Source: Dipteris shenzhenensis
Lineage: Eukaryota
DNA: 64,000 nt
Reading direction: 5' to 3' (one strand)
NCBI GenBank assembly: GCA_047967505.1
Contig: CM106538.1
Made by a program: the position numbers and the translations under genes
The notes under the pieces: generated by a model
Seen by the model: only the letters and a program-made list of their open reading frames with translations
Told to the model about the DNA's origin: nothing
Database searches by the model: none
In this document: positions 1-64,000 of the stretch, one piece after another
Layout: the number at the start of each line of letters is the position of its first letter
Position numbering within the stretch: position 1 is the first letter of the stretch

Positions 1-337
1 GTTTCTGTTTGTTCACTTCAGGGTCATCGGAGTCGAGCTTTCCTCGTGAAATTCGTAGATCATTGCTAAGGATCCGAAAATCAGCGATTCGGTACTCCAT
101 ACGCCGAATTTTGTTGTCAATCTGTCTCCAATCGGGGTGGAGCCCCATACGAAAGTAAAGAAGAGTCGTAAGATGAGGAGGAGGGTGGACGAAAGAGAGG
201 GAAGCGAGGAGGGGATCGAACTGGAAAGGGCGTTTGAGGAGGTGCAAATGGCGACGGAGGGAGGGGAAGCGGTGAAAGCTGGAGGCAAAGGGGGTAGCAG
301 AAAACAGGGAACCGGAGGCTTTGGAAACAGTTTCCAT
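1..337 (-). CDS. Probable first exon of a host gene running off the window start; N-terminus resembles an organellar transit peptide
   Basis: ATG at 337-335 in GCCATGG context. Frame is open to the window edge (METVSKASGSLFSATPFASSFHRFPSLRRHLHLLKRPF...DSDDPEVNKQK). Ser/Pro/Arg-rich start and retained CpGs, unlike surrounding TE DNA. Absent from the ORF track because it has no stop in the window. Confidence 0.45.
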   Translation of the reverse strand, partial: METVSKASGSLFSATPFASSFHRFPSLRRHLHLLKRPFQFDPLLASLSFVHPPPHLTTLLYFRMGLHPDWRQIDNKIRRMEYRIADFRILSNDLRISRGKLDSDDPEVNKQK

Positions 338-2904
338 GGCAATGCTAGGCTAGGCTAGCAGGGAGTTCCCCGCTGCCTCACTACCATGCGCAGGCTAAGA
401 TTGCCTATAGATGGCTCTACACACCTGACCTAGCAAGATTGCTTGCCCGCCCACATCCAGCCCACCGGTGGCCCAGATGCATCCGATGTACCCCACCGCC
501 TCTCGTCCACTTTTTTTGGCCTGCCCATCCCATGGGAAGGTTCAAGGCTGGGTTGAGACCATGGAGACACAAAATGGTTCGTCCATGGACTTGTCCATTA
601 AAGGAAAAGTTGTCCAGCCCACCCCCCACCCAAGCCCCGCCCTTGAGAAAAATGTGTTGTTTTGCCCCTCTGTCCGCCTGTTGTGAATACCACACGATCG
701 TGGTCCATCCGCGCTCCTTTACCGTCACTTGGTCTAAACCCAACCTAAGTGAACACTCGGGGATTTCTATTATGTATGAGGATTGTGCCGATCGTGCAAG
801 GAGTAGTGGCTTCATTAAAGGTGAATTATTTTGTCTTGAGGTGGAGTTAATGAGGGTGTAAAGTTTCGCCTCTCCTCGTTCTTTGGGGAAGCTTTCTCCG
901 CCTCTCTTCGTTGCGTGGGTTCTGCTCAAGTTCCTTCACTACGTTGTACTCCATGGGTTGTGCTGAGATTTTTGGGAAGCCTCACGGTAATTGCGTGTGG
1001 CCTTTTCAATGGCGTGAGTTTCTACACAATTGTGTTGATGAGCTTGTGGTGCGTTTTGAGTGCATTTGTTATAGAGGTGATGAGTCTACTGTGTTGGTTG
1101 CATGTCAGGTCTATGGTGGAGCTGGATTATTAGAAGAGAATAGCTTGATCAGTGGAGTTTTGTTTAGGTCTGTTAATCTAGCTCGGTTAAGAGAATAGCT
1201 TGGATCAGTGGAGCTTTGTTTGCATCATCATTGGAATAGCTTGGAATAGTTTGCATCACTAGAGCTGTGTGGTTGCATTGACAGGTATTAGTTGAATAGC
1301 TTGGATGAGCCTACTTTCGAGTCTCTTGTGTTGCTTACATGTTGGTTTGATGTTCAACATTGATTAGCAAACTTAAAATTGATTAGTACATGAATAGCGT
1401 GCATTGGAATAGCTTGGAGGAGTTTGGTCTTTCATCTGAGTTTGCTGTGTTGATATTGTGGTGAAGATCAATTAGCAAAGCTTTATTCTTCTATGGTTGG
1501 CTTGGATTGAAGGAAAATTTGTCATTTGATCATGTGCATGCTTCATTGAGGGTTTGGGCAATTCACTTTGTGCTACTTTTTGCGCTGGTGTGTAGTCTTC
1601 AATGGTTGCCTTCAATTCAAGGAGGGCAGGAGATATCACTAGGATAGGTTGCACTGAGGCAAACAATATTCTTCAAGTCTACTATTTCATTCTACTCTGC
1701 TGCATTGGTTGCATGTTGGCTTTGTGGTCGAGATGGATTAGGAGAGCTCTCTTGTTCCATCATTGGCTTAGACTGATGGAAGGATTCTTCATGGAGTGGG
1801 CTTCATGGAGTTGATTCAACGATTTGCTTCTTGATGCTTCTACATTGTTGGGTTCACTTCGATGGTTGACGAAAAAGCTCATTCTTTGAATACGGCCAGG
1901 TACTCTTGCTTCTTTTCACAATTTCGACGATTAATAGGTATTGCTTCTATGTTGGTGGGTTCTTGTGGATGGATGGCTTCGATTGAAGAAAAGATGGATG
2001 CTTCACATGCTTGCTTAATGGTTTGATGGATTCAGTCAAATTTGCAGTTCGTCTTTTGCATCCACCTAGGTGCTATTGCCTCTTTTATGGTTATGTTGGG
2101 CTAAGCGAAACTTTAAGAAGTCCAATCATCTAGCTTTTCAAGGAGAAGACATTACTTGATTTTCTTAGGAGTTGAAGCTTTTCGCTTCTCACCTTTACCA
2201 CCGATGCAATTCTTCTAGCTACATCAATCGAATCCCTCTGCCTATTCATCTAGCTTGGTCAGTCGAAATGATTGTGCTCTACATGTTGTTTCTAGTCAAT
2301 TTCGTGTGTCCTAGGAATCTCCTTGCTATGTGGATTCATCGCACCAAGTTTGTCTAGTAAAGCATGTATCGTTGTCTTCTATTGTGTTGTCCAGCTAAGA
2401 CTTTTCCATGTGCTTAGCTCTCCTATGGTGCTATATGTGAAGGCTTGTCAATCATTTTATTCTATACTTGGTTTTTCTGCTAGAGGAAAGTCTTAGATTG
2501 CACAAACCAATTCTTTTCACAGCTTCTCGATTGCTATGGATCTCATTCGATGTTATGGTCTTTGTTGTGTGAAAAGAACACCCGCTTCTCCCGCCAATGT
2601 CAGTCGTTTGTTTGGTTGCTTTGTGTATTCTTTGTCAGAACAATTGTATCGGGTTGGTGCTAGGCTTTGCATTTTCTCTTGATGAAAGTTTCATTGCCAA
2701 CCCTATGTCTTGAATATCTAAATATTGGTTGCAAGTGCATTCCACGGCTTTGAGTGGGGTTGTTGTGTTCTTGAACTATCAGTCTCAGCATGTGCAAGTA
2801 GCTTATATTAGTTTGTTGAAGACTTTCTTTGCCTTCACATAATATGTGTATCTTTATTGTGATAAAGCTTTTTGAAAGCTTGCTCCTATTCATGCACTAT
2901 GAAA

Positions 2905-3256
2905 TGTTGAGATATCGAGCTCCACTCGCGATATGCCAGGGTGACTGTTGTGCATTTATGTCACCGACTTGTTAGCTGGAGATGCGGTTGGTACACCGCC
3001 CACGAATAATAGCTGGATGACAGCTATCCTTATCTATACTAGTTCGTGGCTCAGTTAGTATGCCACCTTAGTTAGTTGAGTTTGGTTTGAGACCCACATA
3101 TAGGGTTCTTCTATTTCTTTGTACTAGAGTTCTTTTGGCTTACACAACTAAGAAGAGGAAAACTGTTTTCAGCCTCCACCTTTGTGTGTACTCCCCCATT
3201 GTGCATGTGAGAAAGCCGCAAGTGAGACTCCTTCCCTCTCTCCCACTATCTTCACA
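2905..3256 (+). repeat. 5' LTR of Copia A1
   Basis: Direct repeat of 8115-8466 and 60962-61311; starts TGTTG, ends CA, followed by the PBS. Confidence 0.96.
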
Positions 3257-3268
3257 TGGTATCAGAGC
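3257..3268 (+). other. Primer binding site (tRNA-iMet) of Copia A1
   Basis: TGGTATCAGAGC immediately after the LTR. Confidence 0.93.
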
Positions 3269-3800
3269 CTTGTTCGTGGTAAGGAGCTCAAGAAAGCAAG
3301 CCAAGTTCGTGGTGTCCTGGTAAGAGGACCAGTGTTGCTTTCCTATTTCGAGTTTGGGAGCAAATCTCTGCAGGTAGCACAGCCAAAAGTGCAAGAGTGC
3401 ACTGTCTCAGATTGAGATGCCCTTCGCGGTGTGGCGAGAGCGCAGTATATGCTGCGGGAAAGGGCAAAGCCCTTGGTGACGTTATTTTTCTGATTCGAGG
3501 TCATTTTGGGGCCCGTTTTGGAGACAGAAGTTCTCTGCAGGCACTCAGAAAAAGGCCATGTTTTTGCTGTGCGACCACTCTTCTGCGGGTCGGTGAAAAG
3601 TTGCCGCAGAAATTGCATCGTATGCCTGTGTGCAGAGATATTGGGAGTTGCAGATTCATGCCTGTTGCCTGTTGATGCAAAATCGTCACTAGGAAGTGAC
3701 TGTGTGGTGAAATACCACTTTCGTCAGTTTTGCAGATCTGCCCGTGTGAGGCAAAAAGCTGTGTTTTTTGCAGTGACATAATATTTTGCAGTGTTCTGTA

Positions 3801-6800
3801 ATGGCATCTGATTCTCTTTCACAGATTGTCACTGAAAAGCTTGACAAGAACAACTTCCAGGCATGGAAGTTTAGAATGACGAATTTCTTGATGGGAAAAG
3901 GCTATTGGGAATTCATTACAGGAAATGAAGAAGAACCTGTTCTTCCTAATGTTCCCAGTCAACAGGAAATGCAGGCATTTAAAGGATGGCATGAGATAGC
4001 CAGGAAAGTTATGTACTGGCTGTCTATCAGTATTTCGGACTCCATGATTGTGCATATTCAGGATGCAAATACGCCAAAGGAGGCATGGGATACTTTGGCA
4101 AAAATGTACAGCACAAATACGCAAGCCAGGAAAACGCAACTCAAACAGGAGTTGCACAATGTGCAAAGAGAAAATTTGAGCATAAATGATTACCACATGA
4201 AAGTGAAGAAAATTGCAGATGCACTTGCTTCCATTGGGTCGCCAGTGGATGATGACGATTTGGTCTCTGTGACCTTGAATGGTCTAGGAAAGGATTATGC
4301 ACAGTTCCGGACATCCATTGCCGTCCGTGAAAAATTTCCTGATTTTGAGGAGTTGATTGCTCTTCTAATTTCTGAAGAGCAAAGAAATGGGGGTGCATCT
4401 TCTTCAGCAGGAACTTCAAAAGAAACTGTCTTCTACTCAAATGCTGGCAGAGGTAGAGGCAGAGGTAGAGGAGGCCGATAGGCCGTGGTAGAAATCAGAA
4501 TATGCAGCAAACGCAAGAAAACCAGTCCTATGCAGGAGGACGTGGTAACTCTAGAGGCAGGGGGAGTCAAAGAGGCCGTGGTGGATGGCAGAGAGGCCAA
4601 AATGCAAACAGCAATATTGAATGCTACTATTGTGGCAAAATGGGTCATATGGCTAAGGACTGCTATAAAAAGCAGAATGACATTATGAATGGAAAATTGC
4701 AGCAAGGCAATTATGCATCCTCTAGTAGACAGGGTGATGACAGAAATGAGCATTTGTTTATGGTGCAGCATATGACAAATTCTGTAACAAGTGCAGAAGA
4801 AAGCAATGATGTGTGGTATGTTGACTCGGGTGCGTTAAACCACATGACAGGTCACGCTGAATGGATGCAGGATGCAAGCAAAATGGAAAAACCAGGATTT
4901 GTGGAGACTGGTGATGATATTGCACATCCTATTGTGCAGATTGGCAAAATTCCTTTGTCTATGCAAGATGGGAAAAAGAAATACTTGTCTGATGTATTTC
5001 ATGTCCCGAACATCACCAAGGTTTCTGTTGGTCAAATGGTTGAGCAGGGCTTGCAGGTTAGATTTAATCCTCATGGATGCTTTGTTGAGGATATGAAAAA
5101 TAACGGTCACTTGATAGCAAAAGGAAAGAAGAAGGGCAGGATGTTTACGTTGGATGCAGACATGCCTGAATTGAGTGCAGCAATGTTTGCACATGGGACC
5201 GGTGTAGTTGCAGATATTGATATCTGGCACAAACGCATTGGTCATGTTAATATACAGCGACTTAAATCAATGCAAGCCCAAAATATTGTTGCAGGATTGC
5301 CAAAATTCAAGGTTGCAGAAATGCACAAGGTTTGTGAAGCCTGTCAATTTGGGAAACAGGCAAGGAAACCTTTTCCTAGGCATGTTCAAGAGAGTAAAAA
5401 GCCATTGGAATTAATCCACTCTGATGTGTGGACTACAAAAGCTGCATCTATTGGAGGCTGTCACTATTTTGTCACATTTATTGATGACTTCAGCAGAAAA
5501 CTGTGGGTGTATTTTATGAAAAAGAAAAGTGAAGTGTTTGGGCACTTCAAAGCTTTCAAAGCTATGGTTGAAAAAGAAACAGGCCTGCAAATAAAATGCC
5601 TAAGGTCAGATGGAGGGGGAGAGTACCTCTCAAATGAGTTTGCAAGGTTCTTGCAGGAGCATGGTATAAAGCAGCGATATTCATGCAGTCATACCCCACA
5701 GCAAAATGGAATTGCAGAAAGAAAAAACAGGCATATTGGAGAGGTATCTTGGGCTATGCTAAATGAAAAAGATCTACCAGATTATTATTGGGCTGAAGCA
5801 GTTGCTACAGCAGTCTATATAATGAACAGGACTCCCACTGCAACAATACATGACATGACGCCAGAGGAGATGTATACTGGTAGGAAACCAGATATTTCTC
5901 ATTTGAAGATTTTTGGTTGCATTGCCTATGTCCATGTGCCAGATGAGTTGAGGTCCAAGTTGGATCCAAAAGCTGAGAACTGCGTCTTTATTGGTTATTC
6001 TGTGTAATAGAAAGGGTATAGATGCTATAACCCTTCTACACGTAAGTTCACAGTGAGCAGAGATGTTGTTTTTGATGAGATGAGCAGCTGGTATAAACCA
6101 GTAAATGTGATGATTGATGTAGATGCACAGAATGGTAATGCTGCACAGAATGCACAGCAGCAATCACAAAATATCAGTGGACTTGGAGTGTCCTCTACCA
6201 GTGGTTCACATACTTCGCCATGGACAGGCAGATTGAGATCAGGAGAATCCCCTAAAAGCAATGCAGAGAGTGGTACGCAGGTATCATGAAAAGGAAAAGA
6301 GAAGGTAGATCAGCCCATGTATGATGTGAATGCAGGTCACTCTTGTGTGGATGGTGAATCCAGTGGCTCAGAACAGAGCATTGATGATGAGTTGGGTATT
6401 CCTTCTATTGTTACACCTGGAGTAAGGAAGACCAGGGATGTTTTGAGAGCACCTGGAAGTGAGCCTATTTTGCGCAGGTCTACCAGGGTTAGGTATCCTG
6501 TGGATAGGCTGAAATATGATGGATTTACAGCCATTCACTATGCCTATATGGTCAAAGTGATACAAGAACCAGAACCCACTTCTTTTGAGCAAGCCATGGG
6601 AAATGAAAAATGGGAGAAAGCCATGGATGAAGAAATGGATGCCTTGGATGCTAATGCTACATGGGAATTGGTGCCTTTGCCTAAAGGCAAGAATGCAATT
6701 GGTTGTAAGTGGGTTTATAAGATCAAGCACAATGCAGATGGTTCTGTGAATAGATACAAGGCAAGATTAGTTGTCAAGGGGTATGCACAGACATATGGCA

Positions 6801-8154
6801 TTGATTATGAAGAAACTTTCAGCCCGGTTGCAAGGATGGCAACCGTAAGAGCAGCCATTGCTATGGCTGCATCAAAGGGATGGTCTTTACATCAGATGCA
6901 TGTAAAGAATCCCTTCTTGCATGGTGATTTGCAAGAAGAGGTCTTTATGGAGCAGCCAGCAGGTTATGTTCATGCTATTCATCCCGAGTTTGTTTGCAGG
7001 TTGAAGAAAGCCTTGTATGGCTTGAAGCAAGCACCTAGAGCATGGTCTGATAAGATAGGACAGTATCTTGTCACTATTGGCTTTCAGATTTCCAAGGCAG
7101 ATTTCTCACTCTATGTGAGAAAAACAGAGAAAGGGATTATGCTGCTGGTCATTTATGTTGATGATTTGATCATCACTTGATCATCACAGGTAATAGTGAT
7201 GAAGATATCCTTCATGTGAAAATGCTATTGAGGCAGAAGTTTGAGATGAAGGATTTGGGAGAGCTGCGTTATTTCTTGGGCATTGAGGTGATTAGATCAC
7301 CAAGTGGGATACAGCTCTTGCAGAGGCAGTATGGATTGGACATGCTGTCCAAATATGGGATGACAGGCTGTAAGCCTATTTCAGTTCCTTTGGAGCAGAA
7401 TGTGAAGCTGAGTGCAGATGCAGGTGAGCTTCTAGAGGACCCTACTATGTACAAACGCATAGTAGGAAGTTTGATTTACATGACTATTACCAAGCCAGAT
7501 TTGAGCTATGCTGTTGGGTTGGTAAGTCAGTTTATGCAGGCTCCAAGGAAACCACATTTGGATGCGGCTAGACGCATACTCAGGTATGTGAAGTCCACAT
7601 TGCAGTATGGACTATTTTATGAGGCTGGGGTTCAGATACAGTTGCATGGATACACTAATGCTGATTGGGCTGGTAGCATTTCAGATAGACGATCTACCAG
7701 TGGATATGTGTTCTCTTTTGGGAGTGCTGCAGTCACTTGGAGCAGCAAGAAACAGCCTACAGTTGCCTTGTCGAGCACAGAGGCTGAGTACATTGCTGCA
7801 TGTGAGGTAGCTTGGTTCCATAAGCTACTTTATGATATGCATCAGTCTACAGATGGGCCGATTGTCATTTATTGTGACAACATGAGCAGTATACATTTGG
7901 CAAAGAACCCAGTCTTTCATGCTAGAACAAAGCACATTGAGGTGCATTATCACTATGTGCGGGAGAAGGTTTTACTAGGTCTTATTGATCTAGTTTATGT
8001 CAGCATAGAGGATCAGGTAGCTGACATATTCACGAAAGCATTGGGCGCAGAGAAGCTGCGCAAGCTCAGAGACCTGCTTGGTGTGCAGGATTTGGGATTG
8101 AGCTCGAGGGGGAGTGTTGAGATATCAAGCTCCACTCGCGATATGCCAGGGTGA
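3801..8154 (+). pseudogene. Disrupted gag-pol of Copia A1
   Basis: Gag, CCHC knuckle CYYCGKMGHMAKDC, protease WYVDSGA, integrase (LIHSDVW, LRSDGGGEY, PQQNGIAERKNR), RT YVDDL, RNase H (TKHIEVHYHYVRE, ADIFTKAL). Lesions: frameshift/stop at 4479-4481, stops at 6005 and 6287, 11-bp duplication at 7166-7187. Confidence 0.95.
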
Positions 8155-8466
8155 CTGTTGTGCATTTATGTCACCGACTTGTTAGCTGGAGATGCGGTTG
8201 GTACACCGCCCACGAATAATAGCTGGATGACAGCTATCCTTATCTACACTAGTTCGTGGCTCAGTTAGTATGCCACCTTAGTTAGTTGAGTTTGGTTTGA
8301 GACCCACATATAGGGTTCTTCTATTTCTTTGTACTAGAGTTCTTTTGGCTTACACAACCAAGAAGAGGAAAACTGTTTTCAGCCTCCACCTTTGTGTGTA
8401 CTCCCCCATTGTGCATGTGAGAAAGGCGCAAGTGAGACTCCTTCCCTCTCTCCCACTATCTTCACA
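8115..8466 (+). repeat. 3' LTR of Copia A1
   Basis: Preceded by PPT, followed by TSD TGAAA. Confidence 0.96.
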
Positions 8467-8740
8467 TGAAATACATTACAAGATCTGAGTCTCTTTTCTA
8501 CCAAATTTTTTCTAGCTTCTGGATTCGTAGATTATGAATTACCCTTTGTGTGGACTACATCTTGGACACCCTTTGTACAAATCTTTTTTTGAGTGTGTCA
8601 TAGCAGTTAAACTTCTTCGTACATTTCTTATCTTCATCCATGATTATGCTCTCACTTTTCAGGGAAGCATGACATCCAACGTTGCAATTGAATTTTGTCC
8701 ATGAAACATCTATCTCATGAAAATTTTGTCTTCAAGAGAC

Positions 8741-9755
8741 TTGAATCCATTGCAAAATAATTTCAATTTCTTTCAATACTTTCCTTGTGATACAAACATA
8801 TTCTTAGCTCTTGCATCCTTCCTTAATCATGAAATTTCCATAGAGAACTTGAAGTACATGGCCTTTTCAAGCATGGTTGAAGCAGTAAAGTTTAGCCAAT
8901 AAGATCTCATGCTTCTTTACTGTTGCTTCTTCAAATAGAATGAAGCAACTTCTGAAGAAGTAGTCATAAGATGAAAAACTTCTACATTGCTACAAACCAC
9001 TTTAAACTTCCAAAGAAGTAGTCATAAGACAAAAAACTTCTACATTACTACAAACACTTCAAACTTGAGAATGTTAATTCATCACATCTCCTATGTTGTC
9101 ACAAAATATGATGAGTTGGATGTTGTCGGTCCTAACCTACAAAAACCTTTAGAGAGTGCACTCTATAACCTATAATGCAAACACTAGTGCATACAAAGAT
9201 GATTATAGTGCTTGAGATGCTCAATGCCACCTTCTTTATATCCCCAGGCACAAATAATGATCATAGTCATTAAAAGCATGCATGATGGCTTCTAGAGGAA
9301 GGAATGAATGCATTGCAAAATGATTTCCATTTCTTTCAACCATTCTCTTCCAATACAAACATATTATTAGCTCTTGCATCCTTCCTCAATCATGAAATTT
9401 CTATGGACAAAGACTTGAACTGCATGGCCATTTCAAGCATAGTTGACGTAGTAAAGTTGAGACAACATGATTTCATGCTCCTTTGTCATTGCTTCTTCAA
9501 AGAGAACCAGGTTACTTTTGAAGAGGTAGCCATAAGATATAAAACTACATTGCTACAATCAACTTTGAGCTAAGAAAGTTACTTCATCACATCTCCCATG
9601 TTGTAGAAAATTTGATAAATTGGACCTTGTCATTAGTGACCTACAAGAACCTTCAAAGAGGACACATTATATTATAATGCAAACACCAGTGTGACTCATG
9701 AAAATATGATTATAGTGCTCATTCCCAAGCATAGATAGAGTGACGGCTTCTAGAG
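8741..9755. repeat. Diverged tandem duplication (units about 8741-9300 and 9304-9755)
   Basis: Shared collinear blocks such as TTAGCTCTTGCATCCTTCCT.AATCATGAAATTTC and GGCTTCTAGAGGA; an extra ~59-bp internal duplication at about 8957-9066. Confidence 0.8.
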
Positions 9756-10119
9756 GAGAAAGAACTAATAAGCGACTTGATAGAAATTTATACCAACCTT
9801 CCTTAATAGATAATTATTAAAGAGTTCAAAAGACTCCCCCCCAGAACAAACAAATGAAGAGTCCAAAAGACTCTACCCCAGAACAAACAAACAAATTCAA
9901 GAAAAAGTATATAGACTACACAAGCAACAAAAGAAGTTGGGGGCTGCGTCAAGTATATGTGGCCAACATGGAATGACTGCTTGAAATATCTCACCCAAGA
10001 AATTGAAATACTCGGCACACATTCAAATCCATGCTCTTCATGCAACAATTTAATTTTCAACAAACAACTACAAAAACTAAATCAAACCTGCCTTTGTGCT
10101 CTTGATGCTGCACTTAATT

Positions 10120-10715
10120 CTGCACATTGGAACCTTGTTCTACAAACAAGTTACTTATTTGCAGGGCCACAAAAAAGGGAATTGGCCATGTAGAGCTGGC
10201 TTCCCAAAGCCACGCTTGTGGAAAACTTGCATTTAATTAATACTTGACAAAGACCCAAAATTTTGTCAGCCAGACTATGAAGCATTAGCAAGAGAAATCA
10301 TTAACTATCTACATGATCTCCAATATGATGCAACTATTTCCTTTGATGAATGGTTATATTGCTACAGACAATGGAAGAAAATTATGTTGAAGCACTCAAG
10401 TATTCAACCACAAAAATGTTGGTCCTAATGAAAAGATATACAAAAGACATCTACGCCAACAACTTCAACCCTAACCTCTCTTGACTATGGGATGCCAACA
10501 TAGACATACAATTCATCTTAAATGCACATGGCACAATAGCCTACTACACTTTCTACATGACAAAGGTCGATAGAACTGCAAGCAAAGCCATGAAAGAAGT
10601 GTTTGATTATTGCCAAAAAAAAAACCTTAGCATATTTGAATGTTTGCAAAAGCTTGAGAACACAATGATAAATACATAGAATTGAGCTCGCAACAACAAA
10701 CTGCTTACATAAGAT
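10120..10715 (+). pseudogene. Helentron/Helitron2-type Rep (HUH endonuclease) fragment
   Basis: Manual translation: KKGNWPCRAGFPKP...SFDEWL...YVEALKYSTTKMLVLMKRYTKDIYANNFNPNLS*LWDANIDIQFILNAHGTIAYYTFYMTKVDR. This resembles the Helentron Rep pattern CRFxFP...LKR...NNYNP..L.AW.ANMDIQFVL..YA...Y...YxxK. Confidence 0.75.
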
Positions 10716-11344
10716 TGCGTGCTATATCTAAATTCAAACACTGTAATGACACTATCTTGCTTGGCCGATGCTAAACAATTTCAAGGGTTGAATTCTAAAA
10801 GGCCTCATTGCATATTTAAATCAAACGTAGGTCTCATTATTGAGAAGCCTATTTGTGAAAACTATGGAGCTTATGGTCATAAAATTGTCTTGTCCCATTT
10901 CCCACAGATAAGGCCAACCTATGATACAATGGATTGGGATTATTGTGACAAACATAGATAGGCCAAATTTCAATAGCAAAAGTACACTTAATTTGGATGA
11001 TTAAGATGAGACTACCATATAATATTACTATATTACTCGGTATGATTTGCATATGAGTGGGGGGATTGTATAAAGTAATGGCGGGTTATATAAATAGAGT
11101 AAGGGGGGAAATCCTAGCCTTATGCAAGTACAAGCGGAGCTTTGCCACTACTCTACACACACATTCTGTGCTACCTAAGTCCATGTTAGCATAGAGGAAA
11201 CAGACTCCCGAATCCATTTTATAAACCATCATCGAGTTATGGCTTATTGTGATGATCACAGAGTTGGGATGCCATGCGTGTAATCCAGTGGCTGTGGAAC
11301 TTGTGTCGTGCCAGTCGATCTTGCTGGTAAAGCCTTGGCACCAT

Positions 11345-11638
11345 ACAATTTTTGCTCTATTCCAAGGAGCCTGTATCTACCATTTGTTCAAACAGAGATA
11401 TGTGGCATGCTTCTAAGAAGATGACTCTTTGATAGAGTCATCTTGTAATCTGAGGATCGATCCGTTCATTGGGATTGAAACTGAGTGGAGGAAAATCGCA
11501 GTCGATGTGGATGGGGACCTCCAGAATGTATTCCAATGTTTTGCAGAAGATAGCACTTTGGCAAAGGATGCGGTTGGTGTTGCTGCGCATTATTTGCTCA
11601 TGCTATTGAAGTGCTTGGATCAGTGTGCCTTGGATATT
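11345..11638 (-). pseudogene. Unidentified TE-associated ORF remnant, copy 1
   Basis: Translates to TLIQAL...LEYILEVPIHIDCDFPPLSFNPNERIDPQ...LYQRVIFL...LFEQMVDTG; aligns without gaps to 13921-14219. Confidence 0.6.
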
Positions 11639-11697
11639 CCATTGAGAAAAGAAGGGGGTAGGGGGGGGGATATGTATAGTTCAAAAGTGTTGGTATG

Positions 11698-12430
11698 TCA
11701 CACACACACACACACACACTCAGAGGCCCACCCCACCATCCCAAAGGGTAAGACCACATGGTGAGGAGTAAGCCCACTATGTGGAACTTACTCCCCACCT
11801 AAAAATGTAGTAATTTATTTAAACCAAGAAAATAATAATTGAAAAGGATGTGCTTAGATAAGTGCTACGACAAGTGTCAATAATGGTTTAAAGGGAGGGG
11901 AAGCAATTGTAGAGTGACTACTCTCACCGAATTTTACTACAAAAGGAATCCATTGGTTCTACAAGTCAAATTTAATAGTTAGTATAAAAAATTAAGGGGA
12001 ATCACAAATGACTAAGAGTTATCCATACCAAATAATTTTCCAATGAGTACAAATTAATTGTATGGTACTAGCCTGACAAGGGCTAGTTGGAAAATTGAGG
12101 TATGTGTTTAGATTTAATAGTTCCATTAATAAGTGAACCATACGATTAATTTCGTCATTTGGATAATAAAGTTATATATGAGATAATTAAAAATTATTTG
12201 TGATAACTAACTTGAAAAAGTTAAACAAATTGAGAGTTTTCCTCCTTAATATAAAGTTTGCAAAAATTTTTGATAAAATTATTATTATTTAAATAAATTG
12301 AGTTTTTTAAAAAAAGATTTCAGGTCCACTTTCCTGCTACCATCCAAATAAACTATATTTTAGAATCGTATAGCTTAAATTAGGCAGACAAGTAATGCAT
12401 GTGCTCCCTAGCTTATTATTGCTTTATATA
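11698..12430 (-). repeat. Dispersed (CA)n-flanked repeat with subterminal hairpin; inverted relative of 51180-52350
   Basis: 11745-11800 is the reverse complement of 51224-51280; about 12290-12430 matches the reverse complement of about 52140-52320; abuts (CA)n at 11698-11719. Confidence 0.7.
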
Positions 12431-13920
12431 GGAATAAGAAGAACCCTGTAGATTCTAGAGTATAAAAGTGTAACGATTTCACAATTATAAAAGTGCTGTG
12501 TGCAAAATGTCCATACAAGAGTAGGTTCTTCCAAACCATTTGTCAAAAAATCATCAAACTTGAATAGCAAAGATTGCTTATGTCTTAAATGTTATAAAGC
12601 ATTTTATTCATTACTGAAGCACATGAAGGGGAAAGGTTGGTAGAGGTAGTCAAGGAGGACACACAACCTGTAGTAAGGTAACATGGGAAATGCAACGTGC
12701 AACAAGGTGGCAATGAAAATGCGATAGAGAGATAGGCGAGGAGTAAATGCAAAATACGACCACGTGCAAAGGAGGTGAAGAAGGGTTGGCCATGGAAGGA
12801 AGCATTGAGTATATAGATTCTAAAGGGAGTAGCTACGACAAAAAGGGCAAGCACGATGGAAACTAGCGGCTTGCAAAAGGAAGAGTCACGCTTGCAACAT
12901 AGGCTAGTCATGGAGCACAACGATGGTTTGAATGAAGCAAAAGAGAGTCACGTTAGCCACACCACGAAGCACAGTTGAATCACCCACAGCAAGATTGCCC
13001 ACCATGACTACTATGTTAAGCATACATACAAGGTCCTCACGTTGAGGAGCTGGCTAGAAAAAATGATTTCAACAACGATAAGTCACAGTAACCCAGAAGG
13101 GTAGAATAAGAGACAGCCATGAAGAGAATGAGACACATCGAACCAGGTCCAACTAGACATTGATAAAGAAAACTAGATTGAGAAGAGTGGAAGAAAATAC
13201 AAGGTGACTAAGTAGAATTCAAGGCTTTTACAAGGAAGAGCATATTGAGGAATCTTGCAAAGAATGTGCGATGGTGCATTGATCAACATAGTACCTATGA
13301 AGGGAAGGTGAGAGGGGTGGCCGTAAGATCTCCAGAGAGATTTATACATGTTGGTCTCTACACAATTTGTAGGTACCTCCAAGGGGAGACCTCATTTGTA
13401 GGGGACCTCTTGGATGAGAGTCCCTCCACATTTTGGGGAGACCTCTTGGGTCTCTACAAAAATTGGGGGAACCTCTTGAATCCCTACACTTTTTGGGGTG
13501 ACCTCAAAAAGTGTAGGTTTTTAGTATTTCTCTTTCTAGTTTTAGTATTTCTCTCTCTAGATCGTGATTTTGCAAGCATGAATGGATCATTTCTAGAGAG
13601 GATTTTGGCTATGCCCATCCTTTTAGATTCATCATACCATCTTTCAGACTGAAGATATTACAAGGGGAGCTTCGTTGCTACTCTACACACACAATGATCT
13701 CATCTTTGTTGCTCTAGAGTGCACTTTTGGCCCTTCTTGCCACAGGTTTAACAACTCCCTCAGGCCAATTTGATTACCCATCCTCGGGTTACGGTTGAGT
13801 CTATAGATGATGTTGTGATGCGATAGTTTTTCCCCAATGAGTATAGTAAAGGTGGCATCGGTGAGATAGATGGATTGAGCTTATTGTTGATCTTTTCGTT
13901 GTAATCCATGAACACCATAG

Positions 13921-14219
13921 ATCAATTGCTCAGTTTTTAAGAAGCCTGTGTCAACCATTTCTTCAAACAAATACACCTATCGCCCTTAAAGAGATATGGA
14001 TCTTTGAAAGAGGAAATTGCTTGTTTGCACATCTATCTATCCATTCAAGTTGAAACTGAGTGTGGGTAGATGGTCATCAATGGTGAGGGAAACCTCCAAG
14101 ATTATTGCTAGAGATTCAGTGTATTTGGTGCTTTCCTTGAGTGTTTTATCATAGCTACCTCACATCTGTGACGCATGCTTGTCCAAGGCTCTAATAAGTG
14201 TTTCTTGGCTTGTCCATTT
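13921..14219 (-). pseudogene. Unidentified TE-associated ORF remnant, copy 2 (probably extends to about 14950 and resumes at 22481-22926)
   Basis: Translates to TLIRAL...LAIILEVSLTIDDHLPTLSFNLNG*IDVQ...LFQRSISL...LFEEMVDTGFLKTEQL; all stops explicable as C>T changes. Confidence 0.6.
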
Positions 14220-14969
14220 GACCTTGGAGTATCTATTTATTAGGGGGCAATTTTTAGGAGCATCTTCCTTGTTTGGATCATGCCAATTGGCATCCCACCG
14301 GTGGTGACAGGGTACCACATCAAATGTGGGAAAGGAAGATGGACCTTGTAAATGGACAAAGAGGTACTTTCCTTTGAGCTGTTTTGGTCTACGTCATGTA
14401 GTTGTGGCTCCAATTCGTCATTTATGTCTGGAGAGATTTGTGCTTGGAGAAGGTGTATGGAAATTCTAGAGAGATCCCATCCTCCTCTTAATTGCATATC
14501 TAGGAATTGCCTCCAAAATTAACCTATGGGATTACTAGGCATGGGAATCCTGTCTATATCCTCATCCAACTCCCATGTGAGTGTTTGATTAGGATTAGCT
14601 AAATTGTGAAGGTCATTGTTGGAATCATTGATGGCACTTTCCATTGGAGATTCAAATGAGATCTGAGGAATATGTGGTTGTGGGGGAGAGGAAGAGGTAG
14701 GGGCAAACATGAGGTGGCATAAGTAGTGAATTAGAGAAGGGGGAAGCACGGATGTGGGTGGGAAGTGGAGAGTAGGGCAAATGGATGTAGCGACTTGATA
14801 ATACTCGAGGTATAGAAGTGTTGCATTAGGTTTTAGTCATATGAGTTTGCATGCATGGAGAGACAAAAGACATTTTTCTCATCCTCATGCACATTGGAGT
14901 AATGCCCTAGGCACGAGTTGCAGACGCGAAGAGGTAGGGGACCAACAGCCCAATGCAGTGCGTCCATGG

Positions 14970-15226
14970 TGACAAAATATGAAGAGGGGAGAGGAGAAGA
15001 GTGGAGATGAGGAGAGAGCGCACAGCTAGAGAGCACACCACAAATGACTAAATGTACACTAGATTTAGTTGAAAAAATAGAATATATACAAACCCTTTTA
15101 GGGTTAGGGTTAGGGGATCTAACCCTTTCCTTTATAGCACTCTATAAGGTTAGTGGTATGCACATATGATCACGTGATGGTGCTATGCACACATGATCAC
15201 ATGATGTTGAGCATGAACTCTCAACA
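14970..15226 (-). repeat. 3' LTR of Copia B1
   Basis: Direct repeat of 22219-22475, 23902-24158 and 30492-30748. Confidence 0.95.
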
Positions 15227-15314
15227 CCTTCCCTCAAGATCAATATCATGAAGTAGGCCTTCCCTCAAGATGATGATTCTGGGGAATCGAAGAAGGACTG
15301 AGCATTACATTCCA

Positions 15315-18300
15315 TCACACCCCTTTAATGGGAATGTCCTTCCTCTGTGTCAAACCAAGAGCTAGTCGGTGTTTCTCGAATAGCTCTTTACCGAGTGGTT
15401 TGGTAAAGATGTATGCAACATTTTCTTTGCTATCACAATGCTGCAATGTGATGTCACCAAATAACACCCTTTCTCTGATGAAGTGCTCTTTGACATCAAT
15501 GTGCTTTGTCCTGGAGTGATATACTAGATTTTTGGCCAATGCTTGAGCTGATTGATTATCACAGTATATTGTTGTTGGCTTTGACTCATCAAAGTAATCT
15601 ATTTTTGACAATAGTCTTCTGAGCCATATAGCCTCACATGCACTTGTAGTGAGTGCTCTATATTCTGCTTCAGTCGAAGACAAAGAAACAATTGGCTGTT
15701 TGTTTGAAAACCATGATATAGCACCTTGACCAAGGAAAAATGCATATCCCTGTGTCGATCTCCTAGTCTCATGATCTCCGGCATAGTCACTGTCAGTATA
15801 TCCATGCAACCATGGATGACTTCCTCTATATTCTATCCCAAAGTGTCTTGTACCTTCATGTATCTTAAGACTCTTTTGGCTGCATTCCAATGAGACTGTT
15901 TTGGATTTGCCATAAACTGTGCTAGTGAGCTTACTGCATAACAAATATCTGGCCATGTGATTGTTAGATATATAAGAGATCCGATGAGCTGCCTGTAGTA
16001 TCTGTCATTGACTGTAGGCTTTTCTGAATCTTTAGTAAGTTTCAAACTCTGTTCCTTGGGAGTGGCTACAATCTTGCAATCTACCATATGAAACTTCTTC
16101 AGGAGACTGTCAACATACTTGAGCTGACTCATGAATGTGCTATCTAAATCTCTCCAGAACTCAATTCCAAGACAATAGTGCATAAGTCCAAGATCTTTCA
16201 TGTCGAACTCTGCAGATAAGTCTTGTTTCAATTTTCTAATGAAGCTATCCTTGCTTCCTGTCACAATCAGATCATCTACATACAAAAGTGCAATAATAAT
16301 GTCTTCCCCTTGAACTTTGTAGTAGAGAGTATGAGCTGCATTGGATTTCATGTATCCTAGATCATCAAAATACTTGTTAATTCTGCTGTACCAACTTCTG
16401 GGTGCTTGTTTTAAGCTATAGAGACTTTTCTTGAGATGGCAAACCTTTTTCTCCTTTCTTGGTTCAACATAACCTGCTGGTTGTTGCATGTAGACTTCCT
16501 CGTCTAGATAACCATTGAGAAATGCATTCTTAACATCAAGCTGATACAAATTCCATATGTGAGTGTCACTAGTGATATCAAGAACCGTATGGAATCCATC
16601 TTTGCTACTAGAGCATAAGTCTCATCATAGTCTTGATATTGTTGTGCAAATCCTTTCGCAACTAATCTGGCTTTATATCTCTAAATACTGCCATCTGGAT
16701 TGTACTTTACTTTGTATACCCATTTGTTGGCTATGGCCTTCTTTCCTAGTGGAAGGTCGCATAATTCCCAAGTGTTATTTTTATAGAAAGTATCCATTTC
16801 TTCATTCATAGCAGTTTGCCATTCTGGCTTGTCTACTCAATCTTCGAAGTACACTGGCTCTTCTGTAGCCATGATGGTAGTCATAAGAGCATAGTTGGTG
16901 GTTTCCACCTAAATTGCTTTGCCTTTTTGAGCATATGTCAATCTAGCTGGAGGTCTGCTTTCCCTGGTAGACCGTCTGAGCTGCTGTGCCTCTGCTTGGG
17001 GTGTTGCTGGAAATTCTTGCTCTTCTTCATCAACCTGTTCTATAGATGACTGTGAAGTCGATGCTTCTATATCCTGTGTAGGTGAGGTTTTCCATTCTGA
17101 TTCCTCATCAAAGATTGCATCTCTGGAGATAATGACTTTGTGGTTGATGGGATCATACAATTTGTATGCTTTGCTTTCTTCACTGTAGCCAACCATGATG
17201 CATTTGCGTCACTTCGCATCCAATTTCCTGCGATGATCATCATGTATGTGAGCATATGCTATGCAACCAAATATGCAGAGATGCCCAATGCGTGGCTTGT
17301 GTCCAGTGAATGCTTCATAAGGAGTCATACCTTGTATCGGTTCGGTAGGAAGCCGATTAAGCAAGTAGTTTGCTGTAGCTATTGCTTCTACCCAATACTG
17401 ATTTGGAAGATGTTTTTAATTAAGCATTGCTCTAGCACTGTCTGCTAAAGTCCCATTCTTCCTTTCAGCTCTTGCATTCTACTGAGGAGTATCTGCACAT
17501 GTGAATTGCCTTTGAATGCCGTGATTTTTGCAAAAGTTCATGAATGCTGAAGACATGTATTCACCTCCTCTGTCTGATCTCATGACCTTGATCTTTCTGC
17601 CTATTTGGTTTTCTACCATGGCTTTGAATTTTTGAAATCTGGAAAACACTTCAGATTTCTCTTTCAAAAAATAGACCCAACAATATCTACTGTAGTCGTA
17701 GATGAAGGTCAAGTAATAAAGTGAACCATTGATGCTTCGGGTCTGGGCATAACCCCATACATCTGTATGAATCAAATCAAGAATACCTCGTGCACGAGAG
17801 GTACTTCTGACAAAGTTGGTTCGCTTTTGTTTGTGGAAGTAGCATGCTTCGCAAACCTTTCCAAGAAACTGTAGCTTCAGAATCCCAATTGCCATATTCT
17901 GATTCCTGAGATCTAACAAGCACTTGAAGTTGACATGACCATATCTCTTGTGCCATTTGGCAGATAGTGGCATCTGTTGCATTGGAGCTGACATGGCATG
18001 CTTATCTGGTACTGTAGCTAGCATTCTATATAAGCATCCTTCCTTGACACCACTAGCTGACATCTTTTAGATTTGTCTCTGATAGTGCATTCATCACCAT
18101 CGAAAATGACTTTGTAGTTGTGTTCCATCATTTGACCTACTGACAAAAGGTCTTGCTGAGCTTCGGAACATAGAGCACATCTTTGACTAATCCTTTTGTA
18201 CCAGTGAAATTGTTCATAGGGATAACACCTGTCCCTTGAACCGCATTCGGTGTATTGTCTGCTGTGTAGATGACATTTTTCTGTCCTTCTAATGGTTTCA

Positions 18301-19567
18301 TCTCTGTGAACCATTCTTGATGATTTGTCATATGAGATGATGCACCGCTGTCGATGTACCAAGGATCCTATTCCACTTGGTTGACTTGATAGCTGAAATC
18401 CTCTTTGGGATTGAAATCAGTGTCTAGGTGCATTGTATCAGTCTGATGCGATTCCTCGCTTGCAAAAAACATATTTCCATGTTCATTTACAAAATGACTG
18501 ACTAGAATGTCCACCACAATGATTTCCTGTACCTCGAGAATTCCCGCGATTACTGCTAGATTGACCGCCTTGGTTGTATTGCTTCTTGCAACAATCTGTT
18601 TCATAGTGTCCAAACTTGTGGCAGTAGTTGCACTGGATGTTTGACACATTGGTGGATGCATTCCCTCGTCCTTGAAATCTTCCTCAATTGGAATGATTTC
18701 CTCTTTGCTGATTATGATGTTGTTGAGGATGATGTTGATGCTGATGCTGATTGTGACTTTGATTTTGTTGATGATGACCACTTTTTTGGTGTGATCTACC
18801 TCTATTTCTGCCTTTGCCTCTGCTTCTATCTGAAGCTGTGAATGCCTGATCATTAGAATGACCTTTATGTGCTTGAATGGCTTGAGCCCTAAGTTCTTCA
18901 CCAAGTAGAACTGACTGAAGTTCTTCCAGTGTCGGAATTTGCCATTGGATGGCAATACTCTGGACTAGATTCTCATATCCCTCTCCTAGTCCATTCAGGA
19001 TTACTTGAACCATTTTTGTGGGGTTCATAGTTTCTCCTGCTGCTGCAAGTTGATTGTTGTAGTCTTTGATGCGGAGTACATAAGCATGACCGGTTTCACT
19101 GTTGTTGCAAAAACTCTGGTTGATCTGGTTTCTCACGGTGAGAATCCTGGATGTGTTCTTGGACTCGTAGAGAGCTGCGAACATATCCCATGCTTCTTTC
19201 AACGTCTTGACTGTGTTGAGCTGTCCTAGCATGACATCTTGCACATTTCGCTTGATCAGGTGATAGGCATACTTGTCTTTCTTATCCCATTTTTTGCTTG
19301 AGCTCGGGCAATGGCAAGATCTGCTACTGGTGTGGAAACTATTTGTGTAGATGCAGATCCCGTTGTAGATTCCGTTGCTGGTGTTGAGACAACAGATGGA
19401 GTAGAGCTACTGGTGGCTAGATTGTCCAATGGTCTAGGTGTAGACCCATCGACGTACTCCCATTTGTCCTGAAGCACAAGAATGGTCTCCATTCGGTATT
19501 TCCATGTACCGTAATTGGAGTTGTCTAACTTAGCAGATGCCTCCAGATTGAGGTTACTAGTCGACAT
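15315..19567 (-). pseudogene. Disrupted gag-pol of Copia B1
   Basis: Gag AKLDNSNYGTWKYRME, protease WYIDSGASSHMT, integrase LIHTDVWG and RSDRGGEY, RT LYVDDL, RNase H TKHIDVKEHFIRE; many frameshifts and stops. Confidence 0.95.
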
Positions 19568-20344
19568 GGTGCAAGAAATGTACTCAAAAGTGTCGTGAAG
19601 ATCTCTGTATGAATCAACTGCAAATACACTGAATATGCTAAGTGAAATCTCTGTACCGTCACTGAAGATAGAACTGCAATATATAAAATCTGATCTGTAT
19701 TACAAGGCTTGTGGCAATGATGCTAGGAATAGCCAAGAGGCTTTACAAGGCTGAAATGATGTGCACGATGCCGTGAGATAGCCAAATAGGCTTTACAATG
19801 GTGGCATGTGTGTGTGAAATTAAATGCTATCTGCCCACTGAATCAATCTGCAATGCCTCTGTACTCTGAAGTCTGCTCACTAAACTAATGAACGTAAGGT
19901 TTCAGGTAATGTAATGATGTGAAACCGTATGTGAGCATATGGATTCGAGTAGGTACTAGTCGAGAATTTCGGGCATAGCTTAGATTGGCAACTTGGGGAA
20001 ATTCAAAGCGTCCCCTCTATGGCGATCTAGTCTACTCTCATCTAGATCTAAACCAACTGTCGATCGATGAAAGAACATCAAATAAATCCTTTTCTTTTGT
20101 TTTTTTAAAGTGCTGGGTCAGATGCGTCGATGTAGAGGCAAACGTGCGTGAAGGAATTGGTTTTGTCGGCAAGGCTCAAATGTGAGTGTAACTTGCACCA
20201 AAATGTGTGCATGATGTGACGAGCGCGTAGAGCACGAAAAAACGAGTGACTTTCCTTTTTGGAACGCCTTCAAATTCTTCCTGGATCAAGCGATATGACT
20301 TGATCTAGGTGGAGGGGCAAAAGGAGTGCAAATGGTGCTCAATG

Positions 20345-20910
20345 ATGATGTGTCACTGAGTCACATGCAGTGATGATGTGGCACTGTGCTTAGCAAGAGG
20401 TGTGCTAGTGAAGCCTTGTGCTGAGGTGGCAGGAGTGGTCACATGAAGTGCCTGTGGAGCACTGTGTGTGCCTGCAGAGGTCAGTGCTGATTGGACAGCT
20501 GAGGTGGCACTGCTGAGGTGGCAGAGGTGACGTGGTAGTGATGATGTGGCTTGATGACATGGTTTGATGATGTGGCCTGATGACATGGTACCAATGACAT
20601 GGCCTAATGATGTGGCACAGGTGATGTGGCTATCGATGATGATGTGGCAGTCATTAATGATGTGGCAACTAAGCTGGCAGTGATGATGTGGCAGTGATGA
20701 TGTGTCTTGATGGATAAGATGATGTGGCACTTGATGGTGACATGGCAGATAAGGTCTGCCATGTGGCTAACTGTGGATCAACCAGTTAACCCAAGGTCAT
20801 CTTCAGCGGACCCTAGTTCTATCCTATCTGCCACATGTCTGACTGCTGGAGTCTGCTGATGTGGTAGACGAAATGCCACATGGCCTCGACAGCAAGATGA
20901 CATGGCTTGT
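20345..20910. promoter_or_regulatory. Array of about 20 TGACGTGGC-derived motifs (G-box/ABRE/hex-like) in the B1 leader
   Basis: Repeated GATGTGGC, GACATGGC, GAGGTGGC and GACGTGGT; the first two are the CpG-deamination products of GACGTGGC. Regulatory function is inferred. Confidence 0.55.
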
Positions 20911-21498
20911 TAGAATCTCCTAGATGCTGATGAAATCTTTGAGATTTCGTTGTCTTCTCCGAAGCTAGAGCCGTTGTTGGTTGGACGTGCGTTGTTGTGC
21001 ATGGGCACTTTGAGGAGCCACGCTGGAGTTGGCTATGAAGCTTGTCTGTGCACGGAGGAGCCGACGTCGTGAGAGCAGCGCATTAGGTGAGTTGTTCGTT
21101 GGTTGAGTAGCCACATGGGCTCTAACGGATGGCGTTGTGTTGGAAAGGGAGCTTGTTGGTGATCGGACGTTGTTGCATGAGATGAGGGAGCTGCCTCTCA
21201 TTCGGAGGTTTGCGTAGAGCTTGTGGGCTAGCTGTGAGGAGACGCTTGCTATTGAAGGCCCGTGAGCACCTTCGTGAACTGGGCTCATTGGAGTCGGCTC
21301 GTAGGAGCATTGTAGTTGCACTGCCTTGTCGCCCGTGATCGTTGAAGGCTCTGAGGGGCTAAGCGAGTCGTTGAAGATTCCGTCGGAGGCTATAGCCCGT
21401 GAGCGAGTCGGTGGTGCTGGGCTTGTAGGAGTTGTAGGTAATGCTCGTAGCTTTGGCGCTATTTGCTGGAGCAGGCCCGTTGGCTCTGGTAGGCCAAA

Positions 21499-21923
21499 TC
21501 CTCCTCCTCCCTCGCTGGCCAAATCTCCCTCAAACCCCAAAATGAGCTCGCTTCCAAGATCGGTAGCCTCGGTGAAGCCCATATCTCCATGAGAAAATCC
21601 ATCTCCAAGGTCTCTGATAGCCCCTAATATGGCCTTGACCGCGTGAAATACCTCGGCCCCTTCTCTGGTGAGGCCCCTAGCTACCTCACTGGTGAGTTCC
21701 CCGGTGACTATGGCTGGGACACCACTGGGCTCTCTGCTAACCCCGAGACCTTTGCCAAGAATCATGAGCTTGAGGTCATCCACTGCAGATGGGCTATGCT
21801 CGGAGCTTTGGGCTGTGTCACCCCTGAGCTTCTGTCCAAGAATGGAGTCAAGTTTGGCGAGGCTGTGTGGTTCAAGGCTGGTGCCCAGATCTTTGCTGAA
21901 GGCGGGCTTGACTACCTCGGTAA
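21499..21923 (+). pseudogene. LHCB: Captured fragment of a light-harvesting chlorophyll a/b-binding protein gene (Lhcb1/2 type), antisense to B1
   Basis: In frame: [140 protein letters not shown]. Lacks start codon and C-terminal half; conserved W codon is TAA at 21625. Confidence 0.97.
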
Positions 21924-22218
21924 AGAGTTGCCAAAATTCCTATCTCTCTTTCTCTCAAAACCAGTAGAGCATTAAGCGCTCTCTCTCACAATAAGAATGT
22001 CTCACAAAATGAATTAAAATCCTCACAAGGAAATTACTCAATCTCACACAGACGGAAATCTCTCTCAATGAACATAAATTTCTATCAAAGAAATGAAAGG
22101 TGGTCTCTTACCGGAAGTGGACTCTCACGGAGAACACTCAAGAGAACTCTCAATCTCACACTCTCTCTCACAAGAAGGATGGCGCCTCAGCAGAAGGCAA
22201 AACCATGCTTTGATACCA

Positions 22219-22475
22219 TGACAAAATATGAAGAGGGGAGAGGAGAAGAGTGGAGATGAGGAGAGAGGGCACAGCTAGAGAGCACACCACAAATGACTAA
22301 CTGTACACTAGATTTAGTTGAAAAAATAGAATATATACAAACCCTTTTAGGGTTAGGGTTAGGGGATCTAACCCTTTCCTTTATACCACTCTATAAGGTT
22401 AGTGCTATGCACATATGATCACGTGATGGTGCTATGCACACATGATCACATGATGTTGAGCGTGAACTCTCAACA
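22219..22475 (-). repeat. 5' LTR of Copia B1
   Basis: Adjacent to PBS (plus strand GCTTTGATACCA) and TSD CATGG. Confidence 0.95.
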
Positions 22476-23269
22476 CATGGTGCCCAAGGGCACACACAAT
22501 CTGATGGTGCCTAGCTCGAGGGCGGCTGCGGCACCCAAGGGATGTGTGGCAAAATCACTATACCTGAGGATCACATGGTTCTCGAGGGATTTGAGTGGTC
22601 AAGGGGGATGTATGAGGGGTTAGAGGGGGGTGGCATAGTGACTAGGAAAATTTAGCTTGTTAGCATAAGAAGTACGTGATTGAAAGAAGTGAAAAGGAAA
22701 GCTAGAGATATTCACCTCTTTTGCTGAGTTCAAATCAAGCAACCATGTGTACTTTCTCTTCATCCACCAACCTCTCTCTGATCGGGTCATGTAAGTCCAT
22801 CTCTTCATCATCATCAACTAGTACATTATGATCTTCGAGGTCATCATCCATGTCATCAGTCTCCTTGTGCTCTACCTCTTTTTCATAGCCTATGGTTAGA
22901 TATGCTTGAAGCTGAAAATAGGCCATGAAATGGGAGGTGAAGGGAACTGTAGGATGGTATCCTCTTAGTAGAGGGTATTTGGCACATCTAATTTTCCAGG
23001 TAAGAAAGCCCTAAACCCCAGAATTTTAGCCTCTCGATTAAAAATTTCCAATATTTTATATTAATATATAAATATACCTTCAATAAAAACATCCGTGATG
23101 GCGTCGATGGCAACATGCATCCTGCCATGACTTGCAAGCAAAGGAGACAGAGGCTACAGGATAGGAAAGCCAAAAAGCTTGGTCAAGGCACAAGGAACAA
23201 ATTGCAGGTTGAGGAAAGCAATGACACAGTATCAAAATAGCAAAATGGCAAACACTTTTGCAACATTTG

Positions 23270-23545
23270 CGAAGAGAGGGTGGGAGAAAATGGAAGGGGA
23301 GAAGGAGAGAATGGAAAGGGGAGGACTATGGGACAGAATGGAAGGGAGGGATGTGAGGGACAATGGAAGGAGGAGAGGTAGGAACCGAAGGGGGGATGTG
23401 GGAGAGAACGGAGGGGGGGTTACGGAGAGAATGGAGAGGGGATGAGAGAGAGGGAGGGGTGGAAGAGAGAGGAAAGGGTGGAAAGGGGGTGTTTTAGGGT
23501 GGAGAGAGGAAAGGGGTGGGAATGGAAGGAGAGCGGGGGAGAGGG
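23270..23545. repeat. GA-rich low-complexity tract
   Basis: Purine-rich degenerate GGAGAG/GAAGG units; similar tract at about 30890-31510. Confidence 0.7.
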
Positions 23546-24243
23546 GATGCTTGGGGTGCCAACTCCCTTTAGTAATAAAACCCATCAAAATCTTGAGTTT
23601 GAGATGGATTTAGCAATATGCCATGAGTAGAAATCATTCAAATTAACATGGTTGTGTTCTACACTAAAAGAGCTTCAAATATGTCTTTACACCTTGAAAT
23701 TTGTGTGACACATGAAAAAGTTACATTAATTTGAACGGAGATGGTTTTTCATATTTTAGTGTATTTTTCTTTTTACCCCCCCTCGTCCAAAAGACACCCC
23801 CCTCCCCCCCGCTTGGGCCTCACATATTATGAAAAATATGTACAAATCTTAAAATCTTGCATATTTTTCAAGGTATATACCTTATATTTTGAGGGTGGGG
23901 GTGACAAAATATGAAGAGGGGAGAGGAGAAGAGTGGAGATGAGGAGAGAGGGCACAACTAGAGAGCACACCACAAATGACTAACTGTACACAAGATTTAG
24001 TTGAAAAAATAGAATATATACAAACCCATTTAGGGTTAGGAATAGGGGCTCTAACCCTTTCCTTTATAGCACTCTATAAGGTTAGTGCTATGCACATATG
24101 ATCACGTGATGGTGCTATGCACACATGATCACATGATGTTGAGCGTGAACTCTCAACATCTTCCCTCAAGATACACATCATGAAGTAGGCCTTCCTTCAA
24201 GATGATGATTCTAGGGAATCGAAGGACTGAGCATTACATTCCA

Positions 24244-27200
24244 TCACACCCCTTTAATGGGAATGTCCTTCCTCTGCGTCAAACCAAGAGCTAGTCAGTG
24301 TTTCTCGAATAGCTCTTTACCGAGTGGTTTGGTAAAGATGTCTGCAACATTCTCTTTGCTATCACAATGCTACAGTGTGATGTCACCAAGTAACACTCTT
24401 TCTCTGATGAAGTGCTCTTTGACATCAATGTGCTTTGTCCTGGAGTGATATATTGGATTTTTTGCCAATGCTTGAGCCGATTGATTATCACAGTATATTA
24501 TTGTTGGCTTTGACTCATCAAAGTAATCTATTTTTGACAATAGTCTTCTGAGCCATATAGCCTCACATGCACCTGTAGTAAGTGCTCTATATTCTGCTTC
24601 AGTCCAAGATAAAGAAACAGTTGGTTGTTTGTTTGAAAACCATGATATAGGACCTTGACCAAGGAAAAATGCATATCCCTGTGTCGATCTCCTGGTCTCA
24701 TGATCTCCGGCATAGTCACTGTCATAGTATCCATGCAACTGTGGATGACTTTCTCTATATTCTATCCCAAACTGTCTTGTACCTCTGATGTATCTCAAGA
24801 CTCTTTTGGCTGCATTCTAGTGAGACTGTCTTGGATTTGCCATAAACTGTGCTAGTGAGCTTACTGCATAACAAATATCTGGCCGTGTGATTGTCAGATA
24901 TATAAGAGATCCAATGAGCTGCTTGTAGTATCTGTCATTGACTGTAGGCTTTTCTGAATCTTTAGTAAGTTTCAAATTTTGTTCCATGGGAGTGGCTGCA
25001 ATCTTGCAATTTGCCATATGAAACTTCTTTAGGAGATTGTCAATATACTTGAGTTGACTCATGAATGTGCTATCTGAATCTCTTTAGAACTCAATTCCAA
25101 GACAATAGTGCATAAGTCCAAGATCTTTCATGTCGAACTCTGCAGATAAGTCTTGTTTCAGTTTTCTGATCAAGCTATCCTTGCTTCCTGTCACAATCAG
25201 ATCATCTACGTACAAAAGTGCAATAGTAATGTCTTCCCCTTGAACTTTGTAGTAGAGAGTATGATCTACATTGGACTTCATGTATCCTAGATCAGCAAAA
25301 TACTTGTCGATTCTGCTGTACCAACTTTTGGGTGCTTGTTTTAAGGCGTAAAGACTTTTATTGAGATGGCAAACCTTATTCTCCTTTCCTGGTTCAACAT
25401 AACCTGCTATTTGTTGCATGTAGACTTCCTCGTCTAGATAACCATTGAGAAATGCAGCATAAGTCTCATCATAGTCTTGACCATATTGTTGTGCAAATCC
25501 TTTTGCAACTAATCTGGCTTTGTATCTCTGAATACTGCCATTTGGATTGTACTTCACTTTGTATACCCATTTGTTTGCTATGGCCTTCTTTCCTGGTGGA
25601 AGGTCGCATAATTCCCAAGTATTATTCTTATACAAAGCATTCATTTCTTCATTCATAGCAATTTGCCATTCTGGCTTGTCTACTATGTCTTTGAAGTACA
25701 CTGCCTCTTCTGTAGCCATGATGGTAGTCATAAGAGCATAGTTAGTGGTTTCCACCTGAATTGCTTTACCTTTCTGAGCATATGTCAATCTGGCTGGAGG
25801 TCTGCTTTCCCTGGTAGACCGTCTGAGCTGTTGTGGCTCTGCTTGGGGTGTTGCTGGAAATTCTCACTCTTCTTCATCAACCTGTTCTGTAGATGACTGT
25901 GAAGTCCATGCTTCTATATCCTGTGTAGGTGAGGTTTTCCATTCTGATTCCTCATCAAAGATTACATCTCTGGAGATAATCACTTTGTGGTTGATGGGAT
26001 CATACAATTTGTATGCTTTGCTTTCTTCACTGTAGCCAACCATGATGCATTTGCATGACTTTGCATCCAATTTTCTGCGATGATCATCATGTATGTGGGC
26101 ATATGCTATGCCACCAAATATGCAGAGATGCCCAATGTGTGGCTTTTGTCCAGTGAATGCTTCATAAGGAGGCATACCCTATATCAGTTTGGTAGGAAGC
26201 CGATTAAGCAAGTAGTTTGCTGTAGGTATTGCTTCTGCCCAATACTGATTTGGAAGATGCTTTTCACTAAGCATTGCTCTAGCACTATCTGCTAAAGTCC
26301 CATTCTTCCTTTCAGCTCTTGCATTCTATTGAGGAGTATCTGCACATGTGAATTGTCTTCGAATGCCGTGATTTCTGCAAAAGTTCATGAATGCTGAAGA
26401 CATGTATTCACCCCCTCTATCTGATCTCATGACTTTGATCTTTCTGCCTGTCTCGTTTTCTACCATGGCTTTGAATTCTAGAAATCTAGAAATCACTTCA
26501 GATTTCTCTTTCAAAAAGTAGACCCAACAATATCTGCTGTAGTCGTCGATGAAAGTCAAGTAGTGAAGTGAACCATTGATGCTACGGGTTTGGGCATAAC
26601 CCCATACATCTGTATGTATCAAATCAAGAATACCTCATGCACGAGAGGTACTTTTGACAAAGTTGGTTTGCTTTTGTTTGCTGAAGCAGCATGCTTTGCA
26701 AACTTTTCCAAGAAACTGTAGCTTCGGAGACATGGCATGCTTATCTGGTACTATAGCTAGCATTCTATATAAGCATCCTTCCTTGACACCTTTTGCTACT
26801 AGCTGACATCTTTTGGATTTGTCTCTGATAGTGCATTCATCACCGTCGAAGATGACTTTGTAATTGTGTTCCGTCATTTGACCTACTGACAAAAGGTTTT
26901 GCTGAGCTTCGGAACATATAGCACATCTTTCACTAATCCTTTCATACCAGTGAAATTGTTCATAGGGATAACACATAGTCCCTTGAACTAGATTCGGTGA
27001 ATTGTTTGCTGTGTAGATGACATTTTTTTGACCTTCTAATGGTTTCATCTCTGTGAACCATTCCTGATGATTTGTCATGTGAGATGATGCACCGCTGTCG
27101 ATATACCAAGGATCCTGTTCCACTTGGTCGACTTGATACATGTAATCCTCTTTGGGATTGAAATCAGAGTTTAGGTACACTGTATTAGTCTGATGCATCC

Positions 27201-27924
27201 TTGCTTGCAAGAAACATATTTCCATGTTAATTTGCAAAATGACTGTGACTAGAATGTCCACCATGATGATTTCCTCTGCCTCGAGAATTCCCTCGATTGC
27301 TACTGGATTGACCACCTTGGTCGTACTGCTTCTTGCGGCAATCTCTTTCATAGTGTCCAAACTTGTAATAGTAGTTGCACTGAATGTTTGACACATTGGT
27401 GGATGCATTCCCTCATCCTTGGAATCTTCCTCGGTTGGAATGATTTCCTCTTTGCTGATTTTGATGTTGCTGAGGATGATGCTGATGCTGATGCTGATTC
27501 TGGCTTTGATTTTGTTGATGATGACGCTACCTCTGCCTTTTCCTTTGCCTCTACTTTTGTCTGAAGTTGTAAATGCTTGATCATTAGAATGACCTTTTCA
27601 AGCTTGAATAGCTTGAGTCCTGAGTTCTTCACCAAGTAGAACTGACTGAAGTTCTTCCCGTGTTAGAATTTGCCATTGAATGGCAATACTCTAGACTAGA
27701 TTCTCGTATCCCTCTCCTAGTCTATTGAGAATGACTGGTGTTGTGACAACAGATGGAGTAGAGCTACTTGTGGCTAGATTGTCCAATGGTCCAAGTGTAG
27801 ACCCATTGACATACTCCCATTTGTCTTGAAGTACAAGAATGTTCTCCATTCGGTATTTCCATGTACCGTAATTGGAGTTGTCTAACTTAGCAGATGCCTC
27901 TAGATTGAAGTTGCTAGTCGACAT
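24244..27924 (-). pseudogene. Disrupted, internally deleted gag-pol of Copia B2
   Basis: Same domains as B1; deletions relative to B1 in gag (near 27735), pre-integrase (near 26727) and RT (near 25457). Confidence 0.93.
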
Positions 27925-28679
27925 GGTGCAAGAAATGTACTCAAAAGTGTCATGAAAAGCTTTGTATGAATCAACTGCAAATACACTGACTATGCCAAGT
28001 GAAATCTCTAGACTATGCAATATATAAAATCTAATCTATATTACAAGGCTTGTGGAAATGATGCTGGGAATAGCCAAGAGGATGTACAAGGCTAAAATGA
28101 TGTGCATGATGCCATGAGATAGCCGAATAGGCTTTACAATGGTGGCATGTGTGTGTGAAATCAAGTGCTATCTGCCCACTGAAACAATCTGCAATGCCTT
28201 TCAACTCTGAAGTCTACTCACTGAACTGATGAATGTAAGGTTTCAGGTCATGTAATGATGTGAAATCGTATGTGAGCATATGGACTGGGTACTAGTCGAG
28301 AATTTTAGTCATGGCTTAGATTGGTAACTTAGGGAAATTCAAAGCGTCCCCTCTATGGCGATCTAGTCTACTCTGATCTAGATCTATACCAACCGTCGAT
28401 CGATGAAAGAATAGCAAATAATTCCTTTTCTTTTGTTCTTTTTAAGTGCTAGGTCAGATGCGTCGATGTAAAGGCAAATGTGCATGAAGGAAGTGGTTTT
28501 GTCGATGAGGCTCAAATGTGAGTGTAACTTGTGCCGAAATGTGTGCGTGATGTAACAAGCGCGTAGAGCACGAAAAAATGATCGACATCCTTTTTGGAGC
28601 ACCCTCAAATTCTTCCTGGATCAAGAGATACAACTTGATCTATGTGGAGGGGCAAAAGGAGTGCAAATGTGCTCAATGA

Positions 28680-29235
28680 TGATCTGTCACTATGAGTCAC
28701 ATGTAGTGATGATGTGGCACTGTGCCTAGCAAGATGTGTGCTAGTGAAGCCCTATGCTGAGGTGGCAGGAGTGGTCACATGAAGTGACTATGGACCACTG
28801 TGTGTGCCTGCAGAGGTCAGTGCTGTCTGGACAGCTGAGGTGGCACAGATGATGATGTCAGCAGATGACATGGCAATGATGATGTGGCACCGTGATGTGG
28901 CCAGATGATGTGGCTTACTGATGTGGCAGTGATGATGTGTCCTTGATGACGTGGCAAGTGACGTGGTAGCTGAGCTGGTAGGGGTGATGTGGCAACCTCA
29001 CGGGGCTACTGACGTGTTAGATAAGGTGATGTGGCAAGTGTATGAGACTGCTGATGTGGCAAGCACGACTGACGTGGCAGATAAGGAGATAAGGGTGCCA
29101 TGTGGAGACCTATTGATCACACCTTGGCTAACCTAGACTGGGTTAGATAAACTAAGGTTAAACCTCACCTAGGATTGGCTTGACCAACCCTACCACTGTG
29201 GTTACAGTTTGTGGATTGGATAGGGTGAGGTGGGG
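28680..29235. promoter_or_regulatory. Array of TGACGTGGC-derived motifs in the B2 leader
   Basis: Several intact TGACGTGG(C) copies (about 28947, 28959, 29070) and GCCACGTG, among many GATGTGGC/GACATGGC variants. Confidence 0.55.
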
Positions 29236-29538
29236 TGCCACGTGCCTCATCGTGGGCAGCCAGAATCTTGTCAAGATTTTGAAAAAATCTTAGAGATTTC
29301 ATCTCCTTCTTCATTGGAGCTTGTTGGATGGAGGAAACAGCCTGTGGATGAGCCTGCAAGAGGGTCATTGCTAGAGGCGTAGGTCGGGCAGTAGCTCCTT
29401 AGAGGTTGTAGAAGCACTTGGTTGCAGCCACGTAGGAGAGCCTCCCGCCGAGGGAGTCCATGAGTATGGAGGCGCTAGATGGCCCTTGATGAAGCGAACA
29501 AAGGTGTGGATGCCTCAGGTTGCTACAAGACGACAAGG

Positions 29539-29885
29539 AATCCGTGGAGCCTGTGCACCGTGATGCAGGTCGAGGAGGTAAGATTGCTCCCTATTTGGGT
29601 GTGCACTTTCTTCTTCTACACTGTGTATGTGCAAGGAGGGACATTCTTCATTGAGGAAGGGCTGTTGGCCGAGGTGGTGCTAGCTCCTCCGATCTACGAT
29701 TGCCTTTTGGTGCCGATTCTGAAGAAGTGTACAGTTCTTGGGAGCGATAGGATAGATGGAGTTCTTCTATGGAGAGGCACCAGAGACACTGCGAAGCTTA
29801 GGGAGCTCCTTCTACGGAACAACAATATTTGGGCAATTATCTGATTTCGGTGCTGGTGATGGTGGTGACGAGCATCATAAGTGGC
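29539..29885 (+). pseudogene. NPF: Captured, internally deleted fragment of an NRT1/PTR (NPF) transporter gene, antisense to B2
   Basis: Collinear NPF motifs: NPWSLCTVMQVEEV / RLLPIWVCTFFFYTVYVQGGTFFIEEG / PIYDCLLVPILKKCT, then in shifted frames IG*MEFFYGEAPETLRSLGSSFY / LGNYLISVLVMVVTSI. Confidence 0.92.
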
Positions 29886-32800
29886 TATGGTGGAAGCAAT
29901 TCATTAGCGGTGGCTAGGAGTTGTAAGAGCTACTGGAGCCATTGTGAGTCATAGCCGTGGCTGTCAAGCAGCTCGTTGTGTAGATCTAGGCTTGCTGGAG
30001 AGCTTTGTTGCAGCTGCCTTAAGCATTGTGCTTAGACCTTAGGAGGCATTGCTGTTGTGGAGTAGAGGCTAGACTAGTAGAGTCTGTAGGTCACTGTAGA
30101 AGTTGAGGCTGCTACCACTCTTCGAAGCATGCTGCTAGATGGGTTGTTGGAGTAGATTTGTTGAGGAAAAACCGGCCAGAACCTCTCTCTCTCAGTCATC
30201 AAGGATAAGAACATCTCTATCCCAAAGAACTCTCTTATAGAAACAATGAATCTCTCAAGAAGAATTCTCCCTATCTTTCTCTCTCTCTCACCCGGAGTAG
30301 AACTATGAACGGAATGAATCTCTCTCAAAGAACTCTAAAAGGAGATGATGGAAATCTTCTTTCAATGGACGGAATTTTCTCTCAACAAAAGAGAATGGAA
30401 CACTCAATCTCTATCGATCTCTCAATCTCTCAATTACTCTCACATGAAGGATGGCAATGCCTCAACAGAAGGCAAGGGAGCTCTGATACCATGACAAAAT
30501 ATGAAGAGGGGAGAGGAGAAGAGTGGAGATGAGGAGACAAGGCACAGCTAGAGAGCACACCACAAATGACTAACTATACACAAGATTTAATTGAAAAAAT
30601 AGAATATATACAAACCCATTTAGGGTTAGGGCTAGGGGATCTAAGCCTTTCCTTTATAGCACTCTATAAGGTTAGTGCTATGCACATATGATCACGTGAT
30701 GGTGCAATGCACACATGTTCACATGATGTTGAGTGTCAACTCTCAACAAGGGGGAGATGAAATTTTAATATTTTCCCCTTACATATTTGAAAATTTTAAA
30801 GGAAATCCATGCATATTATATATGGATCTTGTCCCCCCATACCCTAGATTTTGGACTAGGGTAGTAACATATTACATATTGAGTTGGCACCCCAGGAGGG
30901 GATGGAAGAGGTGTGGAGGAAAGAGGAAGGGGGGTATGGGAGAATTGAGGAAAAGGTTTGTACCTTGAGTGGTGGAGGTGGTGGTGATGGAAGGGGAGGT
31001 TGTGGCGAAGGAGGAAAAAAGGAGTGGTGGTGGAGGGGATGGAAAAGGTGGGTGGAAGGTGAAGGATAGACGGGAAGAGCTTGACAAAAAAAGTGGGGGG
31101 GGGGGGAGATAGACGAAAAAAGTGGTGGTAGAGACGATGGAAAAGGCTAACAGAAGGTGTAGGATGGAAAAGGATAATGGTAGGTGTAGGATGAAGGGGA
31201 GGAGCTTGATGGAAAAAGTAGTGGTGGTTGTTGTGGGGGGGGCAGATGGACGAAAAAAGTGGTGGTGGAGGGGATGGAAAAGGTGGACAAAAAGTGGAGG
31301 ATGGAGGAGAGGAGCTTGGCAGAAAATTTGGTAGTGGTAGGGAGGAGCTTTGATGGAAAAAGTGGTGGTAGTGGGGGTGGAATTGGTGGATGAATGGTGG
31401 TTAAGAGAAAATGGAGGTGGATGGAAAATTTGGAGGTTTGGCAATACTTGGAGATGGAGGAGAGATGGTAGTGGCTTGCAAAAGTGAGGGGAGACAAATG
31501 AGGGGCAGGGGGGCTTGTTTGGTGGTGTTTTTATAGGATGTGAGGGGTTTTTTTCTCTCGATCTCCTTCCATTCTTTCAATTGAAAAATAGTATCTATCC
31601 CACAAGTCCCCTCTGAAAGATCATAGTGGTAGGGAGAGAAGGAATCTAACACTAGGAATGGAAAGGAAAGATAACAAGCATAATGGAAATGAAATGGAAA
31701 GAAAATGAAAGCAATGGACAAGTACGCACATGAGATGAAAGAGCTTGATGTTGACTGATATTTTAGACAATAGACAAGTACAACATTATATAGTGTGCCA
31801 CTAAACTCTAGAAAGTCACAATGTCTATGGGATATCTCCCAATATGACACGTGGCATGTCTAGGAGTCACTAGACTATAAAATCACACCTAGACCACCTA
31901 GAACACTCATTTTAGATTCACTTTGGCTTCATATTCCAACACCCCCCCATGAAGGCAAGGTGAAAGACTACTGGAATGGAACCAAGAATAGAACATGACA
32001 ATGACAGTCATCAAACTGTGCACCCAATGAAACACAGAGGCTAAAGTCTAAGCATGTTCCAAGCACTCTCATGGCTTGAGGCTCAACATGCTCAGAGGCT
32101 CATGTTATAGCATGGCTACATGACCAGCTCATTGGTCTAGAAATACACCAACATCTTGAAACTCGGCTAGGCCTGATAACGAGACCTATCAAAGCCAATA
32201 CATATGGCTCCCATAGTACATCCCCCCTTGGCTTCATAACAGGACATGTTAGGAAGCCACACACCAAAAATAGGAAAACCAATACATCTTTTTAGGAGGA
32301 CTATCCAAGGCAGAGGACCTTTAGACTTAATGAAAACCAAACACTCAATACATATCATTTTAGGGGGACTACCCAGGGTGGAGAACCCCAAAATACATCA
32401 AGCTATAGGAATAATAAAAATAGATCTCTTAGGAGTAACAGATGTTCTCCAAGTAGCCACTGCACATGTGTGCACATCCATGTGAGACGATGATGATGTC
32501 GAAGAAGCACTAGGTAGGAACGCCCCAAAAGAGATGTGTTGGTGAAGTCCATGGGGTACCTAGATGGAGCACTCACATAGTCTTGGGAATCAAGCTCTTG
32601 GTTATTGTTCTTGTTGTGTGAGTAGGTGAATAAGGTGAGTCACACTGACTCAACCATTGTTAGTTCTTATCTACTATGTATGGTTGTGACCTTAGTAGTG
32701 CTTAATTGTATTGTGTGGGGTGAATATGAGCTGATTGTGGAGGAGGCTGTTGCGCCCTCCTCGTTGCTTCCTATATCTCTCTTCTTGTTTTTTCTTAATA

Positions 32801-33708
32801 TGGTATCATAGCTACTGTTCCTTGCCTTCTGGTTGCCCAATTGCTTGTGGAAGCTTGCGGGAGTGCTTCTTCTACTCTAAAGCTTCGAAGTGATGAGAAG
32901 AGATCTCGTTTTTTGGACTGAAGTAGCAATTTCCAACTTCTGTTTGGCTTGGGAGCTATCCAATTGATGTCTTCTTGCTAAGGCGAGATCACTATTACCC
33001 ATAGGTTGCTCGTGGGAGATGTATTTTGACAAAACAAAACTCGTTTTTATTGTTTGGGTGTGATAGAACAGAGCTGATCTCTTTTTTAGGACAACTACTA
33101 CTTGGTTTGAGCCAAGCAAGAGGTATACATAGCAGTAAGAAGCAAAAACGCCTCTCCAAACCTCATCGCCTAGCTCTCTGGAGGTTGTTTGTGAAATGTC
33201 TCTCCAAAGCTCATTGCCCAGCTCTCTGGAGGTTGTTTGTGGCTGAAAAAAACTCTCCTACATCTCCTATCAAGTAAGGAGAACCTTCAGCTTGAAGATC
33301 TCGTTTTTTCTCCTAGACAGCTTTTGGAGACTTCAAAAGTGATATATGACTTGCTTTCTTCCTTTTCCAGCACCAGCACCCCAAAGGTTTGCTACATCCT
33401 CATACATCATTTTTTGTGGAGTCTTAGTCTCTCTATAAGCTACGAGGACTCTCGTGTTCCTCCAAACACAAAAAGTGCTACTACTGTTTTTTTGTTCAAA
33501 AGTGATCAAATTGTCACTTTTCGGACTGTTTATTTCTCAAATTGTGTGGATTTGGATGCTAGTTTGAACTGACAAGTTGGAGGCAAGTATACAAGCTCCG
33601 ACTTTGCTTTTGGAACAAGTTCATTTGGATTTACTGTCAAAAGTTATGAGCTTGGGAAAATAAAAAAAAGTCACAGTTTACAACTTCTGTCAAATTGTCA
33701 GATGTAGT

Positions 33709-36700
33709 TGAAACCAAAAGGGTATTTCTTTTCACACAAAGTCACCACTTAATCGATTGGAGAAGAACACAATCACATCATGAAAGCAACAACAAACTGG
33801 GTACAATCTCCCCCCCTAGATGAGTTGCTCATGCTTCCTCATCTAGAGTATTTATGATATTTCATAAAAGCACCAAGGAGCCAAAATTATCCCTCTCATC
33901 CAAAAATGAGGGATTTGCTTTACATAGCCATCTTAGGGCCCAAAATGAATTATGTCCACTACAAAATATATTGCTCAAACTTGCAATAATAAAACAAATA
34001 CAAAATTTGGCCCATGGCCATATATAATGCACTGTGCGACACCTCGATCGGTACCCTCGCACTAACTCCAATCCTCATTATGAGTTCCATCACCTGTACT
34101 CAAGCTGCCAATTACATTAGTTATTAACAATCGATTGAACGAATTACCGAATCAACCAATCCCAACATAACTGTGCTCAAAGCATAATAATCAAGCACAA
34201 CACCAATAACACTAGCGACATCAGTATTAACATGGAATCACCCACAATACCGACCATCTAGCATGGCAAAATACAAGCTAGTCAGGCGTCCCCAACTAAC
34301 CACACAAAGTATCCACTAACCCTCGCCGCGTCCGGTGCACTCCTATGGAGCACTTTGCCATAGTCATACTTGACTAAAGTAATAATATCCAAAGCAAGAT
34401 ATATCATAAAATATAATTTCCGTAACATCCCTCTTGCTTGGATTGCAACTAACCTCAGTTGCGTGTTTGATTATAGGAACTAATGAGGTTTGGGAAAGCT
34501 CGAGAAAACCGCTTAGGCATCCATTGAGCATCATCTCTTGGATGATTCTTAAATTTGAGCAAGTATTTTTTAATATAGACATTTCCTTTTTGGGTCGAGG
34601 TCCGGCTGTTGATGATCAATAATGCAGTCAGGTTCTAGAATTTCTTCTTCATCAACAATCAATGGAGCCTCTTCATAGACAGGATGAATAGGTAAAGTTC
34701 CTCTGAAGGGCTTTAAAAGGCTGATACGGAAAGCATTATGTATTTTCCAATTATCAGGTAATTCAAGCCTATAAGCTAGATCATTGATTTTTTGAATCAC
34801 CTTGAATGGTCCATAAAGATGTGGGGACATCTTGATTACTGGCCATTTCTCAACACTCTTCAATCTTCTTTTCTCAATCTGAAGAAGTACATAATCACCT
34901 TCTTTAAAAAGCATGTGTTTCCGTTTCTTATTAGCTTGTTTTGTGAACTTCTCTTGAGCGATTACAATGGCTTCTCAAACCTCTTTGAGAATATTTTGAT
35001 AGTCATGGGTAAATGCATCTGCTGCCTCTACTCTATGGGTCAATCATGTGATAGGAATAGGTAAAACCTTCCCATGGATAATCTCAAAGGGTGCTCTTCC
35101 AGTTGCAAAATGAGGAGTATTATTATAAGCAAACTATAAGAGATGAATGTATTTGTCCCAAGTCTTTGGTTGACTTCCCGCATAAGCTCTTATCATATCC
35201 AAAATAGTATTGTTTGTAACCTTAGTTTGTCCATTCGATTCTGGATGAAAGGCTGATGAGAAATCTAACTTAATGCCTAAATTATGAAATAATGCAGTCT
35301 AGAAATTACTACACAACTTCGAATCTTGATCAAACACTATAATCTTTGGCAAGCCATGATGAACAAAGATATGCTTAATGAATAAATGTGCAGCTTCCTG
35401 AGCTGTTAAAGTCTTCTTGCATGGGATGAAATAAGCTTGCTTACTAAAGCGATCTACTATCGTCCAGATCATATCATTTTGATTTGCTGTAGTAGAAAAA
35501 CCACCAGTTATGAAATCCATAGAATCTATTTGTTCCCAAGATTGTGTAGGAATAGGCAAAGGCATTAGCAATCCTGGGGTCTTTCATTTGTAACTCTTGA
35601 TCTTCTGGCAAGTGATGCATTCGGCTACAAAATTAGCCACATCTTTTCTTATAGTAGGCCAATGAAATTCTCTTGCTATCATTGTAAAGTGGCAGTCACT
35701 CCCCTATGTCCCATATATGGTGGTTGGTGCATTTCCTCCATTACAATTTGTCTAGAGGGTCGAGTGATGCATAATTTCTTTTGATAAAAGAGGTATCCAT
35801 CATTGCATGAAAAGTCCAACATAGGATTCCAATTGTTATTCTCTAATTTGTTCCATATATCAGAAAAGTTTGGATCCCCTTGATAAGAAATCTTCATACC
35901 TTCAAAAGGGTGGGTCTCTATAGCAGTGATGTGATTAATACTTGGCTTTCTGCTAAGAGCATCAGCAACTACATTCCCTTTTCTAGGTTGATACTAAATC
36001 ATGGGCTGAAAACTCTGTATAGATAATGCCCACTTGATATGCCTATCGGATATAAGTGGCTGAGTCAACAAATGCTTGATACTTTGCTAATCGGTTTTGA
36101 TAAGAAACTCAGATCCCATCAAATAATGTTTCCACATTCATAAGGCATGCACAATAGTGGTTAGTTCTTTATCATATGTGCTATAATTGCATTCCGTTGG
36201 TTTTTAATTTTCGTCTCTCATATGCTATTGGATGTCCATCTTGCATGAGTACGGCTCTAATTCCATATCCACTAGCATTGGTTACAACTACAAAGAATGG
36301 TCTAGAGAAATTGGGTAGTTGCAACACAAGAGCTTGTGTGAGAGCTTCTTTCAAAGCTGTAAAAGATTTATCTTGACGCTCAGTCCATAAGAAATGCTTA
36401 GCTTTTCTAAGAAGGTCTGTCAATGGATGTGCAATGTATGCGAAATTTCTGACGAACTTTCTATAAAAGCTACACAATCCCAAGAATGATCTTAATTCAT
36501 GTATATCTTAGGGCTTAGGCCATGTGACTATGCACTCAATCTTCTTTGGATCTACTCGAATGCCATCGGCAGATACAATGTGACCCAAATACTCTATCTG
36601 ATTTTGAAAGAAACTGTTCTTTTCACGATTTATGTATAATTGATTTTCTTTCAAGAGTGAAAAGACTAGCTTCAGATGTTCCTTATGCTCCTCAACATCT

Positions 36701-39700
36701 TTGCTAAACACCAGAATATCACCGAAAAATACTACCACACAATCTTGGTGTTTAAAAAAGATTTGGTTCATCATTCTACTAAAAGTAGCTGGAGCATTAG
36801 TTAGCCCAAAAGGCATATTAGGAACTCATAATGTCTCGTGTGAGTTCTAAAGGCAGTCTTGTATATATCCTCTTCTACCATACGAACTTGATGATAGCCA
36901 GATTTGAGATCTATCTTACTAAAGACCTTGGCCCCTTTCAATTTATCCAAAAGATCATCAATCTTGGGGATTAGATATCTATTCTTCACTGTGATTTTGT
37001 CTAGTGCACGATAGTCTATGCACATTCGATAGGTTCCATTTTTTCTTTTTGACTAATAAGACAGGTGCTCCATAAGGAGAACTACTGGGTCTTATCAATA
37101 TTCTCTCTATCAGTTCCTCCACTTGCTTTTGAATATCCTTTTGTTCTAGTTGATTGACTCTATAAGGAGCCTTGCAAGGTGGAGTATTGCCCGATAGAAT
37201 TTCTATCCTATGATCTTCAGGTCGAGAACTTGGTAGTCCAGGTGGTAAATCCTCTAAGAAACAATTAGAAAATTGAGAAAGAAACTTTTGGTGTGTAGGC
37301 TTAGTGTTTGGCTGAGTAGCCGTTATCGTATTCACCAAAATTAGATATGTCTTCTCATGTTTTCTAATTGCTCTTTTGGCTTGTGTGTGGTTGAGTAAAG
37401 GACTGATCTCAGGTCTCATTGAGCTTTTCAGACATATTTCTTGTCTGTCCTTCTCAATCCACATTTGATGTGAATCGTAATCTATCTTAGGATTATATTG
37501 ATGCCTCCATGGCATTCCTAAGATGATGTCCACTCCCGGTAGGGGTGCCACTAGAAAGTTTCATGTATCCTTGTAGGGTTTGATTGAGATTTCAAGATTC
37601 TTGACTTCTATAGTGCAATTGTACTTTGTTTTGGTAAAAGCAGCTTTAACCTTATAGTTAGATGGGAAAGACTTTAGGTTTAGCTTTGCTAAGGCTCTTT
37701 TCGAAATGAAATCATGTGTGCTACCATCGTCATGCAGAATAACAACCTCTTTGCCATTAATGAAACCTTTCATTTTTAGAAGAGCATGACAATTATACTT
37801 ACGTCCCTCTTGTTTGGCTGCTTTGTCGTCAATCATGTGCACTTTTGCCGTCAGGGTCTTCTTTCTTTCAAGACACTCAGTGGCTATGTGTCCCACCTTG
37901 TTGCACTTGAAACACCTTATTTCTTTCTTTAGAAAATTTCCACCGTTCAGCTTCAAAGGAGAATCTATATTCTGTGGAACAAAACCATTTTTAGATTTAA
38001 AGAAGGGCTTTTTATTAAATTTCTTTTTCTTATGGAAGGGTACATGCCATTCATAATCTTTCCCTTCTTTTAGGATTCCATTCTTCCTTTCACAATTCAT
38101 TGCAAGAGAAATTGCAGAGCTCAGTGAGCGAGGATGAAACATGTTAATCTTGGCTCTCAACTTAGACTTTAGACCTGCCACATACTTCCTGCGTTGATCT
38201 CGCTCATTAACTTTCTCTAAGGATTGTAATTGGATCAACGTTTGCGAAAATCTATCAGTATATGTGGAGATTGTTTCCTTATCGAACTGCCTAAAAGTAT
38301 CCCACTGTTGTCTAGCTTTTGCTTTGAAATGTGAGGGAAGAAAATCTCTCTTGATGAGCTTTTGAAAATACTTCCAAGATTTTGGTCGCTTTTTACTGTG
38401 CTTAGTGATGTTCCACCAAAGTGTAGCACTCTCTACTAAATGATTTGCAGCACATTTAATCTTGTCTTTTTCAGAGAATTTCTCCCATGAAAAATAATTA
38501 TCTAACTGATTGATCCAAGACAAGACAGTGTGTGCTTCTTTCTTTCCATCAAAATTTTGAAATGAGAAAAATTTTCTACTTATCTTACTCTCCTTCCTTG
38601 AATTATGTGCTCTCAGTGTGGCTTTGACTGTCTTGATAATAAGATCATCCTCAGAATCATCGTCAGATGATACATTGTCAGATGAATGCCTCTTTCTTTT
38701 CTTACTATTGATTTTCTTTTCCAATCTCTCCCTATGCTCACGCTCATTGGCCAACTATGCCTCTGAAGTGCATCTAACTGCTCTTGGAGTGTGGGTGGTT
38801 GTGGCTGGTGTGCCATGATAATGCGATAAGTACAAATAAAGTGGAGCAGAGAAAGATAAGGATACTAAGTGTATGATAATTAAACGAATGAAAAAGTGTA
38901 ATTCGAGTGTATGTGGTAAGAAATGGATGGTGGAAAATACTAAGCGTATGAAATATAAAGCAAAAGAAATCAATTATCTCACTCTTTGATCGGAGGTGAA
39001 AAGGACTAGAGTGGGAGATATGTGACCGATGATGTCACTCGTAGTCATCTTTGCACTCGAGTGATCTCCAATTAATTGTATGGGTTCGTGGTTCCAATCG
39101 CCTTCTTGATTCAAGTGTCTTCAGATTTTGCTTTGCTCTCTTTTTTTTTTTTTTCCAATGCCTTTGCTTATCGGTGGAGTAGCCTCCCCCTTCTGTGTTG
39201 AAGATCGCCAAACGTCTTCTTTTTAAAAAAAATAAAAATAAAATTTAGAGCCTTTACCCTTGCTCCATCTATATGGTCAAAGGAAAACTTTGACTTGTGG
39301 ACGCTAAAGTCTACAGGAACGACATTGCCAATTCTAAAGGAAAAAGCGAACTGTCTACAGATATAGTCTCTGAGAGGCCGGTCAGCTGCTCTTGATTGCG
39401 GTGCAGTCAATGGACTGTGGGTTACACAGCGTAGGCATACAGAGATGCAGCAGAGAGGTGCGTGTCGGGCGGGGCAGAATCGATTCCCAATGAACTTCAA
39501 CAAGGGCTACCAAAGTAATGACAGCCTCTGTGGCAACACGACAGCACTGCATGTGAACAGAGACTGTCGATGGCTGTAGATCTCAGACTCTGCACTCTGG
39601 TGCACGCAATGGGTAGCTGTACTGTGAGAATTGAGTAAAGGTAGCGCCATCGAGGATATCAGACTTGGTCAGAGACTATTCAGTGCTCTGAAATCTGTGA

Positions 39701-40983
39701 GGATGCGGTAGGATGGTGCACACAAAAGACAAAGTCTTGCAAGCAGCTGCAGGTTTGCAGACGGGCACACACAGTGGGAAGCTCTTGGTAAATCTGCAAT
39801 AGGCGTGCTGAAATGCCACAGATAAGTGCACCAGGCAAAATTTGAGGTTGCTAGAGTATTATGGGCAACACGGCTGCACTGTGCACGTATCCTTTAATGC
39901 AAGGCTAAGTCTAGGGAATCGAATGGTGGAGCCACAAGCGGGCGCCGAGCTGCAGTGAGCCGCTACTCTTATTGGTGACTCCTGAGTCCTGACTACTTGA
40001 AGGCATGAAATCCAATTAGTTAAGATGTAGGCTGGCTACACATTAGGACTTTGGGAGTCTACTTCAAAGTTTGCCAACAATCAGTTGTAGTTCTCCCAAG
40101 ATGATGATGCCAGCCTAAGTACTTGGTGTGATCTACATGGCTCAAGACCTAAGGCTCGATGCGCACTTTCCTGAATGCAAAATTTCTCTCCCTTTCAATT
40201 TCCACACGAGGGAGCTTCTCTTTAATTCCTTCACAAGAGCATGACCAAAGCTCTAATACTAGTGAAACCAAAAGGGTATTTATTTTCACACAAAGTCACC
40301 ACTTAATCAATTGGAGAAGAACATAATCACACCACGAAAGCGACAGCAAACTGGGTACAATCTCCCCCCCTAGATGAGTGGCTCACACTTCCTCATCTAG
40401 AGTATTTATGATATTTCATAAAAGCACCAAGGAGCCAAAATTATCCCTCTCATCCAAAAATGAGGGATTTGCTTTACATCGCCATCTTAGGGCCCAAAAT
40501 GAATTATGTCCACTACAAAATATATTGCTCAAACTTGCAATAATAAAACAAATACAAAATTTGGCCCATGGCCATATATAATGCACTGTGTGACACCTCG
40601 ATCGGTACCCTCGCACTAACTCCAATCCTTGTTATGAGTTCCATCACCTGTACTCAAGCCACCAATTACATTAGTTATTAACAATCGATTGAACGAATCA
40701 CCGAATCAATCGATCCCAACATAACCGCGCTCAAAGCATAATAATCAAGCACAACACCAATAACACTAGCAACATCAGTATTAACATGGAATCACCCACA
40801 ATACCGACCATCTAGCATGGCAAAACACAAGCTAGTCAGGCATCCCCAACTAACCACACAAAGTATCCACTAGGACCCCCGTTGCATCCGGTGCACTCCT
40901 ATGGAGTACTTTTCCATAGTCACACTTGACTAAAGTAATAATATCCAAAGCAAGATATATCAAAAAATATAATTTTCGTAACA
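33709..40983 (-). mobile_element. Ty3/Gypsy chromovirus-type LTR retrotransposon E, nested in the leader of D
   Basis: About 720-bp LTRs at 33709-34427 and 40263-40983. Perfect TSD GTAGT (33704-33708, 40984-40988). Degenerate PBS at about 40249-40260. Domain order gag-PR-RT-RH-INT-chromo. Confidence 0.96.
34490..38816 (-). pseudogene. Disrupted gag-pol of Gypsy E with C-terminal chromodomain
   Basis: Knuckle CFKCNKVGHIATEC, protease LHDDGSTHDFI, RT ([33 protein letters not shown]), RNase H, integrase (SMDFIT, VDRFSK), GPF motif YGPFKVI, chromodomain KYLLKFKNHPRDDAQW at about 34520-34570. Confidence 0.93.
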
Positions 40984-41348
40984 GTAGTTGCAGGCATGAT
41001 ATTGCAATGTTCATGGATATATGTGTTGGTGCCTAGTGGTTGGATGTTAATGTCAAGTAGCTTGATAGATGCTATGCCTTGTCAGTGATAGTAGCAAAGT
41101 GGCATTTTGAGTCCGGTTGATCCATTGAACTAGTAACTGAAGTTTTCAGACTGCTGTCAAAAGTGTGTAGGTGCCTATTTTCAGCAGCAAATATCAAAAA
41201 ATCCTTAAGGAATTTGGATCTATAGTGAACTAGAAGTTTGTAGAGCCATGCACTGGCTACATTTTTGCTTTTGACAGTATTTGCATCCAAGCTAAGGTGT
41301 GAAAGATATTGACAGTCCAAATTGCAGGAATCTATTTTTTTTGTAATT

Positions 41349-44300
41349 ATGGCAAATGCAAGTGGGTCTAATAATATCATTCAGATTGTTGGTGAGAAAT
41401 TAGATTACCATAACTATCCCATTTGGAAATTTAGAATGGAGAACTTTTTGATTGGAAAAGGCTATTGGGATTTGGTTACAGGTGATGAGAAAGAGTCTAA
41501 TTTGCCAGAAAGAAATGCTACTATAGAACAAGTTAAGAATCATAAAGCTTGGTTGGAAAGAGCATGGAGGGTACTTCACTGGTTTTCAATATCTATTTTA
41601 GATGCCATGGTTATGCAAATTCTGAACTGCAAGTCTCCCACGAATGCATGGGATATCTTGACAAGATATTATGGCACAACTACAAGTGCCAGGAAAATTC
41701 AGTTGAAGCAAAAGTTCAACAATATGTCAAGGCAGGGTAGAACAATACAGGAGTACGTGACTGAAATAAAACCATAGCTGATCAATAAGCTTCTACTGAT
41801 GCTTTTGTGGATGATGATGACATGGTTGCAGTCACTCTGAATGGACTTGGTCCCGAATATAAGTCATTTGACACTTCTATTTCTGTGAGGCAGAATATGC
41901 CGGATTTCAATGAGCTGGTTGCTCTTTTGATCCATGAGGAAGTGAAGCCTAGGTTGAATACCAATGGCAGTAGCTCAAGGAATAGTGATGCAATGTTCTA
42001 CTTTGATCAGAGAGGCCGTGGTGGATGACACAGAGGTTCATTCTGTGGTAGAGGTGATGGCAGGCATGTCCCTAAAACCCTTAGTTAGTCACCTCAGAGA
42101 GGAGGTGGAGCCTTTAGAGGTAGGGGGAGAGGTGCTTCTCATGGTAGAGGTACTTGGCTACTGATATATGGTATATTGATTCGGGAGCATCTAATCACAT
42201 GACATCACATGGAGAGTGGTTTGATGAGATGACTCCTGGTGTGCATGGTTATGTTTGCACAGGAGATGATACATAGCATGACATTACACACAAGGGTGTT
42301 ATGCCTCTGGTGATGCATGATGGTCAGACCAAGAAGCTGCATGAAGTGTTGCATGTGTCTTCAATCACCAAGAACTTGTTGTTTGTTGGACAAATGGCTG
42401 AGTAGAACTTACAAGTCCAGTTTAATAAGGATGGATGCTTCATTGAGGAGTTTGGTAATGGCTACAAGTTGATTGCGAAAGGGAAAAGGCAAGGAAGAAT
42501 GTCTACTTTAGATGCAGGCATGTCGGAACTAAAGGTTGCTATGTTTACCCATGGTATGGGTGTTGTCTCTGATTTGGAAATTTGGCACAAATGCATTGGT
42601 CATATTAATATTCAGAAGCTGAAAAATATGCAGCATAAAGGCATTGTTGTTGGCCTACCAAAGTTCAAGTATACTGCTTTAGAGCATGTTTGTCCTGCAT
42701 GCCAGTTTGGAAAACAATCAAGGTTGCCATTCACTAAGCATCTGCAGGAGAGTAGTAGACCTTTGCAGTTGATTCACTCTGATGTTTGCGGTCCTGCACA
42801 CACTACCTCGATGGGAGGTTCATCATATTATGTCACATTTATTGATGATTTGAGTCGGTATACATGGCTGCATTTTTTAAAACATAAGGATGAGGTCCTG
42901 CCTGTTGAAAAGGAGTTTGGGTCATATATCACATGCTTGAGATCAGATAATGGAGGTGAATATCTGTCAAATGAATTTGATGACTTCTTGGCCTATCATG
43001 GGATTAGATGGGAGCTTACATGCCCATATACACCACAATAGAATGGAGTGGCTGAACGTAATAATGGGGTGATTGGTTCATGTGGTAGAGACATGTTGAA
43101 TGAAAAGAACTTACCTGATTATTATTGTGCAGAAGCACTTACAACTGCAGTGTATGTGCTGAATCGCACTCCTACTACTGGCATTCATATGCTCACACCA
43201 TATGAGAAATTGTATCGACAGAAGCCTTATGTCAGTCATTTGAAAGTGTTTAGTAGTTTGGCATATGTGCATATACCAGATGAAAAGAGATGGAAGTTGG
43301 ATCCCAAAGTTGAAAGATGTGTGTTAATTGGCTATGCACAGAACCGAAAGGGTTACAAACGCTACAACCCATCGACAAGAAGACTATGGTGAGTCGGGAT
43401 GTTTTTGATGAGCTGGAATCTTGGTATGGCAAGCCGAAAATGGTTGCTCCAAATGATGCATCTGCACATCATGCATATGATAAAAATCAGCAAATTAGTA
43501 CATCCATATATGGGCCTACATCTACTGGTTCTACTACAGTGAATCCTTGGTCTGGCAGGTTATGCAATTCCACTGACACTCCTATGTCAGTGAGGGGGAG
43601 AGATAAAGGGAAAGCCAAGGTTGTTGAGGTGCTTTTGCAAGCTGAAAATGATGTCCCTGGGCCATCAAATTGTGGCTATGATTTGTCATGTAGTGACAGT
43701 TTGGATAGTGAGTTGGGTATACCATCTGTGTCCATCTGTGTCCACACTTGGAGTCAAGGGAAGCAGGTACATACCTCCTCATGAACAAGGAGAGTCAGGC
43801 ACTCCAGTGAGAAGGTCACAGAGAGCCAGGTATCCTATTGACAGGTGAACTTATAGTGGTTATGCTACTTGGCATTATGCATATATGATAAAAGTTATGG
43901 GACATACTGAGCCAACTATCTTTGGTGAGGCTATGCAACATGGTCATTGGCAGAATGCCATGGATGAGGAGATGGATGCCCTTGCCACTAATTAGACTTG
44001 GGATTTGGTGGAGTTTCCTAAAGGCAAGAATCCTATTGGTTGCAAATGGGTCTACAAAGTAAAATGCAAGTCTGATGGATTAGTGGAAAGGTATAAAGCA
44101 AGGTTGGTTGCCAAAGGGTATGCACAACAGTATGGGCTAGATTATGCAGAAACTTTCATCCCTATTGCCAAGATGGCAACTGTGAGAACTATCATAGCAT
44201 TGGCTGCTGCAAATGGCTGGAAATTGCAACAAATGGATGTTAAGAATGCTTTCCTAAATGGTGACTTCTTGGAGGAAGTCTATATGGTTCAGCCCAAGGG

Positions 44301-45435
44301 TTATGTGCACCCTGACTATCCCAACTATGTTTGTAGGTTGAAGAAAGCTCTCTATGGGCTGAAGCAAGCACCTAGAGCATGGAATGAAAGGATCAGTAGA
44401 TACCTGCAAGAGCTTGGTTTTGCAGTTGGGAAGGCTGAGCATTCACTGTTCACAAAGAAGACAATTGCTGGATATGTTGTGATTGTGATTTATGTTGATG
44501 ATCTAATTCTGACTGGTAGTGATGATGATGGCATTGCTGAAATTAAGAGCAAGCTGAAAATGGAGTTTGATATGAAGGATCTAGGGGACTTGAAGTTATT
44601 TCTTGGCATAGAGGTGTTGAGAACACTTGATGTGGCATTTGGCTTATGCAGAGGCAGTATGCCTTGAATATGCTGGAGAGGTTTGGCATGAAGGATTGCA
44701 AACCAATGGATATCCCCTTGGATCAAAACTTGAAGATGATGGCTGATTCTGGAGATGAGATTGATGACATTACCATGTATAGGCAGATGGTTGGAAGCTT
44801 GATTTATCTGACTATTACTAGGCTTGATTTAATATATGTTGTGGGACTCATTAGTCAGTTTATGCAAAAGCCACGGAAGCCTCACTTGGATGTAGTGAGG
44901 AGGATTATGCGCTATGTCAAGGCAACATTCAGTATGGACTCTCTATGAGTATGGAAAGGATATAGAACTAGTTGGATACATAGATGCAGATTGGGCAGGA
45001 TGTGCCTATGATAGGAGATCCACCAATGGTTATGCATTCAGCCTTGGTAGTGTAGTGGCGAGTTGGAGTAGTAAAAAGCAACCTACAATGGCATTGTCTA
45101 GTACAAAAGCAGAGTACAGAGGTGCAGCATTGGCTGCATGTGAGATTGCTTGGCTTCAGAAGCTTCTGCAGGATTTGGGACTGCATGTGGAAAAACTAGT
45201 CAAACTTTATTGTGATAACATTAGTGTGCAGTTGGCAAGTAATTTGGTTTATCATGCTAGAACTAAGCATATTGAGGTACACTATCATTTCATCAGAGAG
45301 ATGGTGTTATCAAAGAAGATTGATCTCATACATGTGAAGGCTGAAGATCAGGTTGCAGATATCTTTACCAAGTCATTGGGTAGAGATAAGTTTACATACT
45401 TTAGAGAGCTACTTGGTGTTGTGCTCCCTACTTGA
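41349..45435 (+). pseudogene. Disrupted gag-pol of Copia D
   Basis: Gag QIVGEKLDYHNYPIWKFRMENFL, protease WYIDSGASNHMT, integrase LIHSDVCGP, RT YVDDL, RNase H ADIFTKSL; zinc-knuckle region missing near 42160. Confidence 0.93.
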
Positions 45436-47989
45436 GCTTGAGGGGGAGTGTTGGGAATCAAGCTCTCGATTATTGTTCCTATTGTGTGAGTAGGTGAGTA
45501 AGGTGAGTCACACTGACTCAACCATAGTTAGTTCTTATCTACTATGTATGGGTGTGACCTTAATAGTGTTCAATTGTATTATTGTGTGGGGTGAATATGA
45601 GCTGATTGTAGAGGAGACTATTGCTCCCTCCTGGTTGCTTCCTATATCTCTCTTCTTGTTTTTTCTTAATACATAGTGACTCTCAAAATGGCTAAGGGAG
45701 AGTTACTGATGTCAAAGTAGAGGCAGGAGGTGTCACGAGCACTTTGAAGAGCCAATCAATGTGTACCACGAGTACCACAAGCACTCGAAGAGGTGATCGA
45801 AGAAGTCAAGGAGTAATTGGGACTCACATCAAGCTTGAAGCAATGCACTAATTAGAGAAGTCACTATAGTGTAATGTGTCAAAGTAGTGATGGAGTGCTT
45901 ACATCATGCTGGAAGCATCTTCACTTCTAATGCAATAGTAGACGTGGAGATTCACCTCGGGTATGGGCAAGTGTAACTATGAAAATATCATCGTGATAAG
46001 TTCTTCATGAGTTGGAGCAAGTCTAGAACTTCTTCATGGTAGACAGATGTAGAAGGACAGTAGCTCCAAGAGATGATGGGCAAAATACGGGCACCAACTT
46101 GCAAGCAACAGCTCCAAGAGAATGTCGGGCAAAAGGAGCAAATGGCGGGCTGGAGTAGAGGTCAACAATGAAGAGGATGGAGAGCTCCACATTGAGATGG
46201 TTGCGTCATGCTTGGCTGTCAAATCATTGAGCTGCAGAACAAAATTCGTGCATAGAAATAAATTTTGTCACTTCTTGCAAGGGCTGTAACTTTTCACAAA
46301 AAACTCAGATTGCAATGATGTAAAAACTTTTCACAAAAAACTCAGATTGCAATGATGTAAAAACAAAATTTGTAGTACTCAAGATCCTCTACAACTTTGC
46401 TGAAGACACAAAGCTGTGGTTCTACTTTAGATCCAGATAGAAGCATCACATCATCTGCAGGTCACAGAAAGATGTAGTTGAAGGAAGGAGAAGAGAGGTG
46501 GCACATCATGGCATGGAGAAGAGAGCTCAAGGAAGGAGAGAAGCGGGCAGCCTTCAAAGAAGGAGGAGGTAGAGTAGCTTCATTGGCTTCCCTCACCTCA
46601 ACCTCTTGGAAGGGAAAGGGAAAGAGAGAGCAGGGCTAGGAACATGGCTCTGATACCACATGAAAGATCATAGTGGTAGGGAGAGAAGCAAGCTAACACT
46701 AGAAATGGAAAGGAAAGATAACAAGCATAATGGAAATGAAATGGAAAGAAAATGAAAGCAATGGACAAGTACTCACATGATACCAAAGAGCGTGATGTTG
46801 ACTAATATTTTAGACAATAGACAAGTACAACACTATATAGTGTGCTACTAGACTCTAGAAAGTCACAATGTCTATGGGATATCTCCCAATATGGCACATG
46901 TCATGTCTAGGACTCACTAGACTATAAAACCACACCTAGACCACCTAGAACACTCATTTTAGACTCACTTTGGCTTCATATTCCAACACCCCCAAGTTAG
47001 AATATCTTTGTTAAACAATCTATGGGGGAGCTCTTCCTTAGTTAGGTGGTCTTCTCTATGAAGGGTGGAAAATTAAAGATTGTTAACAACCATGAAATCT
47101 CCTTTTACTTGCCATTTAATGTGGATTTTAATGGAATTTCAAGCATGCCATATACATACCCATACATCATTGCCCTTCGTAGTGCAATGTTTTGCACTAA
47201 AACTAGTAGCTAATATTGGAACCTCTTGTAAAGAAAAGGGTGCTAAGCAATCTAGTGACATTAGTTGTGCTCTCTATCAACTTCAATAGATTTCATAAAT
47301 ACTTAACTCACATTTTCATTGCTTAGTGCTATGTTACAACAAGCTGTCATTAGTAATGTAACCATGAGACTCATGTAACATTACCTAAAATAGCTCAGTT
47401 CCAAATCAAAATGGCTTTCACAAGGGTTTCAACGTTTTCCAACTAGAGGGGGAGTTTAGACAACTTATCAAGAAGTAAATGTAGAGTCAAGTAACGTATT
47501 GTTTGGCTGTATGTATGTTAAGAGTATGGACCTATCAACATTCCTTATGGATAGAATTATGATCATAATTCATGAACAAACTTGATGCAAATGCATTGAT
47601 ATATAAAAATTTAATAAAAGAATTTACAATCATTGACTATCAAAAATTAGAATCCATTCAAAAGCTCAAAAATAAATTCTAATGGAAGTTTAAAGCATGC
47701 ATATCCAAGTTTTAGACCTTCTAGAACAAGTTACAAAATCATACATTGATAGTTAAGCATAACTCGTTTCTAATAAAAATATAACTTTAAATGTTCTCAT
47801 TGCTTATAATAAAATGATGTTTATACCTTTCAAAATTTTATTCCCACCAAGGTCAACGTTATTTGAAACAGGGGTTTCTATTACTGAAATCAAAATAGTT
47901 TTAGGCTTGTCTTGAGACAAGTCTTAGATCAACTAAAATATGGCTCTAGGAAATATTGTCATGTTAAAAACTTTTCATGGAAAGAAAAA

Positions 47990-48440
47990 AAAGAGATTAA
48001 ACTCAAAGATCTCTCAACAAATCTCTAAAGATAAAATGAATTTAAATGGATGAAAATCTCTTAGGAATCTCACTCAAGAAATGAGCAAAATTTTTTCTCT
48101 CACGGAAGTGAAGAATAGAAGGCTTTCATCAATGGAATGAAAGATGCAAACCTCTCAATCTCTCAATCACTCTTATGCCCTCAAGGATCACGACGATGCC
48201 TCATTAGAAGGCAAGGAAGCTTTGAAACCATTTGGAGAGAGGAGAGGAGAAGAGTGGATATGAGGAGAGAGGGCATAGCTAGAGAGCACACCAGAAATGG
48301 CTAACCTGTACACTATATTGGTTGAAAATGATGAATATATACAAACCCCTTTAGGGTTAGGGTTAGGGTTTCCAACCTTTTCCTTTTTAGCACTCTATGT
48401 GTTAGTGCTATGCACATATGATAACACATGATGTTGAGAT
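47990..48440 (-). mobile_element. Old truncated relic of a family-B-like Copia 5' end (leader, PBS, partial LTR)
   Basis: GCTTTGAAACCA (decayed PBS) at about 48219-48230, followed by GAGGAGAGAGGGCATAGCTAGAGAGCACACCA...TTTAGGGTTAGGGTTAGGG...GTGCTATGCACATATGAT matching the B LTR. Confidence 0.8.
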
Positions 48441-50744
48441 GGCTCCTCATCACTACATGCCCCCTATATGACTATTATGATAGCTCTTTAAGAACTCCCC
48501 ATGGCTCTTGGCCTACCAAGAAGCTTTTTGAACTTAAAGTTCCCAAATCCCTTGGCATTCTAACTACCCTAATCCTCATACAGCCATGTCTTCCTTTGGT
48601 TCCTTGGGAGTTCCTTGGCTCTAATCTCATGTTGAAAAACATACCTAAGCAGACATCTCAATATCAAATATGGTGTTAGGACACCAATGACCTTATGTTA
48701 ATCACCAACTATAAACACAAGTCATCTAATACCATGTTCAAAAACACACGTAAGAACATGTCTCAACTCAAACACACTATTAGAATACTAATAACCTTGC
48801 ATCGACAACTAGCTACACGCACAAGTTATCTATGTGCAAGATATGCCAAGGTATTTTATCTCACTTAAATGTCCAAGCACAAAACCTACCAACATTAAGT
48901 TATTACAATGATTATATGATACACTTGGCTAGTATGATGTTGATGACTCCTAAACTACAATGTGCCTCTACAACAAGATTTGATAGTTTCTCATAGAGAC
49001 CCACTACTCTTTACAACAAAGTGTTGGCTTGCACTTTATCATGCTCAAGGCACTAGGGGCTGAAGTACCCCACGATTAGCAAGCTTGGCCAATTGATTAA
49101 GCAACCAATATAGGGTTGACATAGCCCTTTCCTTGACCTAATTTGGGCCTATTTCCAAACAATCCTATAGGATGTCGATATCTTAGATTGTGATTGATGA
49201 TTGTATTCAACATTTCAAGCCAAATTATGCAGTACTTTTGTAAGCACTAGGTAGGCACCTTATGTTGAGTCTTTCTACACATCACATGGCCTACATACAT
49301 GAGCATATTTTAGCCCTATTGTTATCCCTAAAATAGGTCTTATTATTGTCCCTAATTGCTAACCAGGTTGGCCCATGTGCCCTACATGTGGCTACCCTAA
49401 AATCAACTCGAGGATGACTAACACATGGGCTACCAATATTGTGGCAGCTAGCTTGTTGTGCACGAGGGAATTTCATTTAGCCCCCCTACATGTGCTAATG
49501 TGGCACTAGATCTATACCCATACACATAAATCTATAAAGCCCCTTTTGCCTTCCTAATTTGGGGCCTCATAGGTGGGGAATTGACCCTCATACTTCAATA
49601 CTCAGTTGGTAAATTAATGAGCTAACTAATCCCAAAATATATGTTTTAAATTTAAAGCTGAAGGTTCAAGACAGGCAAAGATGCTATTAGATTGGACATG
49701 AGAATTAGAGCTTAAATTGTACTACATTGGGAAATAAGTAAGAGAAGGCTAGCTAACAAGAGAGGAGCTAAACTTAATTTGTAGAGGAGGGTTAGATTTT
49801 ATTTTTTTGCTCTAGTTAGAAGGTCTTTTAAGTTAAGTTTCAAAAATTTCATTACTTTCCTTGCATTTTGGATATCTTTTCATGTTTATTAGTAGAAAAT
49901 CTCAAATTGGGTGAATGTTTTTACTTTTTTGGGGGGGAAATGCCTACATAACTAGCAATGGATTCTCAAGAGGACCCATAAAAATAGCCAATCAATGAAT
50001 ATTCACTCTTATTTTTTTCCTTTGGTACGAGATTTAGTTATGTTCTATCACAAAGTTTGAGTAAAATTTCCATAGATCTACAACCCATGCATATTTCAAT
50101 GCAACCATTTCAAAATAGGTAAAGCCATATATGGAAAATAGGCACCATGGAGGATGAGCATGGACTCCAACACAAATAACTTGTGTAATAAAAATGTGAA
50201 ATGTACCTCATGTGTTAAGTATAAGAATTCTAACATCATGGACAACAAAGGCTACTATCATGAGTTTAAATGGAAGCAATATGGTTTCAAGTCTTGTTAT
50301 ACTGTTGAACACCCATAAATAACTTCTAGCATGCTTAGAGTTCTCTCTAGTCACTATAAGAAGGATGGCTTCTATAAGGTAGAGCATGCCACTCCCATTC
50401 ATCAACAAAGACATATTGATATTCTAGAATAGTTTTTGGTTTTGGAACAAAGCTCTTGTTTAACATTCATGGCTACCAAAATTTTGCTAAAGGGCTTACT
50501 TATATTAGCCAAACTATTCAATTGAGCTCCTTATAGAAATGTTGTAGATCCCACCCACTTTAGTTGGGCTTAGTAAATTTCATTAAAGGAATCATCCTAA
50601 ACATAGATTCTAACTTATCTAAGAACATTCAACATTTTGCATATTAGTGAGAATTTACAAACTTTTATACATTTCATACTTTGCTAATCTTCTCTAACAT
50701 CAAACTCAAACATTGGTCATAATTTTGGTCACTAAAACCTTGTT

Positions 50745-53750
<3,006 letters not shown>

Positions 53751-56700
53751 TAATCTCCTTAGGGACCCTTGTGTACTTTGGATTTTTCAATGCATTGATG
53801 GCCCATGTAAACATATGATCATATTGAAGTCCTTTTGAAAGTATATGATGGCCCACATGCTATGTTGAGGACCCCTAGAGTTATTCACCTTGAGGGGGAG
53901 AGATCTTGGATTTATTCACCTTGAGGTGGAAGAGATCTTGGACCACCATACCTAATGTACTTAGGATGTGTTTATAATTTGTCTCTATTTGGAGGCTTGT
54001 GTACATGACTATCTACATGGTATATGTTTCTATCTGAGAGCAACTAAAGGCCTTGATGACTAATTGATGAATGGTTTATTGGGGACCTTGAATTTGACAC
54101 TAATGGATTGGCAGTTGCCCTTTATGATGGAAAAAGATCTCCACTTGAGAGATATTTCAAGACACGACATCCTCTGACTTTACACATGCCCTTGCAATCT
54201 TGGGATGTGCTATACATAGAATCCTTGCAATCTTGGGATGTGCTATACATGGAATCACTAGGTTCACCTAGATTGTGGGGAATATTATGAAAAGGAGTGT
54301 ATCTTGGTATTGGACCAATATGGCCACACAGCATTGGATATTTATGAGGTATGAAATAGAGGATTATTGGATTTAAATGTGGAACATTTGTCGAAAAAAA
54401 TGTTCCTTGAGTCCTTTGACCTTGGTGTATCCTATTAGGTAGATATGGATATAAAACTTCAATAAGGGAATTGGACCACCATATGCATATTGGCATGGAT
54501 AATACGATTCCACATCTCCTAACACGTTCCCAACTACATACATTGAATTTCGAAAGCAAGGAGGAAGGAACCAATTGGTGGGGAGTTTAAAGACTATGGA
54601 GTAGAGAGAAGGTAATGTAAGAGAAGATTCTTGCACTTCCCTTACCAACAAGATAATCAGGTCGCAAATCCCTGGCTCCTATTTCTTACGTTACCATTCA
54701 ACTCGCTATGCTTCCCATTGTTACTCGCTGTGCTTCCTGGGTGTGTGGTCTTGTTGGGGAAAGCTACTACATAGACATATAGCGTGATGTAAGGTTCATG
54801 AAGTATAGTTATGGTACTTGATACCTAGATGCAATACTTGCACAAAAAGTTTTTTTGGTTATGGCAAAGTGGTCTATGTATACATGATTTGCAGTCACTG
54901 GTTGCCACTCTTTTTTGTCACTCTAGATGGTTTGTGTGGATTGTGAGGTGGTCACACTTTTGTGAATGAGAGCTGCGAAGTTATAGACATAGCATGTTAG
55001 CTATGATGGATGAGATATGTGATAAAAGAGACTCCAAAACTTTCGTTTCCTTGGTCTTGCCAATACGGAGCTTGGTCGCTGCTACCAGAACTATAACCTT
55101 GTAGCAGTAACGTCTCATTTGTTTTGCCAAAGAAAGCATTACAGGCATTATGGGCCTGACTTCCCGTCCTCTATAGAGGTTTTGAGGCCTTGAAGAGAGT
55201 CACCTATGACGATTTCAGTTGGGTATCGATGTGTAATGGGATCTTAGATCTGTCTTATAAGATGCTCAATCTAACAGGACTGTTAGTATTTGTCTGCGAA
55301 GGGGTGTGTGTCACATTGCAGAACTACCACTACAAGCGAACATCTGTTACAAGAGGTTATTCATGTTGTTGGGCTTCAAAAATTGTGCATAGCGGGTGCA
55401 AGCTTCAAGTGTGAGAATATGATTAACCTCCGAGTGAACCCACTGGCCACTACTTAGTGATATATAGTAGCTTACCTCTTTTTGGGGATGGCTATGATAT
55501 TGCGAGTGCTTATAGCCAATTGGTCATCCTTGAGCATGTCCTAGCTCTTTAGGCTAGTCTGATAAAATATCACAGACCTCAACACACACTCTTCTCACCA
55601 ATTTCTTGCTACTCTCTACCTGCTTGTATGACCATAGCAACTCCTCCTTTCATTGGGGATCCGCTTCATCCTTCTCGCTCTATACATTGTCGAGCCTCTG
55701 CCATGTCCTTCCAAAGGAAACATACATCATGAGCTTGACAAGTATCTTAAAGGAATAGGAAAAACGATAGACATGGAACTGAATATTCATCCTATATATT
55801 GCCTCCATATCAAACATCTAGTTACGAAGCATGTCCTTATAGCTATTTTCCTCCCTCATCTCTGGATCTATTTTTGCAAGGAGGTCATCCAACATTGTTC
55901 TTAGATAGAACATGAGCATTCCAATGTCTTTTGGGTATGCCATAGATTTGCAGTAGGTGGATTGATGTACATAGTTTTGGGGCTAGATTTTATAATGGGC
56001 TCTTAGTAGTGTCTGCACTGCACTTAAATAGGGAGAGAGTTCATGGAGCCCGGCCTTCTCATTCTTCTTTCATACAACTTGACATGTCCACCTCTCATCA
56101 TTCGACTATTTAATCAAAATCTTTTGTCTCACATTAGTTGTTTAATCAAAATATTTCATCTAACATTATGGACCTTTTCTTGTCAAAGGACACTATCTAG
56201 TCACATAGCTGAGAAAACGTCACTTCAGTCACTTTGGAAATATTATAATATTGCATATATATACATATACATATAATAATATATGTATATGTATATATAT
56301 GCAATATATATATCTTAACGACTACACTTACATCAAGAAATATGAAATCCCATAACTAATCCACAATTTCTAGATGAATGAATAGTATGTCGTTCATCTT
56401 GTCTTGTAATAATAATAATAATAGAAGCAAACCACCGTGCTTATGGCAGTTATATTCCTAGTGTGCAACCAACCACCATACTAGTGACAAACCATCTCAC
56501 TGGTGGCAGTTAAGTTAATATCCTCATAATAATAGAAGCAAACCACCGCACTAATGGCAATTAATATCCTAATGCAATTATACTAAAAGAATTGCATTCA
56601 TGCAAAGTGTTATCCTAAAAAAGATACATTGCTTGAGTAAACTCTGGAGAAAATTAATAATTCAATAGATTACACACAGATTACATAGATTACATCTCAA

Positions 56701-56924
56701 AGACTCCTCTCCTTCATGGGGTTGGTTCCACATTGCTTTGAGAAGGTCGCATTTTTTATCTCCTTGATTGTAGGCTTAGCCCTCCTTGCTCCTTTTCTGA
56801 ACCTTGGGCAAGTCGTTTAATGGCAATTGCATCTCTTGCTTGTGAAACTATCTCCCATGCTTCAGGCTAGTGAGCAATCGAGCAAAAACTTTTAATTTCC
56901 TTTTCTTGCTTTGTGCCTGTCTTT

Positions 56925-56990
56925 TGGGGACTTTGATTTGCAAAATGTCCTCTTTTGCCACAAACAAAACATTTATCTCCACCTACCCAA
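56925..56990 (-). pseudogene. Zinc-knuckle remnant of a decayed gag-like ORF
   Basis: WVGGDKCFVCGKRGHFANQSP (CCHC with last Cys replaced) within a Lys-rich, stop-ridden stretch at about 56700-57440. Confidence 0.5.
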
Positions 56991-57529
56991 TTGAAATATT
57001 TGCGGCATCTTGCATACCTTTTTGGGCGTCAAAAGTTGGAGGATCTCCATTTGAATTTTCTAGAACCTTGGGCGAGTCATTTAATGGCAATTGCATCTCT
57101 TGCTTTTGTATCTTCTTTCTGATTTTGGCTATCTTTTGCAGAACTGATCCTGGCCTACTATATCACAAACATTTGTAAAGGGGTCTAGTTCCTTCCTTCT
57201 AAGGCCCGGCCACTCCCTTCATGTCACTTCCTCTTTCCTTGCTTTAAGCTTCCTGGTTGCAGGCTCGGCCCTTCCTACTCCTTTCTTGATGGGGGTTGGT
57301 TCCTCCCTTCAAGCTCCTTTTCCTTGTTGCAGCCAGTGGTCTTCTTCAATTTGAGCTCTTTGTCTTTTGCAATTTTTGCCCAAATGGAAAATTGAGCTAT
57401 AGCATCTACTTTCTCATTGTAGATAGCTATAGTAGGCATGCACATCTGATCTATCCACCATGACCTAGGCTCGACCTAGGCAATGGCAAAAGACATTCTC
57501 TACATACCAAGCTTGCATGCACAAACACA

Positions 57530-58075
57530 CCAAAGAGAGAAAAGAGAGTGAAAAAAGAGAGAAAAGAGGGGGGATAAAGAGGATGTGAAAATAAGAGAAA
57601 GGGAAAAGTAGAGGAGAAAGGGAAAAGAGAGGATGGAAGAGGAAAGGAGAGGGGAGAAAGAGGGAAAAGAGAGAAAGAGGGAGGGAAAAGAGAGGAGAAA
57701 AAGATGGAAAAGAGAGGGGAAAAGAGGGAGGGAAAAGAGAGAAAAGAGAGGAAATAAGAGAAGAGAGGAAAAGAAAGGGAAAGAGAGGAAAAGAAAGGGG
57801 AGAAAGAGAGGAAAAGAGAGGAAATAAGAGAAGCGAGGAGAAGAGAGGAAAAGAGAGGGGAAAAGAGGAAAGGAAAAGGAGGAAATAAGAGAAGAGAGGA
57901 GAAGAGAGGGGAGAAGAGAGAAAGTAAGAGAAGATAGAAAAAGAGAGGAAAAGAGAAGGGAAAAAAGAGGAGAAAAGAGAGGAAAGAGAGGAAATAAGAC
58001 AGGATGAGAGGAAACAAGACAGAAACGAGAGGAAATAAGAGAGAGGGAGAGAGGGGAGAAAGAGGATGTGAAAAG
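57530..58075. repeat. Polypurine GA-rich simple repeat (GAGGAAAAGA-like units)
   Basis: About 550 bp almost devoid of pyrimidines on the plus strand. Confidence 0.9.
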
Positions 58076-60102
58076 GCAAAGTAATTAAAGAAGGTGAGGT
58101 TTTCAGGTTGCTCAAAATCCCAATGGGCTTCAGATGCACAAAACAAAATTAGGTGGGAATGGGTCATTTAAAAAATCAAAGAGAGGATCTCAAAATGGCA
58201 GGGTCTTTGGCCCACACTTGCTAAGAGAAAGTTTGTACTAAATCACTATACCTAGCCTTCAGTAATATACTTTATTTCTTGCTAGTTCCCCTCAAAGAAA
58301 ACACTCAATCAGATTAACTCTTTAGAACTTTCCTATGGGGAGGTGACATGGGGCAAAGAAAGATGGCTAAGGTTCAATGGAGATTTTGCACAATGTCCAA
58401 AGAGAAAGGAGGGTTGGGCATAGTAAACATGGAAATGTTAGTGGCAGCAAGATTCATGACACAGTGGATCATAAAGACCTTTGAGGCACCCCAGACTAAC
58501 TGGGCCTTTCTGGTGAGGAAAAACATCAAAAAAATCAAACCTGCTAGATGCAAGCATTGGAAAGTTCTCCCTAAAGGCACAGTAGTCTTCACTAGGTAAC
58601 ACTTTGTGGCTAAAGGATTTGAATTATGGAAGGCGATGTGGAAAGCTTGAGAGCTTCTCAAGCCACATCTCCTTTGGAAGCGTTTCTCAAGAAAAACAGG
58701 AACCTTCGATAGTCGGGACTCTATTTGGTTCTCGGTAATCCTGGGATTCATCCCCACAGACGAACGTTTCGGGGCCCTCCATCTCAACAAAAAAGGAATT
58801 AGATGTTTGCAGGGGCTTTGGGACAGGAGCAAAAAGAATGTTGAAGAGTGATGAGGAGGTAGCGACAGAATCCATACTAAACTGGTTCGATGCCATCCTA
58901 ATCAAGGAGTGACATAATTTGTGGGATGTGGAATCTCTAGCATGGATGGGAGGAAGGGCCAAGCCTTTGATCAGAGAATTTAGATAGGCAAGGCAAAACC
59001 AGCTCTACCCATCATTTAGGAGCACTAACAGGAACACTAGTTGCACATCTCAACCAAAAATGGATAGACGGGATGGTGGCAAAGTGGGAAAGGAGGTTTG
59101 AAAAGATGTGGGATAAGGCAATCCCAAAAAGAGAATCATGCTTGCTATGGCTCATTGTGCACAAGGAAATCTGGACAATGAGGAAAACCTGAAGAATTGG
59201 ATGTGGGAATGGGAAGTGTGCATGATGCAAAAGGGAGACAAAGGATATTCCTCAACTTTTCATGAACTATGGGCACTCAACCAACGTCTAGAACCTTATG
59301 AGAAGCCAAATAATGGGTGTCCCTATGCATTATGCATATCTGCTCTCTTGGGAGACACCCCATCCAAAGCAGCACTGGGACACTGGCAAGTAGTACGAGT
59401 GCAAGTGCTTTGGCTGTTATGGATTCAGAGATGTTCTATTATTTTTTGAAATGATATCATTGATTCTTCTCTCATCTTACTAACGTGGTGGTTGAGCGTA
59501 GGAACAAAGAAAAATTGGGAGGCACTTGATAGGATGATGAACGAGTTTAAGGCGGGTCTTGAAAAGGAGCAAGCACTCACTAACCAACACGATCAGCTCA
59601 TGCAAAAAGCATGAGACCTCATGGCAACCTATGTACATAAGCTTTAGGAGACGTCTCCCCTCCCCATGGAACCAACCGTGGCCCCTCTATCAATTGTAAC
59701 AAATGCACCAACCCCCTCTCCTATCTCACCAGAAGGAAGCATCTCATACATGCAGTGCAAGCAACCTATGGCCCAAATCGCTCCAAGAAGTGTTACCTTC
59801 AGAGTTCAGAATGAGAATAACTTGTGGAGCCAACAGTTGCTCAACGCTTTAGCTCAAGAAATGCCTCAGAGACAGGGTGAACCCCAATGCAATGCAGGGC
59901 TAAGAAACACATAGCAGACAAACCGATCTTCTAATACTATTGTTATATCTATTACCTTTCGTCCTGGCATGTCTGTCCTAAAGGAAGAATACTAGATTCT
60001 CTAAGCAGTAATGGTCTTGCAGTTTTTGAAAGGAGCAGTTGTATTTACTATAACAGTTCACTTTGACTTTTTAATATAAAAGACTCCTCTTTGAAAAAAA
60101 AA
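58075..60102 (+). mobile_element. 5'-truncated, decayed L1-type LINE (ORF2 C-terminal part, 3' UTR, poly-A)
   Basis: GEVFRLLKIPMG...WEWVI*KIKERISKW, FLWGG...KVQWRFCTMSKEKGGLGI, zf-RVT-like CLLWLIVHKEIWT...CA*C, and AATATAAAA followed by an A-tail at 60093-60102. Confidence 0.85.
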
Positions 60103-60961
60103 GTTGTCACCACTTTCCATCAATAGATCATTCCTCAGCACAAGGATACCTATACATCAATGCGTTCTTGCCCTAGTGTAGTGGACATCATTAGGTTCAG
60201 CCATAGTGCAACCTACGGAGACTCACATTCCATACTTGATGCTGATTAGTGGTTGAATCGAGGACTACAGATCAATCCTACATCAGCATTCAACACCGCA
60301 TATGCCTCATGGAAATCTTATGCATTTACAATCTTATTTAAGGCTTATAGGCCTTTATACTATCACATCCTTCTTGACAAGCCTCTGACAGATGCTGCAT
60401 TCCATGCCAATGGATGTTTAGCTATGCACACATCAGAAAATCCTCAGCTCATGAAAGTTGAGCATACAGGTTTGATTGGTTGCCATACCTTGAGGCTTTT
60501 TGTGGGCCTCTTCATTAGCACATCAGTGTATCACACCTGCACCTTCGGCCTTAGCTTTTATGTAGCCCTTTGATCACTCTATCCTCACCGATTATGCAAT
60601 CTTTTATGATCTTGCATCATTCAACAGAGATTATGCTACTACAACATACATCCGACATTGCTATTAGCTCTTTTGGGTCGATGACACCTTCGTGTGTCAC
60701 AACCTATTGGGTTTCTTCTCCATCTCTACATCAACTAGCCTAACATCCAGATGCCTCCTCTACAAAGCAATTGCACAGTCCATGGTGACTTATGACATGT
60801 TAGCCTTGACATGTTCAGCACGCAACCATACACATAGTTCTTCATGCCATCATCTTTTGATTGACCACCAGTCTTTGATCCAAGTGGACTTTACTATTTG
60901 CATACTTCCTTCCTCTTCCCTTTCACTTATTTTTAGGGCTTTGTTCCCAAAGGAGAAGGAT

Positions 60962-63900
60962 TGTTGAGATATCGAGCTCCACTCGCGATATGCCAGGGTG
61001 ACTGTTGTGCATTTATGTCACCGACTTGTTAGCTGGAGATGCGGTTGGTACACCGCCCACAAATAATAGCTGGATGACAGCTATCCTTATCTACACTAGT
61101 TCGTGGCTCAGTTAGTATGCCACCTTAGTTAGTTGAGTTTGGTTTGAGACCCACATATAGGGTTCTATTTTTTTGTACTTGAGTTCTTTTGGCTTTCACA
61201 ACTAAGAAGAGGAAAACTGTTTTCAGCCTCCACCTTTGTGTGTATTCCCCCATTTGTGCATGTGAGAAAGCCGTAAGTGAGACTCCTTCCCTCTCTCCCA
61301 CTATCTTCACATGGTATCAGAGCCTTGTTCGTGGTAAGGAGCTCAAGGAAGCAAGCCAAGTTCGTGGTGTCCTGGTAAGAGGACCAGTGTTGCTTTCCTA
61401 TTTCGAGTTTGGGAGCAAATCTCTGCAGGTAGCACAGCCAGAAGTGCAAGAGTGCACTGTCTCAGATTGAGACGCCCTTCGCGGTGTGGTGAGAGCGCAA
61501 TATTTCTGATTCGAGGTCATTTCGGGGCCCGTTTTGGAGACAGAAGTTCTCCGCAGGCACTCAGAAAAAGGCCCTGTTTTTGCTATGCGACCACTGTTCT
61601 GCGGGTCGGTGAAAAGTTGCCACACAAATTGCATCGTATGCCTGTGTGCATAGATATTGGGAGTTGCAGATTCATGCTTGTTGCCTGTTGATGCAAAATC
61701 GTCACTAGGAAGTGACTGTGTGGTGAAATACCACTTTCGTCAGTTTTGCAGATCTGCCCGTGTGAGGCAAAAAGCTGTGTTTTTGCAGTGACAGAATATT
61801 TTGCAGTGTTCTGTAATGGCATCTGATTCTCTTTCACAGATTGTCACTGAAAAGCTTGACAAGAACAACTTCCAGGCATGGAAGTTTAGAATGACGAATT
61901 TCTTGATGGGAAAAGGCTATTGGGAATTCATTACAGGAAATGAAGAAGAACCTGTTCTTCCTAATGTTCCCAGTCAACAGGAAATGCAGGCATTTAAAGG
62001 ATGGCATGAGAGAGCCAGGAAAGTTATGTACTGGCTGTCTATCAGTATTTCGGACTCCATGATTGTGCATATTCAGGATGCAAATACACCAAAGGAGGCA
62101 TGGGATAATTTGGCAAAAATGTACAGCACAAATATGCAAGCCAGGAAAATGCAACTCAAACAGGAGTTGCACAATGTGCAGAGAGAAAATTTGAGCATAA
62201 ATGACTACCACATGAAAGTGAATAAAATTGCAGATGCACTTGCTTCCATTGGGTCACCAGTGGATGATGACGATTTGGTCTCTGTGACCTTGAATGGTCT
62301 AGGAAAGGATTATGCACAGTTCCGGACATCCATTGCCGTTCGTGAAAAATTTCCTGATTTTGAGGAGTTGATTGCTCTTCTAATTTCCGAAGAGCAAAGA
62401 AATGGGGGTGCATCTTCTTCAGCAGGAACTTCAAAAGAAACTGTCTTCTACTCAAATGCTGGCAGAGGTAGAGGCAGAGGTAGAGGAGGCCGATAGGCCG
62501 TTAGAAATCAGAATATGCAGCAAACGCAAGAAAACCAGTCCTATGCAGGAGGACGTGGTAACTCTAGAGGCAGGGGGAGTCAAAGAGGCCGTGGTGGATG
62601 GCAGAGAGGCCAAAATGCAAACAGCAATATTGAATGCTACTATTGTGGCAAAATGGGTCATATGGCTAAGGACTGCTATAAAAAGCAGAATGACATTATG
62701 AATGGAAAATTGCAACAAGGCAATTATGCATCCTCTAGTAGACAGGGTGATGACAGAAATGAGCATTTGTTTATGGTGCAGCATATGACAAATTCTGTAA
62801 CAAGTGCAAAAGAAAGCAATGATGTGTGGTATGTTGACTCGGGTGTGTCAAACCACATGACAGGTCATGCTGAATGGATGCAGGATGCAAGAAAAATGGA
62901 AAAACCAGGATTTGTGGAGACTGGTGATGATATTGCACATCCTATTGTGCAGATTGGCAAAATTCCTTTGTCTATGCAGGATGGGAAAAAGAAATACTTG
63001 TCTGATGTATTTCATGTCCCGAACATCACCAAGAACCTGGTTTCTGTTGGTCAAATGGTTGAGCAGGGCTTGCAGGTTAGATTTAATCCTTATGGATGCT
63101 TTGTTGAGGATATGAAAAATAATGGTCGCTTGATAGCAAAAGGAAAGAAGAAGGGCAGGATGTTTACGTGATGATTGATGTAAATGCACAAAATGGTAAT
63201 GCTACACAGAATGCACAACAGCAATCACAAAATATCAGTGGACCTGGAGTGTCCTCTACCAGGTTCACATACTTCGCCATGGACAGGCAGATTGAGATCA
63301 GGAGAATCCCCTCAAAGCAATGCAGAGAGTGGTATGCAAGTATCACGAAAAGGAAAAGAGAAGGTAGATCAACTCATGTATGATGTGAATGCAGGTCACT
63401 CTTGTGTGGATGGTGAATCCAGTGGCTCTGAACAGAGCATTGATGATGAGTTGGGTATTCCTTCTGTTGTTACACCTGGAGTAAGGAAGACCAGGGATGT
63501 TTTGAGAGCACCTGGAAGTGAGCCTATTTTGCGCAGGTCTACCAGGGTTAGGTATCCTGTGGATAGGCTAAAATATGATGGATTTATAGCCATTCACTAT
63601 GCCTATATGGTCAAAGTGATACAGGAACCAGAACCCACTTCTTTTGAGCAAGCCATGGGAAATGAAAAATGGGAGAAAGCCATGGATGAAGAAATGGATG
63701 CCTTGGATGCTAATGCTACATGGGAATTGGTGCCTTTGCCTAAAGGCAAGAATGCAATTGGTTGTAAGTGGGTTTATAAGATCAAGCACAATGCAGATGG
63801 TTCTGTGAATGAATACAAGGCAAGATTAGTTGTCAAGGGGTATGCATAGACATATGGCATTGATTATGAAGAAACTTTTAGCCCGGTTGTAAGGATGGCA

Positions 63901-64000
63901 ACCGTAAGAGCAGCCATTGCTATGGCTGCATCAAAGGGATGGTCTTTACATCAGATGGATGTAAAGAATGCCTTCTTGCATGGTGATTTGCAAGAAGAGG
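60962..64000 (+). mobile_element. Ty1/Copia family A copy 2 (integrase deleted; runs off the window)
   Basis: LTR 60962-61311 nearly identical to the A1 LTRs; PBS at 61312; gag 61816-62496; protease; junction at 63169/63170 skips A1 positions 5151-6108; RT continues to the window end. Confidence 0.96.

Follow-up and report, generated by a model that had tools for sequence, protein, structure and literature searches.

It is established that plant LTR retrotransposons capture pieces of genes. In maize, few individual elements have done so: the accessible text of a survey reports 425 intact elements resulting from at least 189 captures, approximately 1% of intact elements (PMC2774510). In Bs1, as far as the consulted sections describe it, three fragments occur in a single element, where they are fused in the sense orientation into an ORF, and a review describes transduced sequences as usually being in sense with gag-pol (PMC7264820). 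Sense orientation is not strictly defining, because Muyle et al., in the accessible text, report no orientation bias for maize Sireviruses. Exon fragments occur in these copia elements, for which siRNA cross-talk and camouflage were suggested, ideas that were already published (Lisch, as cited in the accessible text of Muyle et al.). Two more distant systems are also relevant. The hypervariable UTR regions of Tat/Ogre elements were ascribed to illegitimate recombination or abnormal strand transfer during replication (Macas et al. 2009, cited in the accessible text of PMC7004042). TART and its relatives, telomeric elements of Drosophila, captured fragments of nxf2, piwi or aub, and antisense piRNAs target the host gene, according to the accessible text of PMC13534243. 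None of the papers listed in our literature searches describes a copia family whose copies carry different cargo at a single position in the leader.

We analyzed a window of 64,000 nucleotides from Dipteris shenzhenensis (contig CM106538.1) containing two minus-strand copia elements, B1 and B2, whose 5′ leaders hold fragments of host genes for, respectively, a light-harvesting protein, LHCB, and a nitrate/peptide transporter, NPF. Like Bs1 and the captures of maize, rice, and sorghum, as described in the accessible texts, they carry host coding pieces that lie between LTRs, are non-functional as proteins, and mutated non-randomly after capture (PMC13317346, PMC2774510, PMC3726574). Unlike Bs1, each has one identified fragment, different in the two elements and located in the 5′ leader, and gag-pol is kept; the sense cargo of Bs1-like transduction was not found, LHCB and NPF both being antisense. 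The Sirevirus captures are similar in being exon fragments in copia elements and differ in lacking an orientation bias and, in the accessible text of Muyle et al., any described fixed position or slot. Similarly, the Ty3/gypsy Tat/Ogre elements have a non-coding region that varies in sequence and length with short tandem repeats nearby, but theirs is a 3′ UTR made of tandem repeats whereas B1 and B2 have fragments beside a tandem array in a copia 5′ leader (accessible text of PMC7004042). Finally, TART and its relatives repeatedly and independently acquired pieces of host genes in their untranslated regions, and these pieces are expressed as antisense small RNAs. They differ, according to that source, in being non-LTR elements of animals, in having small-RNA data, and in a cargo that, with few exceptions, comes from a silencing-pathway gene and that every copy of a family carries. 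Here the cargo is LHCB1 or NPF and differs between B1 and B2.

Anatomy of two related copia elements

B1 (14970-22475) and B2 (23902-30748) belong to a single Ty1/copia family, were inserted independently, lie on the minus strand, and are now defective. Their direct LTRs, each 257 bp long, run TGTTG...TGTCA on the element strand and are bordered by 5-bp target site duplications (TSDs), as in Ty1/copia elements. In B1, the 3′ LTR (14970-15226) and 5′ LTR (22219-22475) are flanked by CATGG at 14965-14969 and 22476-22480. In B2, the 3′ LTR (23902-24158) is flanked by GGGGG at 23897-23901 and the 5′ LTR (30492-30748) by AGGGG at 30749-30753, a match at four of five positions. The independence of the insertions is evident from these different TSDs and from the identity of the LTR pairs, 98.05% in B1 (252/257) versus 94.9% in B2 (244/257). 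The primer binding site, TGGTATCA[A/G]AGC, directly abuts the 5′ LTR of each element (TGGTATCAAAGC on the element strand at 22207-22218 in B1; TGGTATCAGAGC at 30480-30491 in B2) and presumably matches the 3′ end of initiator tRNA-Met. The polypurine tract, GAGGGAAGG/GAGGGAAGA, abuts the 3′ LTR, again as in Ty1/copia elements.

The gag-pol region of B1 (15315-19567, minus strand) is split into many ORFs. Its Pfam families occur in the order Retrotran_gag_3/gag_2, gag_pre-integrs and rve (E = 5.4e-13), SH3_retrovirus, and RVT_2 (E = 3.2e-47), which is the copia order of gag, integrase, and reverse transcriptase. Across gag-pol and the gag-proximal leader, B1 and B2 are 88-94% identical, in agreement with the preliminary description, in which the elements shared LTRs, primer binding site, gag-pol, and this part of the leader. 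Both elements are dead.

The leader between the primer binding site and gag is unusually long, approximately 2.65 kb in both elements, a length that follows from gag beginning near 19567 in B1. On the gag side, the B1 leader (19568-20499) is about 89% identical to that of B2 and was found in sequencing runs X3 and X6. It is followed by an array of 13-nt tandem repeats (20500-20780 in B1; 28840-29119 in B2). The array motif, TGAYGTGGC on the plus strand, has 20 matches in the window versus 0.93 expected, and most B1 units have decayed to TGATGTGGC. On the side of the primer binding site is a GAGA-rich tract (21949-22206 in B1, where it is purine-rich on the element strand; 30184-30479 in B2).

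The window holds several other LTR elements. It also contains a diverged, truncated third copy, B3 (47985-48433, minus strand), which comprises a partial LTR (87% identity), a degenerate primer binding site, and GAGA leader. Its homology ends at approximately the boundary at which the variable interval described below starts. B3 was rejected as a third case of cargo: it is truncated, and the next ~1 kb (46994-47990) is AT-rich, with no match elsewhere in the window and no open frame of at least 80 amino acids.

A variable leader interval with different host gene fragments

Using blastn with a word size of 7, we found that leader homology reaches position 21948 in B1 and 30183 in B2 and resumes at 20985 and 29332, respectively. 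The enclosed intervals, 964 bp in B1 (20985-21948) and 852 bp in B2 (29332-30183), are the only parts of the elements that do not align with each other; between these points, the blastn comparison yielded just 11-19-nt matches with E values of 3.2 or higher. In both elements the interval lies between the GAGA-rich tract and the tandem array, and in B1 it is closed by a short segment homologous to B2 (20912-20984; 70%, E = 2e-5). The bounds proposed earlier, 20960-21925 and 29310-30170, were accurate to approximately 25 bp.

The B1 interval contains a fragment of LHCB1 (LHCII type 1) at 21499-21923 on the plus strand, corresponding to approximately codons 10-150. A Pfam scan of open frames identified it as PF00504 (E = 1.6e-23), and in tblastn, residues 7-149 of a 266-aa LHCII type 1 protein matched 21493-21924 of the plus strand with 75.8% identity (E = 2.5e-66). 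It has one in-frame stop, at 21625-21627, a site that reads TGG in the LHCB contigs of the sequencing runs. Real LHCB gene contigs from runs X1 and X3 are approximately 95-96% identical to 21499-21923. Past both ends they continue unlike B1, upstream into the ATG region and downstream into more coding sequence, which fixes the ends of the fragment. An 8-nt templated copy, GGCCAAAT, at 21492-21499 duplicates 21517-21524 at the LHCB junction. None of the contigs listed joins LHCB to the element, and no protein record joining antisense LHCB to the element elsewhere was found. LHCB1 genes are intronless, and the B1 fragment runs collinearly with the LHCB contigs; absence of the donor's introns would be the mark of an RNA origin.

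The B2 interval contains an NPF/POT fragment at 29497-29876 on the plus strand, corresponding to approximately residues 308-517 of full-length NPFs and carrying internal deletions and a frameshift. The Pfam match to PTR2 (E = 3e-4) is under the gathering score. The assignment is supported by two PF00854 proteins (E = 6.6e-7 and 2.1e-6), the PDB entries for NPF2.10 and NRT1.1 (E = 3e-4 to 9.5e-4), and a 580-aa NPF (E = 1.2e-13). In tblastn, residues 308-411 of the latter matched 29497-29733 and residues 471-502 matched 29732-29827 at 81%. The top HMMER match for the NPF query, the protein P0126, was discarded as spurious, being a repetitive protein of 1658 aa that a 21-aa stretch matches 15 times. 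The reading frames of the two fragments are on the plus strand, making them antisense to the minus-strand elements. Indeed, the preliminary description of crippled antisense LHCB and NPF sequences was borne out by the plus-strand tblastn matches, the LHCB stop, and the NPF deletions and frameshift. Among 131 open frames of at least 80 amino acids in the whole window outside B1 and B2 gag-pol, LHCB and NPF were the only non-transposon Pfam families.

In B1 the host fragment accounts for 425 bp of the 964-bp interval, and in B2 for 380 of 852 bp, approximately 45% in each case. The rest, more than half, is unrelated sequence. Homology between the two non-genic remainders was rejected based on the blastn comparison and on Smith-Waterman scores that were reached by 21/200 and 35/200 dinucleotide shuffles; the remainders also lacked matches to any other part of the window. 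The depth of the cargo differs: from the last leader homology, LHCB starts 25 bp in and NPF 307 bp in. As in Bs1-like transduction, the host sequence sits between the LTRs with no terminal inverted repeats (TIRs) or TSD of its own in either element, a result that speaks against insertion of a DNA transposon after integration. The interval edges had no inverted repeats; B1 has two weak internal pairs (76% complementarity) and B2 none. A nested Pack-type transposon in the leader was rejected based on the absence of TIRs at the interval edges.

The B1 filler (20985-21498) is C/A-rich on the element strand and has an unusually high CpG o/e of 0.91. A sense frame of 324 codons is open across the entire variable interval. 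The sense ORF P0001 (272 aa) had no Pfam match, its single match being a record that is the antisense translation of an LHCB message, and its 177-aa filler part had no usable match in the ESM Atlas. By eye, no plus-strand TATA box was seen between the array and the cargo in B1.

The LHCB fragment shows methylation-type C-to-T decay in CG and CHG contexts. Compared with the LHCB contigs, 17 of the 21 differences listed are transitions with A/T in the window and G/C in the runs, and none is the reverse; 11 are in CG, five in CHG, and one in CHH context. This decay indicates that similarity to the donor is not preserved. Many 31-mers of the fragment still match LHCB contigs of other organisms exactly. 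For dating, we compared the loss of at least 11 of 24 inferred CpGs in the fragment with the B1 LTR pair, which differs at 5/257 sites, one a transition, and has only two CpGs per LTR.

In contigs from two other organisms, joints span the B1 interval, running from 20558 or 20731 to 21979 and from 20445 to 22161. These contigs connect the array end of the interval with its GAGA end, indicating that the interval is variable across the family. The pattern of LTR end and primer binding site had no matches in viral or metagenome contigs, a conserved 24-nt leader pattern had none in metagenome contigs, and the scans of both contig sets retrieved no further full copy of the family. No sequencing run contained at least 50% of the words of 20400-22480, and the runs listed as sharing words included no RNA run. 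Positions 20890-21449 were uncovered in four runs save for one 70-nt bin of X3; this gap was not counted as evidence.

The preliminary description proposed a dedicated, recurrently refreshed capture slot. Two acquisitions of different host coding sequence, both antisense and in the same ~0.9-kb interval, agree with a slot, as does the variability of the interval across the family. The fine-scale positions of the fragments differ, and dedication and refreshment are not supported by two copies in which cargo fills only ~45% of the interval. With no orientation bias, two of two antisense fragments have p = 0.25.

Origin of the cargo

On balance, our best reading is that gene fragments were captured sporadically by a stretch of the long leader that is hypervariable and dispensable. 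This stretch, the central 0.85-0.96 kb, would be an indel-tolerant segment that was filled with unrelated DNA in each lineage, including one host coding piece: LHCB1 in B1 and NPF in B2. Filling probably occurred either during reverse transcription, through aberrant strand transfer onto host nucleic acid that was nearby or co-packaged, or in break repair, through filler-DNA synthesis, two routes that these data do not separate. The fragments would be neutral passengers, antisense and coding for nothing, that decayed under transposon-type cytosine methylation, and their position would reflect tolerance of the leader rather than a dedicated device. Several observations run against sporadic capture. 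Each full copy has its own cargo in the shared interval, and the two are the only host fragments in the 131 frames, versus a base rate in maize of ~1% of intact elements (accessible text of PMC2774510). B3 also loses homology at that boundary, and both fragments are antisense whereas transduced sequences are usually sense (PMC7264820). Moreover, over half of each interval is unexplained, and purely neutral filler does not predict the CpG o/e of 0.91 or the 324-codon sense frame of B1.

An alternative is a family-specific hotspot, in which the tandem array and the boundary beyond the purine-rich GAGA tract jointly favor pausing of reverse transcriptase, ectopic priming, or strand transfer, such that family members repeatedly swap host-derived sequence into the interval; no function is required. 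We regard this as a tentative and rather unlikely alternative. The different cargo in two of two full copies, the restriction of non-transposon families to LHCB and NPF despite several other LTR elements, the shared boundary in B3, and the contigs of two other organisms that cross the interval all favor it, and the 8-nt templated copy is expected of copy-choice or templated repair. Nevertheless, there are only two full copies, their cargo lies 25 versus 307 bp from the boundary, no third cargo was seen in any copy, and mere deletions may account for the joints in other organisms. The leader is also the element's only large non-coding part, so tolerated inserts tend to land there, and the case was initially chosen for its striking look, a selection effect. 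In another alternative, the events came after integration and were private to each genomic copy: leader breaks in inserted copies would have been repaired with filler copied from cDNA or ectopic genomic templates, and the cargo would never have retrotransposed. The templated 8-nt duplication at the junction, a patchwork of cargo and unrelated filler, an orientation that is not the usual sense, and the absence of the junction between antisense LHCB and the element from listed contigs and protein records are all consistent with such repair. We consider it improbable: that neighboring copies each broke independently within one and the same interval would need its own explanation, and the CpG loss in LHCB (at least 11/24) relative to the 5/257 LTR differences hints that the cargo predates the B1 insertion, although two CpGs per LTR make this a weak hint.

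We do not favor a selected module, in which antisense cargo in an LTR-driven transcript would yield dsRNA or siRNAs against host mRNAs or provide camouflage that makes silencing costly; as judged from sequence, such a role is very improbable. The element transcript would carry both fragments in antisense, and the exact 31-mers that the LHCB piece keeps mean that matching small RNAs are possible. Precedents include the Drosophila telomeric retrotransposons with piRNA-pathway gene fragments (accessible text of PMC13534243) and the camouflage or conflict model studied in maize (accessible text of Muyle et al.). Against these, neither LHCB1 nor NPF takes part in silencing, the cargo carries methylation-type decay, a stop, deletions, and a frameshift, and both elements are dead. 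In addition, the orientation of two of two has p = 0.25, and maize Sirevirus captures lack an orientation bias in the accessible text of Muyle et al.

Implications for capture by LTR retrotransposons

B1 and B2 are a real but two-case example of gene-fragment capture, and as two dead copies with decayed cargo they are a lead rather than a demonstration. A leader hotspot that takes up pieces of host mRNA in antisense, with cargo differing by sublineage, would be a retrotransposon counterpart of Pack-type DNA transposons, and its transcripts would be a standing antisense source against abundant host messages; we consider this broader picture unlikely. The main texts of the literature, as far as accessible, say little on where in an element, or why, capture occurs. 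If sister copies do carry different cargo in one leader interval, they would offer a handle on the capture mechanism. Such a family could separate strand transfer from repair, allow the role of the purine tract and tandem array to be tested, and provide a clean test bed for models of siRNA cross-talk and camouflage.

Two insertions of one copia family

The 257-bp LTR that delimits the elements B1 (14970-22475) and B2 (23902-30748) occurs four times in the window, at 14970-15226, 22219-22475, 23902-24158 and 30492-30748; a fifth copy, partial and diverged, lies at 48230-48433. Coding ORFs within the LTR pairs read from the minus strand; along it, Pfam places gag first, then integrase and then the RVT_2 reverse transcriptase, as in Ty1/copia elements. 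CATGG borders B1 at either end, and B2 sits between GGGGG and AGGGG. Identity within LTR pairs is 252/257 for B1 and 244/257 for B2. In both elements, TGGTATCA[A/G]AGC directly follows the 5′ LTR and a purine tract precedes the 3′ LTR. Based on their own flanks, their LTR pairs and these common end features, B1 and B2 belong to one family and inserted independently. In each, pol is split into many short ORFs, which leaves both elements dead. The gag of B1 starts near 19567 (Pfam), so that approximately 2.65 kb of leader separates the PBS from gag, a long stretch for copia elements.

Two occurrences of the polypurine-tract motif, TCTTGAGGGAAGG, spaced by approximately 40 nt, precede the 3′ LTR of each copy (15227-15290 and 24159-24215, minus strand). 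B2 has C/T-rich low-complexity repeats of 'ttccat'-type units on either side (23290-23560 and 30900-31450, minus strand); the element seems to have landed in a low-complexity tract that was already there. The window as a whole is a nest of LTR retrotransposons. Nested repeat pairs at 31614-31946/46661-46993 (94.6%), 32579-32800/45447-45671 (91.6%) and 33709-34008/40263-40562 (96%) have within them a gag of gypsy type (37564-38754) and a pol of copia type (41313-45432). A second copia family is present in two plus-strand copies, 3777-8151 and 61792-63846, with far less broken ORFs, including one of 501 aa with a zinc knuckle, Pol_BBD and integrase; the open frames of ≥80 aa around these copies gave no hit to a host-gene family. 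At 57544-58050, a dense low-complexity or tandem region with 15 overlapping 140-nt repeat copies (60-70%) underlies three minus-strand ORFs that overlap one another and lack Pfam matches.

A diverged, truncated third copy of the B1/B2 family, B3 (47985-48433, minus strand), retains a partial LTR (87%), a degenerate PBS and the GAGA leader. Its homology stops at approximately the boundary where the variable interval begins in B1 and B2; B3 contributes no cargo. The next ~1 kb is AT-rich and matches nothing else in the window. The LTR/PBS end and a conserved leader block (20400-20540) are present in sequencing runs from other organisms, so the family is not confined to this genome. In two organisms, contigs contain joints from 20558 or 20731 to 21979, and from 20445 to 22161, intervening letters being possible, that link the tandem array to the GAGA leader across the B1 interval. 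Searches of viral and metagenome contigs with the LTR-end/PBS pattern, and of metagenome contigs with a 24-nt leader pattern, yielded no further copies.

A variable leader interval with different host fragments

The gag-pol region and gag-proximal leader of B1 and B2 align at 88-94%. Using sensitive blastn, the GAGA-rich PBS-proximal leader was homologous as far as 21948 in B1 and 30183 in B2, and homology returned at 20985 and 29332, respectively, continuing into a 13-nt tandem array. The same search gave no B1-B2 alignment within the intervening 964 bp (B1) and 852 bp (B2). The arrays (20374-20728 and 28710-29078, plus strand) carry the motif TGAYGTGGC, which has 20 matches in the window versus 0.93 expected, 19 of them in the two leaders. 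Only two array units retain the CpG form, TGACGTGGC, the others being TGATGTGGC; this change fits CpG decay. The intact form may resemble a bZIP-type ACGT site.

In B1, the interval contains a fragment of an LHCII type 1 gene (LHCB) at 21499-21923 on the plus strand, covering residues ~10-150 (Pfam PF00504, E = 1.6e-23; tblastn, E = 2.5e-66) and reaching ~91% identity with angiosperm proteins in its best-conserved part. Contigs of real LHCB genes from two runs of other organisms (X1 and X3) match this stretch at ~95-96%. They diverge from the window on both sides, leading into the start-codon region ahead of 21499 and carrying on through more coding sequence past 21917-21923, which fixes the ends of the fragment. 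At the left junction, the 8-nt string GGCCAAAT (21492-21499) duplicates 21517-21524, 25 nt within the fragment. A near copy, GCCAAAAT, occurs just beyond the right junction (21931-21938). The two strings may be a microhomology or templated-insertion footprint; an 8-nt junction repeat is of a type that copy-choice and templated end joining leave alike.

In B2, a match to NPF/POT transporters was detected at 29497-29876, again on the plus strand. The evidence comprises Pfam PTR2 (E = 3e-4, below threshold), NPF2.10 and NRT1.1 in the PDB (E = 3e-4 to 9.5e-4), two PF00854 proteins, and a 580-aa NPF (E = 1.2e-13). With this last protein as the query, tblastn on B2 placed residues 308-411 and 471-502 (81% identical); 4- and 21-residue gaps interrupt the alignment, residues 412-470 are missing, and the reading is broken by a stop and a frameshift. 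The single lines are weak, and jointly they are consistent with an NPF origin.

Both fragments are antisense to their elements. As a control, 131 open frames of ≥80 aa outside the B1/B2 gag-pol were scanned with Pfam, omitting 25 of 156 such frames that were already annotated; the only non-transposon families were Chloroa_b-bind and PTR2, with one member each. The Pfam and tblastn matches, the blastn gap and this control bear out the preliminary description, in which different antisense host fragments occupied an unalignable interval. The observation is genuine and not a product of chance.

Decay of the cargo and the remainder of the interval

Relative to the LHCB contigs, 17 of the 21 listed differences are transitions with A/T in the window and G/C in the runs; none is in the reverse direction. 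Their contexts are CG (11), CHG (5) and CHH (1), and where the window has an in-frame stop (21625-21627), the runs read TGG. This pattern is the signature of methylated-cytosine deamination in a silenced transposon and shows that the fragment is growing less like its donor, not being kept similar to it. At least 11 of the 24 CpGs inferred for the fragment are gone, and the five differences within the B1 LTR pair include a single transition. There is a hint here, weak given only two CpGs per LTR, that the cargo is older than the B1 insertion.

Of the 964 bp in B1, 425 bp are identified cargo; in B2 the figure is 380 of 852 bp. Both remainders are C/A-rich on the element strand. They were not homologous to each other, their Smith-Waterman scores being equalled by 21/200 and 35/200 dinucleotide shuffles, and matched nothing else within the window. 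The distance from the last leader homology to the start of the cargo is 25 bp for LHCB and 307 bp for NPF. Thus, the description of a shared slot holds at the 1-kb scale and fails at a finer one.

The CpG o/e is 0.91 in the non-genic remainder of the B1 interval (20985-21498, 514 bp), 0.40 in the LHCB piece and 0.41 in B1 as a whole. A stop-to-stop sense frame of 324 codons, from 21939 to 20968 (minus strand), spans the whole B1 interval, comprising the LHCB antisense and the remainder. Its length was reached by 0/1000 shuffles of the interval, and by 23/1000 when the remainder alone was shuffled. We do not read it as a gene, as open frames are common opposite GC-rich genes and a search for relatives found none.

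Origin of the cargo

The edges of both intervals were examined for inverted repeats and duplications. None bounds either interval, so the cargo does not carry a TSD or TIR of its own there and a nested Pack-type transposon in the leader is ruled out. We lean towards ordinary capture, in which host sequence would have entered each copy independently, into a dispensable, hypervariable segment of the long leader, and would then have decayed. Gene-fragment capture by plant LTR retrotransposons is long established, as in Bs1 (PMC13317346), and a maize survey gives 425 intact elements from at least 189 captures, 36 being copia elements of 15 families (PMC2774510). Hypervariable UTR segments of Tat/Ogre elements have been attributed to abnormal strand transfer (PMC7004042).

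A family-level capture hotspot is less likely, yet it is the interesting possibility, since captures are rare enough for two of two copies to be notable. In the literature searched, no copia family was described whose sister copies carry different cargo at the same place in the leader. On present evidence, selection for an antisense or camouflage role is very unlikely. Both siRNA cross-talk and camouflage have already been put forward (Lisch, cited in Muyle et al.), and Muyle et al. report Sirevirus captures without orientation bias; according to one review, transduced sequences are usually in sense (PMC7264820). In Drosophila, telomeric elements are known to have captured host fragments repeatedly, with antisense small RNAs; they differ in that their cargo consists of silencing-pathway genes and is present in all copies (PMC13534243). 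We regard B1 and B2 as a further instance of known gene-fragment capture.
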